Positions 1 through 64,000 of a stretch of 64,000 nt of DNA are shown here, piece after piece; position 1 is the first letter of the stretch, and each line of letters starts with the position of its first letter. Made by a program: the position numbers and the translations under genes. Location: assembly GCA_965231015.1 (NCBI GenBank), contig OZ246408.1, positions 620,115-684,114 on the forward strand, written 5' to 3'. Under the pieces are notes generated by a model. That model had not been told where the DNA came from, made no database searches, and saw nothing but the letters and a program-made list of their open reading frames with translations. The DNA comes from an uncultured Gammaproteobacteria bacterium. Its GTDB lineage: Bacteria > Patescibacteriota > Patescibacteriia > UBA9934 > CAZDDW01.

Positions 1-441
1 ATGATAAATCTGACCCATCCAAACCATATCACGCTTGGCCAAGTAATCGTTCACAGTCACCACGTGTACTCCTTTTCCGGTCAAACCATTCAAGTACACT
101 GGTGCGGTTGCGGTTAACGTCTTTCCTTCACCGGTTCTCATTTCTGCGATCCCGCCGCGGTGCAAAGCAATCCCTCCCATCATCTGCACGTCATAATGCC
201 GTTGTCCAAGCTGTCGCCAAGCGGTTTCACGCACCAAAGCAAAAGCCTCAGTCAAAATTTCATCCAAGTCTTTTCCACCTTCGGCCTCTTTACGAAGCTC
301 GTTACTTCGCGCCAAAATCTCGTTATCACTCAATTCCTTGATTTTTGGTTCTAAGGAATTAATCTCGGCTACTCGTTCTTCAAGTTCTGACAGCACCTTC
401 TTGTTAGGGTCTCCAAAGAGTTTTTCTATGATTTTTGCCAT
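1..441 (-). CDS. secA: Preprotein translocase SecA, N-terminal ~147 aa (gene continues beyond left window edge)
   Basis: Reverse-complement translation from ATG at 439-441 reads [21 protein letters not shown]...[52 protein letters not shown], the conserved SecA motor N-terminus. The + ORFs 102..341 and 160..354 are antisense artefacts. Confidence 0.85.
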
Positions 442-454
442 AAATTCAATATAA

Positions 455-490
455 AAGCCCCTTTAGATTACTCTAAAAGGACTTATTATT
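455..490 (-). terminator. Putative intrinsic terminator after hpf
   Basis: On the minus strand: imperfect stem CCUUUUAGA/UCUAAAGG with GUAA loop, then GGCUUUUAUAUU. It lies between the hpf stop and the secA start. Confidence 0.3.
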
Positions 491-498
491 CAAGGTTT

Positions 499-885
499 CT
501 ACATTTCATCATCACTCCGCATAAATGGGATCGTGTTGCGAAGCTTTTTCCACGCCTTTTCACCCTTGCGTTGTTTGGCACCGAGCTTTTCCTTTTTTCT
601 GTAAATTTGCCGACGTAAATCATCTTTGGCTAGATCAATAGCCGCATACAAATCTTCATGAACCGCTTCTGCGCGCAACATATCACCCGGAATCTCACAA
701 TTAAACTCACAACGAAAGTACGGTCCTTGTTTGTGCCGCCCAGATTCATCCGCCACTTCAACATCACACTTAACCGGTTCAAAGTTTTGGGTCAGCTTGG
801 TCAGTGACATGAGCTTTTCTTTAACATACGAGCGAATTGCCTCAGTCATTTCCATGTTAGTGGCCTGGATTTTTGTGATTTGCAT
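499..885 (-). CDS. hpf: Ribosome hibernation promoting factor (short HPF/RaiA type)
   Basis: 128 aa, MQITKIQATNMEMTEAIRSYVKEKL...LYAAIDLAKDDLRRQIYRKKEK. The YAAIDL...L.RQ..K.K signature matches the HPF/YfiA family, with a basic C-terminal tail. Confidence 0.8.
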   Translation of the reverse strand: MQITKIQATNMEMTEAIRSYVKEKLMSLTKLTQNFEPVKCDVEVADESGRHKQGPYFRCEFNCEIPGDMLRAEAVHEDLYAAIDLAKDDLRRQIYRKKEKLGAKQRKGEKAWKKLRNTIPFMRSDDEM

Positions 886-917
886 ATTTCGAGCGGTTAA
901 AAGTTAAAAGTATAAAG

Positions 918-1868
918 TTACAGGTATTGAATTTCTTCTTGAAGTTGAATTCCGTATTCGTCCCGCACTCGCATTTTTATTTTGCTAATCAGTTGAATGA
1001 TCTGGTCGGCCGTAGCTGTTCCGTCGTTAACAATGAAGTTCCCATGATCAGTTGAAACCGATGCTCCACCGATAGTTTCCCCTTTTAGCCCAGCCTCATC
1101 AATCAGCCATCCGGCGCTAATCAACTTGTTCTCGAGCATAGCCTCTGGCACCTGGTCAGACCGCTTCAAGATATCAATCTCGCTTTCGTCCGAATATTCA
1201 AAGTTCTTAAACGTACAACCGGCACAACTGGCACCAAGCGGTTGACTGGCTTTACGTTTCTCCAAAAACTCGTTCATTTTACTCTTAATCTCTTCTTCGG
1301 TTCCAGGTTCAAGAACCAGAGTTACGTCGAGTACAATATCATTGGTTCCCTTTAAGATCGAGTCTCGATATCCAAACTGAAGCTCTTGGTTCGTCAACTC
1401 TTGCACCTGACCATCTCTAATAATACGAACACGTTCCACCACATCTTTCATTTCCCCACCAAAACATCCCGCGTTACCGTAGACTGCCCCTCCGATTGTA
1501 CCCGGCACAGCCACAGCCCACTCAAACTCTGTCAGGTCCGCGTCAGCTGCGGCGCGTGCAACTGCTACGGTTAATGCCCCGGCTTCGGCAAAAATTTTAT
1601 TACCCTGAATCTCATAAGCCCGGTTGGCCATCTTGATCACCAACCCATCGTAGCCCGAGTCACTGGCAAGCATATTCGTACCCCCGCCAATAACAGCAAA
1701 GTCAATTTGTTCTTGTTGGCATAGTTCGACCGCTTTTGTAATCTCTGCTGCGGTTCTAGCCTCAACAAACCATTTGGCCGGCCCACCAACCCGAAAAGTA
1801 CTGTGGGCTGACAGTGGTTCGTTCGCTTTTAAGCGATCGCCAAAGATCTTTTTTAGTTTTTCTTCCAT
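918..1868 (-). CDS. murB: UDP-N-acetylenolpyruvoylglucosamine reductase
   Basis: 316 aa with an FAD-binding N-terminus (STFRVGGPAKWFVEA, AVIGGGTNML) and the MurB C-terminal domain. It sits next to murC. Confidence 0.85.
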   Translation of the reverse strand: MEEKLKKIFGDRLKANEPLSAHSTFRVGGPAKWFVEARTAAEITKAVELCQQEQIDFAVIGGGTNMLASDSGYDGLVIKMANRAYEIQGNKIFAEAGALTVAVARAAADADLTEFEWAVAVPGTIGGAVYGNAGCFGGEMKDVVERVRIIRDGQVQELTNQELQFGYRDSILKGTNDIVLDVTLVLEPGTEEEIKSKMNEFLEKRKASQPLGASCAGCTFKNFEYSDESEIDILKRSDQVPEAMLENKLISAGWLIDEAGLKGETIGGASVSTDHGNFIVNDGTATADQIIQLISKIKMRVRDEYGIQLQEEIQYL

Positions 1869-2150
1869 AATTTCAGTTTAGCAGGGTTTTTGCCATGTTG
1901 CCAGGTTTAAAAAACACCCACACCAAAAATCCCACGTAAGGCACCATTCCGGCGAACAGATCAGCCAGATCGACACACGATCCTTCTGAAAGCAAGCCCG
2001 ACCCGAGGACTCGAACTTCTTGATTCCGAACTCGGTCACAGTACCGGACTGATTGTAACCCCCCGGATTTTATGACGTAAAGTCACACTCTTTGCAGGTC
2101 TGTCATTAACATCCTCATTTTCTGACAGCAAGTGATCACAATTGAATAAT

Positions 2151-2179
2151 TTGATCCTGTCAAGTAAACACGCTAAAAT
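2151..2179 (+). promoter_or_regulatory. Sigma70-like promoter TTGATC-17-TAAAAT upstream of the 2297 gene
   Basis: TTGATC at 2151-2156, an exact 17-nt spacer, and TAAAAT at 2174-2179. A ~110-nt leader follows, ending in a GGAGGAGG SD site. Confidence 0.35.
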
Positions 2180-2296
2180 ATCTTTAGCTCTTTTATATCT
2201 CGTACAGTTACAGCATTGCAAAGATTGTTTGATTTGACTTCAACGGGTACAGACCAAGAATTCTCTCCATTGGGGTTTTTAGGAGGAGGTATTACT

Positions 2297-2581
2297 ATGA
2301 CAAAGAAAAAGAACGGCAAGTTTGGTCGTCACAGTACAGTAAGTAAAGAAGTAAAAAAGGTTGTCCGTAAATTGGTAAAGCTTGAGGGAGTTACCAAGCT
2401 CGAGCTAAACCGATTCCACCCGGTTCGTCACTCGCGAACCAACGGCGAAGTCGTGCTCAAGGAAGAGCACAGCAAAGGAATGAAACTCTTGGTTTACCAC
2501 TCGGACGGTATCCAAGAAATTTACCTGGTGTTTGAAGAGGAATCAAAAGACGACGTAACTGAGTACGTCGCCGCAATGTAA
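2297..2581 (+). CDS. Hypothetical small basic protein (94 aa) with strong Shine-Dalgarno
   Basis: ATG at 2297 preceded by AGGAGGAGG with a 7-nt spacer; the track ORF 2216..2581 starts upstream in the same frame. The protein is MTKKKNGKFGRHSTVSKEVKK... with no family recognised. GC is slightly above background. Confidence 0.45.
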   Translation: MTKKKNGKFGRHSTVSKEVKKVVRKLVKLEGVTKLELNRFHPVRHSRTNGEVVLKEEHSKGMKLLVYHSDGIQEIYLVFEEESKDDVTEYVAAM

Positions 2582-2643
2582 CTATCTAGTATTATAAATT
2601 AAGGTTGTAGTCTTAGATATATTACGTACGGGATTGAGCGTGC

Positions 2644-2681
2644 CCCTGGGATCTACCGGATTCCAGGGGTATTATAATTTT
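2644..2681 (+). terminator. Intrinsic terminator (GC hairpin plus T/A tract)
   Basis: CCCCTGG (2644-2650) pairs with CCAGGGG (2663-2669) around a 12-nt loop, followed by TATTATAATTTT. It overlaps the murC stop codon. Confidence 0.5.
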
Positions 2682-4033
2682 CTAGCCACTTCATCAATAT
2701 CCCCTGCCCCCATAATCAAAATTACATCGTTTGGCTTAGCAAGTTTACGAGTCATCTGCTCGGCCTGATCCAGATCTCGGGCATAACGAGCTTCGACTAT
2801 ACCGCGGTCGTTAATTGCCTCAACTAGTTTCCGGCTCGAAATCTCTTCCCGCTCCTCATCACGCCCGGCCACGTCATAAACTTCTGAAACGATCAGCTTA
2901 TCTGCCTTATCAAAACTTGGCACGAACTCGTCAAACAACTCAATCGTTCGTGCATGTTGGTGCGGTTGGAAACAAAGCAGGATTGATCGGTCGGAATAAA
3001 ACTCTTTGGCCGCCTTTAGAGTGTCGGAAATTGCTGTTGGATGGTGGCCGTAATCAGAGATAATTGGCGCGCCATCAAGCTCACCGACGAGCTCAAACCG
3101 TCGCCAAATTCCACCAAAAATTTTCAAGGTCTTTACAATTGTCTCGAACTTGACGCCGATCTTCAGAGCTGCCGTGATTGCGGCCAAAGCATTTTCAACA
3201 TTAAACTCACCAGGCATCACGAACTCGACCATGCCAAGCTCCTCGTGAGCGTGCGTCAAATCAAAACTTTGTCGACCAGATTCAACTACTCGATTCGAGC
3301 CAGCCACATGAGCCTCAACCTCAAATCCGTATGACAGAATCCTGTTTCCCGTCAGCTTCATGGACTCTATATCATTGGCGTTGCGGATTAACAGACCCTC
3401 CTCTGGAGGAAGTTTATCCACCAATTGCTGGAAGGTATTTCGGATATGATCTAAATCTTTATAAAAATCTAAATGATCTTCTTCGATATTGGTCAACACA
3501 ATGATGTCCGGATTCAGGTGCAACATATTAGCTTGGTACTCACATCCCTCTACAAGCAAGAGATCACTGGAGCCAACTTGTAAATTTTTGTACTCAAACC
3601 CCGGAACTCGTGTTCCCACAAAGATAGTTGGATCTAATCCAGCCGCAATTAGAATCTTTCCAAGCATAGCGGTAGTGGTTGATTTTCCATTGGTTCCGGT
3701 TACCACGATGGTGGTGTAATTTTTGGAAAGCTCTCCCAAAAATTCAAAATAACTTAGTTGTCGTACCCCGAGTTCTTTGGCCCGGGCTCGTTCTGGGTCA
3801 TCCTCAGGCACAGCTGAAGAAAAAATAACCAAGTCTGTTTCTTTGGAAATCAACTCTGGAGCATGACCAATCTTTAATACGGCCCCAGTCGCTGCGAACT
3901 CGTCTGTCAATTCCGTGGCCTTAATATCAGTTCCTGTCACCTGATTACCTTTTAAAACCAAAAACTTACCGGTCGCAGAAAGACCAACGCCACCAGCTCC
4001 AATAATATGTATTTTTTGAATCTTATCCATCAT
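2672..4033 (-). CDS. murC: UDP-N-acetylmuramate--L-alanine ligase
   Basis: 453 aa with an N-terminal Rossmann GAGGVGLS motif, the Mur ligase P-loop GTNGKSTTTAML, and DYGHHPT in the C-terminal domain. Confidence 0.9.
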   Translation of the reverse strand: MMDKIQKIHIIGAGGVGLSATGKFLVLKGNQVTGTDIKATELTDEFAATGAVLKIGHAPELISKETDLVIFSSAVPEDDPERARAKELGVRQLSYFEFLGELSKNYTTIVVTGTNGKSTTTAMLGKILIAAGLDPTIFVGTRVPGFEYKNLQVGSSDLLLVEGCEYQANMLHLNPDIIVLTNIEEDHLDFYKDLDHIRNTFQQLVDKLPPEEGLLIRNANDIESMKLTGNRILSYGFEVEAHVAGSNRVVESGRQSFDLTHAHEELGMVEFVMPGEFNVENALAAITAALKIGVKFETIVKTLKIFGGIWRRFELVGELDGAPIISDYGHHPTAISDTLKAAKEFYSDRSILLCFQPHQHARTIELFDEFVPSFDKADKLIVSEVYDVAGRDEEREEISSRKLVEAINDRGIVEARYARDLDQAEQMTRKLAKPNDVILIMGAGDIDEVARKL

Positions 4034-4056
4034 GTGCGTATAGATTAACGAATTTT

Positions 4057-4103
4057 ATTTAAAAAGAAAAGGCCGGACCCCTGTAGAATCCGCGCCGCAC
4101 AGG
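4057..4103 (-). terminator. Possible terminator of GC-rich cassette A
   Basis: After the stop at 4108-4110 the minus strand forms CCUGU...ACAGG (plus 4079-4103), then GGUCCGGCC and UUUUCUUUUU (plus A-tract 4061-4070). Confidence 0.35.
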
Positions 4104-4107
4104 TTCA

Positions 4108-5112
4108 CTAGACCTGTTGTCGAACGTGTTGAATCGAGTGGTCGTTAATCAGGTTGTAAGTCAAACGACCGTCCGGAGCCAGACGCAAGTTCCAGATCCG
4201 ATCACCCTGATCTAACTGCTGGTATTTTTCGCCAGAACAGACCAGAATCGACTGTCCATTGACCTTCTGAACGTAATACACACAGTGATTGTGGAAGACC
4301 GCACTCGTCCACTCATCATCCGAGCCGTCGAGCGCTACCGCCGCATCTTCGCTCACAAACCATTCCTGCGTTTCGATACAGAAATTGTCGTTTTCGAAGT
4401 GTTCGATGAAACGAATGGCCGGTTGATTGTCGACCCAGTGAACACGGAACTGCTCGAAACGAGCCAGCACCATCCGCTCGACCGAGCAACCGGGCAAGTA
4501 AAAGGGTGGTTTGCCATTCTGTGGACCAGGCCTGATCACTACTGCTTCCTTGAGCGTTGGAACTGTCGTCTTCCTTGTACACGGTTGTTTGGGCACATAC
4601 ACCAGAATGATACAGGAACCATCCGGAGATGCCGCAGCCAAACGAACGTAGCCGGGAATTGAACCGAGTTCAGCAAACTGCCACCCGTCCGTTGGTGTGA
4701 GACAGATTGGCATCTCCTCGCCGGCCAGTTGCAGGTTGTAAAGAGTAGTCACCTGACGACCATGGTTTGGCTCCACAGTGTCTTCGTACTTGTTGATCAG
4801 ACGACCATCCGGATCCAAGATGAAGACGTAGCGCCGTGGTGCAGTGAATTCAGGCGGATCGTATACTCCGCTGACCATCACTCGATCACGACTGACTGAT
4901 AAAACCTCATAATCACCGTGAAAATGATCCGGCAGATCCACCCAACCACTAGTTGTGGCAGTGTGGTAAAGCCGGTTGGTTCGCCTTGTGACCTTTACCA
5001 CGGCCGCATGCTCGCCGGAAAGTGAGGCTCCTATAAGTCCGTTCTCGTGAAGGTCTCCAGGATCGGAATTACTCGGAAGATCAACAATATTCTTTAAAGA
5101 TCTTGTCGACAT
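4108..5112 (-). CDS. Hypothetical protein (~334 aa) encoded by GC-rich cassette A; no recognisable family
   Basis: The region is visibly GC-richer (~52%) than its flanks. Start is placed at the ATG (MSTRSLKNIVDL...) preceded by GGGGAAG plus 4 nt. The longer track ORF, from 5178, begins upstream of the predicted promoter. The protein has DPDGRL/APDGRL repeat motifs. Confidence 0.5.
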   Translation of the reverse strand: MSTRSLKNIVDLPSNSDPGDLHENGLIGASLSGEHAAVVKVTRRTNRLYHTATTSGWVDLPDHFHGDYEVLSVSRDRVMVSGVYDPPEFTAPRRYVFILDPDGRLINKYEDTVEPNHGRQVTTLYNLQLAGEEMPICLTPTDGWQFAELGSIPGYVRLAAASPDGSCIILVYVPKQPCTRKTTVPTLKEAVVIRPGPQNGKPPFYLPGCSVERMVLARFEQFRVHWVDNQPAIRFIEHFENDNFCIETQEWFVSEDAAVALDGSDDEWTSAVFHNHCVYYVQKVNGQSILVCSGEKYQQLDQGDRIWNLRLAPDGRLTYNLINDHSIQHVRQQV

Positions 5113-5156
5113 CGTTCTTCCCCGTGGTTCCCCCCGCGGGTTAACGTCGAAATAGC

Positions 5157-5185
5157 ACCTTAAACGAAAAATACGCATCTGTCAA
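5157..5185 (-). promoter_or_regulatory. Sigma70-like promoter TTGACA-17-TAAGGT driving cassette A
   Basis: On the minus strand, TTGACA is the reverse complement of 5180-5185, the spacer is exactly 17 nt, and TAAGGT is the reverse complement of 5157-5162. The ATG lies ~45 nt downstream. Confidence 0.35.
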
Positions 5186-5242
5186 GATAACTTAAAAGCT
5201 CGTGTTTGCTGATCCCTCGATTACTGGTAAAATAGCCCTACT

Positions 5243-6487
5243 ATGAAAACAATACGTCAATTTGATTCAAAGATAGCCGATTCCCTTGAAAGAGAGCTTA
5301 ATCGACAACGTGAAGGATTGGAGATGATTCCTTCAGAAAATTTTGTTTCCGAGGCCGTTCTTGAAGCCCTTGGGTCTGTTGCTACGAATAAGTACGCCGA
5401 GGGTCTGCCCAAAAAACGTTACTACGGAGGGTGTGAATTCATCGATGAAATTGAAAACCTGGCTCGCCAGCGAGCTAAAAAACTCTTTCAAGCAGAACGA
5501 GTAAATGTGCAACCACTTTCCGGAGCACCGGCCAACGTGGCGGCTTACTCGGCTCTTATGAATCCGGGTGACACTATTTTAGGAATGGATCTGGCTCACG
5601 GTGGGCACCTGACGCATGGCTCACCAACCACCTTCATGTCCAACATCTATCACTTTGTTCGATACACCACAACCAAGACGGGTGAAATTGATTATGACGA
5701 TATTGAGGCCAAGGCTCGTGAACATAAACCAAGGGTTATTCTGGTCGGTTATTCAGCATATTCAAGAGAAATTGATTACGAGCGAATTAAAAAACTGGCG
5801 GATGAAGTCGGTGCCTACACCATGGCTGACATGGCTCACATTGCCGGGCTAATTGCGGCTGGCGAAATGAGCAATCCGGTGCCGATTTTCGACGTGGTGA
5901 CCACAACTACTCATAAAACCTTACGAGGACCACGTGGTGGGATGATTATGTGCAAGGATGAACATTTTACTGCCATCAACAAGGCTGTATTCCCTGGACT
6001 ACAAGGCGGACCACACGAAAACAATATTGCTGCCAAGGCCATTGCGTTTAAAGAAGCTATGGAACCCGCATTCAAAGATTATGCACACCAGATCAAAGCC
6101 AATGCCAAGGTTTTAGAAACTGAGTTCAAGGCTCGAGATTATAAGTTGTGTTTTGGTGGGACTGACAACCATCTCTTGCTGATCGATGTCACACCAAAAA
6201 ACGTCACCGGACAGATCGCTGAAAGTGCACTCGATAAAGCCGGCATCACCGTTAACAAAAACATGATCCCTAATGACGAACGAGCCCCAATGGATCCTTC
6301 CGGCATCAGACTGGGAACTCCAGCGCTCACCACTCGCGGCATGAAAGAAGACGAAATGAAACAGATTGCCGGTTGGATTGATGAGGCCATTACCAATCAC
6401 GACAAAGAAACAAAACTCGCGGAGATTCGCGAGGCAGTAAAACAATTAACTAGCCAGTTCCCACTTTATCCGGAACTGAAATATTAA
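5243..6487 (+). CDS. glyA: Serine hydroxymethyltransferase
   Basis: 414 aa, MKTIRQFDSKIADSLERELNRQREGLEMIPSENF...TTTTHKTLRGPRGGMI, containing the PLP-lysine motif. This is textbook SHMT. Confidence 0.95.
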   Translation: MKTIRQFDSKIADSLERELNRQREGLEMIPSENFVSEAVLEALGSVATNKYAEGLPKKRYYGGCEFIDEIENLARQRAKKLFQAERVNVQPLSGAPANVAAYSALMNPGDTILGMDLAHGGHLTHGSPTTFMSNIYHFVRYTTTKTGEIDYDDIEAKAREHKPRVILVGYSAYSREIDYERIKKLADEVGAYTMADMAHIAGLIAAGEMSNPVPIFDVVTTTTHKTLRGPRGGMIMCKDEHFTAINKAVFPGLQGGPHENNIAAKAIAFKEAMEPAFKDYAHQIKANAKVLETEFKARDYKLCFGGTDNHLLLIDVTPKNVTGQIAESALDKAGITVNKNMIPNDERAPMDPSGIRLGTPALTTRGMKEDEMKQIAGWIDEAITNHDKETKLAEIREAVKQLTSQFPLYPELKY

Positions 6488-6491
6488 AAAT

Positions 6492-6950
6492 ATGAAAAAG
6501 CTTTTGATTATCCCCCTTGCATTTGTGTTATTGATGGGAGCCGGATGCAACCAGCCACCCGTCGAGACCACAAATGAACTTGAGTCTGAAACCATATCTG
6601 AGACTGAAACCGCAGTACCCGACTACGTTGGTACATGGTTTAGAGAACAAATCATTGTTGACGGGGTTCCTGAAGTCGGTCCGGTTGATGCTAATCTTGT
6701 ATTCGAAGAAGACGGTAAGGGGTCGTTTCATTCAGAAACTGATCTCTGTTATGTAGACGGAACTGTCGAAGTTACCGGAAATTCAGTTCACATGTTAACT
6801 GATGAGTCTGACTGTCCAGCTGAAGCGGTTGCCATGACGTCTGACATTACATATGAATATGAGGTTAGTGAGGACGGGCAAACCTACACCCACACGACGG
6901 TATTTTCAGGAGTGACTATCACAGAGGTTTACTCACGAGTGTCTGAATAA
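6492..6950 (+). CDS. Hypothetical lipoprotein (152 aa)
   Basis: Signal peptide with lipobox: MKKLLIIPLAFVLLMGAGC. The acidic mature part has no recognisable family. The start is 4 nt after the glyA stop. Confidence 0.6.
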   Translation: MKKLLIIPLAFVLLMGAGCNQPPVETTNELESETISETETAVPDYVGTWFREQIIVDGVPEVGPVDANLVFEEDGKGSFHSETDLCYVDGTVEVTGNSVHMLTDESDCPAEAVAMTSDITYEYEVSEDGQTYTHTTVFSGVTITEVYSRVSE

Positions 6951-6962
6951 AAGACAATAAAA

Positions 6963-6993
6963 ACCACCCGGTAAATTCCGGGTGGTTTTTTTA
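6963..6993. terminator. Bidirectional intrinsic terminator between convergent genes
   Basis: Perfect hairpin ACCACCCGG-TAAATT-CCGGGTGGT followed by TTTTTTT, lying between the 6950 stop (+) and the 7000 stop (-). Confidence 0.65.
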
Positions 6994-6999
6994 ATTTAC

Positions 7000-8691
7000 T
7001 TATTTCTTTTGTTGAACTGGTTTGGCTGGTTTTTCTCCATTCTTGGGTCTATCATCATAGTGTTTAACTCTTCGTAAAACCAGCCAACGCAACAGAATAA
7101 TGATCAAGGCCGCGATAATTCCCCAACAGTAGTTCACAAGAATTGCAATGACTACCGGAATTAAGAAGGCCAACACCGGAAGCATGTAATACACCACCAT
7201 TCGCTTTTCATTCAAACGTTTCTTTTCGTTATAAATCCGTCGTCGGAACCATGAAACGGTTGATAGAATGACCCCAACAATCAAAATCCATAACAACCAA
7301 GGGCAAATCCAGGAACACACGCCTGGTAAAAACATGCAGGCACAACATGTTCCACTGGTGGCCGCGGCTGATTTATCATCGTCATCAACTGGAGCAGTAA
7401 CACTGGAACAACCCCCACAGTCATCCGGACAGTTTACACAAGTCTCATCCGGCTGACACACATCATCACCACACGTATCCGCACACTCACCACAATCTGC
7501 GGAGCAACTCTCACAATTTTCCCCACATTCTAAACGACATTCTCCGTCACCACAATACTTATCGCGGCACGGGTCACATTCACCACAATCATCCGGACAA
7601 TTTTCGCACCCCTCTCCACACTGACTATCACAAACCCCGTCTCCGCAATCACTATCACACTGATCCGGATCTAAGCATTCCCCACAATCACCCGGACAAT
7701 TTTCACACCCTTCGTCACATTCAGGTACACACATTCCATCACCGCAGGTTGAATCGTCACACGGACTTGGCTCATAACACTCACCACAGTCATCAGGACA
7801 CGTGTCACAAAATTCGTCGCACTCTTCCTGACACACTCCATCACCACAATCTACTTCAGCACACGGATCCTCTTCACACTCTCCACAGTCCCATGGACAA
7901 TTGTAGCAGGTCTCGTCACACTCCGGCTGGCAAACACCGTCACCGCAGTCTACAAAATCACACTCACCATGTGGCTCATCACCCGGACACTCACCACAAT
8001 CACCCGGACAGTTTTCACAGGTCTCGTCACACTCCGGCTGGCAAACACCGTCACCGCAGTCTACAAAATCACACTCACCGTGCGGCTCACCACCAGGGTC
8101 ATTAGTGGTTTCCTGACAATTGGCTCGAACTTCGGCTTCAGTTTGGTAAACACTGATTGCTAAACCGGTTCCGGGCACACACATAGGTTCTGAAACATAA
8201 TCTATTCCATACCAGCCAGTTGACGGATCATGATAACAACACCAAACCGGCCCCCCGGTTTGATCCCCCGGACACTCACCACAATCATCCGGACAAGAAT
8301 CACACGCCTCATCACATTCCTCATCACAAACCCCGTCTCCGCAGGTTACTTCACCACATGGGTCATCACCGGGACACTCTCCACAATCTTCCGGACACCA
8401 GGTGCATTCTTCGTCACACTCGATGTCACATACACCATCACCACACACAACCCCGTCACAAGGACCGGGTTCCTCCTCCTCGTGTTGGCAACATTCAGGA
8501 AAAGCAATACAACACTCATCCTGACAAGCCGTGTCTCCCTCACAACCAATATAACAATCATCAAAATATGGTTGTGACTCTCCACACTCGGAATACCCAT
8601 TCATGGCCTCAGCCGGAGCTACACCCGGCAAAAATAAAAACAGGCCAAGAATCAGTCCTGCTAATGCAGATAACCTAAAATACTTTGGCAT
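7000..8691 (-). CDS. Cysteine-rich tandem-repeat membrane protein (563 aa)
   Basis: Signal peptide MPKYFRLSALAGLILGLFLFLPGVAPAEA. At least 13 repeats follow, of the form CGDGVCxxECDExCxxCPxDCGEC with 6 Cys in ~27-37 aa. A poly-D linker and 2-3 C-terminal TM helices with a basic tail complete the protein. Confidence 0.7.
   Translation of the reverse strand: MPKYFRLSALAGLILGLFLFLPGVAPAEAMNGYSECGESQPYFDDCYIGCEGDTACQDECCIAFPECCQHEEEEPGPCDGVVCGDGVCDIECDEECTWCPEDCGECPGDDPCGEVTCGDGVCDEECDEACDSCPDDCGECPGDQTGGPVWCCYHDPSTGWYGIDYVSEPMCVPGTGLAISVYQTEAEVRANCQETTNDPGGEPHGECDFVDCGDGVCQPECDETCENCPGDCGECPGDEPHGECDFVDCGDGVCQPECDETCYNCPWDCGECEEDPCAEVDCGDGVCQEECDEFCDTCPDDCGECYEPSPCDDSTCGDGMCVPECDEGCENCPGDCGECLDPDQCDSDCGDGVCDSQCGEGCENCPDDCGECDPCRDKYCGDGECRLECGENCESCSADCGECADTCGDDVCQPDETCVNCPDDCGGCSSVTAPVDDDDKSAAATSGTCCACMFLPGVCSWICPWLLWILIVGVILSTVSWFRRRIYNEKKRLNEKRMVVYYMLPVLAFLIPVVIAILVNYCWGIIAALIIILLRWLVLRRVKHYDDRPKNGEKPAKPVQQKK
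7909..8079 (-). repeat. Near-perfect 111-bp tandem duplication inside the Cys-rich gene
   Basis: A 60-bp core GGTCTCGTCACACTCCGGCTGGCAAACACCGTCACCGCAGTCTACAAAATCACACTCACC occurs at 7909-7968 and again at 8020-8079, a 111-bp period (37 aa). The protein shows the duplicated unit CGECPGDEPHGECDFVDCGDGVCQPECDETC. Confidence 0.7.
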
Positions 8692-8769
8692 AAGCCTTTT
8701 TATTATTTAATTTTAGAAATTATTATGTATATTTTACAGGAAAAAGTCATGTTTTTCAACTAAAACTGT

Positions 8770-8803
8770 TGATAAAAATGACTGCTGAGGAGCCCCTCAA
8801 CAG
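8770..8803 (-). terminator. Putative terminator after small GC-rich gene
   Basis: Minus strand: the hairpin GCTGTTGAGG/CCTCAGCAG has one mismatch and a 4-nt loop, then UCAUUUUUAUC. It follows the stop at 8805-8807. Confidence 0.4.
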
Positions 8804-8804
8804 C

Positions 8805-9059
8805 CTAGTAATCAGGGTCATATGACCGTAGTTCATGTTTCACCCGACGCAGGCGCGCGCTTAGAATTGCCCGTTCAGCTCGCGCTTTTTTGAGTTGTTG
8901 GTTGAGACTGATCCTGTCGATCAACCGAGGATTACGACTTCGCTCCAACTTCTGGAGATCTCGTTGTATGCCGCGAATCTCCGCGTCTTTGTTGCCGATT
9001 TTTCGTTGAAGCGAAGTCACTTCGGTTTTTACAACCTTGCGCTCCGCTTGCTTGCCCAA
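8805..9059 (-). CDS. Small basic coiled-coil protein (84 aa) in a mildly GC-rich cassette
   Basis: Very strong SD AGGAGGGAGGTG, a 5-nt spacer, then a TTG start. The protein is (M)GKQAERKVVKTEVTSLQRKIGNKDAEIRGIQRDLQKLERSRNPRLID..., with heptad-like periodicity and no family recognised. Confidence 0.45.
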   Translation of the reverse strand: MGKQAERKVVKTEVTSLQRKIGNKDAEIRGIQRDLQKLERSRNPRLIDRISLNQQLKKARAERAILSARLRRVKHELRSYDPDY

Positions 9060-9105
9060 GCATCACCTCCCTCCTATTTTACGTACTTTTACCGTACCAT
9101 AATTC

Positions 9106-9134
9106 TTGACTTTTTGGCCAATTTAAGGTATGGT
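9106..9134 (+). promoter_or_regulatory. Sigma70-like promoter TTGACT-17-TATGGT for folD (near-leaderless)
   Basis: TTGACT at 9106-9111, a 17-nt spacer, and TATGGT at 9129-9134. The folD ATG at 9145 is only ~10 nt from the -10 element and has no SD. Confidence 0.35.
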
Positions 9135-9144
9135 TTGGCTTGTT

Positions 9145-9966
9145 ATGGCAAAAATCATTGATGGAAAAAATTTGGCCTCCGAGATTCGCTCGGAAATAAA
9201 AACACGAATTGCCTCTAGTGGGATCCGTCCGGGTCTGGCCGTTCTTTTAGTTGGTTCTGATCCAGCGTCTCATTGTTATGTCGGAATCAAAGAAAAAGCC
9301 TGCGCTGAAGTCGGAATCAATTCAGAAAAATATCTATATTTTGCCAGTGAACCTGAAGAAAAACTAATTGAAAAAATAAAGGAACTGAACTCTCGAAATG
9401 ATATCAACGGAATCCTGGTTCAACTCCCATTACCTAATCAAAACAAGGACAAAGTCATTGCCGCCATTGATCCGGCTAAAGATGTTGATGGTTTTCACCC
9501 TGATAATTTATCTAAACTGGATTCAGACGAACCACACATGATTTCCCCGGTCGCCCTTGGGGTTATGAAGATGATTGAATCAACCGGTCGACCGATTACC
9601 AAGTCACGAGCTGTATTTATTGGGTCCAATCTTTTTGCCAAACCAATCGCCCACTTACTCCAAGAGCACGACGTTGAACTCGAGACAGTTGATCGAAATT
9701 CACCAAATCTTGAGCTGAAAACCCAAAAGGCAGATATTCTAATTGTCGCGGCCGGCCGGCCGAACCTTATCAAGGGCAACATGCTAAAACCGGGAGCAAT
9801 CGTAATTGATATCGGCACTACGAAAGTTGACGGCAGGATTGTCGGAGATGTTGAGTTTAGCTCTGCTGAGCCGGTTGCTGGCTGGCTGAGCCCGGTTCCT
9901 GGTGGGGTTGGACCAATGACCGTGGCTTATCTACTGGTAAACGTCCTGAAAGCGACTAAAAAATAA
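9145..9966 (+). CDS. folD: Bifunctional methylenetetrahydrofolate dehydrogenase/cyclohydrolase
   Basis: MAKIIDGKNLASEIRSEIKTRIAS...ILVQLPLP...GGVGPMTVAYLL, the canonical FolD domains. The start is placed at the ATG at 9145; the track ORF begins upstream in frame. Confidence 0.9.
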   Translation: MAKIIDGKNLASEIRSEIKTRIASSGIRPGLAVLLVGSDPASHCYVGIKEKACAEVGINSEKYLYFASEPEEKLIEKIKELNSRNDINGILVQLPLPNQNKDKVIAAIDPAKDVDGFHPDNLSKLDSDEPHMISPVALGVMKMIESTGRPITKSRAVFIGSNLFAKPIAHLLQEHDVELETVDRNSPNLELKTQKADILIVAAGRPNLIKGNMLKPGAIVIDIGTTKVDGRIVGDVEFSSAEPVAGWLSPVPGGVGPMTVAYLLVNVLKATKK

Positions 9967-9976
9967 ATAAACAAAA

Positions 9977-10018
9977 AATGACTGCCGAAAATATCGAGAG
10001 TCATTTTGTTTTTTTGTG
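9977..10018. terminator. Intrinsic terminator after folD (convergent with the permease gene)
   Basis: AATGACT/AGTCATT stem enclosing GCCGAAAATATCGAG, then TTTGTTTTTTTGTG. Confidence 0.55.
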
Positions 10019-10030
10019 ATGTTTAATATG

Positions 10031-11215
10031 TTATCCAAAAATCGAAAACCCAATTTCAGCTAAAGCCCCGGCAATAAACACAAAAGCAATAACGGCCAAA
10101 ATCCACATTGGAACCCTGAATACACTCTTGCGTTTCTTCATCTTTTTAAGCATGTTCGAATAGATGGCAATAATAACAACTGCAGTGGCTGAACCAAAAA
10201 CCGCACCTGTAAACGAAATTACGGTTATAAACTCGCGCAGTCCAAGGAAAAACAACAATCCGGGAACACCGATCGTTAGCGCCCAAGCCAACGTGTTTTT
10301 CATTTTGAAATCAAACAATAGAGTGTCTTTTACTTCAATCCCGGCCACCATAAAGACAGAGATAAGCGTGATTGATCCAAGCAACGATCCAAGCACAGCA
10401 ATGGTTGGACCAAGCGCCACCCCTAGCCCGGACAACGCATCATCTGTAATCAAATTACCGCTAGCACCCATAACCACAACCGCAAAAGCGATGTACAGCA
10501 ACAAAATCACACTCATGGTAATAATCACCGCTGGAAACATTTTTCGCTCGTGTTTTTCACCAAGAATATCGTGCATTTCCGGAGTGATACCAAGTCCGGC
10601 CATGGCAAAAAGAATCACCCCATACGGCAGTAAAACCTTATCCCAATTTACACTCATCAGGTGTGCAGTATCAACATGAGGAACCCCGGCTACAATAATG
10701 ACCCCAAACAAAAACAATAACAATAGCACAATGGCTGTTTCAGCCCGGGCAATAAACTTAAGTCCAAACCATAAAAATATGGCCTCAACTACAAAAAAGA
10801 CAGCACTATAAATAAAGGGTTCACCGCCAAAGATTGGTCCCAGCAACAACCACAAAAATTGACCGGCAATAATAACATAAGCCACCATGGCACCCCACAC
10901 CGTTCCAAACATTAAAGCAGTAGCCAACCATTTCCATTTTGTTCCAAGATACTTTTTAGCTAAACCACCCAGTCGACAATGGCCGGGAGTCTGAATCGTG
11001 ATTTCGGCATACAGCATCTGCAAAACAATCAGCAACGCTCCAATCAACAAGATCTCAACCAGCCCGATCCAAAAACCAGATTGAGCAAAAGCATACGGAA
11101 TACCAAATACTCCGGTACCAACAATAGCTCCGAACATGGCGGCCATGGCACGAATCTGTTTTTTATTTCCTTCGGTCATAACAAAGCTCATTATAACATA
11201 AAATCGCCTCAACAA
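10031..11215 (-). CDS. Amino-acid permease-like polytopic membrane transporter
   Basis: 394 aa with ~11 predicted TM helices. The GAIVGTGVFGIPYAF motif resembles the Trp/Tyr permease (HAAAP/APC) family. Substrate unknown. Confidence 0.6.
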   Translation of the reverse strand: MLRRFYVIMSFVMTEGNKKQIRAMAAMFGAIVGTGVFGIPYAFAQSGFWIGLVEILLIGALLIVLQMLYAEITIQTPGHCRLGGLAKKYLGTKWKWLATALMFGTVWGAMVAYVIIAGQFLWLLLGPIFGGEPFIYSAVFFVVEAIFLWFGLKFIARAETAIVLLLLFLFGVIIVAGVPHVDTAHLMSVNWDKVLLPYGVILFAMAGLGITPEMHDILGEKHERKMFPAVIITMSVILLLYIAFAVVVMGASGNLITDDALSGLGVALGPTIAVLGSLLGSITLISVFMVAGIEVKDTLLFDFKMKNTLAWALTIGVPGLLFFLGLREFITVISFTGAVFGSATAVVIIAIYSNMLKKMKKRKSVFRVPMWILAVIAFVFIAGALAEIGFSIFG

Positions 11216-11237
11216 GAGGCGATTTTATTCAGACCAA

Positions 11238-11801
11238 CTACATTTCAAAATCAAAACCCTCTAAATCCATTCCTTCAAACATGTCCTCGAACATTTGATC
11301 CATGTCACACACTTTTCCATCCGGCTTTAGCAAGCTGTTGTTAAATTTTTCACGATCACAATCAACCTTATACATAGCATTATCTTCGTACTGGGTGTAA
11401 TCGAATTCTTCCATGTCCTCTGATACTTCACCGTCTCCTTCTTCATAATATTCTTCAGTAGAAACAAACCAATCACATTCATCTGAACCCATCATGCTAC
11501 CAGAAGTGTAAAGTTTATCTCCGTTTTGGATAAAAACCGAGGTCATACCACCAAAATCAACCTCACCACGCATATCATCTCCCTTGATCCAATAGGTTGT
11601 TTCCATGCTTTCACTCTCATCATCTTCGGCAATAGTGACTCGACAAATAACTTCTTGACCTGAAGAAATAGCATCACTAATCTTGCCAAACTCAGCCTCA
11701 GCCGAACCAGCCGGAGCTTTTGACTGACCACAACCAGCACCGGTCAATACCAGTACCGCTATAATTGCAGTAATCGAAAAAACAAATCTCCGTTTTTGCA
11801 T
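11238..11801 (-). CDS. Hypothetical acidic lipoprotein (187 aa)
   Basis: Signal peptide with lipobox: MQKRRFVFSITAIIAVLVLTGAGCGQ. The C-terminus is highly acidic (EDMFEGMDLEGFDFEM). Confidence 0.55.
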   Translation of the reverse strand: MQKRRFVFSITAIIAVLVLTGAGCGQSKAPAGSAEAEFGKISDAISSGQEVICRVTIAEDDESESMETTYWIKGDDMRGEVDFGGMTSVFIQNGDKLYTSGSMMGSDECDWFVSTEEYYEEGDGEVSEDMEEFDYTQYEDNAMYKVDCDREKFNNSLLKPDGKVCDMDQMFEDMFEGMDLEGFDFEM

Positions 11802-11818
11802 ATTGATATTTTCAATAT

Positions 11819-12247
11819 TTATTCAAATTTTATATAACACTTATTTTCCAGATAACACCGCACTCCGCGACGCGAAGCATCAAAGTGAGGTTCTGGCAAT
11901 TCTTTCGGATCAACCCAAAGCCACTCTTCACACTTTTCCGGTTCCATTATCTTGAGTTCCTTTTTGTAGCTTCGAGCCAATAACACGACCGAGATGTAAT
12001 GCAAACCACATTCTTTGTGTGTTTCAAGGTTATTTGTTACCGCAATCACTTCCGGGTTTTCAATATCTAAATCTGTCTCCTCTTTGATTTCCCGAACCGC
12101 CCCATCTTCAAACTTTTCCCCCATTTCCAGGTGACCCCCAGGAATCGAATAATACGGCGCGTGAGCATTAATCCGCTTCCCTATCAAAATATTCCCCTCC
12201 TCATTCACAATTATCACTCCTAAGCCAACTTTGGGACACTCAGACAT
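11819..12247 (-). CDS. NUDIX hydrolase (MutT-like)
   Basis: 142 aa containing the Nudix box GGHLEMGEKFEDGAVREIKEETDL. Confidence 0.8.
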   Translation of the reverse strand: MSECPKVGLGVIIVNEEGNILIGKRINAHAPYYSIPGGHLEMGEKFEDGAVREIKEETDLDIENPEVIAVTNNLETHKECGLHYISVVLLARSYKKELKIMEPEKCEEWLWVDPKELPEPHFDASRRGVRCYLENKCYIKFE

Positions 12248-12289
12248 TTTTTTACATTAATTGTGGATATTATAGCACAAAAATCGTGG

Positions 12290-12720
12290 AGGTATAACTG
12301 ACTTAAAACAGAGGCCGTGTTAAAGATCAGTCATCGAAAAAAAACTGAAGGAGAATAGCATGAACGAACAACGGTAAAATCCTTCTGAACAACTGACCGC
12401 CAACCCATGGGCGATGCCGTTTCGTTTCGCGATCACGAGTGTATGCCACGCTGTCTGTGTGTGGGCCTGCATCAATCTCGGTTTTCGGAACCATGGTTGG
12501 TGATTCCTATTGGCCGGCGTCGCTGCATCCTTCGTGGGTCGTGCATACGTCAGCCATCGAGCAACACAACTGATCACCGAGCTCAAGGCCACACCACCCA
12601 GCCCCCCCTACGTCATCGGCACCTTCTGCTCAATCGATCTATTGCCTTCTCAGAGTAGATCTGTCTCGACCACACCCGATCCACCCCTACTCCGGGGAGT
12701 TATGTTTCTGTAGAAGAATA
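12290..12720. other. GC-rich ~430-bp element B with ambiguous coding potential (candidate structured ncRNA or decayed insertion)
   Basis: GC is markedly above the flanks. All three track ORFs (12320..12592 -, 12407..12658 +, 12510..12713 +) overlap and look non-protein-like. A long-range inverted repeat CCAACCCATGG (~12401) / CCATGGTTGG (~12491) is present. A tiny SD-led ORF, GAAGGAGAAtagcATGAACGAACAACGGTAA, sits at the 5' end. Confidence 0.3.
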
Positions 12721-12883
12721 TTTTACTTGTTAATTTAGTTAAATGAACAATTAATTCAATAACAAAAAATCCTCTGTGATTATTTTAATAATCGAATTTG
12801 GGGAGTCTTATTTTCACTGATTTGACCACAAAAATACGTGTATGTCAAGTGGAAAACCGTCATTTCTAGCCCTGTTGATAAGT

Positions 12884-12950
12884 TTGTCCTTCTAGGGTAA
12901 GATAAACGGGCTAATATGCCCGGCAGGACAACTTTGAATTTGTGTTTGTC
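12884..12950 (+). terminator. Nested hairpin with T-rich tail (terminator-like or small RNA element) upstream of dnaB
   Basis: TTGTCCT (12884-12890) pairs with AGGACAA (12925-12931), enclosing an inner hairpin CGGGC-TAATAT-GCCCG. CTTTGAATTTGTGTTTG follows. Confidence 0.3.
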
Positions 12951-13044
12951 GTGCAAAATTAGACGTCCGCCAAGAAAATTTAAAAATTTGTTGGTTTTAC
13001 GCGATCTGCTTAACTAATTCTAACGATATAAATTCAAAGCTGTA

Positions 13045-14544
13045 ATGCCGGATATGAGTCAAAACGAACGAATTCCACCGCAAAATATTGAAGCCGAGCA
13101 ATCTTTACTTGGATCACTTTTAATTGATAAAGATGCCATTATTCGAATCGGTGACACTCTTCAGGTGAACGATTTTTATAAAGATTCACATCAAAAAATT
13201 TACGAAGCCATCACTTATCTTTTTGCCAGACATGAACCAATTGATATTTTGTCTGTGGGAAACCGTTTAGAAGAACAAGGTATCTTGGATAAGGTGGGCG
13301 GCCGTTCGTACCTTGTGGAACTGTCCAACGCAGTCCCCACCTCAATGCACGCTCATCATTACGCCAACATTATTCAAAAGAAAGCCACCCTGCGCCGGCT
13401 GATTAACTCGGCTTCCGAAATTACAGCCATGGGTTTTGAAGAGGCAGATGATGTTGAGGCGACTCTGGACAAGGCTGAACAAAGTTTGTTTTCTGTTTCA
13501 CAAAAATATCTCAAACAGGCTTTTACTTCAATTAGAAATGTTTTGTCTGACGCCTTTGAACGTATCGATGAACTGCACAAGGAACGTGGCAAGCTGCGCG
13601 GCATTTCAACCGGATACAAAGAACTTGATAATCTGCTTGGTGGACTTCAACGCTCGGACTTGATTATTTTAGCGGCTCGACCATCGGTTGGTAAGACCTC
13701 TTTTGCTCTAGACATTGCGCGCAATGCCGCAACCAAGACCAAGCTACCGGTCGGACTATTCTCGCTGGAAATGAGTAAAGAACAACTGACCGATCGTTTA
13801 ATTTGTGCTGAAGCCAACGTTGATCTTTGGAAGCTCCGGACCGGACGCTTGAGTGACCGTGATGACGACTTCCCTCGTATTGGTCAGGCTCTTGGAACCT
13901 TGTCTGAAGCTCCGATATTTATCGATGACACCCCCGGTGCCAACATTATGGAAATCAGGACCAAAGCTCGCCGCTTGCAAACTGAACACGGTCTTGGTTT
14001 GATTGTGATTGATTATTTACAACTTATGGAGGGTCGGACCGGCAACTCTGATAACCGAGTTCAGGAAATGTCTGAAATTTCGCGTGCTCTAAAAGGAATC
14101 GCTCGCGAGTTGAATGTCCCGGTGTTGGCTCTCTCCCAGCTCAACCGTGCCGTTGAAATGAATAAGCCGGCTATTCCACGTTTAGCCCACCTTCGTGAGT
14201 CCGGTTCTATTGAACAAGACGCTGATGTGGTAATGTTTATCTACCGAAAAGCCGCTGACAGAAACTACAACCTGGAAGACCTGTCTCCAGAAGAAAAACG
14301 TTTGGCTGAAATCCATATTGGTAAACATCGTAATGGACCCACGGGAATGGTTAAACTGTTATTTGATGCTAAACGAGCCAGTTTCCGTTCGCTCGATCGC
14401 GTCCGTCAAGCTCCATCTGGTGCTCCGCCACCTCCTGGAAAAGATCAAGCGAACCCAGCTGAAGCGAAAAATAAATCTGATAACTCAAATGAAGTCGCAC
14501 CTCCCCCTGTAGGAGCGGTCGACTCTAAAAAAGTACCATTTTAA
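13045..14544 (+). CDS. dnaB: Replicative DNA helicase DnaB
   Basis: 499 aa with the DnaB N-terminal domain (NIEAEQSLLGSLL), a RecA-like core (Walker A AARPSVGKTSFAL, Walker B LIVIDYLQLM), and a ~60-aa Pro/Lys-rich C-terminal extension. Confidence 0.9.
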   Translation: MPDMSQNERIPPQNIEAEQSLLGSLLIDKDAIIRIGDTLQVNDFYKDSHQKIYEAITYLFARHEPIDILSVGNRLEEQGILDKVGGRSYLVELSNAVPTSMHAHHYANIIQKKATLRRLINSASEITAMGFEEADDVEATLDKAEQSLFSVSQKYLKQAFTSIRNVLSDAFERIDELHKERGKLRGISTGYKELDNLLGGLQRSDLIILAARPSVGKTSFALDIARNAATKTKLPVGLFSLEMSKEQLTDRLICAEANVDLWKLRTGRLSDRDDDFPRIGQALGTLSEAPIFIDDTPGANIMEIRTKARRLQTEHGLGLIVIDYLQLMEGRTGNSDNRVQEMSEISRALKGIARELNVPVLALSQLNRAVEMNKPAIPRLAHLRESGSIEQDADVVMFIYRKAADRNYNLEDLSPEEKRLAEIHIGKHRNGPTGMVKLLFDAKRASFRSLDRVRQAPSGAPPPPGKDQANPAEAKNKSDNSNEVAPPPVGAVDSKKVPF

Positions 14545-14547
14545 CTT

Positions 14548-14847
14548 ATGTTTCAAAAAATAAAAGCCGTTAAAGACCTGCGCAGTCAGGCCAAGGAAAT
14601 GCAAAACGCCATGTCCGAAATCACCGAGGTTGGTGAAGCGGCCTGGGGAAAAGTCAAGATTACTATCGATGGAAACCAGAACATCACCAATGTTGAAATT
14701 GATGAATCCATAATGGACAACCGGGAGAAACTACAAGAAGAGATCATGAACGCGTTTAATAATGGGTTAAAGAAAATTCAGAAAAAGATGGCCGGTAAAA
14801 TGAAAGAGATGGGTGGACTGGACGCACTCAAGAACTTCGATCTATAA
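14548..14847 (+). CDS. ybaB: Nucleoid-associated protein YbaB/EbfC
   Basis: 99 aa with a YbaB-type coiled coil. It lies immediately upstream of recR, the conserved ybaB-recR arrangement. Confidence 0.8.
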   Translation: MFQKIKAVKDLRSQAKEMQNAMSEITEVGEAAWGKVKITIDGNQNITNVEIDESIMDNREKLQEEIMNAFNNGLKKIQKKMAGKMKEMGGLDALKNFDL

Positions 14848-14850
14848 ACC

Positions 14851-15453
14851 ATGCGCAAGTTTCCTGAACCAATTGAAAACCTGGTTGCGGCGTTTGCCCG
14901 ACTGCCTGGCGTAGGGCCAAAAACGGCTCTGCGCTATGTTTTCTATTTATTGCGTTCGCCTCAGGGTGACATCGAATCATTCTCTCGAGCCTTACTTGAC
15001 CTGGCCAAAAATATAAAAGTTTGTGACACCTGTTTTACTTACACGACCGAGAATCGCTGTCACATTTGCTCGGACACTAAACGGTCAAGCTCGAGTCTTT
15101 GTGTAGTGGCAGAACCTCGAGATATTGCAACCATAGAGGCCACAAAACAGTTTGATGGGTTTTACCATGTGATCGGTGGAACACTTAACCCAATCGAGGG
15201 GGTTACTCCGGAAGTTTTGAACATTAAGCCTCTACTCGACCGCCTCGAAACCAATCCAGAGATTAAAGAAGTGATCCTGGCTTTTTCTCCTGACGTCCAA
15301 GGTGAGACCACAATTTTATATCTGACCAAACACATTAAACCTTTGGGCCGAAAAGTTACAAGACTCGCTCGCGGCCTGCCGCTCGGGGCAGACCTTGAGT
15401 TCGCAGACGAAATAACACTCGGCGACGCTATATCCGGCAGAAGAGAGACATAA
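14851..15453 (+). CDS. recR: Recombination protein RecR
   Basis: 200 aa with HhH (LPGVGPKTALRYVFYLL), a C4 zinc finger (CDTCFTYT...CHICSD), and Toprim. Confidence 0.9.
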   Translation: MRKFPEPIENLVAAFARLPGVGPKTALRYVFYLLRSPQGDIESFSRALLDLAKNIKVCDTCFTYTTENRCHICSDTKRSSSSLCVVAEPRDIATIEATKQFDGFYHVIGGTLNPIEGVTPEVLNIKPLLDRLETNPEIKEVILAFSPDVQGETTILYLTKHIKPLGRKVTRLARGLPLGADLEFADEITLGDAISGRRET

Positions 15454-15478
15454 AACGAGCTAGCAAGGCTCGTTTTCG
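15454..15478 (+). terminator. Intrinsic terminator after recR
   Basis: AACGAGC-TAGCAAG-GCTCGTT hairpin followed by TTTCG. Confidence 0.5.
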
Positions 15479-15479
15479 A

Positions 15480-15508
15480 TTGACACGACCTACTTTATTT
15501 GATAAGAA
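15480..15508 (+). promoter_or_regulatory. Consensus sigma70 promoter TTGACA-17-TAAGAA of GC-rich cassette C
   Basis: TTGACA at 15480-15485, an exact 17-nt spacer, and TAAGAA at 15503-15508. SD GAGGAGGAGG at 15510-15519 and ATG at 15525 follow. Confidence 0.5.
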
Positions 15509-15524
15509 CGAGGAGGAGGTGCCC

Positions 15525-15869
15525 ATGTCCGTCGAAGACAAGCTCCTGCCTGGACACTTGGCGATAATGCGAATGATCGAGATCACGGTTCGCAACTCGA
15601 CCAAGACGCCAAAGCCCAGCAAGCAAGATCTCGCCAAGACTCCTGCTGTGCTGAACGCTCTGTTCCAAACCCTTCTCATGTGCAACATCCCGAAGGACGA
15701 CCTGAAGATCGTGATCGGTCGAAGCCGTAACGCCATCAGCAACATGCGCCCCGAAGTCGACACCAAGAGACTGTTCAAAATTACCAAGGAACTTGAAGCG
15801 CGCTCGAGCATCCGGCACCGCACCAAGGAAATCATCCGTGGGACAATTAGCCGCATCACCGGAAGGTAA
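15525..15869 (+). CDS. Hypothetical protein (114 aa), cassette C gene 1
   Basis: ATG 5 nt after GAGGAGGAGG. The protein is MSVEDKLLPGHLAIMRMIEITVRNSTKTPKPSKQDL...; the region is GC-rich and no family was recognised. The track ORF 15480.. includes the untranslated promoter. Confidence 0.55.
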   Translation: MSVEDKLLPGHLAIMRMIEITVRNSTKTPKPSKQDLAKTPAVLNALFQTLLMCNIPKDDLKIVIGRSRNAISNMRPEVDTKRLFKITKELEARSSIRHRTKEIIRGTISRITGR

Positions 15870-15887
15870 TGAGGAAGGACTGGGTCA

Positions 15888-16178
15888 ATGAATTCGATCT
15901 ATGCTGAACTCGTAGAAACATACCTGCTGAACCAGATCAGCACCGCCAAGGGACTCATTGATTCGGACAACGCCTACTCCAATCTCGGAAGGCTGCTTGG
16001 CCGGATCGATGGAGCCGCGGCGACCTTGTTTCTCATCTGGCCCGAACTTGACCAAGAGACCCGGCGAAAAACCATCCTGGCTCTTGAGGAAGGTACCAAG
16101 ATCAAGGGAGGCCAGTTCTCACCTCTGCGCGATCTTTGCCAAGCTCACCACAACAAGCTCTCCAAGATCATCTTCTAA
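15888..16178 (+). CDS. Hypothetical protein (96 aa), cassette C gene 2
   Basis: SD GAGGAAGGA at 15871-15879 and ATG at 15888. The protein is MNSIYAELVETYLLNQISTAKGLIDSDNAYSNLGRLLGRIDGAAATLFLIWPELDQETRRK..., with no family recognised. Confidence 0.55.
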   Translation: MNSIYAELVETYLLNQISTAKGLIDSDNAYSNLGRLLGRIDGAAATLFLIWPELDQETRRKTILALEEGTKIKGGQFSPLRDLCQAHHNKLSKIIF

Positions 16179-16214
16179 CCAGAGAGAGTCATCAAGCAGC
16201 GTATACAAATTCCG

Positions 16215-16252
16215 AGCGGAACCCACCCAGGATCCCGCTCTTTTTTTATTTT
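16215..16252 (+). terminator. Intrinsic terminator of cassette C
   Basis: GAGCGG (16215-16220) pairs with CCGCTC (16235-16240), followed by TTTTTTTATTTT. The minus-strand neighbour's TAA stop falls inside the T-tract. Confidence 0.65.
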
Positions 16253-16629
16253 GCCAGATGTTCTTTTATTAATTCAATGTCTTGTTTGTCTTTTTCGCGC
16301 CCGAATCTACGTTTCCATTCGAGCACATGTTCAAGTCTTACATAAGGCCAACCATCAATCGTTTCAGCAGTTGAAATTAATTCTGCCTCATTTTCAAGCC
16401 ATGGCTGCCAGTTCCAAAAGATATCCACATCACCTACCACGATTTGCCCTTTTTCTTCATCAGTAATTCCATATTTTTTTGCGAGCTGATCCCACACCTC
16501 CTTTTTTACCAAAATATCCAAATCCCCCGGCTTTTTTAATCCACGAACAGCCATGGGTCCACTGCCAAAAATCGCAAACGAACCTTCGGGCAGATTAAGT
16601 TGTTTTAATTGATCAAGTAACTCGTTCAT
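16246..16629 (-). CDS. Small nucleotidyltransferase-domain protein (127 aa)
   Basis: GS...D.D minimal NTase signature (FAIFGSGPMAVRGLKKPGDLDILV). It overlaps the upstream cca gene by 4 nt. Confidence 0.5.
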   Translation of the reverse strand: MNELLDQLKQLNLPEGSFAIFGSGPMAVRGLKKPGDLDILVKKEVWDQLAKKYGITDEEKGQIVVGDVDIFWNWQPWLENEAELISTAETIDGWPYVRLEHVLEWKRRFGREKDKQDIELIKEHLAK

Positions 16630-17849
16630 ATCAATGTTTTAACAAATTGTTTAGCTTCTTCTAGACTTGAGACTCTACCATCAAGTTGTGCCATATAAAC
16701 TTGTTCAAGCACGCGTCCTACTTCTTCTCCCTCTTTCATTCCGAGTTCGATTAAGTCGTCTCCACCCAGAATCCGGGGTTCAGGTACGTGATCGACTTCG
16801 AGACCTCGAGCCAGATCGAGCAAGTCTGATTCTTGGCCGAGGATACTTTGAATGCGAGCCAATTCCTCGATCGTGGCCGGAAACAGACGCGCCGCCAATT
16901 TCTTGATCTTTGCCGGGTTATCAGAATTGAACCCAAGCTCACGAATCAACCGCTCGATTCGATCAGTTCGTTCCATACTTATCTCAATTCCTCGTAAGAA
17001 CTTTTTGGGTTTTTGCATGTCGCTAGTCAGAATCACAAGCATAGTATTAAGCCGATCGTTTGGTTCAAGCTCGAGCTTTGCCGCCCGATCAAGCTCATCA
17101 AGTATTTGTTTTGAATACCCAGCCTCGAGTTCAGGGTGCAGTTGTTTGATGACCCCGATCTCTTGGGCTGCTGCGAGACCAACACTCGGTTTCGGTGATA
17201 AAGTTAACATCTTAACCCACTCTTCACCAATCCGACTAGCCGGCAAGCTGGTCATGTCCGTAGTTCGAGCGACTTCGAGCGTGGCGGGGTCGATCTTAAA
17301 ATCAAAGCGTCCAGCAAACTGAGCAGCTCGCAACGGCCGCAGTGGATCTTCACCAAATGAATCAGCGTCTACCATTTTGATTAACCCTGACTCGATATCT
17401 TTTACCCCACCGTACGGATCAACCACCTCATCCGTTAAAGGATCAATTCCAATCGCGTTCATGGTGAAATCACGGCGACGAAAAGCCTCTTCATGACTCA
17501 TGCCAGGATCATACTTGGTTTCTACATCCTTATGACCGGGACCAACCTGCCTATCCCTGCGTGGCAAAGACACGTCAACTCCATCCACTTGAAACACCTC
17601 AAACTGTTTTCCCACTTCTTGAACTTCACCAAAAGTCTTCAACAATTTTTCGAGCTTGTTCTTCTCTATCCCGTAAACCTCAACATCGATATCTTTGCTA
17701 ACAAGAACCTTTGCATCTTCTGGATCCTTTGCATCCCGTACATCTTCAATCATCCGATCTCTCGCATATCCACCCACGATCAAAGCTCGACCACCTGCTT
17801 CACGAACTGCCTTGGCTATTTTTTTTACTTTTTTAAATTGTTCTTTCAT
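16626..17849 (-). CDS. cca: CCA-adding tRNA nucleotidyltransferase (class II, poly(A) polymerase family)
   Basis: 407 aa. The N-terminal IVGGYARDRMI...DIDVEV corresponds to the GGxVRD/DxD head, followed by RRDFTMNAI and a helical body. Confidence 0.8.
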   Translation of the reverse strand: MKEQFKKVKKIAKAVREAGGRALIVGGYARDRMIEDVRDAKDPEDAKVLVSKDIDVEVYGIEKNKLEKLLKTFGEVQEVGKQFEVFQVDGVDVSLPRRDRQVGPGHKDVETKYDPGMSHEEAFRRRDFTMNAIGIDPLTDEVVDPYGGVKDIESGLIKMVDADSFGEDPLRPLRAAQFAGRFDFKIDPATLEVARTTDMTSLPASRIGEEWVKMLTLSPKPSVGLAAAQEIGVIKQLHPELEAGYSKQILDELDRAAKLELEPNDRLNTMLVILTSDMQKPKKFLRGIEISMERTDRIERLIRELGFNSDNPAKIKKLAARLFPATIEELARIQSILGQESDLLDLARGLEVDHVPEPRILGGDDLIELGMKEGEEVGRVLEQVYMAQLDGRVSSLEEAKQFVKTLI

Positions 17850-17861
17850 ATGCTTGACATT

Positions 17862-17897
17862 TTACACAAAAACCAAAATCCCGTCACTTAGACGGGA
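17862..17897 (-). terminator. Intrinsic terminator after rplU
   Basis: Minus strand: UCCCGUC-UAAGU-GACGGGA followed by UUUUGGUUUUUGUG. Confidence 0.5.
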
Positions 17898-17902
17898 CCT
17901 TG

Positions 17903-18214
17903 TTATTTGATGGATTCAATCTGTACTTCAGTAAAAGGTTGTCGGTGTCCGGTTTTTTTACGATAACGTGACTTTGACTTATATTTGATAACATCAATCT
18001 TCTTAGCTTTACCTTCACCAAGAACTTTACCCTTAACCTTGACACCATTAACAGTAGGAGTTCCGACTTTGACGTCTTTACCCTTTTCATCAGCCACGAG
18101 TAAGGCATCAAATTCTACCGACTTACCCTCTTCAAGATTAAGTTTTTCAACCTTGATGGTATCGCCTTCTTTAACTTTATATTGTTTTCCACCAGTTTTA
18201 ATGACAGCAAACAT
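17903..18214 (-). CDS. rplU: 50S ribosomal protein L21
   Basis: 103 aa beginning MFAVIKTGGKQYKVKEGDTIKVEKL, the canonical bL21 start. Confidence 0.9.
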   Translation of the reverse strand: MFAVIKTGGKQYKVKEGDTIKVEKLNLEEGKSVEFDALLVADEKGKDVKVGTPTVNGVKVKGKVLGEGKAKKIDVIKYKSKSRYRKKTGHRQPFTEVQIESIK

Positions 18215-18261
18215 ATCTTGAAAATCTAATAACTTTTAACTTAGGGAACGGCGATATTGTA

Positions 18262-18735
18262 CTAATTTCCCCAATAAATGTCAAGATTATCTCCTGACTC
18301 AAGTTCATATTCCTCTGCAAAACCCGCAATTACCTCCAAAACCATATCGACCGGCTCACCTGACGAACGTCGCTCGATTTCATCATTTTTTGGAGCTGGC
18401 ACCGCAGTTTCAATACCGATTATTTTACCTTTATTCAGCCAAATTATATCAATATCAACTATCATTCCTTTCATCCAAAAAGTCTGAATTTCCGGTTCAT
18501 TATACACGAATAACATACCCTCTTTTCTACCCAAAGAACTGCGTCCAGACAACCCCTTTACCTTGTCCGGGACACTCCGAACCACCTCTGCCTGAATAAT
18601 AGTATCGTCCGGTAAAATTATGGTTGCCCGGCTTGGATCAACTGACTCCAGGGTGATTATCATCCAGGCAATTATAAGAACTGCGGTCGTGGTCACAGCC
18701 AGAAGAGTGATGATTTTTACCTGATGATTAGGCAT
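18262..18735 (-). CDS. DUF192 (COG1430) domain membrane-anchored protein
   Basis: 157 aa with an N-terminal TM helix, then MLFVY...FWMKGM...DIIWL, characteristic of DUF192. Confidence 0.65.
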   Translation of the reverse strand: MPNHQVKIITLLAVTTTAVLIIAWMIITLESVDPSRATIILPDDTIIQAEVVRSVPDKVKGLSGRSSLGRKEGMLFVYNEPEIQTFWMKGMIVDIDIIWLNKGKIIGIETAVPAPKNDEIERRSSGEPVDMVLEVIAGFAEEYELESGDNLDIYWGN

Positions 18736-19768
18736 GTTTTCGATCGAGTGTAGTTAAGCTCCAAGCAACCACCAACATTAGTACAAGCAAGGATCCTAAA
18801 GCAATAACTTTTTGTCCACTTTGCAAAAATAACGCACCTCCACCAAACATAATTGCTACGCCATAATAGACTAAACATACTTTACGTTGATTCCAGCCCA
18901 AATCGTATAAACGGTGATGTAAATGCTGTCGGTCACCCTGAAAAATTTTTTTGAAACCACCGCTTTGCCAACGACGCATGATCGACCAAGCCACATCAAG
19001 CGCTGGAATACCAATCACAAGCAAAGCAATAGCTAATTTTCCTCCTGATATAACCGCAAGTGTTCCAAGAAGATAACCAACGAATGTGGACCCCCCTTCC
19101 CCTAGAAAAATTAGGGCCGGATTGAAATTCCAAACCAAAAAACCAAGTAAGGCTCCGACTGCTACAAGAGCCAACAAAGCCACATCCGGTTGATAGTAGG
19201 CTGCAGTCAAGGCCAATAAACAAATCATGAAGGTTCCGATCGCACTAACCCCGGTAGCTAAACCATCCACCCCGTCTAGAAACTTGGTTGTGTACATAAC
19301 CCCCATCAACCACAAAAAAACCAAAACATCAGATTGCCAGCTGGTAAGTTCAATTACACCACCTAAGGGGTTGGTCAACTTGTCCACTTCAACCCCAAAA
19401 CCAATCACGAGCAAAGCGGCCACCACCGGAAACCAAAAAGCCACCTTCGGATTTAATCCATATCGGTCATCTACAAAACCACCAAACATGAGCACCAAGC
19501 CGCCCAACAAAAATCCAGAATAATGCCCTAAACCAACTTCTCCACTGGTCAAGGCGTCCCCATTTATCAAAATCAGGGCCATGGTACCGGCAATCGCCAA
19601 GAAAATGGCCAAACCACCCATGAGCGGAATTGGTGTTTGGTGTATCTTTCTTTTCCCATCCGGTCGATCAACCAGGTTGAACCTCAGAGCAATTCGAAAA
19701 ATCAACTGTGTAAAAACAAGGCTCAGGCCAAAGGCTAAGATAAACCATCCGATCCAGACAGAGGTCAT
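18728..19768 (-). CDS. Polyprenyl-phosphate N-acetylhexosamine-1-phosphate transferase (MraY/WecA/TagO family, GT4)
   Basis: 346 aa, polytopic. NLVDRPDGKRKIHQTPIPLMGG and VDDRYGL match the MraY/WecA DDxxD and Mg-site motifs. It sits outside the dcw cluster, so the type is probably WecA/TagO. Confidence 0.75.
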   Translation of the reverse strand: MTSVWIGWFILAFGLSLVFTQLIFRIALRFNLVDRPDGKRKIHQTPIPLMGGLAIFLAIAGTMALILINGDALTSGEVGLGHYSGFLLGGLVLMFGGFVDDRYGLNPKVAFWFPVVAALLVIGFGVEVDKLTNPLGGVIELTSWQSDVLVFLWLMGVMYTTKFLDGVDGLATGVSAIGTFMICLLALTAAYYQPDVALLALVAVGALLGFLVWNFNPALIFLGEGGSTFVGYLLGTLAVISGGKLAIALLVIGIPALDVAWSIMRRWQSGGFKKIFQGDRQHLHHRLYDLGWNQRKVCLVYYGVAIMFGGGALFLQSGQKVIALGSLLVLMLVVAWSLTTLDRKHA

Positions 19769-19771
19769 AGG

Positions 19772-21514
19772 TTATTCACTAAATGAAGTAGTGCGGTAAC
19801 GCGAATAATCAACACCGGTTTCTTGCCAGTCATTACTTGCCAATCCTGCTTTTTCAGACAAGGCGGTCATAAAATCCTCAAAAGTATCCATTTGTTCCCA
19901 TACGCTAGGCAAAAAAGTGGCACTATCTTCCCCCTTGGTTAGAATTACTCCATCCATATTTGGTTGAATAATGTTCAATTCAACTGCTTGAGCTTCAGAT
20001 AAAACAGAGATTTCAATCTTGATGTTTACCAACTCTTCCTCGGTCACCGCCTCAAACCGAGCATCATTAACCGCTGCATCAATAGCCTTGTCACGCACTG
20101 CCAAATAAAGCGGCTGCTCCGCCGTCAGACTACCAATACACCCTCGTAACTCATCTTGAGCCTCAAGCGTCACAAAGACGGCCAACTCCTGCTTCAACTG
20201 CTCATCTGTTGGTTCAATCGGTTCATAGATTTCACCTTCACGGGTTATATACCGCTCAATTGTAGACCGAGCCAATTGTAAAAGGTATGTCTGCTCGGCT
20301 TCAGACAAACTCACGGTGTTAAGTCCAACCTCTTCACCCGGTACACTATAAGCCACGGCCCCATAACCAACTACTCTGGTATCATCATTGGTTACATCTC
20401 CGGTGTTTGCATAATCCAACACCTTGGCTTCCCATCCTTCGCGACGTGCCATTATGTCAGCAACCAAAATCGGGTCAGTTCCACACGCGTTAACCTTAGA
20501 AGCGTCCGGTTCAAGCCCTTCAATAGCCTGTAAAGTGGTTTGATCAATCGGTTCAGCTGTTTCTGCATCCATATAATGAGACAAATCACTGCTAACAACT
20601 AACAATGTTTTTTCATCCATTATTTCTTTGAGCTCATTGGCAATCGTGATTCTGTCTTCATCTTCAATTTGACCGACCAAAATCGGAATAATGGTCGCAT
20701 CCGGCCAAATGTACTGAATAAAAGGCAGATGAATTTCAACAGGATGTTCATCTACAAACGCCACATCCTTGTAAAAAAACAATTCGTTGTCAACCAGATC
20801 AACATTTGATTCATCAATATCCGTTTCTCCGAGTGGGGTTCGCCAAGCATCATACTCGCTTAAAGCCACCCCCTCGAACTCTGTTTGGTGAGCAGAAGCC
20901 ATAATAATGACTCGATTGTAATCCTTGTTCATAACAGTCTTGTAGGCAGAGGCGTCTACGGATCCGGAGTAACGGTAAGCGGCGTGTGGAGCAATAATTG
21001 CCATCACATCCCTATTTTCGACTTTGTTGGTTGCATTCCAAAGTAGAGACTGAATTTGTTTTTCTAGAATTGATTTGCCTTCCGGATAAAATACTCCGGC
21101 CACACTTGGTGGGCGTACGTCTTTGGCTGGCATAGGCTCTTCGATTATTTCTTCTACTACCGGCTCAGTTTCTTCCTCTGAACTTTTGGTTAAAAATTCC
21201 AAGGAAGCTACTGCAACCAGCGAAAGAAAAACAAACACCACAGCAACAATCACCTTAGCCGGCGATTTCTTTTGCCCTGGTTCCTTGGTCTTTGTGGTCT
21301 TCTTACTCGACTTCTTTCTGGACTTTGACTTCTTGGTCGTTTTTTTAGTCCGAGTCTTCTTTGTGGAGGCTTTTCTGGTTTTTTTCTGCTTAGTCTTTTT
21401 TGGAGGTTCCTCCTGAACCTCTTCCTCCACGACTTCAGCTTTCTTCTTGGAACTTTTTTTAGCGGCCGATTTCCGTGGAGTCTTTTTCACAGTTTTTTTC
21501 TTAGTGGCGGCCAT
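19772..21514 (-). CDS. Fusion protein: Lys-rich histone-H1-like tail + TM + Memo-like (AmmeMemoRadiSam protein B) + AMMECR1 domain
   Basis: 580 aa. The N-terminus is KKKTVKKTPRKSAAKK repeats. The Memo region is AGVFYPEGKS...IIAPHAAYRYSGSVDASAYK. The C-terminal AMMECR1 region is FVTLEAQDELRGCIGSL...ARFEAVTEEEL. Confidence 0.65.
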   Translation of the reverse strand: MAATKKKTVKKTPRKSAAKKSSKKKAEVVEEEVQEEPPKKTKQKKTRKASTKKTRTKKTTKKSKSRKKSSKKTTKTKEPGQKKSPAKVIVAVVFVFLSLVAVASLEFLTKSSEEETEPVVEEIIEEPMPAKDVRPPSVAGVFYPEGKSILEKQIQSLLWNATNKVENRDVMAIIAPHAAYRYSGSVDASAYKTVMNKDYNRVIIMASAHQTEFEGVALSEYDAWRTPLGETDIDESNVDLVDNELFFYKDVAFVDEHPVEIHLPFIQYIWPDATIIPILVGQIEDEDRITIANELKEIMDEKTLLVVSSDLSHYMDAETAEPIDQTTLQAIEGLEPDASKVNACGTDPILVADIMARREGWEAKVLDYANTGDVTNDDTRVVGYGAVAYSVPGEEVGLNTVSLSEAEQTYLLQLARSTIERYITREGEIYEPIEPTDEQLKQELAVFVTLEAQDELRGCIGSLTAEQPLYLAVRDKAIDAAVNDARFEAVTEEELVNIKIEISVLSEAQAVELNIIQPNMDGVILTKGEDSATFLPSVWEQMDTFEDFMTALSEKAGLASNDWQETGVDYSRYRTTSFSE

Positions 21515-21547
21515 AATAAAATAAGGTTAATAACGTACACTATCTTA

Positions 21548-24163
21548 CTATAATTCAGCAGCCTTTTCAATCTCTATTTTTCCGCCTTTTTTAAGTACGA
21601 TTGTATCCCGCCGGGTAGCCTTGTCTTCTAAGAGCACACGAGCCACAGCATCGTCAACCTCATTTTGAATCACCCGACGTAGTGGGCGCGCCCCAAACTT
21701 TGGATCAAAGCCCTTTTCGGCTAATTCCTGCACCGCTGCATCTTCAGCCCGGAAATGTATTCCCTTGGCCTCCAATCGTTCCTCGACCTGACCAATCATT
21801 AAATAGGCAATCTGCACCACTTCATCCATTGCCAAAGGCTTAAAGACAATCACAGCATCAAACCGATTCAAAAATTCAGGACGGTAAATACCTTTTAGTT
21901 CTTCCTCAATTAAATGATTTTTGATCTGATCAAGCGGCGTACCTTGGCTAACTTCTGTTTGAATATATTCGGTTCCCGCATTAGAAGTAGCAATTAAAAC
22001 AACATTGGTAAAATCGATTGTTCGTCCGGCTCCGTCGGTTAATCGGCCATCATCCATGACCTGTAAAAACAGGTTCAAAATATCAGGGTGTGCCTTTTCC
22101 AGCTCGTCCAATAAAAGAAGGGTGAACGGATTTTCTCGAACCGCTTCCGTTAAAAGACCACCTTCACCTTTACCCCCAATCAATCTGGCAATACTGGACT
22201 GGTTCTGATACTCGGACATGTCAAACCGAATCATAGATTCTTCGCGACCAAAGTAGGCTTCGGCTGTGGTTTTAGCCAACTCGGTCTTACCCACTCCGGT
22301 TGGACCTAAAAACAAGAAGTTAGCTATTGGTCGGTTGTCGGATCTTAGCTCGGTTCTGGCTCGACGCAGCGCGGAAGCCACGGCATCAACCGCATCATTT
22401 TGCCCGATCATGCGTTCATGCAAAACCTCCTCAAGCTTGAGAAGCTTGGCTTTTTCTTCTTCAGCCACTTGTGACATTGGAATTTTAGTTTTTTCCGAAA
22501 TAATCCGAGCCACATCCTCGCGCGCCACCAAACTATTCGCACCCTTTTCTTTATTAACAGCTAGCGCAGTTTCCTCACATATTTCAATTGCCTTGGCCGG
22601 TAAAAACTGATCGTGCATGTACCGATCTGAAAGCTTCACCGCCTCTTCTACTGCAGCGTAAGAAAATACAACCTTGTTTTTGTACTCCATGACCCCGATC
22701 TTGGCCTCTAAAATCTGAATTGCTTCATTGATTTCCGGCTCATCAACCCGCACTTTTTGCAGAGCCTGACCAAGCGCCGTGCGTTCAATGGCTTGCGCGT
22801 ATGCCTCCGGAGTGGTGGTAGCAATCAAAAAAGTGAATCGTCGATTTAGAGCATCAATCAAAACCGAGGCCAAATCAACGGTCATTTCTCCACCGGCTGT
22901 CAACCCTGTGATTTGCTCAATATTTTCTACTACTAAAATAATGTTTTTTGACCGAGCAATTTCGTTTAAAACCATTAATAGCCGTTCCTGGACCACTTCG
23001 GGAGCGGCACCAGAAGTTAAATGTGGGATAGAGAGCCGGACCAAACGTTTATCACGCATTATTTGCGGAACTCGCTCCGATACCATGCGCTCGGCAATTC
23101 CATGCACAATCGATTGCTTTCCCACCCCCGGAGGTCCAACTAAAACCACGCTCTCATTTCCCCCTTCAATGACCCTAAAAATAGATTCCAACTCTTGTTC
23201 CCGACCAACCAACATTGGCAACCGACCATAAACCCCAGCCACGGTCAGGTCTTCTGAGACCTGGTCCAGCATTGGAGTGGCCACCGCAGTGTAGGCTCGG
23301 TTCATGGCTCCGGTTGGTTTTCTAGAAGCAGCTCGTTGATACTCCTCATAACGCTTGCGCAGCTCTTCATCAATTCGAATCCAGGCCACAGCGTTTTCAA
23401 CCTGCTCTCGTTCAATCCCCAGCCCATAAAACAATTCTTGAATAAATTCATCACGACGATAACTTTCTAGAAATAATTCTACCGGACTAACCAGTTCTCG
23501 CTCATGTTCATACGCATTTAAATATGCTGCCAGCAATGTCTCTCGGGTTTGATCAGAAAAGCCGACCTTGTTTTTTGGTAGACTGTTTAGTTTTCGATTA
23601 AGTGGCCCTTTGACCGTTTCAAAAGAAAGACCTAAGCGGACAAACAAAATTTTAATTGGATCAGCAGAAAGTGTCCCAACAAACAAATGGATCGGCTCTA
23701 CTGTTTGTCCAAACCGTTCAGCCAGCTCATATGCTTCCTCAACCGATTTCATACCACTCGCTGAATAAGCTCGAGCCACGTTGACCTTGGATTTTTTAGT
23801 TTCTTCTCCCAGATCATTTATCTCCGGCACCTCGCCCTCATAAGACTTCCTTTCCACAGTTAGCTTATGCCGAACCGCTTCAGACAACCGATAAAACAAA
23901 AACATTCCACCAAGAGCTGCCAACCAAAATGCTGCCGAGGCCAAACCTCCACGCAACCAATAATCAAGACTGGCTAATTTTTCTGGCGGACCAACAATAA
24001 CGGCGGAAAAAATAAAATAGGCAAAACAAACCAAAACTGCAGCAATCACCAAACCGTTGATGATTCCAGAAATAATATCTCGTGTTTTTTTCAACACTAA
24101 AGTGGCTCGGTCAATCCGCTCGCTCCAAATATATACCTTGTCCTTTAGTTCAAAACCGATCAT
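21548..24163 (-). CDS. ClpB/ClpC-family two-ring AAA+ chaperone with N-terminal transmembrane anchor
   Basis: 871 aa with two TM helices in the first ~90 aa. D1 has Walker A VLVGPPGVGKQS; D2 has LFLGPTGVGKTELAKT. A ClpB-like middle region and C-terminal domain are present. Confidence 0.8.
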   Translation of the reverse strand: MIGFELKDKVYIWSERIDRATLVLKKTRDIISGIINGLVIAAVLVCFAYFIFSAVIVGPPEKLASLDYWLRGGLASAAFWLAALGGMFLFYRLSEAVRHKLTVERKSYEGEVPEINDLGEETKKSKVNVARAYSASGMKSVEEAYELAERFGQTVEPIHLFVGTLSADPIKILFVRLGLSFETVKGPLNRKLNSLPKNKVGFSDQTRETLLAAYLNAYEHERELVSPVELFLESYRRDEFIQELFYGLGIEREQVENAVAWIRIDEELRKRYEEYQRAASRKPTGAMNRAYTAVATPMLDQVSEDLTVAGVYGRLPMLVGREQELESIFRVIEGGNESVVLVGPPGVGKQSIVHGIAERMVSERVPQIMRDKRLVRLSIPHLTSGAAPEVVQERLLMVLNEIARSKNIILVVENIEQITGLTAGGEMTVDLASVLIDALNRRFTFLIATTTPEAYAQAIERTALGQALQKVRVDEPEINEAIQILEAKIGVMEYKNKVVFSYAAVEEAVKLSDRYMHDQFLPAKAIEICEETALAVNKEKGANSLVAREDVARIISEKTKIPMSQVAEEEKAKLLKLEEVLHERMIGQNDAVDAVASALRRARTELRSDNRPIANFLFLGPTGVGKTELAKTTAEAYFGREESMIRFDMSEYQNQSSIARLIGGKGEGGLLTEAVRENPFTLLLLDELEKAHPDILNLFLQVMDDGRLTDGAGRTIDFTNVVLIATSNAGTEYIQTEVSQGTPLDQIKNHLIEEELKGIYRPEFLNRFDAVIVFKPLAMDEVVQIAYLMIGQVEERLEAKGIHFRAEDAAVQELAEKGFDPKFGARPLRRVIQNEVDDAVARVLLEDKATRRDTIVLKKGGKIEIEKAAEL

Positions 24164-24555
24164 AGTATTCCAAAATATGGATTGCTAAACCCAATAATAT
24201 TAACTACAATCAGCAGCACAACCAGCGGCAGTAAAACCAAATACAACATGAACAATATCACTAATAGGATTGACCAAATAACAAAAACTATTCCCTTGCC
24301 GATCAAAACCACAAAACGCATGAAAATACTGATTAAACGTCCGCTTAGCTCGGTTTCACCGTACATGGGAACAAACAGGTTTTTGAGCCAGACTCCAAGT
24401 CCCAAATTCTGCCATTGTTGACCAATCGAGCCAAAACAAAACTTCGCGGCGTTAGCCAAACCGCGGGTATACCACCAGACAGGAAAACCAATAACTCCAC
24501 CGAACAAATCGATGAAGAAGTACTTCATTCCAATGACCACAACATTCTGCGCCAT
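24160..24555 (-). CDS. Hypothetical small membrane protein (131 aa)
   Basis: 3-4 predicted TM helices. The start overlaps the upstream gene's stop by 4 nt. Confidence 0.45.
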   Translation of the reverse strand: MAQNVVVIGMKYFFIDLFGGVIGFPVWWYTRGLANAAKFCFGSIGQQWQNLGLGVWLKNLFVPMYGETELSGRLISIFMRFVVLIGKGIVFVIWSILLVILFMLYLVLLPLVVLLIVVNIIGFSNPYFGIL

Positions 24556-24579
24556 AATGTGGATATTATAGCAGAAAAA

Positions 24580-25182
24580 CTAGGCTTTGTTGATCTCTTG
24601 ATAAAATCGATCCCGATCGGTTGTAAAACGAGTTCTAAAATTAGAATCTATTTTTGGATTTGCTGCTTTTTGCCACTTTTCGATTCCAGAAAAAGCAAAT
24701 TCCGGTTCGTGGGTAATCAAATCCACAATTCGCTCTTTGTCCCAGTGCTGAATATCGTATTCGTCAATCTTCTCTTGAATAGCCAGATGAACCAGTTCAT
24801 GAATCAAGGTTTTAAACGGGTCACGTATTCTTAAACTCAAAATTATCGTGCTTGGGGGTTCATAAGAACCACCAACCCCGTATCGAGTTAAATTGATTTC
24901 GATTTTACGAGGTAAGGTGAGCTTTAGAGCCTGAAAAGCCGACTTGATTTGACTCATGTTTTGCTCAAAGTCAGAGTTCAAATTGTCAGCCGCCTCTTGA
25001 TATCTCTGTTCGCGATATTCTTCATCTACAACAAACTTAATCTCATCTCTTGAATTATACTCGGCAACCCCTTGGGGCAAAGTCGGGTCATAGCCCTGCT
25101 CTAAATACCAAGACAATTTATCAAGAGTTTTTTGAATCCTCCGCACCTCAAAATCTTTACTAAATTGAATCCTATATTCCAT
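24580..25182 (-). CDS. Hypothetical protein with HExxH motif (200 aa)
   Basis: LIHELVHLAIQ suggests a zincin-like fold. No confident family. Confidence 0.45.
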   Translation of the reverse strand: MEYRIQFSKDFEVRRIQKTLDKLSWYLEQGYDPTLPQGVAEYNSRDEIKFVVDEEYREQRYQEAADNLNSDFEQNMSQIKSAFQALKLTLPRKIEINLTRYGVGGSYEPPSTIILSLRIRDPFKTLIHELVHLAIQEKIDEYDIQHWDKERIVDLITHEPEFAFSGIEKWQKAANPKIDSNFRTRFTTDRDRFYQEINKA

Positions 25183-25196
25183 ACCTAAATAGATAT

Positions 25197-25223
25197 TTCG
25201 AAAAAGCCCTGCTTGGGCAGGGC
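25197..25223 (-). terminator. Intrinsic terminator (GCCCTGC-CCAA-GCAGGGC plus U-tract)
   Basis: Palindromic hairpin at 25206-25223 with a U-tract on the minus strand (plus A-tract 25199-25205). It lies between the 25233 stop and the 25182 start. Confidence 0.55.
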
Positions 25224-25232
25224 TTTTAATCC

Positions 25233-26363
25233 TTATTCATTCGCGACGTATAACATGAACATCTCATTGATCGTGTGCCACTCCACGACCCCTTCTTCAA
25301 TATACTCATCTATCGCTTCGAGCCAAAGATCCAACACCTCGCTTTGTACTCGAACAGCACTACCAATGCTCCACGAAAGATACATAGTATTAACTGATTC
25401 ATCATCCATGTTCGCAATAAACTCATCCATCTGTTCAATAAAAACATCTACGTCATCCGGCCTTAGCCCTCCATCCCCTGTTCCATCACCAAACTCTTCA
25501 CTCATATTATACAGACTGCCAGCTTCCATAATAACAACCAGTTCACCATTTTCGTGATCAGTTAACCAATCTTTAGCCGAACTAACTCGCCATGGCTCAT
25601 CACGCTCAGCAATCTCATGAGGATATACATCATGACACTTAAGCGGGGTTGAACAATTTTTATACTCTTCCGGCCGATCTTCTTCATCCATGGCGGTCAC
25701 ACAATACGCCACAAGTCCGGTTGTAAACTTATACCCGGCCTTAATCACAGCCTCTGCCCAATCAATATGCGAACAGATTCCAGAAACGTGAATCACATCA
25801 AAGTCAACAATCTTTTGCAGATCCGTTTTCATGGTCTTGATACGGAAAGCCATACTTTCCACATTGATATCTTCATTTGGGTTTCCGCCCACGTCAGCAT
25901 GCACCCCAACAGCATGGCCACGGTCAACCAGCTCCTGCAAAATGTTTACATCCCATTTTCCAGACGCCTCAATGGTCTCGGGACTGGCCTCAAAAGTTCC
26001 TACAGCACCATACTCCTCAAGTTTATCAGCTAAGGTTCTTATTGCTTCAACATGACCCATGTATGATTCTTCATTATCAACTTCTTCAAACCAACCTTCT
26101 AAATGAATCATCATTCCAAGGTTCAAAGCATCAAGACCCTCACCGGTCAAATTATTTGTAGCTTCTTTACAATCCTCCGGACAGATGCCAGTCATTTTTT
26201 CTATTCGATCACAATCACCATCACCACACTTTAATCCGAAAGCTGAATCAACTCCTTCGGTTGTTTCGTCTTGATATGACGAATACCAATAAAAGGCGCC
26301 CAGGATTAAAACAATCCCTAAAAGAGCCAATAAGATGTAGAGTAAAAATTGTTTTTTATTCAT
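25233..26363 (-). CDS. Hypothetical membrane-anchored/secreted protein (376 aa)
   Basis: N-terminal signal-anchor MNKKQFLLYILLALLGIVLILGAFYWY. A Cys cluster CGDGDCDRIEKMTGICPEDC is present. No family recognised. Confidence 0.5.
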   Translation of the reverse strand: MNKKQFLLYILLALLGIVLILGAFYWYSSYQDETTEGVDSAFGLKCGDGDCDRIEKMTGICPEDCKEATNNLTGEGLDALNLGMMIHLEGWFEEVDNEESYMGHVEAIRTLADKLEEYGAVGTFEASPETIEASGKWDVNILQELVDRGHAVGVHADVGGNPNEDINVESMAFRIKTMKTDLQKIVDFDVIHVSGICSHIDWAEAVIKAGYKFTTGLVAYCVTAMDEEDRPEEYKNCSTPLKCHDVYPHEIAERDEPWRVSSAKDWLTDHENGELVVIMEAGSLYNMSEEFGDGTGDGGLRPDDVDVFIEQMDEFIANMDDESVNTMYLSWSIGSAVRVQSEVLDLWLEAIDEYIEEGVVEWHTINEMFMLYVANE

Positions 26364-26365
26364 AG

Positions 26366-27670
26366 CTACTTAGTTAATTCAACAATGATTTGATTGGAAT
26401 AAGTTCCACAAGATCCACCCAAGTACTCGCAAACACGTACATAGTAGGTTCCGTTGCCATCAAAAGCAGTCAGGCTAGCCGATGTTGTGGTGGGTGAACT
26501 AAAGTACTGATATTTGTCACCGCTTCGGGTTGGATAAGTTGGGCCAGGATTCTTAGACCAAACAACCTTGAATCCTTTTTCAGAATAACCGTCCACACTC
26601 CAGGAAACAGAGCTTCCAGATCCGCTAAGTGAGATCGAGATTCCATCGCTGGCCAAAACCTCATCATCAGATGTCTCTTGCTTAACTTCAACCTCCTTTT
26701 CTTCACCCAATCCACCGGTTTCTTCATCCTTGGTTGGCGCGGTCACCTGAACGTTGTCTGAGTAGGTTCCACAAACCCCACCTTCATAGTCACAAATTCG
26801 GAAGTAATAAGTCTTACCATCACGAAGATCCCAGATAGCGGTTCTTGATTCCGGATCATCTTCATAAAAATAATCGTCTCCGGGATAAACCGGGTCTGAT
26901 TCTTCACTTTTCACAATCTTAAAACCATATTCGGTTTCTATCCCTTCAACTTCCCAGCTAAACTTAATTCCCGTCTCGATCACCTCGGCTTCGAGCGTAA
27001 TTGACCCGTCTTCCTGTTCCACAATCGGTTCACCGTCTTTTTCGAAATTCCACTTTATAAATTCCACTTCTTTTTCTTCTTCTTCAATTTCTTTCACTTC
27101 GGCTTCACCAAGCAAGTACTTTTTGCCTTCTTCAACCACAACTGAATCCTTTCCTTCTTCAGTTACTTTCACCGAACTCTTATAAACATAAACTCCTTTT
27201 GAAGTATCCGTGCTTGAGGTCATAAAAGCGGTTCCAATGGCCTCGTAGCTTACCCCTTCACCCGCCACCTCAAAAATCCGTTCTCCGGATGTCACTCGAG
27301 CATAAAGCTCACCAGCCAAATTTTCAACTTGCAGATGATTTGGATCCAGGCTTGTTAACCTGATATGTGACTGCTCATTCATGCGCACAGCCGAACCATC
27401 ATCAAACTGAATAATTGCCCTAGCTTCTCCCATGGTTTCTACTTCGTACCCCTCATACAGATCTGTACTCACGTCAGCCCGTTTCCACTCTCCCTCCGGT
27501 GCTTTGACTTCAACAATCCCCTCAATATAAGAAAAGGCGGCTCCATTTTCGACAATCGTTTCCTCATCAGTGGTTTCATTGGAAGTCAAATAAATGTAAG
27601 CCAGTCCAATTACCGCCAGAACCACAACCAAGCTCAAGAAAGTCTTAATTGGCGAACTTGATTTAGCCAT
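26366..27670 (-). CDS. Membrane-anchored protein with FecR-like domain and two repeated C-terminal beta-domains
   Basis: 434 aa with an N-terminal TM helix. The segment AAFSYIEGIVEVK...AIIQFDDGSAVRMNEQSHIRL is FecR-like. Two similar ~90-aa units end TYYFRICDYEGGVCGTYSDNVQVT and TYYVRVCEYLGGSCGTYSNQIIVEL. Confidence 0.5.
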   Translation of the reverse strand: MAKSSSPIKTFLSLVVVLAVIGLAYIYLTSNETTDEETIVENGAAFSYIEGIVEVKAPEGEWKRADVSTDLYEGYEVETMGEARAIIQFDDGSAVRMNEQSHIRLTSLDPNHLQVENLAGELYARVTSGERIFEVAGEGVSYEAIGTAFMTSSTDTSKGVYVYKSSVKVTEEGKDSVVVEEGKKYLLGEAEVKEIEEEEKEVEFIKWNFEKDGEPIVEQEDGSITLEAEVIETGIKFSWEVEGIETEYGFKIVKSEESDPVYPGDDYFYEDDPESRTAIWDLRDGKTYYFRICDYEGGVCGTYSDNVQVTAPTKDEETGGLGEEKEVEVKQETSDDEVLASDGISISLSGSGSSVSWSVDGYSEKGFKVVWSKNPGPTYPTRSGDKYQYFSSPTTTSASLTAFDGNGTYYVRVCEYLGGSCGTYSNQIIVELTK

Positions 27671-27704
27671 ATATTTATTGTTTAGTATTTACTTTATTAT
27701 TAAA

Positions 27705-28049
27705 TCATACCAAGCTGTTCCGTACCAGCCAGGAAATAATTGTGATAGCGACCATGGCCAGCAAAGACAAGCTAATGAGATACCTGGCCGGTTGTGTCAG
27801 GTGCATAGGCTTGTCTATTTTGGTGAAGTACGAATACATCAAAATCACATAAATAAGCCCGGAAAAGGCAAAAATTGCGTATTCCGGATAATTTTGAAAC
27901 CGACCGGACTTAATCTCAAGCCAGGCCATCCAATCGAAAGCCGCGACTATTAATACCAAATACCACCAAAAACGTTTCTTGAAACTGGCTGGAAAATTAA
28001 AATCCGGCTTCTTCACCGGCTCTTCTTGTTTTCCCCCCTCATTACTCAT
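27705..28049 (-). CDS. Hypothetical small membrane protein (114 aa)
   Basis: Three hydrophobic helices. It overlaps the upstream gene by 8 nt. Confidence 0.45.
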   Translation of the reverse strand: MSNEGGKQEEPVKKPDFNFPASFKKRFWWYLVLIVAAFDWMAWLEIKSGRFQNYPEYAIFAFSGLIYVILMYSYFTKIDKPMHLTQPARYLISLSLLAMVAITIISWLVRNSLV

Positions 28050-28461
28050 ACTCTTTAAACACTTCTTGTAATTGCATCATCAACTCGGGTAGTTCTCGAT
28101 ACTTTATCAATTTGTTGTACTTGTTCCCTGCCACCATGGCAGAGAGAACTTTTTCTGCCACCACTCTATATAAACAAACAATTGGCTTTCCCATTTCCTC
28201 AGCCTTGCCAATTTCATAACCAACTCCAAGTGACGGAGTTGAAACTTCTGCAATCACAATGTCGGTCTCTTTCATCCATTCCATGTCACGCTCGTAAATT
28301 GTCTCGACTGACAAATCTTGCTCACCAGCTTCATTAATCATGGCGTCCGCCACCTGTTCGGTTAAGACTTGTCCGTGTTGTTTCAAAAAATTCATCAGCT
28401 CAATGTACAAATTAATGTCATCTCTTCCACCTCGAATAGACGCTGCAAAATATATTTTCAT
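28042..28461 (-). CDS. Nucleoside 2-deoxyribosyltransferase/DNPH1 (Rcl)-like protein
   Basis: 139 aa. The N-terminal MKIYFAASIRGGRDD matches the Rcl/DNPH1 YFxGSIRGGR motif. Confidence 0.55.
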   Translation of the reverse strand: MKIYFAASIRGGRDDINLYIELMNFLKQHGQVLTEQVADAMINEAGEQDLSVETIYERDMEWMKETDIVIAEVSTPSLGVGYEIGKAEEMGKPIVCLYRVVAEKVLSAMVAGNKYNKLIKYRELPELMMQLQEVFKEYE

Positions 28462-28462
28462 A

Positions 28463-30090
<1,628 letters not shown>

Positions 30091-30109
30091 GCGCTCCGAA
30101 TATACGAGC

Positions 30110-30463
30110 CTAACGGTTTAACGCAACGGTTGGGGTACCAGCACTCACATACTCTGGCCCACTTGACGGAACCATACCGAGCATTTGTACTCGCTCATCA
30201 ATTTCAGCCATAGACCGACTTTCTGCCACTTGTGATTCAAGTCGCTCAGTTTCCAAACGCAAATCACTAATTGCGGTTTCTAAATCCCTGATCTCATACC
30301 CCTTGGTGACAGACCGGTTCACCTGAATGATGTAGAGCATTCCCACAATGAGAATCAGAGCAAGGACGATAATATTAATTAACGCTACGTGTTCTTCAAT
30401 AGCCTGTACAAACGACTTGGTTTGTTTAAGACCAGAAAACATTGTCTTACCGAATTTAGACAT
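30110..30463 (-). CDS. FtsL-like cell-division protein (single TM + coiled coil)
   Basis: 117 aa with TM helix LINIIVLALILIVGMLYII followed by a coiled coil. Its position directly after rsmH matches dcw-cluster order. Confidence 0.5.
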   Translation of the reverse strand: MSKFGKTMFSGLKQTKSFVQAIEEHVALINIIVLALILIVGMLYIIQVNRSVTKGYEIRDLETAISDLRLETERLESQVAESRSMAEIDERVQMLGMVPSSGPEYVSAGTPTVALNR

Positions 30464-30493
30464 AACCGGGGATCGCTTAAAATCCGAGTGAAA

Positions 30494-31375
30494 TTAGATG
30501 CGAGTAGCTGCGCGCAACTTGGCGCTGCGAGCCCGAGGGTTCGCCTCCATTTCCTCCTTAGTAGGTTTTATTACCTTCTTGTTTATTATTTCTAAATCCT
30601 TCCCGTGGTGATCTTTCATGAAATTCTTCACGATTCGATCTTCCAAGGAATGGAACGAGATGACCACAAGTTTCCCGCCCGGACGGATGGTGCCAAGCGC
30701 TTGCGGCAGTACAACCTCGAGCTCCTCTAATTCGTGGTTGACCGCTATGCGCAACGCCTGAAATACACGTGTTGCCGGATTGAGCCTATCGTGCTTTCCC
30801 CGCCTGGGGACAACGCCGGATATGATTTCGGCAAGAGCGGTTGTGGTTACAATCGGATCTTGCTGGCGCTTCTGCACAATTGCCGCGGCGATTTTGTGGG
30901 CATTTCGTTCCTCTCCTAGTTTTCTAAAGATCTCACTTAGTTTATCTTCCGACCAATTATTCACAATGTCAGAAGCTGACTCTTCTTGATCCGGGTTATA
31001 CCTCATGTCTAATGGGCCTTCAGTTTGAAACGAAAACCCTCGATCCGGATCATCTATATGAGGTGAAGAGAAACCCAGGTCCAGAACAACTCCGTCAACC
31101 TCACTAAATCCATTGTCATATATTACCTGCTTAATGTTTTTGTATGAGTCATGAGCCAATACGACTCGGTCCCCAAATTTGGCCAGATTCTTTTTGGCAA
31201 CCGCCAGATTACGAGAATCCTTATCTATGCCAAGCAGTCGACCATTTGGAGCTGAGCGCTCCAGGATAGCCGAGGCATGTCCTCCCAAACCAACTGTCCC
31301 GTCAATAAAATCTTGACCCGGCGCAGGATCAAGGAACCGAAGGGTTTCATTAAGTAGAGCCGGTATATGTGTCAT
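30494..31375 (-). CDS. rsmH: 16S rRNA (cytosine1402-N4)-methyltransferase RsmH (MraW)
   Basis: 293 aa: MTHIPALLNETLRFLDPAPGQDFIDGTVGLGGHASAIL...DLGFSS. Canonical RsmH. Confidence 0.9.
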   Translation of the reverse strand: MTHIPALLNETLRFLDPAPGQDFIDGTVGLGGHASAILERSAPNGRLLGIDKDSRNLAVAKKNLAKFGDRVVLAHDSYKNIKQVIYDNGFSEVDGVVLDLGFSSPHIDDPDRGFSFQTEGPLDMRYNPDQEESASDIVNNWSEDKLSEIFRKLGEERNAHKIAAAIVQKRQQDPIVTTTALAEIISGVVPRRGKHDRLNPATRVFQALRIAVNHELEELEVVLPQALGTIRPGGKLVVISFHSLEDRIVKNFMKDHHGKDLEIINKKVIKPTKEEMEANPRARSAKLRAATRI

Positions 31376-31803
31376 ACTCCAAGATCCCCCATTTGTTCGG
31401 CTAATTTTCCTGCGTCTTTTTCAGCGGAATCCTTAAACGAATTCCACTTTTCCTCATCCCAGATTTCAAGGCGATTAAAAAGTCCCGCTATTACTACATT
31501 CTTCCTCACGCTCGCATATTCACGTAAATACTCCGGAATTACCACGCGCCCTTGTTTGTCTAAGGATACTTCCATGGCTCCGGCTAGCATCAGCCGAGCA
31601 AACGCCCGAGAGCTAGCTTTTCCAAGTGGCAATTCAGTCAACTTGTGAGCCAACTTTTGCCACTCTGCCTTTGTGAATACGAAGAGCGAAGAGTCGAGGC
31701 CTCGCGTCACTACCGCCCCCTTTGCAAGGTCACCTCGACACTTCACAGGGATCGCCAGTCTATTTTTGTCGTCAATGGTGTGTTTATATTCACCAATGAA
31801 CAT
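31372..31803 (-). CDS. mraZ: Transcriptional regulator MraZ
   Basis: Start chosen at MFIGEYKHTIDDKNRLAIPVKCR, the canonical MraZ N-terminus with double DxxxR motifs. The track ORF extends 23 aa further upstream. Confidence 0.85.
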   Translation of the reverse strand: MFIGEYKHTIDDKNRLAIPVKCRGDLAKGAVVTRGLDSSLFVFTKAEWQKLAHKLTELPLGKASSRAFARLMLAGAMEVSLDKQGRVVIPEYLREYASVRKNVVIAGLFNRLEIWDEEKWNSFKDSAEKDAGKLAEQMGDLGV

Positions 31804-32019
31804 AGGGACGGTATTAGAGACTACTGAAATTCCTCCAACTGCTGCGTCATGGGGACCCGATAACTTCGTCAACGTACGTTTTAGTACGTTTCCTTGTTAC
31901 CACCCCATTCCTTGCATTTGGAGTTTTTCAGCAGTCTCCAAGATTAATGTTTATCCAGGGAAAGAGTTCATACAAAAAAGTGGGCAACAACCCGCGCAAA
32001 CGAAGGCTGAAATTCCCCA

Positions 32020-32210
32020 CTTCATTCCACTTCTGTACCCTTCATAACCATTTTATCCCACTTTTGAACACGGGTCAACCACTTTATCCTTTATACTTTT
32101 TTACTTTATTTTAGCTATTTTTTCTTGATTTATCCACTTTCTGGGGATAACCCACCTTCCCCACTTTCCAGAATTAACCTTGCAGGTTGCTTAAAATTAT
32201 CCACAACAAA
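32020..32210 (-). promoter_or_regulatory. Array of direct AAGTGG(G/A) repeats (putative MraZ boxes) in mraZ upstream region
   Basis: On the minus strand at least 7 AAGTGG(G/A) motifs occur in two clusters, several ~10 nt apart (AAGTGGAATGAAGTGGGG; AAGTGGGGAAGGTGGG). MraZ is known to bind GTGGG-type direct repeats upstream of its own gene. Confidence 0.45.
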
Positions 32211-32228
32211 AAGAAGCAGTCCGGTAGA

Positions 32229-32453
32229 CTACTTCGACTTTGACTCTTCGACAAGTCTCAAGAGCTCCTCTCGGATGATCCTGTCCTTGTCGTCAAGGTT
32301 TTCAGAGATACGATACGCAATGTTGGGATTCAACAATGGATCTTCATCGAACGCGAGAACAAACTCACATCCGAGATTCGGTCGAATCATTAGATATACC
32401 CCGCATCTTCGCAGGTATACCCGTCGCTGGTCCAATGTCCGCAGTTCGGACAC
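32229..32453 (-). CDS. Small ORF(s) of GC-rich cassette E, abutting uvrC stop; frame uncertain
   Basis: Track ORF of 74 aa with a GTG start directly after the uvrC TAA; an internal ATG would give a 53-aa MIRPNLGCEFVLAFDEDPLL... product. In the +1 frame an SD-led 24-aa peptide, MEGKCPNCGHWTSDGYTCEDAGYI, starts inside the last uvrC codons. Confidence 0.35.
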   Translation of the reverse strand: MSELRTLDQRRVYLRRCGVYLMIRPNLGCEFVLAFDEDPLLNPNIAYRISENLDDKDRIIREELLRLVEESKSK

Positions 32454-33818
32454 TTACCTTCCATTCTCTCCTCTCCTTTTTCTGGGTCTCTCTACCCCAG
32501 ATCTTTTTGACCTTACCACCTTATGATACCTCGCCGCAAATCGGTGGGCTTCATCACGGACTTTCTGAAACAGTTCTTTTTCGTTTTCTGCAACACGTTT
32601 TAGCTCGAGATTCGATTTATCGTAAACAAGTCGGTCTTGTTTACGGTCGAGCCCCTTAGCAATTCCTATCACAGGGATATCGAGTCCGAGCTCGTCGAGA
32701 ATCGAAACAACCCGATTCACTTGTCCCTTACCCCCATCAATCAACATGGTGTCCGGCAGCGGCCAGGCGTTTGGTTGTTTTTCTGCTCGAGCCAGCCGAC
32801 GACGGACCATTTCTTCAAGACTCGCGACATCGTTCGCGCCCTTTACAGTTTTAATCTTAAACTTTCGGTATTCACTCTTAGCCGGCTTCCCTCCTTCAAA
32901 CACCACCATTGATCCCACTGAACTGGTACCTGAAATATTTGAAATATCATACCCCTCAACCCGACCCATGGCGTTGATGTACGGCTCGTCGCGCGTCGCA
33001 TGTCGCGCGACGAAAATATCCGTATCGTCGCGCGTGATCAACGATACGTCTTGAATATGCTCCAGAGAAAAAATCTGACGTTTGAGTTCTTGTGCGCCTT
33101 CGTATCGGAGCTCGTTTGAAGCCTTTTTCATTTCCCGAACTAACTTTTTCTTTATCTGTTCTTTCTTGCCCTCAAAAAACAAAATCAAATTGCGAATAAT
33201 TTTTCGGTATTCGGTTTTCGAGATCTCACCCGTACAAACTCCGGGGCAACGCTTGATGTGATAATTAAAACAAGCTTTGGCTCGACCCGAAACATCCGGA
33301 TGGTCGCATGTTGACCACGGAATAACCTTACGCACGAGTTCAAGCGCGGTTCGCAATGACTGACCGCTGGTATACGGACCAAATACTCGTAAAAACTTCT
33401 GCTGGGCTTTCTTGGATAATTTTTCACTGAATGGTTTTACTCCCATCCTTTCAAGCTCAAGCCCGCGCATAAAAATCGGTTTCGGATAATCCTCGTTCGT
33501 GATAACCAAGTACAGGAAACTTTTATCGTCCCGAATCATGATGTTGTATGGCGGAAGATATTTTTTAATTTGATTCGCCTCGAGAACTAAAGCTTCAATC
33601 ACAGTCGGAGTTTCAATGTAATCAATTCGAGCAATCTCGGAAACGAGTTTAGCGATCCGGTCATCATGAGCCTTTGTGAAATACGAACCGACTCGTTTTT
33701 TAAGCGACGTAGCTTTCCCAATGTAGAGCACGTCACTTTGGTCATTGTAATAAAAATATACCCCGGGATTGTCGGGTAAAGCATCGTTTTTGATTTTAAT
33801 TCTGTCTGGAATAGCCAT
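32454..33818 (-). CDS. uvrC: Excinuclease ABC subunit C (short form)
   Basis: 454 aa with an N-terminal GIY-YIG domain (PGVYFYYNDQSDVLYIGKATSLKKRVGSYF), a Cys-rich motif and an RNase H-like endonuclease domain. No long C-terminal HhH region was seen. Confidence 0.85.
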   Translation of the reverse strand: MAIPDRIKIKNDALPDNPGVYFYYNDQSDVLYIGKATSLKKRVGSYFTKAHDDRIAKLVSEIARIDYIETPTVIEALVLEANQIKKYLPPYNIMIRDDKSFLYLVITNEDYPKPIFMRGLELERMGVKPFSEKLSKKAQQKFLRVFGPYTSGQSLRTALELVRKVIPWSTCDHPDVSGRAKACFNYHIKRCPGVCTGEISKTEYRKIIRNLILFFEGKKEQIKKKLVREMKKASNELRYEGAQELKRQIFSLEHIQDVSLITRDDTDIFVARHATRDEPYINAMGRVEGYDISNISGTSSVGSMVVFEGGKPAKSEYRKFKIKTVKGANDVASLEEMVRRRLARAEKQPNAWPLPDTMLIDGGKGQVNRVVSILDELGLDIPVIGIAKGLDRKQDRLVYDKSNLELKRVAENEKELFQKVRDEAHRFAARYHKVVRSKRSGVERPRKRRGENGR

Positions 33819-33857
33819 AATTTAAATTAGCTGTTATACTCGCGGCATGGAGAACGT

Positions 33858-34184
33858 ATGAGCCAAGACTATTGGAACGACATCGATGAGTATGGCCCAG
33901 AACAACTCGCACCTTCAGCCGCCACCAATCCCCTGCCTGGAATGACCTATATCTACTTTCGTGATGCCCCCAACTGGACACAGCCGGTTATGCCATTCAA
34001 CTACATAGACAATGGTCTTACCTCACAAGGCAATCTGTGTATCGCACCTGGTTGTGAGGCAGAATCTCGGGTCTATCCAGCGGCGCGTTTCATGCGTACT
34101 CACGAATTCAATCTGGTCTGCACGAGCTGTGGACAAAGATATTTCGATCGAACTTTGTTCACACGCTTCCCTCTCCTTCTTTGA
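33858..34184 (+). CDS. Hypothetical Cys-containing protein (108 aa), GC-rich cassette F
   Basis: SD GGAG at 33849-33852, a 5-nt spacer, and ATG at 33858. The protein is MSQDYWNDIDEYGPEQLAPSAATNPLPGMTYIYF...CIAPGC...CTSCGQRYF, with a possible zinc-ribbon CxxxGC...CxxC. Confidence 0.5.
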   Translation: MSQDYWNDIDEYGPEQLAPSAATNPLPGMTYIYFRDAPNWTQPVMPFNYIDNGLTSQGNLCIAPGCEAESRVYPAARFMRTHEFNLVCTSCGQRYFDRTLFTRFPLLL

Positions 34185-34212
34185 GCCCTCTCGGGCTCTT
34201 GTTTTTTTATTT
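34183..34212 (+). terminator. Intrinsic terminator of cassette F (overlaps uvrA 3' end)
   Basis: GAGCCC-TCTC-GGGCTC hairpin followed by TTGTTTTTTTATTT. The stop codon TGA is embedded in the stem. Confidence 0.7.
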
Positions 34213-36723
34213 GAAATATCGACGCAAATATTTCCCCGTATGTGACTTTGGGTTGCGCACAATCTCTTCTGGTGTTCCCGCGCCCACCACTTCTCCACCC
34301 CGATCGCCTCCGTCAGGGCCAAGATCGATAATCCAGTCGGCAGTTTTAATAATATCAAGATTGTGCTCAATAATGACGACCGTGTTTCCCTTGTCTACCA
34401 AAGCGTGTAATACCTCGAGCAACTGCTTTACGTCTTCAAAGTGAAGCCCCACGGTTGGCTCGTCGAGTAAATACAGGGTTTTACCGGTTGATCGTTTTGA
34501 GAGCTCGGACGCGAGTTTGACCCGTTGTGCCTCACCGCCGGACAAAGTTGGGGCTGGCTGGCCAAGCTTGAGGTACCCGAGTCCGACTTGGTTTAAGGTC
34601 TTGAGTCGATCCGCGATTGGTGGAATATCCTTAAAGAACTCGGCCCCGTCTTCAATGGTCATTTCTAATACATCATATATATTCTTGCCTTTATACTCGA
34701 CTTCGAGAGTCTCCCGATCAAACCGACGACCCTTACAAACCTCGCACTGCACATACACCGTGGGCAAAAAATGCATCTCAATCGCAATTGATCCGTGACC
34801 CTCACAGTTCTCGCACCGGCCTCCCGGCGTGTTGAAACTAAACCGACCAGGCTTGTATCCCCGATAACGGGCCTCTTCAGTTGAAGCAAACAGTTCCCTG
34901 ATCGGCCCCCAAGTCCCAGTGTAAGTTGCTGGGTTTGATCGTGGAGTTCGACCAATTGGTGCTTGGTTGATCATGATAGCTTTGTCAATGTACTCGGTTC
35001 CATGAATTGACTTGTGCTTGCCGGATTTTGGCTTGCTTCCGTAGAGTCGACGTGACAACTCGCGGTACATTATGTCATGGGTCAGAGTACTCTTCCCTGA
35101 ACCTGATACCCCGGTAATACAGATAAAGCGACGCAATGGAATCTCCACGTTGATATTCTTTAAATTGTTCTCTTGAGCCCCCTTGATCTTGATCGAATCT
35201 CGACCCGGAGCCCGTCGCACTTTCGGCATCGGGATCTTCTTGTCTCCTCGTAAATACGCTGCAGTCAAACTTTTCTTATCCTCAAACACTTCCGGTACAG
35301 TCCCGGCCGCAGTCACTTCTCCACCATGAACACCAGCCCCAGGCCCAATCTCAACCATATAATCAGCCGCTCGAATTGTATCCTCGTCATGCTCAACCAC
35401 AATAACCGAGTTTCCCAGATCTCTAAGACCAACCAATGTCTCCAGCAGCCGATCGTTGTCGCGCTGATGTAACCCAATCGTAGGCTCGTCGAGCACGTAT
35501 GTTGCACCCACAAGCCGTGAACCGATCTGACTGGCCAATCGAATTCGTTGTGCCTCACCACCAGACAGGGTTCCAGCCTTTCTATTCAAGGTCAGGTAGT
35601 GCAACCCAACGTCTAACATAAATTGAAGACGGCCCTGAATTTCTTTCATGACTGAGCCGGAAATCTCTTTTTGACGAGCTGATAATTTAAAAGTGTTGAA
35701 GTAATCTACCGCTCCCTCAATGGTCATATCAGTCACATCCACAATCGACTTATTCCCCGGCAACCATACATGCAAGGACTCAAGCTTAAGTCGGGCACCT
35801 TTACAAACCTTGCACTCTTCTTCAGAAAACAGTTCCTTTGTTCCCAGTCCGGTACAGGCTTCACAGGCACCATACGGAGAATTAAAGCTGAATAAACGTG
35901 GTTCTATTTCTGGAAAACTAAAACCACACTCCGGACAACTGAACTTGCTAGAAAGCATTCGTTCTGTTTTATCTGGGTAAATCACATTCACTACATCCTT
36001 TCCGTATTCAAGAGCGGTCTCAAGAGCCTCGGCTAATCGCTGTCGGTTATCTTTCTCGTTTATATCTTGAACTGGAACGGTATCAACGACAACCTCAATA
36101 GTGTGTTGCTTATACCGACCAAGTTTGATCTGCTCGGAAAGTAAATATTCTTTGCCGTCGATTCTAACCTTAGCAAAACCAGCACTATACAAATCATAAA
36201 GCAATTGGTAGTACTCTCCTTTTCGGCCACGAACCACTGGCGCAAGAATCATGACGGAGCCTGGCCGTTTACCTTTGGCTCTATTTTCTTTAGTTCCATC
36301 AATCACCACATTCACCATTTCTTCAACCGTCAACTTCTGAATCGGTTTCTTGCAGGTCACACAATGAGGTGTCCCGATGCGCGCAAACAAGACCCGTAAG
36401 TAATCATAAATCTCGGTGATCGTCGCCACAGTAGAACGCGGATTGGCCGAGTGGGCTTTTTGATCAATCGAAATGGCTGGGCTCAAACCTTCGATCTCAT
36501 CCACATCCGGTTTCTGCATCTGTCCCAAAAACTGTCGAGCGTAAGCTGAAAGCGACTCAACATAACGTCGTTGCCCTTCAGCAAAAATGGTATCAAAAGC
36601 CAGACTCGATTTTCCCGAGCCGGATAAACCAGTGACACACACTAACTGATTTCGCGGTAACTCAACGTTAATATTTTTTAAGTTATGCTCCCGTGCTCCT
36701 TTAATTTTTATCTCTTGTTCCAT
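34207..36723 (-). CDS. uvrA: Excinuclease ABC subunit A
   Basis: 838 aa with two ABC ATPase modules ([15 protein letters not shown]; [15 protein letters not shown]) and zinc-finger Cys motifs. Confidence 0.95.
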
Positions 36724-36783
36724 AATTGTTTTTCTGATAATCTAAAAAAGTTCTTTTCACACCCACACCACACTGGAGGATCG

Positions 36784-37365
36784 ATGTCATACCAGCTTCG
36801 CGAACAGATCCCCGGCCACGCTGTTGACAAGCATCTCCATTTTCTGTGGCCTAACCCGGTTGAAGATGACTCTCAGGGTGAGATATGGAGAATCTGGTCT
36901 GCAGTCTCGGAAAAGTCTCGGCCGCCGATTAAGCTCGATGACGGCGTCATGGTAGACATCGAGGACAGTGAGTTCGGTTCGGCCTGGCAAATCCTCGGTG
37001 GAGGCGGCATGGCTGCCACCCAGGTTGATGACTACTTCATCAATCCCTCACTCGACCTCGAGACCGAACGAACCAGACTCGAGAAGCTGGTCGAACAGCT
37101 TCGTGCCCAACGCTGGCGCCAGATGGACATCATGGACAGGGCCATGCATGACCCCGAGTACCGCGAGCGTCGTGCCTTCTTGGAGCGCCGAGAAGAGGTC
37201 GGTCAAGCCTTGACCAAGGCAAATGAAATCACGTCTCTGATTCGAACCGTGGCTATCTACTCACCCTCACAGCGCTCTGGCCTAATCCTGAAGCGGGCCC
37301 AGGTTTTTATCAAGAGCAACCACGACATCAAGTTCCCACCCATGCCAGAACAGCCTGAAAGCTAG
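36784..37365 (+). CDS. Hypothetical protein (193 aa), GC-rich cassette G gene 1 (paralogue of gene 2)
   Basis: SD GGAGGA at 36775-36780 and ATG at 36784. MSYQLREQIPGHAVDKHLHFLWPN...; the C-terminal half (ERTRLEKLVEQLRAQRW...DPEYRERRAF...IKSNHDIKF) parallels gene 2. Confidence 0.5.
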   Translation: MSYQLREQIPGHAVDKHLHFLWPNPVEDDSQGEIWRIWSAVSEKSRPPIKLDDGVMVDIEDSEFGSAWQILGGGGMAATQVDDYFINPSLDLETERTRLEKLVEQLRAQRWRQMDIMDRAMHDPEYRERRAFLERREEVGQALTKANEITSLIRTVAIYSPSQRSGLILKRAQVFIKSNHDIKFPPMPEQPES

Positions 37366-37371
37366 CCGGCA

Positions 37372-37959
37372 GTGAGTACAGATAGGCACGGGCTTCGAAC
37401 TGAAATCGACGGTGATCGAGTCGATGAACAATTAACAAGGTGGAACACAGACTGCTGGTTGTATTCTTGGAAAAAACCTAAACCCGATTGGGGTTTCTTG
37501 GAAGCCACATATAAACAGATCAAGCACGGTTGGGAAAAATACAGGGCTGGCAAGACTCAATATCGAGTCCACAGGACACAACTGAGTAATCCCGTCTTCC
37601 GCCTTCCAGAGGCCATCCGAAACAAGGTTTCGCCTCGAACTCTAGAATATGTAATCCGCCCTGCGCTTGATAACGCAACCGAACGTGCTGACCTGGAAGA
37701 CATGGTTCAGAAACTTCACGCAGAACGTTCCCACGGGATCGATCTTTTGCGGGAAGCCATTGAACACCCAGAATTCCGAGAAGATGAAGCTTACCGTCAT
37801 GCCCATACTCTGATCCAATTCTTAGTCAACCAAATCCATCATACCTCCACCATACTTGAGTACTTAACTCTTTGGACCCCGTCGGAATCTTCCCTTACCT
37901 TGTTGGAACAAGCAAGGCTATGGATCGAGGCTGGTTGTGATATCAAATTTGACAACTAA
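37372..37959 (+). CDS. Hypothetical protein (195 aa), cassette G gene 2 (tandem paralogue)
   Basis: GTG start 6 nt after the gene 1 stop. The segment ERADLEDMVQKLHAERSHGIDLLREAIEHPEFREDEAYRHA...IEAGCDIKF is colinear with gene 1. The stop TAA abuts the uvrB stop with no spacer. Confidence 0.5.
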   Translation: MSTDRHGLRTEIDGDRVDEQLTRWNTDCWLYSWKKPKPDWGFLEATYKQIKHGWEKYRAGKTQYRVHRTQLSNPVFRLPEAIRNKVSPRTLEYVIRPALDNATERADLEDMVQKLHAERSHGIDLLREAIEHPEFREDEAYRHAHTLIQFLVNQIHHTSTILEYLTLWTPSESSLTLLEQARLWIEAGCDIKFDN

Positions 37960-39978
37960 CTATTTCTTCTTCGGTGTGGGAGACTTCCGAAGTTCCTCTT
38001 TAAGGAGCTTGACCTCGTCGCGCAACAGGGCCGCCAGTTCGAACTGGAGTTCTCGCGCGGCGATTTTCATTTCTATTTCTTTTTGTTTTATCACTTGTTC
38101 CAAATCTTTCGGATCCGTAATCATTTCGATCTTCAATACGTCACGAATATCTCGGTCTTCCTCAATCCCAATCATCTCTCGAATATCTTTAATGTCTTTT
38201 TTAACCGTCTTTGGTGTAATCCCATATTTCTTGTTGAAAGCCAGTTGTTTCCTTCGCCGGCGATTAGTTTCTTTGATGGCCCGATTTAAGGAACCGGTCA
38301 TTTCGTCCGCATACAAAATGACTTTTCCACTCACATTACGAGCCGCCCGACCAATCGTTTGAATAAGCGAGGTTTCAGAACGCAAGAAGCCTTCTTTGTC
38401 TGCATCTAAGATTGCCACCAATGTCACCTCTGGCAAATCTAACCCTTCACGTAACAGGTTCACTCCAACCAAAACATCAAACTTTCCCTCTCTGAATTCA
38501 GACAACTTTCTAATTCGATCAAGCGTTTCGACTCCGGAATGCAAATACTCTGTTTTTATGCTTTGTGCAGCCAAAAATTCAGATAAGTCTTCGGCCATTT
38601 TCTTAGTCAAAGTGGTGACCAAAACCCGTTCTTTTCTCTTAACCCGTTTGGCAATTTCTCTCATTAAATCATCAACCTGACCTTCGTTATCTTCGCTGGG
38701 TGTAATCGGTCGAACAATAATTTCTGGATCCACAAGCCCAGTTGGTCGAATCACTTGCTCTACAACTTGAGTCGAATTCTCAAGTTCATAATCCCCAGGG
38801 GTAGCTGAAGTAAATACTACTTGTTGAATCCGTTTCTCAAACTCGTGAAACTTCAGAGGACGGTTGTCCCTGGCCGACGGAAGACGGAACCCGTGTTTGA
38901 TCAGATTGTCCTTACGAGCCCTGTCTCCGTTATACATGCCCCCGATCTGTGGCACAGTCACGTGCGACTCATCAATCACCAATAAAAAGTCATCGCCAAA
39001 ATAATCAATCAGGGTAAACGGAGGTTCACCCGGCACCCGGCCATCAAAATGGCGCGAATAGTTTTCGATTCCGTTGCAGTAACCAATATTACGAATCATT
39101 TCAAGGTCGTATCGAGTGCGACGCTTCAGTCGTTCATATTCGAGCACACTTCCCTGTTTCTCAAGTTCAGTTAAACGTTCTTTTAATTCAGCTTCAATTG
39201 CATCTGTGGCTCGCTTGATCTCAGCCTTGTTGGCCACAAAGTGTGAGGCTGGAAATAAAGTTACAGTGTCAACCGACTCAAGATCACGTCTGGTTACTGG
39301 ATCAAGAACCATAATCTCGGCCGGCCGATCATCTTCAAACCGAATTCGATACAATAACTCTTCATGCATCGGCATTATCTCCATTACGTCTCCACGAGCG
39401 CGAAAGTGACCGCGAGTTAAATCAGCCGTGGTTCGTTCAAACTGCATCTCAATCAACCGACGGATAATCTCATTTCGAGCTAAACCATCTTCACCTAATT
39501 TAATTTCGAGAACAATTCGCTCATACATGTCCGGAGAACCTAAACCGTAAATACAAGAAACCGAAGCCACAATTATTACATCTTTCCGAGTTCGCAAGGC
39601 CTGGGTGGCTTTGTGACGTAGACGGTCAATCTCATCATTAATATCTGCCTCCTTTTCAATATACGTATCCGTACGTGGCATGTAGGCTTCTGGTTGATAA
39701 TAATCGTAATAAGAGACAAAATACTCGACTACATTAGCTGGGAAAAATTCGCGAAACTCGTTACACAACTGCGCGGCCAAAGTCTTATTGTGAGCAATGA
39801 CCAAGGTTGGTTTGTTGACCTCTTTGATAACGTTAGCCATGGTAAAGGTCTTTCCTGATCCAGTAACCCCAAGCAAAGTCTGAAACTTCTCGTTTGACTT
39901 CAACCCTTTAACCAGTCCCTTGATTGCCTCCGGTTGATCTCCGGCTGGTTTAAATTTTGACTTTAATTTGAAACTCAT
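37960..39978 (-). CDS. uvrB: Excinuclease ABC subunit B
   Basis: 672 aa: ...LLGVTGSGKTFTMANVI... helicase motifs, a beta-hairpin region, and a C-terminal UvrB/UvrC interaction coiled coil. Confidence 0.95.
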   Translation of the reverse strand: MSFKLKSKFKPAGDQPEAIKGLVKGLKSNEKFQTLLGVTGSGKTFTMANVIKEVNKPTLVIAHNKTLAAQLCNEFREFFPANVVEYFVSYYDYYQPEAYMPRTDTYIEKEADINDEIDRLRHKATQALRTRKDVIIVASVSCIYGLGSPDMYERIVLEIKLGEDGLARNEIIRRLIEMQFERTTADLTRGHFRARGDVMEIMPMHEELLYRIRFEDDRPAEIMVLDPVTRRDLESVDTVTLFPASHFVANKAEIKRATDAIEAELKERLTELEKQGSVLEYERLKRRTRYDLEMIRNIGYCNGIENYSRHFDGRVPGEPPFTLIDYFGDDFLLVIDESHVTVPQIGGMYNGDRARKDNLIKHGFRLPSARDNRPLKFHEFEKRIQQVVFTSATPGDYELENSTQVVEQVIRPTGLVDPEIIVRPITPSEDNEGQVDDLMREIAKRVKRKERVLVTTLTKKMAEDLSEFLAAQSIKTEYLHSGVETLDRIRKLSEFREGKFDVLVGVNLLREGLDLPEVTLVAILDADKEGFLRSETSLIQTIGRAARNVSGKVILYADEMTGSLNRAIKETNRRRRKQLAFNKKYGITPKTVKKDIKDIREMIGIEEDRDIRDVLKIEMITDPKDLEQVIKQKEIEMKIAARELQFELAALLRDEVKLLKEELRKSPTPKKK

Positions 39979-40102
39979 AATTTCTTATAAATACAAGACC
40001 CCCTAAAAGCTGCCTTCCAGGGGTATGTATAACAGATTGTAGGGCCACCGAAGTGACAACAGGATTCTATCAGAACCCTGTTTTTATGTCAATAGAGCCA
40101 AT

Positions 40103-40621
40103 TTAATCAATCGATCTAACCTTTTCAGTGCCGTTAATTTGCACCAGATATCGAGCGACTTCTTCCGGCACCAATTCTTTCCAGGTTTCATCTGATTCTT
40201 TGATTCGCTTACGTACTTCAGTAGCACTTATTCCAGGAACCTCCACAATATCTTTTACCTGAATTCCTTTATCTTCGAAACACTTTTTTGTCCACTCATC
40301 CCCGGTCCAAACCAAATCAATGTCACCACATTCCTCAATCACCTTTTCAGTCCAGGCTTTGTCATCCTCCATGTCGTCGACCTCTCGCATTTCAACATCA
40401 AATTTTGGAATTATATCTTCATCCTGTAGGGCATGTTGGATCATGTCTTTACGCTCTTCTGGAGTGAAAGGATTCTTTTCTGTGCCTGACTCCTGACAGC
40501 TACCCAAGACAATAATAACCTTGTCACAGGTCTTGGCCATTCCCTTCACCACCATTAAATGACCTTTATGAAACGGCTGAAACCGTCCGACAAAAACACA
40601 ACTAGACATAAAAATTTTCAA
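40103..40621 (-). CDS. Nicotinamide-nucleotide adenylyltransferase-like cytidylyltransferase (archaeal NadM type)
   Basis: (H/T)xGH motif in VFVGRFQPFHKGHLMVVKGM, with overall similarity to archaeal NMNAT. The true start is probably the internal MSSCVF..., 12 nt downstream. Confidence 0.7.
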   Translation of the reverse strand: MKIFMSSCVFVGRFQPFHKGHLMVVKGMAKTCDKVIIVLGSCQESGTEKNPFTPEERKDMIQHALQDEDIIPKFDVEMREVDDMEDDKAWTEKVIEECGDIDLVWTGDEWTKKCFEDKGIQVKDIVEVPGISATEVRKRIKESDETWKELVPEEVARYLVQINGTEKVRSID

Positions 40622-40623
40622 CT

Positions 40624-41550
40624 TTACAATTTATCAATTTTCAATTTTATGATTTCATCCCAGTGAAGTGGTTTGGCAAAATCTTGTTTGAGCCCTGATA
40701 CCTCCTCCCCAACCACCTCAATTTCTGGTAAACCGATTATACCATATCCAGCCTCACTGGCCAGTTTTAAATATTCAATCTGCCCTGCCCGAATATCCAT
40801 CAATTCGCATGCTACCGAATCAACTGCCAAAGCATCAGTTCCGACCAGCGCTACATGCATTGGCACAGCTTCACCGCGAGTAGGACCATCGCCTTCCATA
40901 GCTACAAAACCATCGATGATCGAGAGATCGGGTTTACACTGCCCGTACAGATGAGCAATGGATTTCATGTGTGCGATTAAGCCTTCGTCGTGTAATTGCG
41001 GCCAGCGTGGCCAATACTTACCGTTCGGACCAATCTTACTTGGTGCTACCCATATTCCAACAGACCAATTTTTTACTCCTAGGCTCACTCCAACGTCCCG
41101 ATGAGTTTTCATATTCGTGAGCGAAATCTTGAAACCTGCCTCAACCGCAGTTTTACTCAAACCCTTTTCGATTTTAACCCGATTCCCTGCTCGATCGATC
41201 CGTTTAGCTTCAAGTACTTCATCATCATTTAAATCTAACAGCTGAACATTCTGATATTCCTGTAGCAAATTTTCATACCCAAAATTCCGAAAAGCCGGTT
41301 TAGTGCCGTGGTACGACGCATCCCCAATTACAACCGGTGCACCAGTGTGAGCTCGAATAAAGTCAAGAACGGCTCGCACACCATCAATATGACTAGAAGC
41401 TAACTCTTTTTGGTGATGGACCAGGTTTGGCTTAATGATGACAGAACTCACTGCCTTAAGTCGTTCCACCACCTCATCCTCAAGCAACCGTAGAGCCTCG
41501 GCCACGTTTTCCCGCCTGTAATCCCCTTTGGTTAACGCTACTTTTGTCAT
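40624..41550 (-). CDS. DUF362 domain protein
   Basis: 308 aa: MTKVALTKGDYRRENVAEALRLLEDEVVERLKAVSSVIIKPNLV... resembles the DUF362 N-terminal signature. Function unknown. Confidence 0.6.
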   Translation of the reverse strand: MTKVALTKGDYRRENVAEALRLLEDEVVERLKAVSSVIIKPNLVHHQKELASSHIDGVRAVLDFIRAHTGAPVVIGDASYHGTKPAFRNFGYENLLQEYQNVQLLDLNDDEVLEAKRIDRAGNRVKIEKGLSKTAVEAGFKISLTNMKTHRDVGVSLGVKNWSVGIWVAPSKIGPNGKYWPRWPQLHDEGLIAHMKSIAHLYGQCKPDLSIIDGFVAMEGDGPTRGEAVPMHVALVGTDALAVDSVACELMDIRAGQIEYLKLASEAGYGIIGLPEIEVVGEEVSGLKQDFAKPLHWDEIIKLKIDKL

Positions 41551-41578
41551 AAATTAAGAGACGGGGCGTAACCCCGTC
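41551..41578 (-). terminator. Intrinsic terminator at end of the surface-protein operon
   Basis: Minus strand: GACGGGG-UUACG-CCCCGUC followed by UCUUAAUUU, immediately before the DUF362 start. Confidence 0.6.
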
Positions 41579-41588
41579 CTCCCTTTTT

Positions 41589-42095
41589 TTATTGTTCATC
41601 GGCTTGAATTGCCTGGACCACGCTTGAATCTGGCCGTAAATTTTCTATAAACAGAATGTGATCTCGGTTGATTTCCATGGTCCCTTCCGGGCCATGCATT
41701 TCCGTTCCCAAACGAACCAAACTGGTTTGACTACCCTGTCCTGACGCGGCTTGTTCTCCGGACGCTTCTTGAACCTGCAAGTAATACACTTCGGACATAT
41801 TAATAAATTGATCCTTGCGATTTTCCTCAAGCCGGCCAAAATAAACCTGACCATTAGTCAGAAAAACAGCTTTGTAATCACTGCTCATGCCCTTAGTATC
41901 CGTGTTGGCTGGCGCCTGGCTTTCCAGATCTAAAACCGTATCAATCACAGAATCACTAGAACGAGTAAACCAATAAACAAGGCCTGCCAGAACAGCTACT
42001 GCTAAAACTATAGCCACAACAATAACCAGCTTCGATCCCTTTTCTTGCTCTCCGGGTCGATTATATTGTGGTCGATTTTCTTTTTTAAAAAACAT
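41589..42095 (-). CDS. Membrane-anchored hypothetical protein (168 aa)
   Basis: TM helix LVIVVAIVLAVAVLAGLVYWF and a soluble domain with no recognised family. The start is 3 nt after the giant gene's stop. Confidence 0.5.
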   Translation of the reverse strand: MFFKKENRPQYNRPGEQEKGSKLVIVVAIVLAVAVLAGLVYWFTRSSDSVIDTVLDLESQAPANTDTKGMSSDYKAVFLTNGQVYFGRLEENRKDQFINMSEVYYLQVQEASGEQAASGQGSQTSLVRLGTEMHGPEGTMEINRDHILFIENLRPDSSVVQAIQADEQ

Positions 42096-42097
42096 AA

Positions 42098-45000
42098 TTA
42101 TTCTTCAATTAATGTATCAGACTCCTCAACCGGAGCTTCTTCAGGCTGGGCTGGCTCCTCTTCCACCACAGTTTCTTCCTGATCGGGATCAACATGTTGA
42201 GTCCCTACATCCTCTTCGACCTCTTCTTCGGTCATAGGCTCGTCATCTTCTACTTCTTCAACTACCTCCTCCTCTTCTTCTTCTCCTTCGGCTATCTCCT
42301 CATCAATTACTGGTTCTTCTTCAACCACCTCTTCCTCTTCTTCTACTGGTTCCTCTTCCTCCGGCTCTTCATCTATCTGTTCGTCCGGATCAACCATGCC
42401 TTCAACCGGATCATTTATATGACACTGGCCGTCCCAATAATAGTTTGTCAGCTGTTTGCACTCGTCCAGGGTATCACAGGCGTTCAAATTATCAACCCCA
42501 CACTCACCTTGATCAATAACCAGCTCAATTTCTTCAGTGGTTCCGTCTGAAATGAACAGCTTGGCATTATTTGAACCAAAAGCGTGCCAACTGAATTCAA
42601 CGCTCTCGCCATACATCTTATCTATCTCAATGTTAAATCCGGTTAAAGTTACATCTTTGATAATGTAGTCAATGTCCTCATGTAAATAGTTCATGAGAGT
42701 AGCAGTAACAATTGGTTGATATTGATACTCTTCCTCAAATTCAACCTGAACATTGGTCTCGTATTTCAGGATGCGAGCCAGACCAACCGTATCACCGTTA
42801 AAGGTAGTGTGTTTCTTTACCACCAAATTATCAACCTCGCCACTCATAACGAGAGTCGAACCACTTCCCTGTTCAACAGACTCAGTTTCTTGAATATCAT
42901 TCATACTATTTTGTATTGTCTCAATCACTCCCTGTTGATCCTGAATTGATTTCATCACAAGCGGAATAAAACTCTTATAATCCACCATCTTATACCCGTC
43001 CGAACGAGTGGTTACGGCAATTGGATAAATATCTTCAACCTGTTGAGCAATTACCCCGTGGTAGAATGTTTCATCATCGTCTGTAAAAGCTGATCTGTAT
43101 CGGAAATCCACAATCTCAACGGCCATTAAATCTTCAATGGAAAGTTCAGTAGCGGTGATATCCCGCTTCAAGCGCTCGTCTGACGGAGCTGTGGTATCAA
43201 TTGTATTTTGTCCAATGTAAAGAGTAGCTGAGCCTGTACCGTGGGTTTCGTCATCAATTAAATTATCCCCACTATCAACACCGATTGTCACACCAGAAGC
43301 TACCACTAATCCGCCGTTAGTTGGATCAGTGTCGCCAATACCAACGATTCCAGAACTAGATAAACGCATTACTTCTGAACCACTGGTTGAGAAGCCTAAA
43401 GTATCGGCCGAAATTCGGTACATTCCAGTGTTAGAGTCGTCGTTGAACCGGTATGATGGAGAACCAGCTGTTCCGTTTGCGTTAGCAAACGAACTGGCTC
43501 TAACTTGTCCAACAACCTGGAATTTAGTTGAAGGTGAGTCCGTACCAATTCCAACCCTCTCATTAGTAGTATCAATGTTCAAAATTGAAGTACCACCATC
43601 TGCATCTAAGAATTGGAAGCCGTTGGTTGAGTCAGTGCTATTTTGGAAAGTTAATAGATCATTAGTGGTATCGAAGGTTACTGCAGTTTCATCACCATCA
43701 GCCCCAATGTGTAAGGTGGCTGGGCCAAGATATAAATCCTGCCAACGAACTGTGCTTGAACCAAGGTCAAAGGTGTCATCTGCTGATGGAAGAAGGTCGT
43801 CACTTAATATAAAGGTTGTGGTATCGTGTCTTAAATATTCTGTTGTGGCATTGTTGTAATACAAGTACTCATCCAGGGTGATGTTACCATCAGCCTCAAT
43901 ATCATCGGCAACTAAAAGGTCGCTAGTCCCATCGATGTTGCTAGCCACACCACCTCCAACATCAAGCAGAGCCGCTGGACTGTCATCCCCAATTCCCACA
44001 TCTTCTAAAAAGTAGCTTTCCCCGGCTGAAACATAGAGGGCAAATCCACTACTTTGTGTATTTAGTTCCAATAAGTTTGCCGTGGCCGAAGAATTGGTGT
44101 CGCGGAAGCTGGCAAAAGCAGAAGCGGTCGCCGCTGTGCCTCGACGAGCATCAAATACGGAACCGGTACCATTATTGGTCAGGCTTATCATGTTAATGTT
44201 TGAATCTTGGTCAGCACTTAAAACACCCCCTGCGCCATTTTGATCAATCTCAATTGCGTTTCCGGTACCGTCATTTTGAATTTTCAAGACATCCTGATCT
44301 GAACCATCGTCTTCAGTAAATGATACTAGTGGTCCGTCAGCATCAACAGCCGCACGGCGTGAATACACATTCAAACCAATTCCCGGTGCATCGTTTCGAA
44401 CAAACAAAGCCCCGGATGAACTGGTGGCAAACCCAACATCACCAATTTGATCTATCAATAGCGCATTACCTGTACCATCATTGGTCAGATACATTACGTT
44501 TTGATCTGATGCACCATCCTCATAGAGCTCAAACAAGGCATCATCCGTGGTAGCTGCGTCTTCATTTCTGTATAAATAAAGTGCCCCGGCTCCGCCACCG
44601 GCCGTAACTCTTAAACTGGCGGCGTTATTGGTGCTAGCATCACCGATATGAGTAATCGACACAGCATAATTACTGGTGTCAGTTCCACGTACAGCCAACA
44701 TCTCAGAAGGACTATTGGTACCAATTCCCAAATATTTGTTTGTGTCGTCCCAGAAAAGGTTGGCATTATCTTCATCCAAATCCCCGGAAGCATCAGCAAA
44801 CATAACTGAACCGGTAGTAAAGCTAGAATCAAGAGAGCCGGACAAAGTTCCGTAAATTGTGCCATCGACTTCAAGGTCGTCGGCTACCAATAAGTCATCT
44901 GTTCCGTCGATGAAGTTAACAACTCCGCCACCGACATCTAACATGGCCGAAGGTGATGGATCTCCAATCCCAATATACCCCGTATTATCTGTGATCCTTA

Positions 45001-48000
45001 ACCTTTCCGTAGGTACCCCGACCCCATTATCTGTTGCAAAGCTGTGACGGGTGGTGGCATAGAAAGAGAAGTAACCATCTCCAAAGTCAGCGACACCATT
45101 ACTATCAGCTAAAATTTTAGTATTGTGAGCAGCATTTCCGATTTCAATATAATTTCCAACATTATCATACTGAATCGAACTAACGCTTGATCCTCCATCA
45201 TTAAAGTAGATCCAATCTGTTACTCGGATATCACCAGAGACATCAAGTTCAACCCCTGGTGTATTCGTCCCAATACCTAACCGATTATTGCCATCATCCC
45301 AGAATAAGTTGGTGTTATCTTGACTTAATAACCCGGAAGAACCGATAAACGGCATGGAGCCGGTAGTCATATCGGCAATGGATAACGTCTCACCGGTGTT
45401 TAATAACAGATCATCGCCCGGGTTGGTTGGTGATAAATCAGTTCCGGTCTTGGACCAATACGATGACCCTGCACCCAATGAGGCGGTATAAGTTCCAAGA
45501 GCGTTCAAAGCATGAACAATAGAGGTCGAGGTCTCACCGCCGGCACCAATTGTTGAACCAATAGATCCATCATCGGCAAAAATTTCCCCGGCATCATTTA
45601 ATAAATCGTCTCCAAGAGCAGAACCGGTCTGAGTAAAGTAAAGGCTTGGCTCTTGATTATCCCGGAAATGGATCAATCCTCCGCCACCAGATGAATCAGC
45701 GTTCAAAGTGATTAAAGCTCCGCCATTATTTACAGAATCAACTTCAAAATCAACTTCTGAATTACCATTTCCTGCCGTGGCGTGCACATAAAAACGAGCA
45801 TCACCGTTAGTTGACGGATTGTTGCTGATATTAAATTGAGCTATGGAGTCACCATTGGTATTCGTGTTTTGCAGATACACTTGGAAATCAGTGTCTCCGT
45901 TAGTGGAGTTAGAGGTTACCCCGCGATAAATACCTTGCACCTCATTTCCATCACCATTATCCTGAACTAAAAATTGAGCATACCGATTACCCGACATTAA
46001 CATGTCGTCTCCTGTGTGCATAGCCACTACTTGTGTATCAATTCCAATATCATCCGGGTCAATAAAGTTGAACAAACCAACCAGTCCGGTATTCCCTCCC
46101 AAACTTCCTTCGTTGGAATATGGATCAATGATTAAACCACCGGTTAAGGTTGTAAAGTCCACCCCGTCCCCTAGAACCGAATATCCTCCACCGGAATAAC
46201 TATTGTTCATGTAGGCGAGTCCGGATCCAAAATCAATGGCCGGCGGATTGTTGGTGACATCGTTTTGATTAATGGTCAAGGCGGCGTTATTGCTTGTATC
46301 CGGAACTGTAATTTCTACTGCCCCACTGTCCGCAGTGATTGATCGGCCGGCTCCGGCGCCGCCAGTGTCATATGACGCATCCAGAGTTCCGCCGCCGGCA
46401 CCGCCAAAATTCACCACGTAATTTCCCAAACTGTTCAGAGCATGCACAATAGACGTTGAGGTTTCACCACCTCCTCCTATGACTGAACCAAGCGTACCGG
46501 TTGAGCTAAAAATTTCCCCAGCACTATTCAACAAATCGTCTCCCAATGCCGAGTTATACTGCGTAAAATTCAGAGACTCGTTGTCATCCTCAAACTCAAT
46601 CCATGACCTTTGGTTTGGATCCAAGTCAGTGGTGGCCGATATAGTAATGTAGGCGTTTCCAACATATCCCACCCCTTCTTTGTCAGCCTCAATCCAGGTT
46701 TGAGCATCTCCACCGTCGTCGCTATTACGTGAACGTACATGGCTTACAGCATCACTAGAGCCACCGCCATCTGCAATTTCAGAATAAAATTGTGCCTCCA
46801 CATCGTTATCTGAACCAGCATTTTCTAAAGCGGCAATGGTGGCACTTCTGGTTGGCGTACCCGTAAAGAAGTTTTGATTAGAAGCATAAATGGCTGAACC
46901 TTGGGTTTCTCGACCGCTTGTGACCGCGCCGGTAAAATTATAGATTCCGGCTATCCCCATGTCACCGGCTGCAAAATAAGATTCATTGCCATAGGGATCA
47001 TAAATCAAACCACCGGTTGTGGTTCCCAAATCTGGTCCATCACTCATCATGAAAAAATTTGTGGTCAAATCAGCCTCAAGCACCTGCGGTCCGGTTCCGG
47101 AAAACTCGATCGAAGCTCCGCTGTCGGTGTTATTGGTGAGCTGTAAAACTGAAGATTCAACCGTGGTATCATTTTGAACGATTTCCAATCCAACATTACC
47201 AGAACCATCCGGTACAATGATTTGTACTTCATCAGAATCTGCCGTAATAATTCTTCCAGCCCCAGACCCACCGAAGTCATAAGCCATATCCAAAGTTCCA
47301 CCGGCTCCGGCACCAATGCCGGCGGCATATGTTCCGACCGCATTAATAGCGTGAATTAGCGAAAGTGAAGACTCGCTGAAACTTGATCCGATCGTACCGC
47401 TCGAAGAATAAATCTCACCAGGAGCGTTTAGTAAGTCTCCGCCCAGGGCAACACTATCTTGCGTCAAATACAAATTATTTTCTCTTTCATCAACAAAATA
47501 TACATCACCGTCCGGCGACAACAACTGAATTGTTGAAGTACCTCCGGCTGAAGCACTTAAAGTGATAGTTGAATCGTCGGCTATACTGTTATTTGCCTGA
47601 AGTAAAATAGTGGATTCACCGGACGTTCCGGTTGTTTTGCTTGCTCCGACTAAAAATTCTGCATCTCCGGTGTTCGTGGCACTAACCACGTTAAAAGTCA
47701 TGTCGCTGTCACCGGTTGCGGCTGATGTGGTGCGAGCATCAAAATCAATGGACACATCACCGGTTACATCGGTCTCGTTTAAAATAATTCTTGAGTAACG
47801 CGTGATAGTACCGCCGAAATCGTCATCACTATTATTCAAAACGATTTGTTGAGTAGGTACCCCGGCTGTAGCGGCACCAATAAAATTCATAATTCCGGAA
47901 AATCCCTCTGAACCACCAAGCGATGGGTCATTGCCGTACGGATCAATGAATAATCCTGAAGTTAGATCACTAAACTGGGCTCCGTTACCGACAATGCTCC

Positions 48001-51000
48001 AACCACTGGAAAGGTCGTTGGTAATAGCCGCGTAACCGGATCCGAAATCAATTCCACCCGGATAATTGGTCGTATCGTTTTGAGTGATTGATAAAGCGGC
48101 GGTGTTTGAGTTGTCAGGGACTGTAATTTGAACAGCCCCGCTGTCGGCTGTAATTAGTCGACCAGCTCCGGCACCGCCGAAATCATAGGCTTGATCAAGC
48201 GTTCCACCGGCTCCGGCTCCCAGACCGGCTGCATAAGTACCAACCGCGTTTAAAGCATGGACGAGTGAATCAGAGGTTTCACCAGAAACCGATCCGATCG
48301 TTCCGGTGGCTTCAAAAATTTCACCAGCGGCGTTTAATAAATCATCACCAAAGAAAGCACTGTCTTGGGTAAAAGCAAGGTCATCCCGCGTATCCGTAAA
48401 GCTGATAAAACCATCTCCGGTACCATTCAAAACCCGAGCCTGAATTGCTGTGTAAGCATTTCCGTTAGCGGCAACGTTATCAATATATGAACCAAGACTG
48501 GTGTAGGCATGGTGACCTAAATCTTCGTTTATAGATTTAATCTCTACAACTGCATCGTTATCTCCGGTTTCAGCTACCTCAGCGACTAATTGAGCCCGAA
48601 CGTCTTGTCCTCCTTCAGCATCAGTTTCCCAAAGGTATAAATACACAGAACGAGTTGGACTGTCGTTTGGAAAATCATTCATGGCTTGCATGAAAGACAA
48701 GGAACGATCTTGACTCGCCTCATCTGCTCCAATGTAATTTCCGAAACCGACGGCACCCTGATTCAAACCAGTATAAACTGGGTTGTTACCATATGGATCT
48801 ATCATGAATCCAGCATTTATATCTGCAACCGTAACATCGTCAGCTATAGCGATCCAATTACTGGTCAGGTCAGTTAAAAGCGAGTGTCCTCCAACACCGG
48901 TAAACTCAATCGCCGCCCCATCGCCGGCATTACTGATCGTTAAAGCTGACGGGTCATTTGTAGCATCATTTTGAGTAATGGTAAGCACGGAATGATTGGA
49001 ATTGTTCGGGGTAATGAATTGGATCGTTCCCGAGTCAGCCGTAATGGTTCTACCGTTACCGGCACCACCAAAGTCGTAAGCCTGATCCAGTGTACCACCG
49101 CCGCCGGCACCAATTCCGGCCGCATAAGACCCAACCGCATTCAGGGCATGTACTAAAGAATCGGATGTTTCACCAACACCTATTGAAGACCCAATGGTTC
49201 CAGTACTACTGAAGACCTCTCCCGGAGCATTTAACAAGTCATCACCCAAGCTAGAGCCGTATTGAGTGAAGGTCAGCTGGTCATTTTCGTCACGGAATGA
49301 AATCCATGAATCCATGGTGCCAGTATCATCAACCGCGGCTTCTAACTCAATATATGCATCTCCACTATTTCCGGCTCCACGTTTGTGAGCCTCAATGTGT
49401 ACGACCGAATCTCCACCATTATCTTCATGACTTGATTCTAAAACAGCTTCGGCGTCATCTGTGCCACCACCCGGTTCAATCTGAGCCAATGATCTGACTT
49501 CGACATTTCCATCTTCATCTGTTTCAAAAGCACCCACAACAGCCCAACGAGTTGGCGAACCGGTCAGATGGTTTGCGTTACCGGAATAATTAACTGATCC
49601 GGCTAAATTATTTCCGGCTGTTGCCGCTCCAACATAGTTATAATAACCGACCACCCCGTAACCAACCGCTGAAAAGGCCGGACTTACTCCGTAAGGATCA
49701 GCCAATAAACCGCCTGTTGACGTGGTGCCCATGTCGTTGGAGTCTCCCATAACATAATAATTGGAGGTAATATCTTCAAAAGTGGTTGAATAAACACTGG
49801 ATCCGGAAAAATGCAGACCAGATGCTCCGGAAGCATTGTTGGTAATCTGAACAGCCGGGTCAGTAGCCGCGGTATTGTTGTGCGTGGCTAAAAGACTGCT
49901 TCCTTGACTGTAGTTCCTAATCTTTAGTGCCGCGTCAGTAAAATCTTTTCCGTGTGTCACCTCTAAGGCACGCTCAGCCATAGGATTTCCAAAAGTCACA
50001 CTGCCTTCTAAAACATCCGCACTGACCGATTCAGCCGGAAATCCAGGATTACCTCCAATCACGGTTTGAACCGTTGCCACTGTTCCACTAGGATCAAGAG
50101 AAACGAGCTGGTACATACCATCATGAGCCGCTGAGCCAGACACCAAAAATGTTGTGGAAGCTGATTCTGTAATATTTAAACTGCGAAGATTAGTTGAAAA
50201 AGTGATTGTGTTTCCTGATAAAGTTACTGCCTCTGTCAATAATTCATAAGAACTGGTCAAACCAAGAGTTCTTTCATTTCCCATAATTGTCACACCGAAA
50301 GCAAATTCACCAACTGCTGGTTCAGAATTCACAACCAAGGTTGCAGGAAAATCAGTAAAGGTCGTCGTTCCAAGTCCAGAATTCAATTTTAGTAAAGAGT
50401 CACTAAAAGTAGCTGTTTCTGCTTGTCCGGCATCACTAATGTACACCGGCCCGCTGTCAGCTATAATGCTTCGCCCGACACCGGCACCTCCGGTATCATA
50501 TGACTGATCAAGCGTGCCGCCACCGCCACCTAACGAATCTACATATTCCTTATCAACCAAAGATCGGTTTGTGTAGTTTGATGAATAATCAGCTGCATAA
50601 ACAGCTCCTTCAAAACCAACTACATCACTGGTAATCGATATGTTTTCCGGAGAAACATCAAGACTGGTACTTGTAAGATTATTATCATCACTTCTTTCAA
50701 AAGACAGGTCATTTGTTCGCATCCAAGTATTCATGATTTCACCCGTAGCAGAATTCTCAGCCGTGTAGAAAACTCCTCCTGAATCCTGATTCAGTTCGCT
50801 AAAATAAATACCCGTGTTCATTGATTGAATCCATTCATCCTCCCCAATCTCTACCATCATTCCCGTATTCTCAATAATAAAATAATTTCCGTTCAAATCA
50901 AACGTACGATCTTCAGAAAGAGAACCGTCGGAATTGAAGATATTAATACTTGCATTATCTACATATTCCTTATCAACCAAAGATCGGTTTGTGTAGTCAG

Positions 51001-52798
51001 CACTATAATCCGCGGCATAAGTCAATCCTTCGAAATTTGCGGCATCACTCGTGATGTAAATCAAATCATCTCGATAATATAAGTCGTGCTGGTTAGCCCC
51101 CTCTAAAGTCAGTCCGGCAAAATCTGTTCCACTAACACCAAACCGTACTTCTCTATTATCCCCAGAATCTATTATTTTAAAATTATCTCCGTTAAATTCC
51201 GTGTAGGGTTCACCAACAAATTCACGAACCACGAATGAAAATCCTTGATGGTTAAGATATGTATTTTGATCCAAATCACCACCAAGATCGATTTCACCGG
51301 ATGTTAAAGTAAGGCCATTTCCAGCTGATGTAATTGCCCCATCAACCGTGCCATAAATTGTTCCGTCAACCTCCAAGTCACCGGCCACCAAAACGTCGTC
51401 AACTCCATCAATATAATCGGCCACTCCACCACCAACATCTAACAATGAAGACGTGGTAGAAGTTGAAATTCCAACCTGATCTTCAGAGCCATCTGTGAAC
51501 AATAAATACTCATCCAAACCACTTTCAATTCTAAAGTCAGTTTGAGTTGAACCTTCATTAATAGTAATTTCTTCATCAGCATACTGAACATCAATCATGT
51601 GACGACCACCGGTCCTAAGTTGCCACCGGTCCGGTGTGAAGTACATGAAAGTGTGTGAATCTTCATTGTGACGGATATAGCCTTCCACCCCAACTTCCCC
51701 ATCTACGTCCAAGGTGTAATCCGGGGCATTATTACCAATTCCTAATCTATCATTGGTATCATCCCAGAAAAAATTAGCGTTGTCTTCAATTAGATCTCCT
51801 GAAGCATTAGCAAAAGTTACTGAACCCTGTGTGTATGAGCCAAGATTTCCCAAAGCAAAACTTTCCCAACCGATGTTAGTACTAGCTCCTGAGGTCTTGA
51901 GATACATGGTTCCGTTGGTGGTGTCGACGGTCAGGTCTCCAATGTCAGCTGTAATAGATCCTTCTGGAGTGGTATCAGCTCGGAAAATTTGCAGATCACC
52001 GGCTGAGTTCTCAATGGTGACAATAGCTGTGTCATTAGCCGAGTTTGAATCCACGTGCAAGGCAGTGGCTGGTGTATCATTACCAATTCCTAGCAAACCT
52101 TCAGAATCCAAACTGAAAATTTCCACGTCATTGTGGTTCAAAACGGAAAGTTGATAATTGTCGGCATCAGTCACCGTGTTAAGAACCTTGAGTTCACGCT
52201 CATCCGCCGCCGCCCCGGTCCAACCTGAACCTTGAAGTACCAACATTGGTGAGTTGTACCCTTGAGTGACCGCAGTAGCAGTACCAAGAGCTTCACCTAC
52301 GAGCTCGTCTGAACCAGAGTCAGCAAACGGCCCCACCCTTCCGGCGTTCATGGAAAACGGATGAGCCGCTAGCAGTACTCGAGGCGAGGCTTCGTTGTCC
52401 GCTTCAATTTTTACCCCCAGGTACAAAGTTTCTTGAAAATCTAAATAGTCAGGGAAGCTTACACAGTTTCCCAGCTGAACATCAAAGTAACCTTGAGTGT
52501 CTGGAGTGACTTCAGCACAAGCTCCTACACCCTGGTCATAGGTTTCACTCCAGAGCAATGGTCCGGTTTCACTAGCCACGTCAGTTGGAGCTCCGTTGGT
52601 TGCATGGTTGTAGATTGAAAACTGAATGGTGGTTGAAGCTACTACTGGGTTTCCCAAAATGTCTCGGAGGCGAGACTGGTAATTGACCACGTCCGGGGCG
52701 GCCTGAGCCTGAGACCCAGAAAGACCAAAATTAACGCATGTCAACAACAATGCGACTAAAACACCGGTTCTTTTTAGCCAAATTCTCCCGTCAAGCAT
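42098..52798 (-). CDS. Giant secreted repeat protein (3566 aa) with tail-fibre-like repeats and a C-terminal intramolecular chaperone (Peptidase S74) domain
   Basis: Signal peptide MLDGRIWLKRTGVLVALLLTCVNFGLSGSQAQA. It has at least 6 ~230-aa repeats (LLNAPGEIFSSTGTIGS...HALNAVGTYAAGIGAGAGGTLDQAYDFGGAGAGR) and LGIGTNTP...LDV beta-helix-like motifs. An S74 domain (SDERLKRDITATELSIEDL...YHGVIAQQVEDIYPIAV...VDYKSFIPL) lies near 42850-43190, followed by a ~330-aa tail ending in a poly-Glu stretch. Confidence 0.8.
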   Translation of the reverse strand: MLDGRIWLKRTGVLVALLLTCVNFGLSGSQAQAAPDVVNYQSRLRDILGNPVVASTTIQFSIYNHATNGAPTDVASETGPLLWSETYDQGVGACAEVTPDTQGYFDVQLGNCVSFPDYLDFQETLYLGVKIEADNEASPRVLLAAHPFSMNAGRVGPFADSGSDELVGEALGTATAVTQGYNSPMLVLQGSGWTGAAADERELKVLNTVTDADNYQLSVLNHNDVEIFSLDSEGLLGIGNDTPATALHVDSNSANDTAIVTIENSAGDLQIFRADTTPEGSITADIGDLTVDTTNGTMYLKTSGASTNIGWESFALGNLGSYTQGSVTFANASGDLIEDNANFFWDDTNDRLGIGNNAPDYTLDVDGEVGVEGYIRHNEDSHTFMYFTPDRWQLRTGGRHMIDVQYADEEITINEGSTQTDFRIESGLDEYLLFTDGSEDQVGISTSTTSSLLDVGGGVADYIDGVDDVLVAGDLEVDGTIYGTVDGAITSAGNGLTLTSGEIDLGGDLDQNTYLNHQGFSFVVREFVGEPYTEFNGDNFKIIDSGDNREVRFGVSGTDFAGLTLEGANQHDLYYRDDLIYITSDAANFEGLTYAADYSADYTNRSLVDKEYVDNASINIFNSDGSLSEDRTFDLNGNYFIIENTGMMVEIGEDEWIQSMNTGIYFSELNQDSGGVFYTAENSATGEIMNTWMRTNDLSFERSDDNNLTSTSLDVSPENISITSDVVGFEGAVYAADYSSNYTNRSLVDKEYVDSLGGGGGTLDQSYDTGGAGVGRSIIADSGPVYISDAGQAETATFSDSLLKLNSGLGTTTFTDFPATLVVNSEPAVGEFAFGVTIMGNERTLGLTSSYELLTEAVTLSGNTITFSTNLRSLNITESASTTFLVSGSAAHDGMYQLVSLDPSGTVATVQTVIGGNPGFPAESVSADVLEGSVTFGNPMAERALEVTHGKDFTDAALKIRNYSQGSSLLATHNNTAATDPAVQITNNASGASGLHFSGSSVYSTTFEDITSNYYVMGDSNDMGTTSTGGLLADPYGVSPAFSAVGYGVVGYYNYVGAATAGNNLAGSVNYSGNANHLTGSPTRWAVVGAFETDEDGNVEVRSLAQIEPGGGTDDAEAVLESSHEDNGGDSVVHIEAHKRGAGNSGDAYIELEAAVDDTGTMDSWISFRDENDQLTFTQYGSSLGDDLLNAPGEVFSSTGTIGSSIGVGETSDSLVHALNAVGSYAAGIGAGGGGTLDQAYDFGGAGNGRTITADSGTIQFITPNNSNHSVLTITQNDATNDPSALTISNAGDGAAIEFTGVGGHSLLTDLTSNWIAIADDVTVADINAGFMIDPYGNNPVYTGLNQGAVGFGNYIGADEASQDRSLSFMQAMNDFPNDSPTRSVYLYLWETDAEGGQDVRAQLVAEVAETGDNDAVVEIKSINEDLGHHAYTSLGSYIDNVAANGNAYTAIQARVLNGTGDGFISFTDTRDDLAFTQDSAFFGDDLLNAAGEIFEATGTIGSVSGETSDSLVHALNAVGTYAAGLGAGAGGTLDQAYDFGGAGAGRLITADSGAVQITVPDNSNTAALSITQNDTTNYPGGIDFGSGYAAITNDLSSGWSIVGNGAQFSDLTSGLFIDPYGNDPSLGGSEGFSGIMNFIGAATAGVPTQQIVLNNSDDDFGGTITRYSRIILNETDVTGDVSIDFDARTTSAATGDSDMTFNVVSATNTGDAEFLVGASKTTGTSGESTILLQANNSIADDSTITLSASAGGTSTIQLLSPDGDVYFVDERENNLYLTQDSVALGGDLLNAPGEIYSSSGTIGSSFSESSLSLIHAINAVGTYAAGIGAGAGGTLDMAYDFGGSGAGRIITADSDEVQIIVPDGSGNVGLEIVQNDTTVESSVLQLTNNTDSGASIEFSGTGPQVLEADLTTNFFMMSDGPDLGTTTGGLIYDPYGNESYFAAGDMGIAGIYNFTGAVTSGRETQGSAIYASNQNFFTGTPTRSATIAALENAGSDNDVEAQFYSEIADGGGSSDAVSHVRSRNSDDGGDAQTWIEADKEGVGYVGNAYITISATTDLDPNQRSWIEFEDDNESLNFTQYNSALGDDLLNSAGEIFSSTGTLGSVIGGGGETSTSIVHALNSLGNYVVNFGGAGGGTLDASYDTGGAGAGRSITADSGAVEITVPDTSNNAALTINQNDVTNNPPAIDFGSGLAYMNNSYSGGGYSVLGDGVDFTTLTGGLIIDPYSNEGSLGGNTGLVGLFNFIDPDDIGIDTQVVAMHTGDDMLMSGNRYAQFLVQDNGDGNEVQGIYRGVTSNSTNGDTDFQVYLQNTNTNGDSIAQFNISNNPSTNGDARFYVHATAGNGNSEVDFEVDSVNNGGALITLNADSSGGGGLIHFRDNQEPSLYFTQTGSALGDDLLNDAGEIFADDGSIGSTIGAGGETSTSIVHALNALGTYTASLGAGSSYWSKTGTDLSPTNPGDDLLLNTGETLSIADMTTGSMPFIGSSGLLSQDNTNLFWDDGNNRLGIGTNTPGVELDVSGDIRVTDWIYFNDGGSSVSSIQYDNVGNYIEIGNAAHNTKILADSNGVADFGDGYFSFYATTRHSFATDNGVGVPTERLRITDNTGYIGIGDPSPSAMLDVGGGVVNFIDGTDDLLVADDLEVDGTIYGTLSGSLDSSFTTGSVMFADASGDLDEDNANLFWDDTNKYLGIGTNSPSEMLAVRGTDTSNYAVSITHIGDASTNNAASLRVTAGGGAGALYLYRNEDAATTDDALFELYEDGASDQNVMYLTNDGTGNALLIDQIGDVGFATSSSGALFVRNDAPGIGLNVYSRRAAVDADGPLVSFTEDDGSDQDVLKIQNDGTGNAIEIDQNGAGGVLSADQDSNINMISLTNNGTGSVFDARRGTAATASAFASFRDTNSSATANLLELNTQSSGFALYVSAGESYFLEDVGIGDDSPAALLDVGGGVASNIDGTSDLLVADDIEADGNITLDEYLYYNNATTEYLRHDTTTFILSDDLLPSADDTFDLGSSTVRWQDLYLGPATLHIGADGDETAVTFDTTNDLLTFQNSTDSTNGFQFLDADGGTSILNIDTTNERVGIGTDSPSTKFQVVGQVRASSFANANGTAGSPSYRFNDDSNTGMYRISADTLGFSTSGSEVMRLSSSGIVGIGDTDPTNGGLVVASGVTIGVDSGDNLIDDETHGTGSATLYIGQNTIDTTAPSDERLKRDITATELSIEDLMAVEIVDFRYRSAFTDDDETFYHGVIAQQVEDIYPIAVTTRSDGYKMVDYKSFIPLVMKSIQDQQGVIETIQNSMNDIQETESVEQGSGSTLVMSGEVDNLVVKKHTTFNGDTVGLARILKYETNVQVEFEEEYQYQPIVTATLMNYLHEDIDYIIKDVTLTGFNIEIDKMYGESVEFSWHAFGSNNAKLFISDGTTEEIELVIDQGECGVDNLNACDTLDECKQLTNYYWDGQCHINDPVEGMVDPDEQIDEEPEEEEPVEEEEEVVEEEPVIDEEIAEGEEEEEEVVEEVEDDEPMTEEEVEEDVGTQHVDPDQEETVVEEEPAQPEEAPVEESDTLIEE

Positions 52799-52840
52799 GG
52801 GGTCTTTTTATTTCTTATATTTTAGCAAATTATAAAGTTA

Positions 52841-52864
52841 ATATCCACAGGAAACTGTGGATAT
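52841..52864. repeat. Perfect 10-bp-arm inverted repeat ATATCCACAG-GAAA-CTGTGGATAT upstream of the giant gene
   Basis: It lies between the 52896 stop and the 52798 start. The arms resemble a TTATCCACA-like box, suggesting an operator or an attenuator hairpin. Confidence 0.35.
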
Positions 52865-52895
52865 TTTGGGTACTTTTTTTTACTCTTAAATGCGC

Positions 52896-53897
52896 TTAAT
52901 TAACTAAACGCCACCCCTCATCAGTATAAACCACATAAAACACTTGACTCATTCCATCATCCGTCACAATAATTTCCACCACATTGTCAAACTCAATTGG
53001 GTATAACTCATTTTGCCAAGTACTCAAGACTTTAACGCTAGAAATTCCTAATTCTTGATCCACCAAATCATCTAACCCAAAAATACTTTCTTTGCTTTCA
53101 TGATCTTTGACATGTTGTGTCTCATCAACCTCGGCTTTTAGATCATCATATACATACTGATAATTGTCTTTATACAATCCTCGGGCTTCATTATTAACCA
53201 CGTTAATCAGAAGGTTGTACATCTCATAATTAAAATATATTGTCTGGTTGGCTTCGTCCTGAATTTCATACCGCAAGGATCGGATCAGTTTTGGATGTGT
53301 AAGCTTGATTCCGTTGGTTTTATCAATCGATGGAAAAGTATAGCCACCGCTATTTGACGTGTGAACCGAAACTTTGCCCACGGTCAAATCCACTCCTTCC
53401 ACACCGGACTCGGTTAACGGATCAATCACTGTGCCGCTCACGGTTGTTATGACCGGCTCAGTAGTATCAAACCAGTCCTCAAAAACCGCACTGTCTTTAT
53501 TGATGTAAACCCCAACCACTAAAGCAATCGCTACCGCGATTACAGAGAGCAAGATGGCTCCTTTGGTATAGCGCATGTTCTTTTTATCTGTTTCAGATTT
53601 ATCAGCTTTTTTAGCTAAACGAATTGAGTTCCAACCCAAGACACAAATCAAGGCAAAAAGCACTAAAATAAGCGCATTAAAGAAGGGCGGAACAACACTT
53701 TGCACCTGTTCAATAACCCCAGGCTCATCCTGCAACACAAAAAAGGCCACGTCTTGTTCCCTACCATCTGACGTTTGCAACACGGCAGTGTGTACCCCTG
53801 GTTCTAAATTATTCAAAATTTCCGTACTCCAATTACCATACTCGTCAGTTTTGATATCGAGCTCAAGCGGCTCGTTCAAGGTTCCTTCTGTGGCCAT
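52896..53897 (-). CDS. Bitopic membrane protein with Cna-B/CarboxypepD_reg-like extracellular domain (333 aa)
   Basis: Two TM helices, VPPFFNALILVLFALICVLGW and AILLSVIAVAIALVVGVYI, then TVSGTVIDPLTESGVEGVDLTVGKVSVHTSNSGGYTFPSI. The ATG is 1 nt after the upstream gene's TAA. Confidence 0.5.
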   Translation of the reverse strand: MATEGTLNEPLELDIKTDEYGNWSTEILNNLEPGVHTAVLQTSDGREQDVAFFVLQDEPGVIEQVQSVVPPFFNALILVLFALICVLGWNSIRLAKKADKSETDKKNMRYTKGAILLSVIAVAIALVVGVYINKDSAVFEDWFDTTEPVITTVSGTVIDPLTESGVEGVDLTVGKVSVHTSNSGGYTFPSIDKTNGIKLTHPKLIRSLRYEIQDEANQTIYFNYEMYNLLINVVNNEARGLYKDNYQYVYDDLKAEVDETQHVKDHESKESIFGLDDLVDQELGISSVKVLSTWQNELYPIEFDNVVEIIVTDDGMSQVFYVVYTDEGWRLVN

Positions 53898-53898
53898 A

Positions 53899-56502
53899 TT
53901 AATAAATGATAAGTCTTAGCGACTGTAGTGGATCAGCCTTGCCAAAAAACTGAATCGACTCTTCAGTTCTGCGAATTTCAATAAACTGTAGGCTGGATTC
54001 CGCTTCCACGTACTGGGTGACCGGTGCCACACTTTCGTAAACGGTTTCCGTGACCGTTTCGGTAACTGTCTCGGTTATCGGCACTTCCCGCATCACCTCC
54101 TCGGTTTCAGTGATAACTTCTGGAGTACACACTAATCCCTCACCAGCTCCATAAACTGGAACCATTAACACTTCTGGGCCAATAGCCACTCGGCCACGAG
54201 CGGTAGTTATTGGTCGGAAATGGTAAACCGTACCCATGGCTAATCCGTCAATGACCACGGCATGATAAGTGCTGTCGTCATTGGTTTCTGGGGTTGAAAG
54301 CGGATAACCGTAATTTGGTTCAGCACCAAGCGACGTGTGCGACACGTCATCGTACAGCACCCGACCGGTACCAGCCATATTACTCAACCAGCTGACCAAT
54401 ACGGAATCACTGTCAATTTGAGTAGCTTCCACGGTGGTGATATTAATTGATGGCACCTGGGTCTCAATTCCACCTCCCCCACCTTCACAAACCGCACGCG
54501 TACCCTCGGCTTCATACTCACAACTCGAGTCACAACCGTCTCCATCATTTGTATTCCCATCATCACAATCTTCATTTAGCTCAACAAGATAGTTTCCACA
54601 AATCTCTTCAGAAAGACAGTTTGAACTACAACCGTCCCCACTTACCGTGTTTCCATCATCACATACCTCGTTTCCTTCGATTACTCCATTACCACACAAC
54701 TGTCCTACACCACCACCGACTGTCAATGAATAAACGTCCCGTTCCATTAAATTACCACCGGCATCAGCGGCATATATTATGACTGGAACCGCTTCTCCGG
54801 CAGTAAAATCAATTTCCGGGTCAATTGAAAATTGATAAATGTTTGGTGCGGAAACATTGGTGACCACTGTGGTATCACCAACATAATTACCTCCGTTAAA
54901 ATCAAGACTGCTCGCATATGTGATTCGGGTTCCGCTTACGGTCACTTGTCCGGCTCCCCCACCGTTTGTGTAATAGGTTCCGTTGACATAAATCACCACC
55001 TCATCAAGATCAACCCCAACCCCATCATCATTCAGATTAAACTCGACCGTACCATCAGCCACAATTCCGGCGTCATCAGCCGGGTTTCGCGTGTCCACGT
55101 ACGGAGCATCTGAGTCAGTGGTGGTAAAAGTATAGTTGTCAGCCACCATTACGTTGCCGGCTACATCTTCACAATTGTAAACACTCACGGAAACGGTTTC
55201 GTTTTGGGCAAAATCACTGGCCGGGTTAATAGTGATCTGGTAGCCATAGTCAACCGCGGTCACGGTCAAATCACCATGACCCTCCTGGTACGTGGTCAAA
55301 GCAAAACTTGGGCTGGAAACATCAATATCACAAGTATTTGAAACCACCCCGGTTCCAGAAATGTTTCCCGGATAATTTTTCAAATCTTGAACCGTGATAA
55401 CAAGATTGGTATCAACCGCGTTGCCTGAACTTCCCCGAACAGGTGACTCAGATGTCACTTCCGGGGGAACATCATCTTCTTCAGTGGTAAAGGTCCAGGT
55501 TTTAGTATCCATGGTGTTTGGACCATTGGCGTCACCCAGCTGATCTTGGCTAGAACTAGCTAAATCTTGGTATCCGCTAACTTCTACCGTATACGAGGTA
55601 TCGTATTCCCAATTACGATTATCTCCGGCAATACCGCTTGGCGAAGCCGGATCAACTGTTACATCACATTCATTGGTGCCAAAAATTCCGGAACAAGCAT
55701 AACTGGCGTCCCCGGTATGATCTGCCGCGCCTCCCCCGTCATCAAAAGTAATACTGCCCGGTGGAACAGACATATCCACACCGGTACCGGCTCCGGAGTC
55801 ATCCCCTTCACCATTCAAACTATCCCACAACTCAAAGTAATAATCCTCATCAATGTCTACATCAACCGAACCTGTAGACGGGCTCTCATCCTGTGCATAC
55901 GGTTTGATCGTGTCTGCCCAAACGTGAAAATCAAAATCTTCTTCCGAATCCATGTATTCCAGGCCATCACGAGCTATATTAGTGTCGGTCGGTACTCCGT
56001 TCGTGTAATCAATATCAAGAGCAGTCGCATTGTAACCGTAAGCCGCGGCAGTTGGCTCTAACATGGTCCAGGTAACTCGACCGTATTGGCGAGTACCACT
56101 ATAATATGTTCCTGGATTATTGTACGCACTAAATTCCAAATGACCAGCCACGTTATCAATCGATTCACCAACCCAGTTTTGGTAAGCCGTCAGAGTAGTC
56201 AAACCCGAAGCACTAACTTTGTCCGGATCGTAGTCAAGTAAAAAATCAGCTCCGTTGGAGGGGTTGGCCGCATCAATAGCAACGTCGATCCGGGTATTGA
56301 AAGACTGTCCAACGTAATAATAATTGAGATCAGCATCAAGTCCGGTTCCTCCATCTCCGGTGTTATCCGAGCCTGTCTGAGTCAAAGTGTACATCTGAAA
56401 CCAGTTGGTACCGCTTGGGTCAGCTGCGGAAACCGGGGCAGCAAAAAGAAAAACAAAAATCAAGAAATAAAGAAATAAAGAAATCTTAAAATGTTCTCGC
56501 AT
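53899..56502 (-). CDS. Secreted 867-aa protein with Myxococcus-type cysteine-rich repeats (CxxxxxxxxCDDGNxxxGDGC)
   Basis: Signal peptide MREHFKISLFLYFLIFVFLFAAPVSAA. Two repeats, CGNGVIEGNEVCDDGNTVSGDGCSSNC and CGNYLVELNEDCDDGNTNDGDGCDSSC, match the TIGR02232-like motif. A long Gly/Thr/Asp-rich beta region and a C-terminal TETVTETVTE stretch follow. Confidence 0.65.
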   Translation of the reverse strand: MREHFKISLFLYFLIFVFLFAAPVSAADPSGTNWFQMYTLTQTGSDNTGDGGTGLDADLNYYYVGQSFNTRIDVAIDAANPSNGADFLLDYDPDKVSASGLTTLTAYQNWVGESIDNVAGHLEFSAYNNPGTYYSGTRQYGRVTWTMLEPTAAAYGYNATALDIDYTNGVPTDTNIARDGLEYMDSEEDFDFHVWADTIKPYAQDESPSTGSVDVDIDEDYYFELWDSLNGEGDDSGAGTGVDMSVPPGSITFDDGGGAADHTGDASYACSGIFGTNECDVTVDPASPSGIAGDNRNWEYDTSYTVEVSGYQDLASSSQDQLGDANGPNTMDTKTWTFTTEEDDVPPEVTSESPVRGSSGNAVDTNLVITVQDLKNYPGNISGTGVVSNTCDIDVSSPSFALTTYQEGHGDLTVTAVDYGYQITINPASDFAQNETVSVSVYNCEDVAGNVMVADNYTFTTTDSDAPYVDTRNPADDAGIVADGTVEFNLNDDGVGVDLDEVVIYVNGTYYTNGGGAGQVTVSGTRITYASSLDFNGGNYVGDTTVVTNVSAPNIYQFSIDPEIDFTAGEAVPVIIYAADAGGNLMERDVYSLTVGGGVGQLCGNGVIEGNEVCDDGNTVSGDGCSSNCLSEEICGNYLVELNEDCDDGNTNDGDGCDSSCEYEAEGTRAVCEGGGGGIETQVPSINITTVEATQIDSDSVLVSWLSNMAGTGRVLYDDVSHTSLGAEPNYGYPLSTPETNDDSTYHAVVIDGLAMGTVYHFRPITTARGRVAIGPEVLMVPVYGAGEGLVCTPEVITETEEVMREVPITETVTETVTETVYESVAPVTQYVEAESSLQFIEIRRTEESIQFFGKADPLQSLRLIIY

Positions 56503-56503
56503 A

Positions 56504-57301
56504 TTAATTGTCCCCTTCCAAATTAAAATTCTTTAAAACTGTAGTCAAGTCTAACGCGTTTACTTTGGTGTCTTGGTTTAAATTAGACCTATACCCGTTC
56601 CCGGTAGCATCACTTTCAGCAAAATCAGTTAAGCACTGCGTAATATCAAGGGCGTTTATTTTATCATCTCCTAAAGTTGCCGGAGCGTCTCCGGCCAAAT
56701 TAATATCCCCAGCAATAAGTTCGATTGCACCTTTGGGAGCAGAATTATCAGTTTGAGAAAAATTTAGTGTTGTGGTTCCGTCTATCAACGGTACATCATC
56801 TAAGACTAAAGTTAAATGTTGATCCGTTTTTATCCCAATATCATACGTCCCGGCAGCCACTGCCAATTCAATCGGAATCGAATACGTACCATCAACTTCA
56901 GATGTAGCCAAGACCGATTGTGTGTACAAAATCACATCATCGGAATTATCCGAAGTTCTGACCGTAAGAATAAAAGTCACATCATCGTTAGTTTCGGCAA
57001 CACCATAACGTAATTCCGGTACCGCCCATTGCACGACGGCAAAAACTGTTCCCACAGCATCATCCCACCAGGTTCCATGGTCATAGATGTAATTGGCACT
57101 GGTCGAGGTTCCAACCCCCGGGTGACCGACCTCAGCCTTGAACTGATAGTTAGTTGAACTACCGTCAAACTCAACCGGACCACCACGCTCCTGATTCATA
57201 TCGTAGTTTGCACTATCCCCGGCCAAAGCTAAAGCCGGTAGCATCATAAGTGCCCCAGTTATCAAAAGAATTCTCCGATTGATTATGGCTCGGATCTTCA
57301 T
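56504..57301 (-). CDS. Secreted protein with dockerin-like Ca-binding repeats (265 aa)
   Basis: Signal peptide MKIRAIINRRILLITGALMMLPALALA. The C-terminus has two ~22-aa segments, GDDKINALDITQCL and NLNQDTKVNALDLTTVL, resembling the type-I dockerin DxNxDxxVNxxD loops. Confidence 0.5.
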   Translation of the reverse strand: MKIRAIINRRILLITGALMMLPALALAGDSANYDMNQERGGPVEFDGSSTNYQFKAEVGHPGVGTSTSANYIYDHGTWWDDAVGTVFAVVQWAVPELRYGVAETNDDVTFILTVRTSDNSDDVILYTQSVLATSEVDGTYSIPIELAVAAGTYDIGIKTDQHLTLVLDDVPLIDGTTTLNFSQTDNSAPKGAIELIAGDINLAGDAPATLGDDKINALDITQCLTDFAESDATGNGYRSNLNQDTKVNALDLTTVLKNFNLEGDN

Positions 57302-57375
57302 GTTTTTATCTGCCCCTTTATTTTACCCTAAAAATACAAAATGTGCTTTGAGTTATGTGGACAGATGAATAAGTC

Positions 57376-57404
57376 TTGATTTTACTCTGATTTTAGAGTA
57401 GTAT
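57376..57404 (+). promoter_or_regulatory. Possible promoter TTGATT-17-TAGTAT for tRNA-Gln
   Basis: TTGATT at 57376-57381, a 17-nt spacer, and TAGTAT at 57399-57404. The tRNA 5' end lies 19 nt downstream. Confidence 0.3.
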
Positions 57405-57422
57405 TGTTGTACCCGAAGACAA

Positions 57423-57496
57423 TCCGAGGTCGTCTAAGGGCAGGACACCAGGTTTTGGTCCTGGGAATCGGGGTTCGAATCCCTGCCTCGGAACCA
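57423..57496 (+). tRNA. tRNA-Gln (anticodon UUG), CCA encoded
   Basis: Manual fold: acceptor TCCGAGG/CCTCGGA; D-arm GTCT-AAGGGCA-GGAC; anticodon arm CCAGG-TTTTGGT-CCTGG with TTG at positions 34-36; T-arm CGGGG-TTCGAAT-CCCTG; discriminator A plus CCA at 57494-57496. Confidence 0.8.
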
Positions 57497-57498
57497 GT

Positions 57499-57526
57499 AA
57501 AACCTCTCACTTTGTGAGGGGTTTTA
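57499..57526 (+). terminator. Intrinsic terminator after tRNA-Gln
   Basis: AAAACCTCTCAC-TTT-GTGAGGGGTTTT: an 8-bp stem with one G-U pair, then a T-tract. Confidence 0.7.
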
Positions 57527-57579
57527 CTAATATTGACAGGAAAAACTCTGACCAGGTCCTCCCTTTCAAGGAAAACATA

Positions 57580-59148
57580 CTATTTAATCGGCAAGCTAAA
57601 CCAGAAGGTCGAACCTTTCCCTTCTTCACTCTCAAACCCGATTTTTCCCTTATGAGCTTTGATAAACGATTGGGTAATAAACAAACCTAAACCAACCCCA
57701 TCCTGGTTCATGACCTGGGCGTTAGAAGCCCGAAAAAAGCGTTTGAAAATATTTTTCTGTTCAGACTTGGGAATTCCAATTCCCTGGTCTTTTACCTTGA
57801 CCACCACCTGTTTTTTCTCAACCCCCAACTCTACCCACACAGTCCCCCCATCCGCTGTGTAACGAATGGCATTGTCTAGCAATATTTCTATGGTGCACCG
57901 GATCTTCTCGGAATCAAAATCCATTAAATCCAATTCCTTACCAGGGCCTTTATATTTAATAACGATATTATTATTTTGGGCTTTAGGCCGAAATAACTCT
58001 ACAATTGATTTAACCAAACTCTCCATATCCGTTCCCACGGTTTCAAGAGTCAAATGCCCTCGCTCAATATCAAGCGCTGTATTCATGTTGCCAATCAACC
58101 GTAGAACATCTTCTTCACTATCTAAGGCACGGCGTATGAATGCTTCATGTTCCGGATTTAAAGCCCCGAATTGTCCGGAAAGCAAGGACTCCAGGTTCCA
58201 CCTGATTTCATTAAGAGGAGTTCTGGTGACATGGGTTAAGGCTGTGATAAAACGGGACTTTAAGACATCAAATTCTTTTTCTTTTTCTTCAGCCTGTTTT
58301 CGTTCCGTTATGTCCACCAGCGACGCCACCGACTGTTTAGTTCCCTCAATCATGGCCAAGTTGGCCAAAACATCATGAACCTTCCCATCCCGGTCAATAA
58401 ACTTAAACTCATAAACACTTGGGACAGAGCTCGGGTCAATCCGCCGCATCATGTGATACTTCAACATCATTGGCAAATACCGTTTCATGACAAAATTCGT
58501 CCATTTCTTTTTTCCCTCAATCTCGTTTTTTGAATACCCGGACACTTCACAAAACTTCTTATTGACATAAGAAATAGTTTGATTCTCTTCCACAATACAC
58601 GTAGCCGCACCAGTATTTTCCAATAACGTTTTATAACGTTGTTCACTTTGCTCCAGCTGATTTGTCTTTTGTTTACGAAGCGAAATATCCAGTGCTGTGA
58701 AAACCACCCCCCTGCTTCTATCTCCGGAATAGATATAAGCCGAGCTTAAAGAAACATCAATTATTTCTCCATTTTTCTTTTGCATCTGTGTTTCCACACG
58801 TCCCACTCCCTGCTCTTCGATTTCTTGATACTTAACCTTACCAACCCGATCATAAGCCGCCTTACTGGGATAAAGAATCCTGGCGTTTTTTCCTATGAGC
58901 TCCTTTTCTTCATACCCCAACATTTCACAAAAACGATCATTGACTTCCATAAGATTTCGTTTTTCATCAATTATCCCCATACCCACCGGCGAAGCTTTAA
59001 CAATACCCTGATATAACGCCTGTTGTTTGCTAAGTTCCTTTTTGGTTTGTTCCAACTGAAAATAGGCTGAACGAAGAAGCTCAACTTCAAACTGAAGGTT
59101 CTGACACTGCTTTAAAACGTCTTCTTTTGTCTTATTTTTATCAGCCAT
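57580..59148 (-). CDS. Cytoplasmic PAS-domain sensor histidine kinase
   Basis: 522 aa with no TM segment. It has a coiled-coil, two PAS domains, a HisKA H-box LTHVTRTPLNEI, and HATPase_c (GLGLFITQSFIKAHKGKIGFESEEGKGSTFWFSLP). Confidence 0.85.
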   Translation of the reverse strand: MADKNKTKEDVLKQCQNLQFEVELLRSAYFQLEQTKKELSKQQALYQGIVKASPVGMGIIDEKRNLMEVNDRFCEMLGYEEKELIGKNARILYPSKAAYDRVGKVKYQEIEEQGVGRVETQMQKKNGEIIDVSLSSAYIYSGDRSRGVVFTALDISLRKQKTNQLEQSEQRYKTLLENTGAATCIVEENQTISYVNKKFCEVSGYSKNEIEGKKKWTNFVMKRYLPMMLKYHMMRRIDPSSVPSVYEFKFIDRDGKVHDVLANLAMIEGTKQSVASLVDITERKQAEEKEKEFDVLKSRFITALTHVTRTPLNEIRWNLESLLSGQFGALNPEHEAFIRRALDSEEDVLRLIGNMNTALDIERGHLTLETVGTDMESLVKSIVELFRPKAQNNNIVIKYKGPGKELDLMDFDSEKIRCTIEILLDNAIRYTADGGTVWVELGVEKKQVVVKVKDQGIGIPKSEQKNIFKRFFRASNAQVMNQDGVGLGLFITQSFIKAHKGKIGFESEEGKGSTFWFSLPIK

Positions 59149-59150
59149 GT

Positions 59151-59516
59151 TTATTTGATAATTTTCTTGATTCTCTTTACTAAATCCTCTCGATCAAAAG
59201 GCTTAACAATATAATCAGAAACCCCCTGCTTTTTCATGACTTTTATTTTTTCCTCGTCTGCCTCTAAGACGGTTAGAAAAGCGATTCGTGCCGTGGAATT
59301 TCTTTCTTGAATCCTGGAAAGAAGTTCCCAGCCTGACATTTCCGGCATCATAATATCCAACAAAAACAGGTTGTAGGTATTATTTTTCATCTTCTTTAAA
59401 GCCTCGCTTCCACTGGTCGCTGAATCCACGACATAACCCTCTTGATCTAAAATTAAACGCACAACGTCCAATGTGTCCTGGTCATCATCAACGTGTAGAA
59501 TGGTTTTTCCTGGCAT
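59151..59516 (-). CDS. Stand-alone response-regulator receiver (CheY-like)
   Basis: 121 aa: ILHVDDDQDTLD...LFLLDIMMPEMSGWELL...YIVKPF. The phospho-acceptor Asp and conserved Lys are present, with no output domain. Confidence 0.85.
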   Translation of the reverse strand: MPGKTILHVDDDQDTLDVVRLILDQEGYVVDSATSGSEALKKMKNNTYNLFLLDIMMPEMSGWELLSRIQERNSTARIAFLTVLEADEEKIKVMKKQGVSDYIVKPFDREDLVKRIKKIIK

Positions 59517-59520
59517 ATTT

Positions 59521-62454
59521 TTAGTTAGGGAAATTAATCATTACATCCGTACCTTTGCCGCGACCTGAGCTTGTTAGACGAACGTCACCACCGTAGATTT
59601 GTACCAGACCTTTTACAATAGCCAAGCCCAGTCCGGTTCCTTCATATTTTCTGGCCGCACCAACACTGGCCTGATAAAAAGGTTCAAAGATTTTTTCTTG
59701 CTCTTTTTTAGTTAAACCGATTCCCTTATCTTTAACTGTAATTTCAGTTCCCTGCTTTGTTTTTTTGGCTGAAATAACAACTGCCCCGCCTGATTTATTA
59801 AACTTAATCGCGTTTTCGATTACCTCATCCAGTATTCTTTTTAAGAGTCCCGGATCTGCCTTAACCATTAACCCAGCCTTTACTCTGTTTTGAATAAATA
59901 TCTTTTTATCTTTGATCTGCTTTTCTTTTTCACCCAACACTTCTTGAACAGTTTTCAACAGAGCATGTTTGGTTTTTTTGATTTTAACCTGGCCACTCTG
60001 AATCTTGGTCATCATCAAAAAGTCACTAATCAAATTCCTTAAACGCTCCTCACCTCTTGCCACCATTAACAAAGCTTCTCGTTGTTGGTCTGACAAATCA
60101 CCAAACTCACCCTCTAGCAGTAGATCGGTTTGTAAACGAATCGGCACGAGTGGTGTATTTAATTCGTGGGCGGCCACTTGAATAAACTCATTCCGTACTC
60201 CCCTTGCCTCAACTAATTGTTCCGCCAATCTTTCCACGTGACTACGGTTATAATCCACCCCACGGTACCCAACCGGCTCCCCGGTCTCATCAACAATAGG
60301 TCTTCCATCAGTCACCAAATTAACCTCATGTCCGTCTTTGTGCAGATTGGTATTAGCAAAATCATTTATCGCTTCTTGCTTTTTAAAGGCGGCAAAAGCC
60401 AGCTCTTTTAGCTTCTTTCGTTCACCCGGTACAAAGAGATCATAAAAATGCTTTTTTCCAACTATCTCTTCCGGTTTATACCCTAAAATATCTTCTACGG
60501 CCGGACTTGAATACGTATACAACCCCTTCACATCAACCTCCCAGATCCATTCATGAGCGGTTTCAGCCACGTGCTCAAAACGGGCTTCAGCTTTTTTAGC
60601 ACGCCTAAAGGCGGCACTTTTCTCCGTGACATCAACCAGGGAGGCCACTGATTGTATGGTGCCTGGAATAAGTGAAATATCCAAACGGGCGGTTTTTTTG
60701 TCACCTTTTCGATTAACAAAATCAAACTCGTAAGAACTTGGTGGAGCAAGCCTTGTTCCGCTCTTACGTCGCGCTTCATGATACTTCTTCATCATCTGTA
60801 AAAACCTCTGATCAACAAACTTGGTCCAGCTCATTTTTCCCTCCACCTCTTCTTTAGAATAGCCGGTTAGTTCAGCGAACTTTTGGTTTGCTAAGGAAAT
60901 AATTGTATTAGGCTCAACAATACACATGGCCGTGGCCGCGTTGTCAATAATCGATCGATAATACTCTTCTTTCTTTTCAATCTCCTCTGTACGTTCCTCA
61001 ACTGTTTGTTCAAGTTCTTCTAAGATCTGCTCTCGCTCCTTGCCTAAATTAACTCGCTCGGTTACGTTCGAGGCCATCAACATCAAACTGCGCTCATATT
61101 TTCCGTTTTGTTCAGTCACCACCGGCACCCCACGGTAGTGGTGCCACTGAATATCTGTGCCATCGAGCGGCTCAAACTGTAACTCAACCTCAATACTATT
61201 TCCTTCTAATCCCTGTTTGATAAATTTATCAAGTCCGGACTCTTTATAAGCACGGATCTGAAAAACATTTTTGTTCATTAGTGCTAAACGGCTTTCCACA
61301 CCAACCAGCTCTGACATTTTAGAATTAAGTGACGTGATAATCCCGTTTTTATCGAGTGTCATGATCCCAAGAGGAGCGTTTTCAAATAACAATGAAAGGT
61401 TTCCTCTGGTTGAACGCAGTGTTTGCACCAGATCATTAAAAACTTTCGCTAAAACACCAAACTCATCCACGGCTTTGACTTTTAGTTCTGTGTCCAGGTC
61501 CCCGCTTTCCAATTCCTTCATGGCCTGACTGAATTTACGCATGGTTCTAATCTTGACCGAAACAACAAAACTGGCTAGAAATACCATTATAATGGCGGTG
61601 ATTAAAACAATGCCGACGGTGCTATTCTTGATGAAATTTGAGCCGAAATAAAATTCTTGTTTTTCCTGGACCCCTACAATATACCAATTAGGTAAACCGG
61701 TGTGGCCGTTCATGTGTTCCACCGGCAAAGCTATGGTGACATAACTATCGTTTCCTTCATACGCTTCAGCCGGACTTAAAATTTCATCAGTTCCAGCCCC
61801 GGTAACTACGCGCCCAAAAACATCTTTTAAAAATACAAATCCGGTTTCTCCTACGGAAATTTTTTCTGAGAAACGCCAAATATCTTCTACGTCCACCTGA
61901 AAAACCAGAACCTCAATAACCGCATCGGAATCGTTTTTAATCGGCACCAGATAATTCACCACTTCTTTTTGTGGCCTTGGGATGACCTGTACCGGAGAAA
62001 AAACCGGTGATCCATCAAGAGCGGTCTTAAAACTCTCTGATTCGGACCAGGTGGTTCGAAAATTGTACCGTGAGGCGGCCAGCACCGTACCGTTTGTATC
62101 GAGTAAAATAATATCGTCATAAACATCAAAAAGCTCGTTATACTCTTTTAGAAGACTTTCTCTTTCAGCGGTTGATAGGGTCATTTTTTGCAGATTTGCA
62201 TCACTCACTAATACGATTGAGTTGTGAACAACCTCTTCAATCACCAGAGCCACAATCTGCCCGGCTTGCGTGGCAGCTTGATTTAACGCTTCAAAACTCT
62301 GTTTTTCTTGATATTTGCTGATGCGTGGAATAACAAAACCAAAAAACGAAACGGATAAAATACTCAACAATAACAACCCCCCTAATCCCGCCTGATAGGC
62401 TAAGGGGAACTTTGGCTTTAATTTATTTTTATTTCTTTCCTCCTTTTGGGTCAT
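59521..62454 (-). CDS. Transmembrane multi-PAS sensor histidine kinase (977 aa) with large extracytoplasmic sensor domain
   Basis: TM1 LAYQAGLGGLLLLSILSVSFFGFVI, a ~250-aa periplasmic (Cache-like) region, TM2 VGIVLITAIIMVFLASFVVSV, HAMP, three PAS domains, H-box AAHELNTPLVPI, and HATPase_c GTGLGLAIVKGLVQIYGG. Confidence 0.85.
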   Translation of the reverse strand: MTQKEERNKNKLKPKFPLAYQAGLGGLLLLSILSVSFFGFVIPRISKYQEKQSFEALNQAATQAGQIVALVIEEVVHNSIVLVSDANLQKMTLSTAERESLLKEYNELFDVYDDIILLDTNGTVLAASRYNFRTTWSESESFKTALDGSPVFSPVQVIPRPQKEVVNYLVPIKNDSDAVIEVLVFQVDVEDIWRFSEKISVGETGFVFLKDVFGRVVTGAGTDEILSPAEAYEGNDSYVTIALPVEHMNGHTGLPNWYIVGVQEKQEFYFGSNFIKNSTVGIVLITAIIMVFLASFVVSVKIRTMRKFSQAMKELESGDLDTELKVKAVDEFGVLAKVFNDLVQTLRSTRGNLSLLFENAPLGIMTLDKNGIITSLNSKMSELVGVESRLALMNKNVFQIRAYKESGLDKFIKQGLEGNSIEVELQFEPLDGTDIQWHHYRGVPVVTEQNGKYERSLMLMASNVTERVNLGKEREQILEELEQTVEERTEEIEKKEEYYRSIIDNAATAMCIVEPNTIISLANQKFAELTGYSKEEVEGKMSWTKFVDQRFLQMMKKYHEARRKSGTRLAPPSSYEFDFVNRKGDKKTARLDISLIPGTIQSVASLVDVTEKSAAFRRAKKAEARFEHVAETAHEWIWEVDVKGLYTYSSPAVEDILGYKPEEIVGKKHFYDLFVPGERKKLKELAFAAFKKQEAINDFANTNLHKDGHEVNLVTDGRPIVDETGEPVGYRGVDYNRSHVERLAEQLVEARGVRNEFIQVAAHELNTPLVPIRLQTDLLLEGEFGDLSDQQREALLMVARGEERLRNLISDFLMMTKIQSGQVKIKKTKHALLKTVQEVLGEKEKQIKDKKIFIQNRVKAGLMVKADPGLLKRILDEVIENAIKFNKSGGAVVISAKKTKQGTEITVKDKGIGLTKKEQEKIFEPFYQASVGAARKYEGTGLGLAIVKGLVQIYGGDVRLTSSGRGKGTDVMINFPN

Positions 62455-62457
62455 AAT

Positions 62458-63520
62458 TTAGACCTGACTTTGGTCTAAGAATAAAAGTAATCGTGACCAA
62501 GTCTGAACGTATAAACTATCCGCTACAATCGCGTCTCCCCAACTGACCAACTTTTCCCACTGGCTCTCGCTCGGATATATAAAAGGGTTGTTTAACCGAT
62601 CTTCGTCCACTAAACACGCGTCATAAATAGCCTGGTTTGGGTTGGCGTAATAGGTATAATTAGTGACCGCGGCGTGCACATCAGGGCGCAAGACATAATT
62701 GATAAACGCTTCTGCGGTTTGTTGGCGAAGCGTGCCGGCCGACACGGCCATGACGTCGTAAAAAGCCATGGCTCCACTGTCCGTAATCAAGACTTTCAAG
62801 TTTGGATTTGCTTCTTTGGCCACTACCGCCTCGCTATTATAAAGATGACCGATCCAAATTTCTTCTTCAATTAATTGATCCCGGATATCAATTGGATCCT
62901 CTACAGTTGCGCCGTTGGTAATTATTTTCTCCAGAAAATCTTCTACTTCACTAAAAGCTTCCGGATCACTTTCACTGACTTCATAACCATTATTAGAGAG
63001 CTACCCTGTTTTGAAAACATTGGTCTGATAAATCCTGCCAACCATCCAGACCAGAAACATATTTGGTGTTGTAGACAAGCGGAGTAAAACCATGGTCATA
63101 AAACATGGAATATCGACTACCTGAGTCATAATCTGGATTATGAAGACACTCCATGAGATGGTTGAAATTTGGAACGTTATCATGGTTAACCCTGTTTACT
63201 AAACGATAATCAATCAGTTCAGATAGTAATCTTCCCGAAGGGAAAATAACGTCATATGCTCCCGGGTCGTTTTGTAGCACAGTAATGATTTGATCTTCGT
63301 CTTCAAAAGTCTCAACAATTAAATCAACCGAATACTCTTCTTCAAAGACCTGAATGACCTCTTCCTGAATAAATTCTTCCCAGGTGTAAATTTTCAGTTC
63401 AGAATCAAGACCAATGATTTGGTGCTGGGTTTGATAAGACTTAACTAACATCCAAGTTAAAAGAGCCAGAGAAATTACAAATACGGAAATTAAAAACCTA
63501 AAAAAGACACGCTTGTTCAT
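62458..63520 (-). pseudogene. PotD/PotF-like polyamine-type periplasmic binding protein, interrupted by a +1 frameshift near 62995
   Basis: Track ORFs 62993..63520 (signal peptide, LKIYTWEEF..., YDVIFPSG..., TPLVYNT) and 62458..62823 (FINYVLRPDVHAAV) are the N and C halves of a single SBP. The C-terminal frame is open all the way from 62997. Joining the halves needs a +1 shift at CTC-TAA-T. Confidence 0.6.
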
Positions 63521-63625
63521 AGAATCACGTTATTTGTTTAAATTATATCATGTTTACGATTTCAAAACTAAAAAATTTGACCAAGCTTTAAATAAAGTTA
63601 TAAGATTGTTTTCTGGAGGTGAGAG

Positions 63626-64000
63626 ATGGTGCCCCCGAGAAGGCAAGAGTGGGATCGCTACATGGTCTGTTACGATGTGGTTGTGGCTCGACTGTGGCCA
63701 TACCGACAGCTGATCAATCTGGTGCTTGATGCCCTCGCTGTGAAGCCGGGTCAGCGAATCCTGGATGCCGGTTGTGGTACCGGGGTGTTGCTCAAGACCG
63801 TGGCCGACCTCGATTTCAAGGTTGACCTCATCGGCATTGATGCCCAGACCTCGGCTACAGAGCGAGCAGAAGACAAGCTCGGTGATGCCGCGCACATCGT
63901 ACGGGAAAATCTGAATCAACCCAACTGGATCAACGGCATTCTCGAGTCCGTTGACACCATGGTATCCGTCAACGCACTTTACATCCTGGAGGATCCGTAC
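63626..64000 (+). CDS. Class I SAM-dependent methyltransferase, N-terminal part (GC-rich cassette, runs off the window end)
   Basis: SD TGGAGGTGAGAG directly before the ATG at 63626. MVPPRRQEWDRYMVCYDVVVARLWPYRQLINLVLDALAVKPGQRILDAGCGTGVLLKTVADLDFKVDLIGIDAQTS... contains motif I LDAGCGTG. The region is visibly GC-rich. It is missed by the ORF track because there is no stop inside the window. Confidence 0.65.
   Translation, partial: MVPPRRQEWDRYMVCYDVVVARLWPYRQLINLVLDALAVKPGQRILDAGCGTGVLLKTVADLDFKVDLIGIDAQTSATERAEDKLGDAAHIVRENLNQPNWINGILESVDTMVSVNALYILEDPY

What the first reader, a model, noticed from the sequence alone, without database searches (positions are those of the whole stretch)
19772..21514. 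Single-polypeptide Memo-like + AMMECR1 fusion with a histone-H1-like lysine-rich N-terminal tail, no adjacent radical-SAM partner
The AmmeMemoRadiSam trio is normally three separate genes (AMMECR1 protein A, Memo-like protein B, and a radical SAM activase). Here B and A are fused in the order Memo then AMMECR1, preceded by ~95 aa of KKKTxKK repeats and a TM segment. No radical SAM gene is seen in the window. This may be a minimal form of the system or one with repurposed function, possibly DNA- or membrane-associated.
Basis: partly seen in the sequence, partly recalled or inferred. Interest (0 to 1): 0.55.

Follow-up and report, generated by a model that had tools for sequence, protein, structure and literature searches.

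The report
Membrane-anchored Memo–AMMECR1 fusion protein
This gene encodes a common, already described fusion of two enzyme domains of unknown function (Memo-like and AMMECR1); its distinctive features are a single membrane anchor that should place the enzyme outside the cell and a long lysine-rich tail that stays inside.

Summary
ORF 19772..21514 (-) encodes a 580-aa protein with five parts: a disordered Lys-rich tail (aa 1-85, net +29), one TM helix (86-109), an acidic linker, a Memo/AmmeMemoRadiSam-B domain (134-388) and an AMMECR1/protein-A domain (410-578). Both curated models score far above cut-off. No radical SAM gene lies in the 64 kb.

The B-then-A fusion is not unusual: all 120 best homologues have it, JGI names some of them "protein B/protein A", and the fusion was reported in 2007. 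A missing adjacent radical SAM gene is also common, in about one third of 63 fused loci from other genomes.

Three things are specific to this candidate-phyla-radiation clade (one relative is named Uhrbacteria):
- The polycationic tail with signal-anchor is conserved in nine homologues down to 44% identity.
- The charge distribution predicts an N-in/C-out topology, so the enzyme faces outward.
- The gene order ClpB-like, fusion, WecA-like GT4, DUF192, L21 is conserved.

Whether the genome has a radical SAM partner elsewhere could not be tested.

By-product: most fused homologues look exported. Their radical SAM partners then carry Tat-type signals, and fused MFS/spermidine-synthase genes (once TatA/TatC) lie nearby. 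This argues against the RNA-modification hypothesis for that branch.

The parts
19772..21514 (-). Complete ORF of 580 aa plus stop: TM-anchored fusion of AmmeMemoRadiSam protein B (Memo-like) and protein A (AMMECR1)
   Evidence: an identical protein (P0001) occurs on an NCBI contig of 1,002,985 bp and on Logan contigs
21260..21514 (-). aa 1-85: disordered polycationic Lys/Thr/Ser-rich tail (36 K+R, net +29), predicted to be cytoplasmic
   Evidence: (pLDDT below 50). It is not a DNA tandem repeat. It is conserved as a compositional feature in P0002-P0009
21188..21259 (-). aa 86-109: single transmembrane helix (signal-anchor)
   Evidence: hydropathy 2.7 over 19 aa; AlphaFold2 helix 86-109
21116..21187 (-). 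aa 110-133: acidic flexible linker (net -7), predicted to be on the outer side
   Evidence: an acidic post-TM linker is conserved in all nine clade members
20351..21115 (-). aa 134-388: Memo-like / LigB-fold domain (AmmeMemoRadiSam protein B) carrying the conserved PHAxYxYSG (H177), ASAH (H209), SSDLSH (D310, H313) and ACG (C344) motifs
   Evidence: Foldseek TM-score 0.79-0.80 to human MEMO1
20288..20350 (-). aa 389-409: inter-domain linker and start of the first AMMECR1 helix
19781..20287 (-). aa 410-578: AMMECR1 domain (AmmeMemoRadiSam protein A) with the RGCIG (457-461) and DARF (484-487) active-site motifs
   Evidence: motifs as defined in PMC2034487; Foldseek TM-score 0.79 to PH0010, PDB 1VAJ
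21548..24163 (-). Conserved upstream neighbour: ClpB/ClpA-like double AAA+ ATPase (871 aa) with two N-terminal hydrophobic segments
   Evidence: the same neighbour occurs in relatives at 44-48% identity
18728..19768 (-). Conserved downstream neighbour, 3 nt after the stop codon: Glycos_transf_4, a WecA/TagO/MraY-family polyprenyl-phosphate sugar-phosphate transferase
   Evidence: TIGR02380 109 bits, below the equivalog cut-off; the same adjacency occurs in relatives
18262..18735 (-). DUF192 protein with an N-terminal TM segment, overlapping the GT4 stop by 8 nt
17874..17902 (-). Strongest terminator-like hairpin of the region, just after the L21 gene (17903..18214): probable end of the co-directional gene string

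Best explanation
The gene encodes a type-II (N-in/C-out) single-pass membrane protein.

- Shown: it is an intact fusion of AmmeMemoRadiSam protein B (Memo-like, LigB-fold, with the metal-binding His/His/Asp/His/Cys motifs) and protein A (AMMECR1, with the catalytic-type RGCIG Cys and the DxRa motif). This is a common and already described architecture.
- Inferred from the positive-inside rule: the disordered 85-aa tail (net +29) stays in the cytoplasm. The helix at aa 86-109 spans the membrane. The acidic linker and both catalytic domains lie on the outer face of the cytoplasmic membrane of a cell without an outer membrane (candidate phyla radiation; one relative is named Uhrbacteria).
- Inferred from phylogeny and comparison: it belongs to the large 'exported' branch of fused B/A proteins. 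It has become a lineage-specific variant in which the tail acts as a strong topogenic and retention element. The tail may also bind anionic lipid or nucleic acid.
- Inferred from gene order: it is co-transcribed in a conserved string of membrane ClpB-like AAA+, fusion, WecA-like GT4, DUF192, L21.
- Speculative step: the outward-facing Memo metal centre and the AMMECR1 thiol act together on a membrane-embedded or envelope substrate and not on RNA. A polyprenyl-linked or lipid molecule is the best guess, given the GT4 neighbour and the isoprenoid link proposed by Burroughs et al. 2019 (recalled from memory; the paper was not held).
- Open: whether it works without a radical SAM partner. No partner lies within 19 kb upstream or 42 kb downstream.
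For: - Domain identity.
- Catalytic motifs: all 37 family-invariant columns are retained, including H177, H209, D310, H313, R457-G458-C459-G461, D484 and R486; C344 is nearly invariant. The motifs are located.
- Anatomy: AlphaFold2 model with mean pLDDT 85.5 and pTM 0.75, a disordered 1-81, a helix at 86-109 and two confident domains.
- Topology: tail net +29 against linker net -7. All nine clade members have tails of +13 to +30 and post-TM linkers of -3 to -7.
- Exported branch: 37 of 63 complete fused genes from other genomes have a Sec signal, lipobox or anchor before the Memo domain. Their rSAM partners carry a Tat-like or hydrophobic N-terminus in 19 of 24 cases, against 0 of 17 for cytoplasmic-type fusions (Fisher p = 3e-7). 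An archaeal relative has the order Tat-rSAM, fusion, TatC, TatA, spermine-synthase-like gene. The window's clade nests among TM-anchored forms in the exported half of an NJ tree.
- Conserved synteny with ClpB-like and GT4 in four genomes at 44-100% identity.
- Precedent for working without an rSAM (established knowledge): eukaryotes have MEMO1 and AMMECR1 but no AmmeMemoRadiSam rSAM.
Against: - Topology rests on the positive-inside rule alone. No experimental or dedicated-predictor result was available.
- The rSAM partner may simply be unlinked. In every other lineage examined the family is tied to an rSAM. A CPR Shapirobacteria genome has one adjacent to a cytoplasmic-type fusion. Many Patescibacteria rSAMs of this family exist.
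- The GT4, DUF192 and small-TM-protein neighbours recur in none of the 63 other fused loci, and the ClpB-like gene in only one. The envelope-lipid link is therefore clade-specific and could be incidental synteny in a compact genome.
- Five loci pair a signal-bearing B/A with a signal-less rSAM, so shared compartment is not an absolute rule.
- No biochemical function is known for any prokaryotic member.
Confidence: 0.55

Rival explanations
1. It is an ordinary three-component AmmeMemoRadiSam system whose radical SAM enzyme is encoded elsewhere on the 1-Mb chromosome. The fusion is then the usual B/A component and still depends on that enzyme, either as a pathway partner or as a maturase acting before export.
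For: - About one third of fused loci of either type have no rSAM within the DNA fetched (13 of 37 exported-type and 9 of 26 cytoplasmic-type; Fisher p = 1.0).
- The family's rSAM is found in CPR: Shapirobacteria (L029), and Gottesman-, Beckwith- and other Patescibacteria.
- The nearest archaeal TM-anchored relatives have an rSAM directly upstream.
- All catalytic motifs of B and A are intact.
Against: - 0 of 6 TM-anchored bacterial loci (five attributed to CPR, one unnamed) have an rSAM within about 10 kb.
- None lies in 64 kb here.
- Neither of two saturated homologue searches returned a hit on the 1,002,985-bp contig or one named Uhrbacteria. This is weak evidence, because only 120 of about 8000 hits are listed.
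- No MFS/spermidine-synthase or Tat gene is in the window.
Confidence: 0.4
2. The Lys-rich tail and TM segment are not translated. The real protein would start at Met128 (MPAKDV...), giving an ordinary cytoplasmic B/A fusion, and the upstream 127 codons would be a chance open frame.
For: - Met128 lies 6 residues before the start of the Memo model match, much as in cytoplasmic-type homologues.
- No obvious Shine-Dalgarno sequence precedes the ATG at 21514.
Against: - Nine homologues at 44-86% identity keep a basic tail, a hydrophobic 19-24-mer and an acidic linker in frame, although the tail sequences themselves diverge.
- The upstream gene ends 33 nt before the long ORF's ATG. A start at Met128 would leave about 415 nt non-coding in a densely packed string.
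- AlphaFold2 predicts a confident helix at 86-109.
Confidence: 0.03
3. This is the first reader's reading: the catalytic domains are cytoplasmic and tethered to the membrane (N-out/C-in), or the tail acts as a nucleoid/DNA-binding, H1-like module that brings the enzyme to DNA or RNA, in line with the older RNA-base-modification hypothesis for AMMECR1.
For: - AMMECR1 has the RAGNYA fold, which typically binds nucleic acids or nucleotides, and an RNA modification role was proposed for it (PMC2034487, PMC4075521).
- Polycationic disordered tails can bind nucleic acids (general knowledge).
- Five loci pair a hydrophobic-N-terminus B/A with a signal-less rSAM.
Against: - Thirty-six K/R residues on the N-side and a net -7 linker on the C-side make translocation of the tail very unlikely.
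- No DNA-binding family is hit.
- In the wider family the hydrophobic N-termini are classical cleavable Sec or lipoprotein signals, which cannot leave the domain inside. They co-vary with Tat signals on the partner.
Confidence: 0.07

Closest known systems
Fused AmmeMemoRadiSam system protein B / protein A (TIGR04336 + TIGR04335; Pfam Memo PF01875 + AMMECR1 PF01871) of Proteobacteria, Acidobacteriota, Omnitrophota, Bacteroidota and DPANN archaea
   Same: Same two domains in the same order. All family-invariant residues are retained, at 33-40% identity over about 77-85% of the length. Most of these proteins also carry an N-terminal export signal or anchor.
   Different: An 85-aa polycationic tail precedes an uncleaved signal-anchor, where the others have a short Sec or lipoprotein signal. 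There is no adjacent radical SAM, MFS/spermidine-synthase or Tat gene. The neighbours are clade-specific: ClpB-like AAA+, WecA-like GT4 and DUF192.
Human MEMO1 (PDB 3BCZ, 7KQ8 iron-bound, 7L5C copper-bound)
   Same: Same fold (Foldseek TM-score 0.79-0.80, 28-29% identity, E about 1e-22). The PHAGY, SH and SSDxxH motifs align; from my own knowledge these hold the metal ligands His49, His81, Asp189 and His192.
   Different: MEMO1 is a stand-alone cytosolic eukaryotic protein with no AMMECR1 fusion, no membrane anchor and no radical SAM partner.
AMMECR1 family (human AMMECR1; archaeal PH0010 1VAJ, MM0484 1ZQ7, ST0229 1WSC)
   Same: Same double-RAGNYA fold (TM-score 0.79 to 1VAJ). The RGChG and DxRa active-site motifs of PMC2034487 are present as RGCIG 457-461 and DARF 484-487.
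   Different: Those are stand-alone cytoplasmic or nuclear proteins proposed to act on RNA. Here the domain is fused to Memo and predicted to be extracytoplasmic.
Class III extradiol (LigB / PCAD-type) ring-cleaving dioxygenases
   Same: Distant fold relatives of the Memo domain (Foldseek E 1e-4 to 2e-8 to TK2203, 2-aminophenol 1,6-dioxygenase, DOPA dioxygenase and YgiD).
   Different: Only 10-14% identity. The protein scores as Memo and not as LigB, and no aromatic-catabolism genes lie nearby.
Lys-rich tails of histone H1 and of bacterial nucleoid proteins (Chlamydia Hc1, Pseudomonas AlgP, mycobacterial HupB); from my own knowledge
   Same: Low-complexity, disordered, strongly cationic Lys-rich sequence.
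   Different: There is no globular H1/winged-helix or HU domain. The composition is K/T/S and not K/A/P. The tail lies immediately N-terminal to a TM helix, so it is a juxtamembrane cytoplasmic tail. The resemblance is compositional only.

Membership tests
AmmeMemoRadiSam system (Haft's three-gene system) | Protein B: Memo-like domain matching TIGR04336 above its cut-off | tested here: met
   222.7 bits against a cut-off of 26, aa 134-388; Pfam Memo 177.6 bits
AmmeMemoRadiSam system (Haft's three-gene system) | Protein A: AMMECR1 domain matching TIGR04335 above its cut-off | tested here: met
   170.8 bits against a cut-off of 99, aa 410-578; Pfam AMMECR1 152.5 bits
AmmeMemoRadiSam system (Haft's three-gene system) | Radical SAM enzyme (TIGR04337, motif GCNxxCxxCQNW) encoded next to or near A and B | tested here: not met
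   No such ORF or tblastn match anywhere in the 64-kb window, nor within about 10 kb in three close relatives
AmmeMemoRadiSam system (Haft's three-gene system) | Radical SAM enzyme of the family present somewhere in the same genome | not testable with these tools
   The 1,002,985-bp source contig could not be read beyond the window. Two homologue searches with rSAM queries were saturated and uninformative
Memo / PCAD-Memo superfamily | Conserved metal-site motifs (PHAGY-type His, SH His, SSDxxH Asp/His, CG Cys) | tested here: met
   H177, H209, D310 and H313 are invariant and C344 is nearly invariant in a 30-sequence alignment. They align to the MEMO1 motifs and were located
AMMECR1 family | RGChG and DxRa active-site signatures (PMC2034487) | tested here: met
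   RGCIG at 457-461 and DARF at 484-487; R457, G458, C459, G461, D484, R486 and F487 are invariant
Extracytoplasmic branch of the system (described in this report) | Export signal or signal-anchor in front of the Memo domain | tested here: met
   TM helix 86-109 flanked by +29 on the N-side and -7 on the C-side; the clade nests among TM-anchored forms
Extracytoplasmic branch of the system (described in this report) | Partner rSAM with a Tat-type signal, and/or a fused MFS/spermidine-synthase neighbour | tested here: not met
   Neither is present in the window
Histone H1-like / nucleoid-associated proteins | A recognised DNA-binding domain (linker-histone winged helix, HU, Hc1) or demonstrated DNA binding | tested here: not met
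   No Pfam or NCBIfam hit in aa 1-133 apart from a spurious 15-bit PknB juxtamembrane match. DNA binding itself cannot be tested with these tools

The most novel reading that the evidence does not exclude
In this CPR clade the Memo-AMMECR1 pair would be a cell-surface enzyme that needs no radical SAM partner. It would be held in the membrane by a polycationic cytoplasmic tail and would work with the co-operonic WecA-like transferase on a polyprenyl-linked or lipid envelope molecule. More broadly, the 'AmmeMemoRadiSam system' would have a large extracytoplasmic branch that I could not find described in the searchable literature (the key paper, Burroughs 2019, could not be read). In that branch even the radical SAM enzyme is Tat-exported, alongside a fused MFS/spermidine-synthase protein and, in one archaeon, TatA and TatC. 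If so, the native substrate of this ancient, disease-linked enzyme pair (MEMO1, AMMECR1) would be a membrane or envelope molecule and not RNA.
Probability: 0.25. Interest if true: 0.7.

Novelty: new variant of a known kind. Interest (0 to 1): 0.35.

Why it matters
The gene as flagged is mostly ordinary. The fusion is common and was published in 2007, and automatic pipelines already name its relatives. Its value is as a pointer.

- MEMO1 and AMMECR1 are conserved from archaea to humans and are linked to human disease, yet neither has an agreed biochemical function. The leading bioinformatic idea for AMMECR1 is RNA base modification.
- A clade in which the intact enzyme pair is predicted to sit outside the membrane, with no partner nearby, gives a compartment-based constraint on the substrate. 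So does a much larger set of homologues with Sec, lipoprotein or Tat signals. A substrate that is reached outside the cytoplasm is unlikely to be cellular RNA.
- A Tat-exported radical SAM enzyme would itself be unusual, because it needs SAM and a reductant outside the cytoplasm. It would be worth direct testing.

For the window's gene alone the pay-off is modest: a lineage-specific membrane-anchored variant in a reduced genome.

Tried and rejected
1. Hypothesis that exported fused forms are the ones lacking a radical SAM partner: rejected. rSAM genes flank exported-type and cytoplasmic-type fusions at the same rate, 24 of 37 against 17 of 26.
2. Finding this genome's own rSAM through homologue searches. 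I queried with a Woesearchaeota partner and a CPR Shapirobacteria partner, looking for hits on the 1,002,985-bp contig. Both lists were saturated (about 8000 hits, 120 shown) and therefore inconclusive.
3. Over-extended-ORF artefact for the tail: rejected on conservation, gene spacing and the structure model.
4. Origin of the tail by recent DNA tandem duplication: rejected. Only a weak 12-nt repeat of 2.2 copies was found.
5. GT4, DUF192 and the ClpB-like gene as family-wide partners: rejected. The GT4, DUF192 and small-TM-protein neighbours recur in none of the 63 other fused loci, and the ClpB-like gene in one.
6. Burroughs et al. 2019 (JBC; PMC6664185), the main paper on Memo-AMMECR1 systems, is not held. 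Its content is cited from memory only.
7. A literature search with the term 'Memo' was swamped by 'memory'.
9. Searches for 'AmmeMemoRadiSam' and for periplasmic or Tat radical SAM enzymes found no functional study.
Full report
OBSERVATION. The minus-strand ORF 19772..21514 is real and encodes 580 aa.
- Pfam finds Memo (aa 136-386, E 3.9e-52) and AMMECR1 (aa 412-578, E 1e-44).
- Sequence search against solved structures hits human MEMO1 (E 6e-19) and the archaeal AMMECR1 homologues PH0010, MM0484 and ST0229.
- An AlphaFold2 model built on a 30-sequence alignment has mean pLDDT 85.5 and pTM 0.75. It shows aa 1-81 disordered, one long helix at 86-109, a flexible linker and two confident domains.
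- Foldseek matches those domains to MEMO1 (TM-score 0.79-0.80, including the Fe- and Cu-bound structures) and to PH0010 (0.79).

THE TAIL.
- Residues 1-85 are 38% Lys, with 36 K+R and net charge +29. They hold the most K/R-rich 40-residue stretch of any ORF in the window, 22 of 40 against 15 of 40 for the next.
- The tail is not a DNA tandem repeat.
- It is genuine coding sequence. The nine closest homologues (P0001-P0009, 44-86% identity) all have a basic tail of 36-87 aa (net +13 to +30), a strongly hydrophobic segment of about 19 aa or more, and an acidic linker (net -3 to -7), even though the tail sequences themselves diverge.
- The upstream gene ends 33 nt before the ATG.

IS THE FUSION UNUSUAL? 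No.
- All 120 best hits in the 5.8-billion-protein collection carry both Pfam domains. 2142 of the 8000 candidates scored pass E<=1e-10. JGI calls several of them 'AmmeMemoRadiSam system protein B/AmmeMemoRadiSam system protein A'.
[quoted passage not shown] They also defined the RGChG and DxRa active-site motifs (PMC2034487). Here both motifs are present, as RGCIG 457-461 and DARF 484-487.
- The Memo motifs PHAAYRYSG (H177), ASAH (H209), SSDLSH (D310, H313) and ACG (C344) are also intact. All but C344 (nearly invariant) fall on invariant alignment columns. The protein therefore looks catalytically competent by every sequence criterion available.

IS THE MISSING RADICAL SAM GENE UNUSUAL? Only mildly.
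- The window has no candidate. The single CxxxCxxC-bearing ORF (7000..8691) is a Cys-repeat protein. tblastn with 47 genuine partners, recognised by the hallmark GCNxxCxxCQNW motif, finds nothing better than E 0.03 over 27 aa.
- Among 63 complete fused genes fetched from GTDB species-representative genomes, 22 also have no rSAM in the DNA fetched (up to about 10 kb each side). The rate is the same for both topological classes: 13 of 37 and 9 of 26.
- Among TM-anchored bacterial relatives the absence is consistent.
- The nearest archaeal TM-anchored relatives do have one directly upstream. A CPR Shapirobacteria genome has a cytoplasmic-type fusion with an adjacent rSAM.
- I could not read the rest of the 1,002,985-bp source contig. 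Two attempts to catch a same-contig rSAM through homologue searches were saturated. Genome-wide absence is therefore untested.

TOPOLOGY AND THE WIDER FAMILY.
- The charge distribution (+29 before the helix, -7 after it) gives a strong positive-inside signal for N-in/C-out. That would place both enzyme domains outside the cytoplasmic membrane (inference).
- This fits the family. Reading the N-termini of the 120 homologues shows that most have classical Sec signal peptides, lipoboxes or N-terminal anchors, and only about a quarter start directly at the Memo domain.
- I first guessed that exported forms would be the ones without an rSAM. That was wrong.
- What the data show is that the partner's N-terminus co-varies with that of the fusion. 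Of 24 exported-type loci with an rSAM, 15 rSAMs have a twin-arginine motif followed by a hydrophobic stretch (for example SRRHFL, SRREFL, DRRGFL, SRRDFL) and 4 have a hydrophobic N-terminus. Of 17 cytoplasmic-type loci, none has either (Fisher p = 3e-7).
- The Tat-type proteins are true family members (TIGR04337 356-381 bits, cut-off 220), with the domain starting at residue 84-101.
- 104 of the 120 homologues closest to the Woesearchaeota rSAM also have Tat-like signals.
- A fused MFS/spermidine-synthase protein (NF037959, PF01564; 700-790 aa) lies nearby in 16 of 37 exported-type loci and in 0 of 26 cytoplasmic-type loci (p = 5e-5).
- In an archaeal locus (L090) the order is Tat-rSAM, fusion, TatC, TatA, then a 716-aa spermine-synthase-domain protein.
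- Five exported-type loci have a signal-less rSAM, so the rule is strong but not absolute.
- A rough NJ tree separates a mostly proteobacterial cytoplasmic clade from the exported forms. It places the window's clade as a monophyletic group next to other TM-anchored CPR and DPANN proteins.

LOCAL CONTEXT. The gene sits in a tight co-directional string:
- a 200-aa and a 131-aa protein of unknown function;
- a ClpB/ClpA-like AAA+ ATPase with two N-terminal hydrophobic segments;
- a 33-nt gap, then the fusion;
- a 3-nt gap, then a Glycos_transf_4 protein best matching WecA (109 bits, below the equivalog cut-off) ahead of MraY;
- an 8-nt overlap, then DUF192, then L21, followed by the strongest terminator-like hairpin of the region.

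The ClpB-like, fusion, GT4 order is kept in relatives at 44-48% identity. The GT4, DUF192 and small-TM-protein neighbours are absent from all 63 other fused loci, and the ClpB-like gene recurs in only one. The synteny is therefore clade-specific.

MECHANISM.
- Shown: an intact B/A fusion with a TM helix and a polycationic tail, with conserved synteny and no rSAM within 19 kb upstream or 42 kb downstream.
- Inferred: a type-II membrane protein with an outward-facing Memo metal centre and AMMECR1 thiol, and a tail that acts as a topogenic and retention element and may bind anionic lipid or nucleic acid.
- Speculative: the substrate is a membrane or envelope molecule, possibly polyprenyl-linked. 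This rests on the WecA-like neighbour and on my recollection that Burroughs et al. 2019 linked Memo systems to 'nucleotide base and aliphatic isoprenoid modification'. That paper was not held, although it is cited in PMC7159879 for 'Memo-Ammecr1 systems'.
- An extracytoplasmic location is hard to reconcile with the RNA-modification proposal for AMMECR1 (PMC2034487, PMC4075521), at least for this branch.
- Eukaryotes use MEMO1 and AMMECR1 without this rSAM (established knowledge), so function without it has a precedent. The unlinked-partner rival remains about as likely.

VERDICT.
- The fusion is already known and common. The specific combination of polycationic tail, signal-anchor, clade-specific operon and no partner nearby is a new variant of a known kind.
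- Interest for the finding itself is modest, at 0.35. The more interesting result is the by-product: an apparently extracytoplasmic, Tat-associated version of the whole system.

Noticed in passing
L007-L086, L090 (for example L013:13471-14661, L019:8615-9892, L027:8629-9879, L090:8763-10004): Radical SAM enzymes of the AmmeMemoRadiSam family (TIGR04337 above cut-off) often carry an N-terminal extension of 60-100 aa with a twin-arginine motif and a hydrophobic stretch. This occurs only where the neighbouring fused B/A protein has an export signal: 19 of 24 against 0 of 17 loci (p = 3e-7). 104 of 120 further homologues also look Tat-type. A Tat-exported radical SAM enzyme would be unusual, and I found no paper describing it.
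   Followed up: partly
L090:8763-15414: In an archaeal contig (GCA_028279655.1) the genes run Tat-signal rSAM, fused Memo-AMMECR1, TatC, TatA, then a 716-aa spermine-synthase-domain membrane protein. The system is physically clustered with the Tat translocase genes.
   Followed up: partly
16 loci, for example L050:12140-14392, L027:11382-13748, L055:6936-9110: A 'fused MFS/spermidine synthase' protein (NF037959, PF01564; 700-790 aa, polytopic) neighbours exported-type fused genes in 16 of 37 loci and cytoplasmic-type fused genes in 0 of 26 (p = 5e-5). It may be a fourth component of the extracytoplasmic system. One guess is that it supplies a SAM-derived compound across the membrane.
   Followed up: partly
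L019:8615-9892, L051:8552-9832, L055:4106-5362, L058:4657-5901, L059:8485-9723: In a subgroup of the Tat-type rSAMs, the extension between the signal and the rSAM domain contains a conserved A-R-[YF]-W...CxxCH...H-x-H motif (CLSCH, CEDCH, CADCH, CVECH, CLKCH). This is the c-type haem-binding signature, or else another metal site, and could be a built-in electron entry point.
   Followed up: no
L009, L052, L075, L076, L086: Five loci pair a fused B/A carrying a clear signal peptide or lipobox with an rSAM that has no signal. They are exceptions to the co-variation. They are compatible with the rSAM acting on B/A before export, as anaerobic sulfatase maturases act on sulfatases, or with mis-called start codons.
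   Followed up: partly
window 21548-24163 (-): The ClpB/ClpA-like double AAA+ ATPase upstream has two N-terminal hydrophobic segments (about aa 33-55 and 70-92) where a normal Clp_N domain would be. It therefore looks membrane-anchored, and it is the conserved upstream neighbour of the fusion in relatives at 44-48% identity.
   Followed up: partly
window 7000-8691 (-): A 563-aa protein with a signal-like N-terminus carries nine CxxxCxxC motifs, most about 31-37 residues apart, and has no NCBIfam hit. It is a Cys-rich repeat protein of unknown function.
   Followed up: no
window 42098-52798 (-), continuing to 57301: A giant 3566-aa ORF with a signal-like N-terminus lies downstream of three further genes for apparently secreted or anchored proteins (333, 867 and 265 aa) on the same strand. 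This is probably a cell-surface or adhesin cluster of the kind seen in episymbiotic CPR bacteria.
   Followed up: no
P0012, P0046, P0081, P0040: The closest relatives of the CPR clade outside it include proteins from DPANN archaea (named Nanohalarchaeota and Woesearchaeota) and P0040, from an unnamed archaeal MAG. Two of them (P0046 and P0081) have a shorter basic tail before the TM helix. This suggests either gene exchange or parallel retention in the two groups of small-genome organisms.
   Followed up: partly

What the first reader, a model, noticed from the sequence alone, without database searches (positions are those of the whole stretch)
21548..24163. ClpB/ClpC-type double-ring AAA+ chaperone with an N-terminal two-helix membrane anchor replacing the usual Clp N-domain
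Residues ~30-95 form two hydrophobic helices (IINGLVIAAVLVCFAYFIFSAVIVG; LASAAFWLAALGGMFLFY). An ~80-aa linker follows before D1 (Walker A GPPGVGKQS, with Gln at the usual Thr position) and D2 (GPTGVGKTE). Membrane-tethered Hsp100 unfoldases are rare. This could be a disaggregase working at the membrane or a FtsH-like quality-control substitute in a reduced genome.
Basis: partly seen in the sequence, partly recalled or inferred. Interest (0 to 1): 0.5.

Follow-up and report, generated by a model that had tools for sequence, protein, structure and literature searches.

The report
Membrane-tethered, pore-loop-less Clp ATPase with partner
This gene encodes a Clp/Hsp100-type double-ring ATPase of Patescibacteria that is anchored in the membrane, keeps its normal N-domain but has lost the parts that normally thread or degrade proteins, and always sits next to a small unknown membrane protein, so it probably works differently from its textbook relatives.

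Summary
The ORF (21548-24163, minus strand, 871 aa) and its two N-terminal hydrophobic helices are real and conserved. About 115 of 116 close homologues and 124 of 125 cluster representatives carry the first helix.

The Clp N-domain is not replaced; it lies at aa 135-280, after the anchor. Walker A of D1 lies about 250 aa after the second helix, not about 80.

The protein also differs from working Clp unfoldases, and the differences hold across the family:
- D1 is degenerate: Walker B IDE became VEN, the Walker A Thr is hypervariable and the pore-loop Tyr is gone.
- D2 keeps every ATPase motif but lost six residues of the GYVG pore loop.
- There is no M-domain and no ClpP-docking loop.

A small conserved membrane protein with no Pfam family and no fold match is encoded directly upstream, usually with a 4-bp overlap. 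This holds in 72 of 75 related genomes and in five distant relatives.

My best reading is a membrane-tethered, ClpP- and DnaK-independent remodeller driven by D2 alone, working with that partner. I do not read it as a classical disaggregase or an FtsH substitute. I found no publication on it. It is a new variant of a known kind.

The parts
21548..24163 (-). Whole gene: membrane-tethered Clp/Hsp100 homologue, 871 aa
   Evidence: ORF. Pfam finds AAA, AAA_lid_9, AAA_2 and ClpB_D2-small. The exact protein is found on three public contigs.
24077..24163 (-). Cytoplasmic N-tail, aa 1-29. Predicted beta-hairpin at aa 2-12, net basic.
   Evidence: AF2 secondary structure. Family mean in the last 20 residues before TM1 is 3.9 K+R against 2.8 D+E.
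23990..24076 (-). TM1, aa 30-58
   Evidence: KD19 peak 2.86. Present in 115 of 116 close homologues and 124 of 125 cluster representatives. Part of AF2 helix 19-57.
23948..23989 (-). Short extracytoplasmic loop, aa 59-72, with a conserved (F/Y)W
   Evidence: Family mean is 0.7 K+R over about 12 residues.
23888..23947 (-). TM2, aa 73-92. Weaker hydrophobicity; ends in the conserved FLFYR.
   Evidence: KD19 peak 1.64. A second segment is seen in 98 of 116 close homologues at KD>=1.6 and 110 of 116 at KD>=1.4, and in 74 and 91 of 125 representatives. AF2 helix 74-98.
23324..23761 (-). Divergent Clp N-domain, aa 135-280 (two four-helix repeats)
   Evidence: The family profile aligns to ClpC from residue 6 and to ClpA 3-725. 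AF2 shows eight helices. PF02861 is on record for most homologues.
23288..23320 (-). Family-specific conserved motif KPTGAMNRAYT in the N-domain-to-D1 linker, aa 282-292
   Evidence: Near-invariant in alignments. pLDDT is below 50 at aa 286-290. It was used successfully as a family-specific search pattern.
22529..23266 (-). D1 AAA+ module, aa 300-545. Probably binds nucleotide but has degenerate hydrolysis and pore motifs.
   Evidence: Pfam AAA at aa 339-461 and AAA_lid_9 at aa 478-575. Motif survey.
23111..23137 (-). D1 Walker A, GPPGVGKQS (aa 343-351)
   Evidence: The Lys is kept in 113 of 117 homologues. The following residue, canonically Thr, varies among D, T, Q, S, G, K, N, E, A and R.
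22991..23014 (-). D1 pore-loop site, SGAAPEVV (aa 384-391), in place of AGTKYRGEF
   Evidence: Alignment to ClpC. The Tyr column is a gap in 117 of 117 close homologues, and no Tyr dominates in the representatives.
22922..22942 (-). D1 degenerate Walker B, IILVVEN (aa 408-414), in place of IILFIDE
   Evidence: At the catalytic Glu position the close set has D 60, N 46, G 5, H 4 and Q 2 of 117. Glu occurs in only 9 of 134 representatives.
21836..22528 (-). D2 AAA+ module, aa 546-776. All ATPase motifs are intact, and it follows D1 directly with no M-domain.
   Evidence: Pfam AAA_2, E 5.6e-52. The M-domain columns are gaps in 117 of 117. ClpA models match in a single stretch.
22280..22306 (-). 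D2 Walker A, GPTGVGKTE (aa 620-628)
   Evidence: G, K and T are invariant in 117 of 117.
22148..22186 (-). Truncated D2 pore loop, RLIG-GKGE-GGLLT (aa 660-672)
   Evidence: Six residues are missing relative to ClpC RLVG-SPPGYVGYDE-GGQLT. PGYV is absent in 117 of 117 close homologues. In the representatives the loop is 3-11 residues long, and an aromatic sits at the canonical site in only 9 of 134.
22103..22120 (-). D2 Walker B, LLLLDE (aa 682-687)
   Evidence: D and E are invariant in 117 of 117 and present in 133 of 134.
21932..21961 (-). Position of the ClpP-docking loop, aa 735-744. The loop is absent.
   Evidence: ClpC KYVGFNVQDETQNH aligns to SQGT plus a 6-7 residue gap in all members. 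There is no [ILVM]G[FLM] motif in D2.
21857..21883 (-). D2 arginine-finger segment, RPEFLNRFD (aa 761-769)
   Evidence: N766, R767, F768 and D769 are invariant.
21674..21694 (-). D2 sensor-2, GARPLRR (aa 824-830)
   Evidence: Invariant.
21596..21835 (-). ClpB_D2-small C-terminal domain, aa 777-856
   Evidence: Pfam PF10431, E 1.4e-22.
24160..24555 (-). Partner gene: a 131-aa helical membrane protein with conserved FPxWWY and KNxFxPMYG...GRxIS motifs. Its stop overlaps the clp start (ATGA).
   Evidence: A homologue lies directly upstream in 72 of 75 GTDB loci. It is also there in five distant loci, with hmmsearch E from 2.6e-33 to 8.9e-09. No Pfam or NCBIfam hit. The AF2 model has pLDDT 92.5, and Foldseek against PDB finds no match below E of 4.
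24565..24593 (-). Promoter-like site, TCAACA-17-TGcTATAAT, about 9 nt before the partner gene's ATG
   Evidence: Consensus scan, 10 of 12 matches with an extended -10. The number of such sites in the region is not above chance, so this is only a positional hint.
18728..19768 (-). WecA-like glycosyltransferase family 4 gene. It is a lineage-level operon neighbour, separated from clp here by a Memo/AMMECR1 gene.
   Evidence: PF00953. The best NCBIfam model is WecA, below its cut-off. It lies directly downstream of clp in 55 of 70 loci, mostly with a 4-bp overlap, but not in three distant loci.

Best explanation
The gene encodes a Patescibacteria-specific derivative of ClpC/ClpB-type Hsp100 that is held at the cytoplasmic face of the membrane.

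Shown by the analyses here:
- An N-in/C-in hairpin of two hydrophobic helices (aa 30-92) precedes a complete cytoplasmic Clp_N, D1, D2 and D2-small body.
- D1 keeps the P-loop lysine but has lost the Walker B acidic pair, the Walker A Thr and part of the Arg fingers.
- D2 keeps every catalytic motif.
- The M-domain, the ClpP-docking loop and the aromatic pore loops of both rings are missing across the family.
- A small conserved membrane protein is encoded immediately upstream, usually overlapping the clp start, throughout the family.

Inferred:
- The protein forms a hexamer in which D1 is a nucleotide-binding assembly ring and D2 is the only motor. This resembles ClpA D1, NSF D2 and Pex1/6 D1.
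- The hairpin associates in the membrane with the small partner.
- The machine works without ClpP and without DnaK.
- Because it lacks tyrosine paddles, it more likely pries apart or reshapes membrane-associated clients, or its partner, in short ATP-driven strokes than threads whole polypeptides. This would be a Torsin- or NSF-like mode of action.

The client is unknown. In the Uhrbacteria lineage the operon link to a WecA-like initiating glycosyltransferase points to the cell envelope.
For: - Architecture.
- TM hairpin and topology: hydropathy; family charge distribution of 3.9, 0.7 and 4.9 K+R in the tail, loop and post-TM2 segments; conservation counts.
- D1 degeneracy together with D2 integrity, in 117 close homologues and 133 representatives of 50%-identity clusters.
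- D2 pore loop deleted or hypervariable.
- No M-domain and no ClpP loop.
- Partner gene.
- The scores are below all NCBIfam equivalog cut-offs (ClpB 536 against 1232, ClpA 471 against 993), so it is not an orthodox ClpA, ClpB or ClpV.
- Torsins are a precedent for a Clp/Hsp100-related AAA+ that lacks aromatic pore loops, is membrane-associated and depends on membrane-anchored cofactors (PMC5425593).
Against: - No experiment or complex prediction links the partner physically to the hairpin. Adjacency and overlap are only genomic evidence.
- TM2 is only marginally hydrophobic, and in about a quarter of distant representatives it falls below KD 1.4. No dedicated topology predictor was run.
- Loss of the pore-loop Tyr does not prove loss of translocation. 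About 9 of 134 representatives keep GAPPG[YF], and other loop residues could grip substrate.
- In some genomes the gene lies a few genes downstream of hrcA-grpE-dnaK-dnaJ, which is compatible with an ordinary chaperone role.
- Synteny with the glycosyltransferase is lost in distant members.
Confidence: 0.5

Rival explanations
1. It is a conventional threading disaggregase or unfoldase that is simply tethered to the membrane. It would extract or dissolve aggregated or misinserted membrane proteins by pulling them through the central pore.
For: - Overall Hsp100 fold, with 31-41% identity to ClpC and ClpB structures.
- An intact D2 motor.
- A retained substrate- or adaptor-binding N-domain.
- Proximity to the dnaK operon in some relatives.
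- A few distant members keep an aromatic in the D2 loop.
Against: - Both pore-loop tyrosines are absent in all 117 close homologues, and the D2 loop is shortened by six residues.
- The M-domain needed for DnaK coupling is absent in all members.
- The length and sequence of the D2 loop drift freely across the family, which is not expected of a substrate-gripping element.
- No CIRCE heat-shock operator is present in the window or in the 88 fetched loci.
Confidence: 0.2
2. It is the ATPase of a proteolytic quality-control machine, either an FtsH substitute or a ClpP partner.
For: - An FtsH-like layout: an N-terminal TM hairpin followed by a cytoplasmic AAA+ body.
- In this window only, a 200-aa ORF with an HExxH motif lies just upstream of the gene pair.
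Against: - No peptidase domain is found in the protein.
- There is no [IVL]G[FL] ClpP-docking loop, and the loop region is deleted family-wide.
- The HExxH ORF has no family hit and is absent from the 80 related loci.
- No clpP gene is seen in any fetched neighbourhood.
Confidence: 0.05
3. Together with the small partner it forms the cytoplasmic motor and membrane ring of a new translocon or envelope-assembly device. This would be comparable to HSP101 on the PTEX pore. It could also be a regulator of the adjacent WecA-like glycan-initiating enzyme.
For: - The gene pair is obligate across the family.
- Six copies of the hairpin plus the partner would give a large membrane assembly. This is an inference.
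- The clp stop overlaps the glycosyltransferase start in most Uhrbacteria loci.
- In this window, mraZ, rsmH and ftsL-like genes lie a few genes upstream.
Against: - A translocation motor would be expected to keep pore-loop aromatics.
- The glycosyltransferase link disappears in distant members.
- The partner has no fold match to any channel.
Confidence: 0.15
4. The N-terminal extension is an annotation artefact caused by a mis-called start, and the real protein is soluble.
For: None found.
Against: - The extension is conserved in sequence and length in homologues that cover 100% of the query.
- It is predicted with high confidence, with pLDDT of 86-94 over aa 1-100.
- It begins exactly at the stop of the upstream gene in most genomes.
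- It is present in 124 of 125 representatives.
Confidence: 0.01

Closest known systems
ClpC (B. subtilis, S. aureus; M. tuberculosis ClpC1)
   Same: Best sequence and fold match: phmmer E 2e-129, Foldseek E 3e-57, 31-41% identity. The domain order is the same: Clp_N, D1, D2, D2-small. D2 catalytic motifs are identical.
   Different: - It has an N-terminal TM hairpin.
- It lacks the M-domain, which serves as the MecA/adaptor and resting-state element.
- It lacks the VGF ClpP loop.
- It lacks a Tyr in either pore loop.
- D1 Walker B is degenerate.
ClpB / Hsp104 disaggregases
   Same: A two-ring Hsp100 without a ClpP loop. The best NCBIfam model is ClpB, at 536 bits.
   Different: - The score is far below the equivalog cut-off of 1232.
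- The long coiled-coil M-domain that binds DnaK/Hsp70 is completely absent.
- The pore tyrosines are absent.
- It is membrane-tethered.
ClpA
   Same: No M-domain, so D1 joins D2 directly. ClpA models and structures align in one uninterrupted stretch. From general knowledge of ClpA, D1 serves mainly assembly and D2 is the main motor.
   Different: There is no IGL ClpP-docking loop and no pore-loop Tyr. D1 cannot hydrolyse ATP by the canonical mechanism. It has a TM hairpin. It scores below the ClpA cut-off (471 against 993).
Torsin ATPases with LAP1/LULL1 (functional analogy only)
   Same: A Clp/Hsp100-related AAA+ without aromatic pore loops. It is membrane-associated through an N-terminal hydrophobic segment and depends on membrane-anchored partner proteins (PMC5425593).
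   Different: Torsins have a single AAA+ ring, sit in the ER lumen and lack their own arginine finger. Here there are two rings, the body is cytoplasmic and the D2 arginine finger is invariant. No common descent is implied.
FtsH
   Same: An N-terminal two-helix anchor followed by a cytoplasmic hexameric AAA+ body.
   Different: FtsH has one classical-clade AAA module with an aromatic pore loop and an M41 zinc protease domain. None of these is present here.
Type II AAA+ proteins with one degenerate ring (NSF, Pex1/Pex6)
   Same: One ring keeps nucleotide binding but not hydrolysis and serves assembly, while the other is the motor. Pex1/6 is recruited to a membrane by a small membrane protein. 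This comparison rests on general knowledge and was not tested here.
   Different: They belong to a different AAA clade and to eukaryotes, and they retain pore-loop aromatics in the active ring.

Membership tests
Clp/Hsp100 class I (two AAA+ modules) | Clp N-domain (double four-helix repeat) | tested here: met
   The family profile aligns to ClpC residues 6-145 and to ClpA from residue 3. AF2 shows eight helices at aa 135-280. PF02861 is on record for most homologues. The query alone is below the Pfam threshold.
Clp/Hsp100 class I (two AAA+ modules) | D1 (AAA plus AAA_lid_9) and D2 (AAA_2 plus ClpB_D2-small) modules | tested here: met
   Pfam E-values are 3.4e-18, 2.2e-11, 5.6e-52 and 1.4e-22. 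All 55 aligned members hit the same four families.
ClpB (disaggregase) | Coiled-coil M-domain between D1 and D2 for DnaK coupling | tested here: not met
   About 58 alignment columns of the ClpC M-domain are gaps in 117 of 117 members. ClpB models match in two stretches.
ClpB (disaggregase) | NCBIfam TIGR03346 equivalog cut-off | tested here: not met
   536.4 bits against a cut-off of 1232.1.
ClpB / ClpC / ClpA (threading unfoldases) | Conserved pore-loop tyrosines: KYRG in D1 and GYVG in D2 | tested here: not met
   D1 has SGAAPEVV and D2 has GGKGEGG. The tyrosines are absent in 117 of 117 close homologues. An aromatic at the D2 site occurs in only 9 of 134 representatives.
ClpC / ClpA / ClpX (ClpP partners) | [IVL]G[FL] ClpP-docking loop in the last AAA+ module | tested here: not met
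   No such tripeptide occurs in D2. The loop region carries a 6-7 residue deletion family-wide.
ClpA | NCBIfam TIGR02639 equivalog cut-off | tested here: not met
   470.6 bits against a cut-off of 993.15.
Catalytically active D1 ring | Walker A GK[TS] and Walker B hhhhDE | tested here: not met
   The query has GKQ and VVEN. The family is hypervariable at both positions, while the Lys is conserved.
Catalytically active D2 ring | Walker A, Walker B, sensor 1, arginine finger and sensor 2 | tested here: met
   All are invariant in 117 of 117 members.
FtsH | M41 zinc metalloprotease domain C-terminal to the AAA module | tested here: not met
   There is no peptidase family among the Pfam hits, and the C-terminus is ClpB_D2-small.
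Integral membrane protein (N-in/C-in hairpin) | Two membrane-spanning helices with positive-inside flanks | tested here: inconclusive
   Hydropathy, charge bias, conservation and AF2 helices all agree. However, TM2 is marginal, no dedicated predictor such as DeepTMHMM or TOPCONS was available, and there is no experiment.
Torsin-like (cofactor-activated, non-threading AAA+) | Arginine finger supplied by a membrane cofactor | tested here: not met
   The D2 arginine finger R767 is invariant within the protein itself. The partner has an invariant Arg (R80), but its role cannot be tested here.

The most novel reading that the evidence does not exclude
The pair (small membrane protein plus hairpin-anchored Clp) is a previously unrecognised bacterial membrane machine. 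It would be a hexameric, Torsin-like, non-threading Hsp100 whose single active ring uses ATP to remodel a membrane-embedded partner ring or envelope-biogenesis clients. It would be specific to, and widespread in, the ultra-small episymbiotic Patescibacteria.
Probability: 0.3. Interest if true: 0.8.

Novelty: new variant of a known kind. Interest (0 to 1): 0.6.

Why it matters
Hsp100/Clp proteins are a textbook case of substrate threading by tyrosine pore loops. Here a large natural family covers at least 150 clusters at 50% identity. It has kept a perfectly conserved ATPase ring while discarding the pore tyrosines, the DnaK-coupling domain and the protease-docking loop. It has also gained a membrane anchor and an obligate small membrane partner.

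That combination suggests another way of using the Hsp100 motor. It would give a bacterial counterpart to the poorly understood Torsin-type, cofactor-dependent AAA+ proteins. It also marks an unstudied, lineage-wide membrane component of Patescibacteria, organisms whose cell-surface biology underlies their episymbiotic lifestyle.

Practically, database labels such as 'ATP-dependent Clp protease ATP-binding subunit ClpC' for these proteins are misleading.

Tried and rejected
- Pfam on the isolated N-terminal pieces gave no Clp_N hit and only insignificant holin/DUF5079 hits. The N-domain had to be shown by a family profile and by structure instead.
- Counting Clp_N hits per member with current Pfam did not place it among the 25 most frequent families.
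- A divergent 20-sequence N-region alignment was too variable for the locus search. A closer 8-sequence alignment worked.
- No second Clp paralogue exists in the 64-kb window.
- A CIRCE/HrcA operator search was negative in the window and in the loci.
- Foldseek of the partner model against PDB found nothing below E of 4.
- The AlphaFold database library was not available.
- Model coordinates are not exposed, so pore geometry and the contact between the N-tail hairpin and strand 125-128 could not be measured.
- Seven literature searches found no description of a TM-anchored Hsp100 in CPR bacteria. A check of Meheust 2019 found no mention of Clp, AAA, chaperone, FtsH or protease.
- I could not test whether the same genomes carry FtsH, ClpXP, Lon or canonical ClpB, because whole genomes are not retrievable with these tools.
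- A linker-fused partner-plus-hairpin co-fold was considered.
Full report
**1. What is at the coordinates**

Window 21548..24163 on the minus strand is a single 871-aa ORF. Pfam finds two AAA+ modules: AAA at aa 339-461 with AAA_lid_9 at aa 478-575, and AAA_2 at aa 611-770. It also finds the ClpB_D2-small domain at aa 777-856.

NCBIfam ranks ClpB, ClpA, ClpK, ClpG and ClpV models highest, but all fall far below their curated cut-offs. ClpB scores 536 against 1232 and ClpA scores 471 against 993.

They are the only places in the protein where 19-residue Kyte-Doolittle hydropathy exceeds 1.6, with peaks of 2.86 and 1.64. Walker A of D1 is GPPGVGKQS (aa 343-351) and Walker A of D2 is GPTGVGKTE (aa 620-628).

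The exact protein occurs on three public contigs, one of them longer than 1 Mb.

**2. The start codon and the anchor are real**

The ATG at 24163 is the first start of the ORF and overlaps the stop of the upstream gene (ATGA). Homologues of 48-93% identity cover 100% of the query and have the same length. Residues 1-100 are modelled with pLDDT 83-94.

The first hydrophobic segment is present in 115 of 116 N-terminally complete close homologues. It is also present in 124 of 125 representatives of 50%-identity clusters.

The second segment is weaker. It is seen in 98 of 116 close homologues at KD>=1.6 and in 110 of 116 at KD>=1.4. Among the representatives the counts are 74 and 91 of 125.

Charges follow the positive-inside rule across the family. 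The tail before TM1 has 3.9 K+R, the roughly 12-residue loop has 0.7, and the 20 residues after TM2 have 4.9. This places both ends, and the ATPase body, in the cytoplasm. No dedicated topology predictor was available, so this step rests on hydropathy, charge pattern and conservation.

**3.

Walker A of D1 lies about 250 aa after TM2, not about 80. The intervening region is a Clp N-domain.

- A profile of 55 family members aligns from profile position 140 onto residue 6 of B. subtilis ClpC. It aligns onto E. coli ClpA residues 3-725 in one uninterrupted stretch.
- The AlphaFold model (mean pLDDT 85.7) shows eight helices at aa 135-280.
- Foldseek aligns about 800-830 columns to full-length ClpC chains.
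- Pfam Clp_N is on record for most homologues.

The query's own N-domain is too divergent for Pfam, which may explain the misreading. The anchor is therefore added in front of the N-domain; it does not replace it.

**4.

I aligned 117 close homologues and, separately, 133 full-length representatives from an exhaustive HMMER search, together with B. subtilis ClpC.

*D1*
- The P-loop Lys is kept in 113 of 117 close homologues.
- The following Thr is replaced by almost anything: D, T, Q, S, G, K, N, E, A or R.
- Walker B IILFIDE is IILVVEN in the query.
- At the catalytic Glu position the close set has D 60, N 46, G 5, H 4 and Q 2.
- Glu appears in only 9 of 134 representatives.
- The KYRG pore-loop Tyr column is a gap in 117 of 117.
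- The paired Arg fingers are reduced to R/Q followed by V/I.

*D2*
- Walker A, Walker B (DE in 117 of 117), sensor 1 (TSN), the arginine finger (NRFD) and sensor 2 (GARPLRR) are all invariant.
- The pore loop RLVG-SPPGYVGYDE-GGQLT of ClpC is RLIG-GKGE-GGLLT here, six residues shorter and without an aromatic.
- PGYV is missing in 117 of 117 close homologues.
- Across the wider family the loop varies from 3 to 11 residues.
- Only about 9 of 134 representatives still have GAPPG[YF].
- A loop that drifts this freely next to invariant catalytic motifs does not look like a substrate-gripping element under selection.

*Between and after the rings*
- The entire M-domain is absent in all members.
- At the position of the ClpC VGF ClpP-docking loop there is a 6-7 residue deletion and no [IVL]G[FL].

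**5. A conserved partner**

The 131-aa ORF at 24160..24555 (minus strand) is a helical membrane protein with no Pfam or NCBIfam family.

A search of one genome per GTDB species with a family-specific pattern returned 80 loci. In 72 of the 75 loci that have enough upstream DNA, a homologue of this small protein ends at or overlaps the clp start on the same strand.

The same holds for five loci whose Clp proteins are only 33-38% identical to the query. Hmmsearch with the partner profile gives E-values from 2.6e-33 to 8.9e-09.

Its invariant residues are W27, W28, G32, W56, P63, M64, S76 and R80. They form the FPxWWY and KNxFxPMYG...GRxIS motifs. In databases it is always a stand-alone 'hypothetical protein' of Patescibacteria. 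Its model is confident (pLDDT 92.5), yet it matches no solved fold (best E of 4).

One genome (L077) has lost the partner, the hairpin and D2 together. This is anecdotal, but it fits a single functional unit.

**6. Wider context**

In Uhrbacteria-type genomes the order is tgt, partner, clp, WecA-like GT4, DUF192, rplU. The clp stop overlaps the GT4 start in most cases, and GT4 follows directly in 55 of 70 loci. The GT4 protein resembles WecA more than MraY.

This window, and two relatives, carry a Memo/AMMECR1 fusion gene inserted between clp and GT4. In three distant members the GT4 link is gone while the partner stays. The pair is therefore the core of the module, and the envelope link is a lineage-level hint.

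In this window, mraZ, rsmH and an ftsL-like gene lie a few genes upstream. In some relatives hrcA-grpE-dnaK-dnaJ lies upstream instead. No CIRCE element is present.

A promoter-like TGnTATAAT sits about 9 nt before the partner's ATG. A palindromic terminator-like hairpin lies at 25202-25227. Both are consensus matches only.

All informative record names are Candidatus Uhrbacteria, Parcubacteria or Patescibacteria.

**7. How it most likely works**

Shown here:
- A cytoplasmic Clp_N, D1, D2 body on an N-terminal hairpin.
- A D1 that can probably bind but not hydrolyse ATP.
- A fully equipped D2.
- No DnaK-coupling domain, no ClpP-docking loop and no pore tyrosines.
- An obligate neighbouring membrane protein.

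Inferred:
- The protein forms a hexamer with D1 as the assembly ring and D2 as the sole motor.
- It is held on the membrane together with the partner.
- It acts on membrane-proximal clients, or on the partner itself, by short ATP-driven conformational strokes rather than by processive threading.

The nearest functional precedent is the Torsin system. Torsins are Clp/Hsp100-related, lack aromatic pore loops, are membrane-associated and are controlled by membrane-anchored cofactors (PMC5425593). Unlike Torsins, this protein keeps its own arginine finger. I put about 0.5 on this overall picture. Confidence is high for the architecture and low for the mode of action and the client.

**8. Rivals**

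- A conventional tethered disaggregase or unfoldase (0.2). It is weakened by the lost tyrosines, the drifting D2 loop and the missing M-domain.
- A proteolytic FtsH or ClpP-type machine (0.05). It lacks a protease domain and a docking loop. The HExxH ORF upstream is private to this species.
- A translocon or envelope-assembly motor (0.15). This remains open.
- A mis-called start. This is excluded.

**9. Comparison and novelty**

By sequence and fold the protein belongs to class I Clp/Hsp100 and is closest to ClpC and ClpB. It is ClpA-like in lacking an M-domain. It fails the defining tests for ClpB, ClpC, ClpA and FtsH (see the membership table).

Seven full-text searches found no description of such a family. 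Databases call these proteins 'ClpC'.

The family is large. The best 150 representatives of 50%-identity clusters all match in one stretch, and none has GYVG in D2. I rate it a new variant of a known kind, with interest 0.6.

**10. Limits**

- No topology predictor, no multimer prediction and no access to model coordinates.
- No whole-genome census of other AAA+ proteases or chaperones.
- No experiments.

Noticed in passing
window 24580-25182 (-): A 200-aa ORF directly upstream of the partner gene carries an HExxH motif (LIHELVHLAI). It has no Pfam or NCBIfam hit and has no homologue in any of the 80 related GTDB loci, so it is not part of the conserved module.
   Followed up: partly
window 19772-21514 (-): A 580-aa protein with a lysine-rich N-terminal tail and a hydrophobic segment, followed by fused AmmeMemoRadiSam system proteins B (Memo) and A (AMMECR1). 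It is inserted between clp and the GT4 gene only here and in loci L007 and L008. No radical-SAM partner gene is seen nearby.
   Followed up: partly
window 23288-23320 (-), aa 282-292 of the Clp protein: The motif KPTGAMNRA(Y/M)T in the N-domain-to-D1 linker is almost invariant in the family but is modelled as disordered (pLDDT below 50). It looks like a short linear docking or regulatory motif and has no counterpart in ClpB, ClpC or ClpA.
   Followed up: partly
L077:5590-7300 (Candidatus Uhrbacteria GW2011_GWC2_41_11): The clp homologue keeps the N-tail, N-domain and D1 but lacks the TM hairpin and D2. The partner gene is also missing, and tgt abuts clp directly. This may be a pseudogene or a natural co-loss of the three elements, but an assembly error is not excluded.
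   Followed up: partly
window 25202-25227: A perfect 11-bp palindromic GC-rich hairpin is flanked by A and T runs, so it looks like a bidirectional terminator. It lies between the 376-aa and 200-aa genes and may mark the 5' boundary of the transcription unit that holds the pair.
   Followed up: no
window 24565-24593 (-): An extended -10 promoter-like site (TCAACA-17-TGcTATAAT) ends only about 9 nt before the partner gene's ATG. This would give a leaderless or nearly leaderless mRNA.
   Followed up: no
window 42098-52798 (-): A giant ORF of 3566 aa. It was not examined.
   Followed up: no
window 53899-56502 (-), 57580-59148 (-), 59521-62454 (-): An 867-aa protein with Big_5/DUF4215 surface-type domains, and two PAS-domain histidine kinases (one with dCache and HAMP) next to each other. 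This is fairly elaborate sensing for a small-genome organism.
   Followed up: no
loci L007, L008, L010, L012, L013 and many others: Many GTDB records that carry this family are titled 'uncultured Gammaproteobacteria bacterium' (TPA_asm MAG series). Their sequence identity and tgt-partner-clp-GT4 synteny are those of Uhrbacteria, so the titles look like placeholder or mislabelled taxonomy.
   Followed up: partly
P0131, P0142, P0169, P0176, P0177, P0137, P0146, P0165, P0215: A minority of distant family members still carry GAPPG[YF] in the D2 pore loop while having the TM anchor. They are candidate evolutionary intermediates between a threading ClpC-like ancestor and the loop-less form.
   Followed up: partly

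Follow-up and report, generated by a model that had tools for sequence, protein, structure and literature searches.

The uvr block and the genes in its junctions

The window, a stretch of 64,000 nucleotides (64 kb), belongs to a tiny-genome lineage of Patescibacteria, and the clade of its uvr block is Uhrbacteria-like. The three uvr genes lie on the minus strand, and the features at and between them are as follows.

32206..32488, minus strand: window-specific indel of ~230 nt, holding the E open reading frame (32229-32453) and a terminator-like hairpin (32235-32213)
32454..33818, minus strand: uvrC, 454 aa; GIY-YIG, UVR and RNase H-like domains (Pfam and TIGR00194)
33858..34184, plus strand: F, an acidic small protein of 108 aa; RBS GGAGA; zinc-ribbon-like Cys-x4-Cys...Cys-x2-Cys
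34183..34208, plus strand: intrinsic terminator of F, GAGCCCTCTCGGGCTC followed by a T-run overlapping the uvrA stop codon
34207..36723, minus strand: uvrA, 838 aa; Pfam UvrA_inter and ABC_tran domains
36724..36783: divergent control region of 60 nt from the uvrA start to the G1 start, covered by a five-lineage alignment
36784..37365, plus strand: G1, orphan protein of 193 aa; ATG at 36784, RBS GGAGG at 36775-36779
37372..37959, plus strand: G2, orphan protein of 195 aa with a GTG start; tandem paralogue of G1
37960..39978, minus strand: uvrB, 672 aa; Pfam UvrB_inter, Helicase_C, UvrB and UVR domains

The coordinates and strand given to uvrB, uvrA and uvrC in an earlier note on this DNA were borne out, with complete Pfam and NCBIfam support; the uvrC product lacks a C-terminal (HhH)2 domain. 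That note had called the colinearity of the three genes uncommon, which does not hold. Relatives keep the same order, and among 56 diverse genomes, a sample biased towards the UvrB proteins most similar to that of the window, uvrA lies downstream of uvrB in 36 and uvrB-uvrA-uvrC are colinear in 15. The order uvrB-uvrA-uvrC(-mraZ) is conserved in the Uhrbacteria-like clade and recurs across phyla, and is not unusual.

Pairwise alignment confirmed the suspected paralogy of G1 and G2 (BLASTP E=1e-17, 30% identity over 102 aa), and their N-termini align too. G1 stands as a plus-strand gene, with its start corrected from 36685 to the ATG at 36784. The abutting stop codons described at the other end of the cassette are present, the TAA of G2 (37957-37959) lying directly against the CTA of uvrB (37960-37962). 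In REL, the closest relative of the window, the layout is identical and the G2 orthologue at the same site is 93% identical. Between the two lineages, dS and dN/dS are 0.127 and 0.12 within G1 and 0.119 and 0.26 within G2, and both genes are under purifying selection.

The description of each spacer as a GC-rich cassette survives for G1 only. Against a window mean of 0.447 (sd 0.043), the GC content of G1 is 0.558 (GC3 0.66), and the most GC-rich 300 nt of the whole window (0.60) fall within the gene; G2 is host-like at 0.471 (GC3 0.46), F is marginal at 0.498 and E has 0.484. G1-type genes of four lineages keep a GC3 of 0.65-0.67 though their proteins are 25-54% identical, which is not explained by a passive hotspot passenger.

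F is a genuine gene for a small Cys4 protein, inherited vertically, separate from G and with its own terminator. It was found only in the window lineage and in REL, where the orthologue is 79.6% identical at the same site, without indels and with all four Cys conserved. Mismatches fall 18/11/43 by codon position (dS 1.03, dN/dS 0.13), and since F diverges much as its flanks do, it is taken to be vertically inherited. The reported overlap of its terminator with the 3' end of uvrA was confirmed: the hairpin spans 34183-34198 and the T-run reaches the uvrA stop at 34207-34209. Searches of F gave no family, PDB or viral match.

E, which had been read as a further cassette gene, is not supported as a gene. 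It is the first open reading frame in frame directly after the uvrC TAA; its region is absent from REL (gaps in 184 of 225 alignment columns), no homologue or family match was found, and it is not gene-called in the public collection.

A rare family at the uvrB|uvrA junction

G is a clade-restricted orphan family of ~190 aa, soluble and mostly helical by prediction, and forms a new two-copy orphan family in the window lineage. It is very rare, with six 50%-identity clusters among ~15 billion proteins: five emerged when 1.84 billion cluster representatives were searched in full with a HMMER profile, a sixth came from a profile search of a set of 5.8 billion, and genome, metagenome and viral scans added no further members. 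The family is known from six lineages only, mostly on short contigs. Its homologues (members P0122, P0123, P0124, P0125 and P0126) reach down to 25% protein identity with motifs conserved, and the gene has been duplicated once, in the window and REL lineages. G evolves about ten times faster than UvrA or UvrB.

The structural check proposed for G1 and G2 yielded a helical-bundle model of G1 and no fold match. AF2 predicts for G1 a soluble bundle of helices and a disordered, acidic loop that terminates in GGGGMAA (pLDDT 78.8, pTM 0.74), the model being confident once eight sequences were supplied; G2 is without the acidic/GGGG loop. The invariant Arg, Glu and Ser motifs of the family (DPEYRER, Y[ST]PSxRS) sit at helix turns. 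G gave no Pfam, PHROG, PADLOC or PDB match, and no DNA-binding or known repair domain, no integrase, transposase, nuclease, toxin or antitoxin signature, and no GIY-YIG, HNH, LAGLIDADG or PD-(D/E)XK domain was detectable in it. The neighbourhood of G has neither a toxin gene nor a signature of the known Imm/SUKH families.

In five of the six lineages, G lies on the opposite strand between the start of uvrA and the end of uvrB. In the sixth (L010, 934 bp), G is convergent with nadM, not uvrB, and its upstream side is beyond the available sequence. Aligned over five lineages, the uvrA/G spacer measures 60, 60, 60, 56 and 44 nt and shares the motif TTTGATAAYCT. A near-symmetric -10-like element, TGATAATCT at ~36741-36749, is conserved there, as are a CA-rich leader and a Shine-Dalgarno sequence. 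We infer that this element is a putative promoter; a consensus promoter scan of the gap found no canonical -35/-10 pair, and no LexA-box-like operator was identified in the region.

Occupancy of the junctions in relatives

Among lineages whose UvrB is at least 70% identical, the uvrB|uvrA junction was seen in four states.

Empty, genes overlapping or 2 nt apart: L005, L007
G family: window, REL, L008, L009, L011
Unrelated 84-aa family: L004/L003, L096/L097
DUF6998 and GIY-YIG gene: L098

L008, L011 and L009 each have one G gene between uvrA and uvrB, and the 84-aa open reading frames of L004/L003 and L096/L097 are homologous (E=4e-17). Across relatives, the uvrA|uvrC junction holds F, nothing, or four unrelated genes. 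The synteny comparison that had been called for thus shows inserts present, absent or replaced depending on lineage. Occupancy of the uvrB|uvrA junction is nested with host phylogeny, with G at UvrB identities of at least 78%, the 84-aa family at 73-76% and the other states at 71% or less, which fits a single old acquisition followed by descent and recombination. Partners that are conserved in relatives by vertical descent with native GC, which the earlier note had named as evidence against its reading, were found in F and not in G1.

A tract of probable recent exchange

DNA identity between the window and REL is 93-99% over 36750-38100 and ~80% in the flanks. The low-divergence tract runs from ~36763, where the density of the mismatch map changes (36762/36805), to ~38100, and takes in both G genes and the final ~47 codons of uvrB. 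Those 47 codons (37960-~38100) have a dS of 0.185 and a third-position difference of 0.09; upstream of the tract, the preceding 100 uvrB codons are saturated, and the third-position difference is 0.45 over the preceding 153 codons. The dS values of the flanks are 1.16 for the first 50 codons of uvrA, 2.07 for uvrA, 1.54 for uvrB and 1.68 for uvrC, and rsmH has 0.71. That G has a dS of ~0.12 beside uvr genes at 1.5-2.1, with a dN/dS of 0.12-0.26, indicates by sequence comparison a probable recent recombinational swap of a functional cassette between related lineages. dS is variable across the 13-kb comparison of window and REL, being 0.36 for mraZ, so that G is not alone in showing recombination.

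The UvrA and UvrB of L008 are 93.1% and 94.4% identical to those of the window in amino acids (89.2% and 92.7% for REL), yet its single-copy G has only ~57% DNA identity and 45% protein identity to the window despite flanks at least as close as those of REL. Third-position divergence at the 3' end of uvrB is reduced only among the window, REL and L008 (0.09-0.28 versus 0.45-0.52), with no such drop in pairs with more distant lineages, a pattern suggesting that exchange has recurred at this junction. The G cassette has no terminal repeats of note, the sole candidate (24 nt, 83%) consisting of native uvrA and uvrB codons. Natural competence and flank-directed homologous recombination have been demonstrated in Patescibacteria (PMC10633639).

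Discussion

We consider it probable that the uvr junctions are permissive, recombination-prone slots for small accessory genes that are lineage-specific and lie mostly on the opposite strand. The four states of uvrB|uvrA, the variable occupants of uvrA|uvrC and the recent exchange tract lend good support to the insertion hotspot that the earlier note had offered as an alternative, and on this evidence the junctions are a gene-insertion hotspot of the ordinary kind, if with a curious occupant. In this reading the block uvrB-uvrA-uvrC-mraZ is an inheritance of the Uhrbacteria-like clade. G may have been acquired once, in the ancestor of lineages with at least 78% UvrB identity, splitting an ancestral overlapping uvrB/uvrA operon, and otherwise have evolved fast. 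Homologous recombination, plausibly following natural transformation, would carry the cassette from one lineage to another as an allele anchored in its flanks, in place of any mobility machinery of the cassette itself. In the 60-nt gap, the symmetric -10-like element would drive G1 one way and uvrA the other, and transcription of G would converge on uvrB with no terminator between. Our best guess, a tentative one, is that the G protein serves as an accessory factor linked to the expression of uvrA or to the damage response.

That G keeps its position so strictly in a streamlined genome could just as well reflect a functional link to nucleotide excision repair, and compact CPR genomes tend to retain functionally linked neighbours. 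G would then be a dedicated accessory or regulatory factor of this pathway or of the damage response in the clade, sharing a bidirectional promoter with uvrA; it might bind UvrA, UvrB or DNA, and G1 and G2 might pair as a heterodimer that goes back to a homodimer of the ancestral protein. The constant position and orientation beside uvrA in five of six lineages (UvrB identities 78-95%), the conserved control region, the purifying selection and the invariant motifs at helix turns would all suit such a factor. We nevertheless regard it as unlikely, as close relatives without G, or with unrelated cargo, keep uvrBAC intact, G shows neither a repair domain nor a fold match, and it evolves so much faster than UvrA or UvrB. 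A selfish site-specific element, homing- or addiction-like, that targets or defends the junction and co-converts the uvrB 3' end would account for the patchy distribution of G, the sharp-edged tract taking in the uvrB tail, the departure of G1 from host composition and the free-standing GIY-YIG gene at this site in L098. It is improbable, since G bears none of the signatures of a nuclease, integrase, transposase, toxin or antitoxin, has no terminal repeats of note and gave no viral relatives in the scans, versions with one gene do not qualify as a classical two-gene addiction module, occupancy follows host phylogeny, and a high GC3 kept over deep divergence is not a recent foreign signature. 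F being vertical and E lacking support as a gene, the earlier proposal that selfish or anti-repair elements have repeatedly targeted the locus finds no support.

Could the low dS have arisen without horizontal exchange? G would then be strictly vertical and held by nucleotide-level selection, for example for an RNA structure, an antisense role or extreme codon usage that goes with the high GC3. The high GC3 of G1-type genes across lineages favours such constraint, and RNA-level effects are conceivable for a gene antisense to the uvrB-uvrA axis. This is very improbable: G2 has a host-like GC3 and an equally low dS, the low-dS tract takes in the uvrB tail in the three closest lineages only, and the divergent G of L008 between equally close flanks argues that G sequence is not universally constrained. 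That the plus-strand open reading frames are annotation artefacts in non-coding spacers is scarcely credible, being true for E only; for G1, G2 and F it is refuted by third-position-biased substitutions with dN/dS of 0.12-0.26, and the distant G homologues with conserved motifs and the confident AF2 model also speak against it.

Permissive slots of the kind we favour have a counterpart in the integration and recombination hotspots between conserved core genes, a concept from the comparative genomics of bacterial horizontal gene transfer. As in these, the core flanks are constant, the cargo varies (empty, G, the 84-aa family, or DUF6998 with GIY-YIG) and is small and orphan or accessory, and the flanks delimit the tracts of exchange. 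Unlike them, these slots interrupt a block of DNA-repair genes in a CPR genome of ~1 Mb and take up only one or two small genes; integrases and tRNA targets are absent, and G is a long-term resident with its high GC3 maintained. In the uvrBA operon of Bacillus subtilis and other Firmicutes, uvrB likewise comes just before uvrA on the same strand; the gap is 20 nt in B. subtilis (L029) and the genes overlap in empty-site CPR relatives, whereas in the window 1.2 kb of genes on the opposite strand separate the pair, with uvrC next in the colinear order. The divergent ssb-uvrA pair of E. coli also places a small gene across a short shared control region from uvrA, but G is predicted to be a helical bundle and not an OB-fold SSB, and the likeness is one of position only. 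Free-standing homing endonuclease genes of T4-like phages occupy slots between conserved genes in a similarly patchy manner, and the tract with its flanking sequence resembles co-conversion; G differs in having no homing-nuclease domain and in its chromosomal CPR context. Polymorphic toxin systems include tandem arrays of fast-evolving helical immunity-type proteins, and G is not near a toxin or Imm/SUKH gene and is fixed at a single junction, yet it resembles these proteins in being small, soluble, helical, fast-evolving, tandem, horizontally exchanged and narrowly distributed.

Results

Organization of the uvr genes

The window carries uvrB, uvrA and uvrC in line on the minus strand, with mraZ, rsmH and ftsL downstream of them. 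The host belongs to the Patescibacteria, and the nearest matches to its UvrB are Candidatus Uhrbacteria entries. Genetic code 25 was considered and rejected, as the long ORFs are unbroken under table 11.

Features of the locus (positions in the window)
32454-33818, minus strand: uvrC, full domain support
33858-34184, plus strand: F, a small Cys4-protein gene, 108 aa
34183-34208, plus strand: terminator of F, hairpin and T-run
34207-36723, minus strand: uvrA, full domain support
36784-37365, plus strand: G1, 193 aa; the ATG at 36784 is preceded by GGAGG and is the true start
37372-37959, plus strand: G2, 195 aa, with a GTG start at 37372
37960-39978, minus strand: uvrB, full domain support

UvrB has the Pfam domains PF17757, PF00271, PF12344 and PF02151 (helicase core, UvrB interaction, UvrB and UVR). 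UvrA has PF17760 and PF00005, the UvrB-interaction domain and a tandem ABC ATPase, and the UvrA insertion/DNA-binding domain is not among the Pfam matches listed for it at E<=1e-8. UvrC matches TIGR00194 at 380 bits, above the cutoff, and contains GIY-YIG, UVR and RNase H-like domains; the C-terminal (HhH)2 domain was not found in this protein, which stops at residue 454, and the UvrC of relatives is likewise 440-460 aa long. UvrA of the window has 838 residues, a length similar to that in relatives. Together, the short UvrC and UvrA look like a clade-wide reduced UvrABC set.

The colinear order of the three genes had been called unusual, but relatives share it and it recurs among diverse genomes. 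A UvrB search of genome contigs listed matches in distant phyla, not close relatives, a sample skewed to the UvrB proteins most like that of the window. Among the matches listed, in 56 diverse genomes with enough downstream sequence, uvrA lies downstream of uvrB in 36 and all three genes are in line in 15.

Genes between the uvr genes

The coordinates given for the locus in the earlier note are accurate for the most part. As it claimed, the stops of G2 and uvrB abut (TAACTA at 37957-37962, with the TAA of G2 against the uvrB stop), and the terminator of F overlaps the 3' end of uvrA, extending to the uvrA stop. That the tandem genes G1 and G2 are paralogues is borne out by formal alignment (BLASTP E=1e-17, with 30% of residues identical across 102 aa at the C-terminal end); their N-termini can be aligned as well. 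The statement that every spacer holds a GC-rich cassette is true of G1 only, and does not apply to G2, F or E. G1 has a GC of 0.558 and a third-position GC (GC3) of 0.66, and the highest 300-nt GC window of the 64 kb (0.60) lies inside it; the GC3 of host genes is 0.37-0.50. G2 (GC 0.471, GC3 0.46) is host-like, F (GC 0.498) is marginal, and E (GC 0.484) is unremarkable.

The description of E as a cassette gene was overstated. E is the first in-frame ORF past the TAA of uvrC, lies within an indel of ∼230 nt that is absent from the closest relative, is not gene-called in the public collection, and ends in a terminator-like hairpin; no homologues of it were found. A remnant of the UvrC HhH region or a read-through extension was rejected for E, given the absent HhH signal, the TAA stop and the segment missing in the relative. 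E is treated here as non-coding 3' sequence of uvrC. For F, no match was found in the PDB or in a viral scan.

A rare protein family

None of G1, G2, F and E matches Pfam, NCBIfam or PHROG, and PADLOC defence models gave only noise for them (E 0.013-0.039). Scanning all eight members of the G family at E<=1 produced no consistent domain match. A full HMMER profile search found five G clusters among 1.84 billion cluster representatives, and a sixth came from a profile search of the 5.8-billion set. With the G profile, nothing was found in genome contigs or in a viral scan, a metagenome scan recovered the known contig L008 and nothing new, and a PDB sequence profile search gave coiled-coil noise only.

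An AlphaFold model built from the eight sequences is confident (pLDDT 78.8, pTM 0.74); an AF2 model from three sequences was unusable (pLDDT 47). The predicted fold combines a small alpha/beta part at the N-terminus with a disordered acidic loop, whose end reads GGGGMAA, and a long-helix bundle; no nuclease match was found for this predicted bundle. The invariant residues fall in two turn motifs, DPE(Y/F)RE and Y(S/T)PSxRS. Members of the family are hydrophilic and, for the most part, mildly acidic, and they lack membrane segments. G is a genuinely new protein family that is functionally opaque.

We retrieved the genomic context of every family member. The closest relative, merged from contigs L001 and L002, has the layout of the window, rsmH-mraZ-uvrC-F-uvrA-G1-G2-uvrB-nadM, and two further contigs (L012 and L013) confirm it. 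Three other lineages (L008, L011 and L009) have one G1-type gene each, on the opposite strand, lying between the uvrA start and the uvrB end, with a GC of 0.56-0.58 against 0.44-0.48 in the flanks. In a contig of 934 bp (L010) that covers one side only, a G member is convergent with nadM. The family is extremely rare, and the only place where it is known to occur is the uvrB|uvrA junction. The GC3 of G1-type genes stays at 0.65-0.67 in four lineages, with protein identity down to 25-54%.

Three features are retained in the gap of 44-60 nt between uvrA and G: the near-symmetric element TGATAAYCT, a leader rich in CA, and an SD sequence. In the 60-nt gap of the window, the near-symmetric -10-like element carries TGATAATCT, a putative promoter part. 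This symmetric element would drive divergent transcription of G1 and uvrA. The insertion of G would have split an ancestral overlapping uvrB/uvrA unit, and transcription of G, running head-on into uvrB with no terminator between them, may lead to mutual interference.

Junctions as variable slots

The earlier note had raised an insertion hotspot as one reading, and the synteny of relatives supports it: the flanks are fixed and the cargo differs or is missing, and we count four states for uvrB|uvrA and three for uvrA|uvrC. Three forms of the uvrB|uvrA junction without G occur in lineages with a UvrB identity of 70-76% to the window. It is empty in L005 and L007, where the genes overlap by 4 nt or are 2 nt apart. 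In L004/L003 and L096/L097, it is a spacer of ∼500 bp with a GC of 0.54-0.57 and an opposite-strand 84-aa ORF unrelated to G; these ORFs are homologous to each other (BLASTP E=4e-17). In L098 (71% UvrB identity; 7932-8657), it is filled by two genes in the orientation of the uvr genes, one for DUF6998 and one for a free-standing GIY-YIG protein of 89 aa. At uvrA|uvrC, F is present in the window and its closest relative, the junction is empty in L003 (60 bp) and L096 (112 bp), and four opposite-strand genes (102 aa, 145 aa, VKOR and cupredoxin) occupy it in L005 (71% UvrB identity; 14565-16289). L005 also has a 158-aa opposite-strand gene at uvrC|mraZ (17662-18138). Cargo is antisense to the uvr genes in the case of G, the 84-aa family, F and L005, with L098 as the exception; elsewhere, in other CPR orders and other phyla, genes in the spacers mostly share the strand of their neighbours or show no clear strand preference, and their GC is not raised. 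The state of the junction follows UvrB identity in a nested fashion (G at least 78%, the 84-aa family 73-76%, other states at most 71%), which fits single acquisitions followed by descent.

The 84-aa family (spacers L004:3313-3799 and L096:2208-2713) has RQCGFWG-x-P-x-EPPD-x-x-IVPRH as its shared motif, ends in AA at the C-terminus, has a GC of 0.54-0.57 and a GC3 of 0.69, and is called as a gene in one of four contigs. These spacers (486 nt in L004, 505 nt in L096) were also considered as degraded G and rejected, as a six-frame hmmsearch was blank and both have the other, 84-aa ORF in common. Elsewhere in the window, orphan ORFs without a Pfam match lie downstream of recR (15428-15859, minus strand, and 15480-15869, plus strand; GC3 0.67-0.71) and at 4108-5178 (356 aa, GC 0.53); these GC-elevated ORFs may be the same sort of orphan cargo as G1.

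Divergence from the closest relative

The DNA of the window and of its closest relative differs by ∼20% over 13 kb, but only by 1-7% across 36750-38100, and the mismatch density shifts at 36762/36805 and at ∼38085-38103.

Synonymous divergence (dS, Nei-Gojobori) between the window and its closest relative
G2: 0.119
G1: 0.127
uvrB, last 47 codons: 0.185
mraZ: 0.36
rsmH: 0.71
ftsL: 0.75
F: 1.03
uvrA, first 50 codons: 1.16
uvrB, whole gene: 1.54
uvrC: 1.68
uvrA, whole gene: 2.07

The slot is discordant with its surroundings (dS is 0.12 for G and 1.2-2.1 for the flanks), and synonymous sites are saturated in nadM and in the 100 uvrB codons ahead of the tail. The dN/dS values of G1 (0.12), G2 (0.26) and F (0.13) indicate that all three are functional genes, and we show that F is a vertically inherited gene under selection.

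Selection on the nucleotide sequence cannot explain the identity of G between the window and its closest relative, since in L008 the flanks are close (93.1% and 94.4% aa identity to the window in UvrA and UvrB segments, compared with 89.2% and 92.7% for the closest relative) and the single G is distant, only 45% identical to that of the window. What can explain it is a recent transfer by recombination that carried the G1-G2 cassette and the uvrB tail along, and we show that one recent exchange of the cassette occurred. The third-position divergence of the uvrB tail is lowered only among the window, its closest relative and L008 (0.09-0.28 against 0.45-0.52), and more distant pairs of lineages lack the reduction. 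A general constraint on the tail was rejected because of this restriction to the three closest lineages; we read it as recombination, and it suggests repeated exchange with breakpoints at the uvrB tail junction.

Two patches elsewhere in the comparison are of note. mraZ and its upstream region (31350-32100) form a second stretch of low divergence (87-95% DNA identity; dS of mraZ 0.36 against 0.7 to >2 in neighbouring genes), which suggests either that recombination tracts form a mosaic here or that regulatory constraint is strong. A giant 3566-aa ORF (42098-52798, minus strand) consists of repetitive modules rich in Gly, Thr and Asp and has an acidic tail at its C-terminus; with a DNA identity of 67-83%, its region is one of the most diverged. 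Giant repetitive ORFs of this kind are typical of CPR surface proteins.

Discussion

Here, we have shown that the uvr block is conserved and has variable slots, and that G, a rare family under selection, is restricted to uvrB|uvrA. The earlier note had suggested repeated targeting of the locus by selfish or anti-repair elements, which is not supported, as neither an integrase, a nuclease nor a toxin-antitoxin signature was found. Pfam, NCBIfam and PHROG detect no integrase, transposase or recombinase in G1, G2, F and E, and GIY-YIG, HNH, LAGLIDADG, PD-(D/E)XK and EDxHD nuclease domains are absent from all eight G members at E<=1. At the boundaries of G, a search for terminal inverted or att-type repeats gave short, chance-level repeats only. 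From the lack of such enzymes and of meaningful terminal repeats, we infer flank-anchored homologous recombination. A selfish site-specific element is, in our view, very unlikely. The best boundary repeat, a direct repeat of 24 nt (83%; 36699-36722 and 38079-38102, spaced by 1380 nt, a multiple of 3), falls in native codons, namely the first 8 of uvrA (MEQEIKIK) and the uvrB codons for LEQVIKQK. The copy on the right falls at the right-hand edge of the tract of low divergence; in coding sequence rich in AT, such a repeat could have arisen by chance.

It is probable, in our judgement, that G is accessory cargo of a slot prone to recombination, with changing cargo between conserved flanks and the discordant divergence of the cassette. 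If so, the locus would be a compact, clean case, from the Patescibacteria, of slots for accessory genes and of allele exchange anchored in the flanks. That G is a genuine partner in nucleotide excision repair (NER) or the damage response we consider unlikely; its confinement to the uvrB|uvrA junction and its low dN/dS stand beside the lack of any domain match. Purely vertical descent or an artefact takes the small remainder. The steady high GC3 of G1-type genes, beside a host-like G2, fits none of these models well. Quite doubtful is the proposal that G is linked to NER as a clade-specific modulator of UvrA/UvrB, or is a nuclease-less selfish cassette copied, via the conserved ends of repair genes and perhaps through repair activity, into genomes without it; were either true, the steady high GC3 and the convergent overlap with uvrB would belong to the mechanism. 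The family poses a simple, testable question, whether or not it makes contact with excision repair.

Patescibacteria have genomes of ∼1 Mb, and documentation of how they exchange genes horizontally and of their natural competence has only begun. Saccharibacteria have been shown to be naturally competent, with recombination directed by the flanks (PMC10633639). The locus by itself reveals no new repair or anti-repair mechanism. Nor does it resemble a type II toxin-antitoxin system: no toxin-antitoxin family match was found for G1, G2, F and E, and such systems consist of a pair of unlike genes, whereas G1 is a paralogue of G2 and G is single-copy in three lineages. It is an accessory slot flanked by core genes and subject to allele exchange, which is a known type of locus, and the family that occupies it is new.
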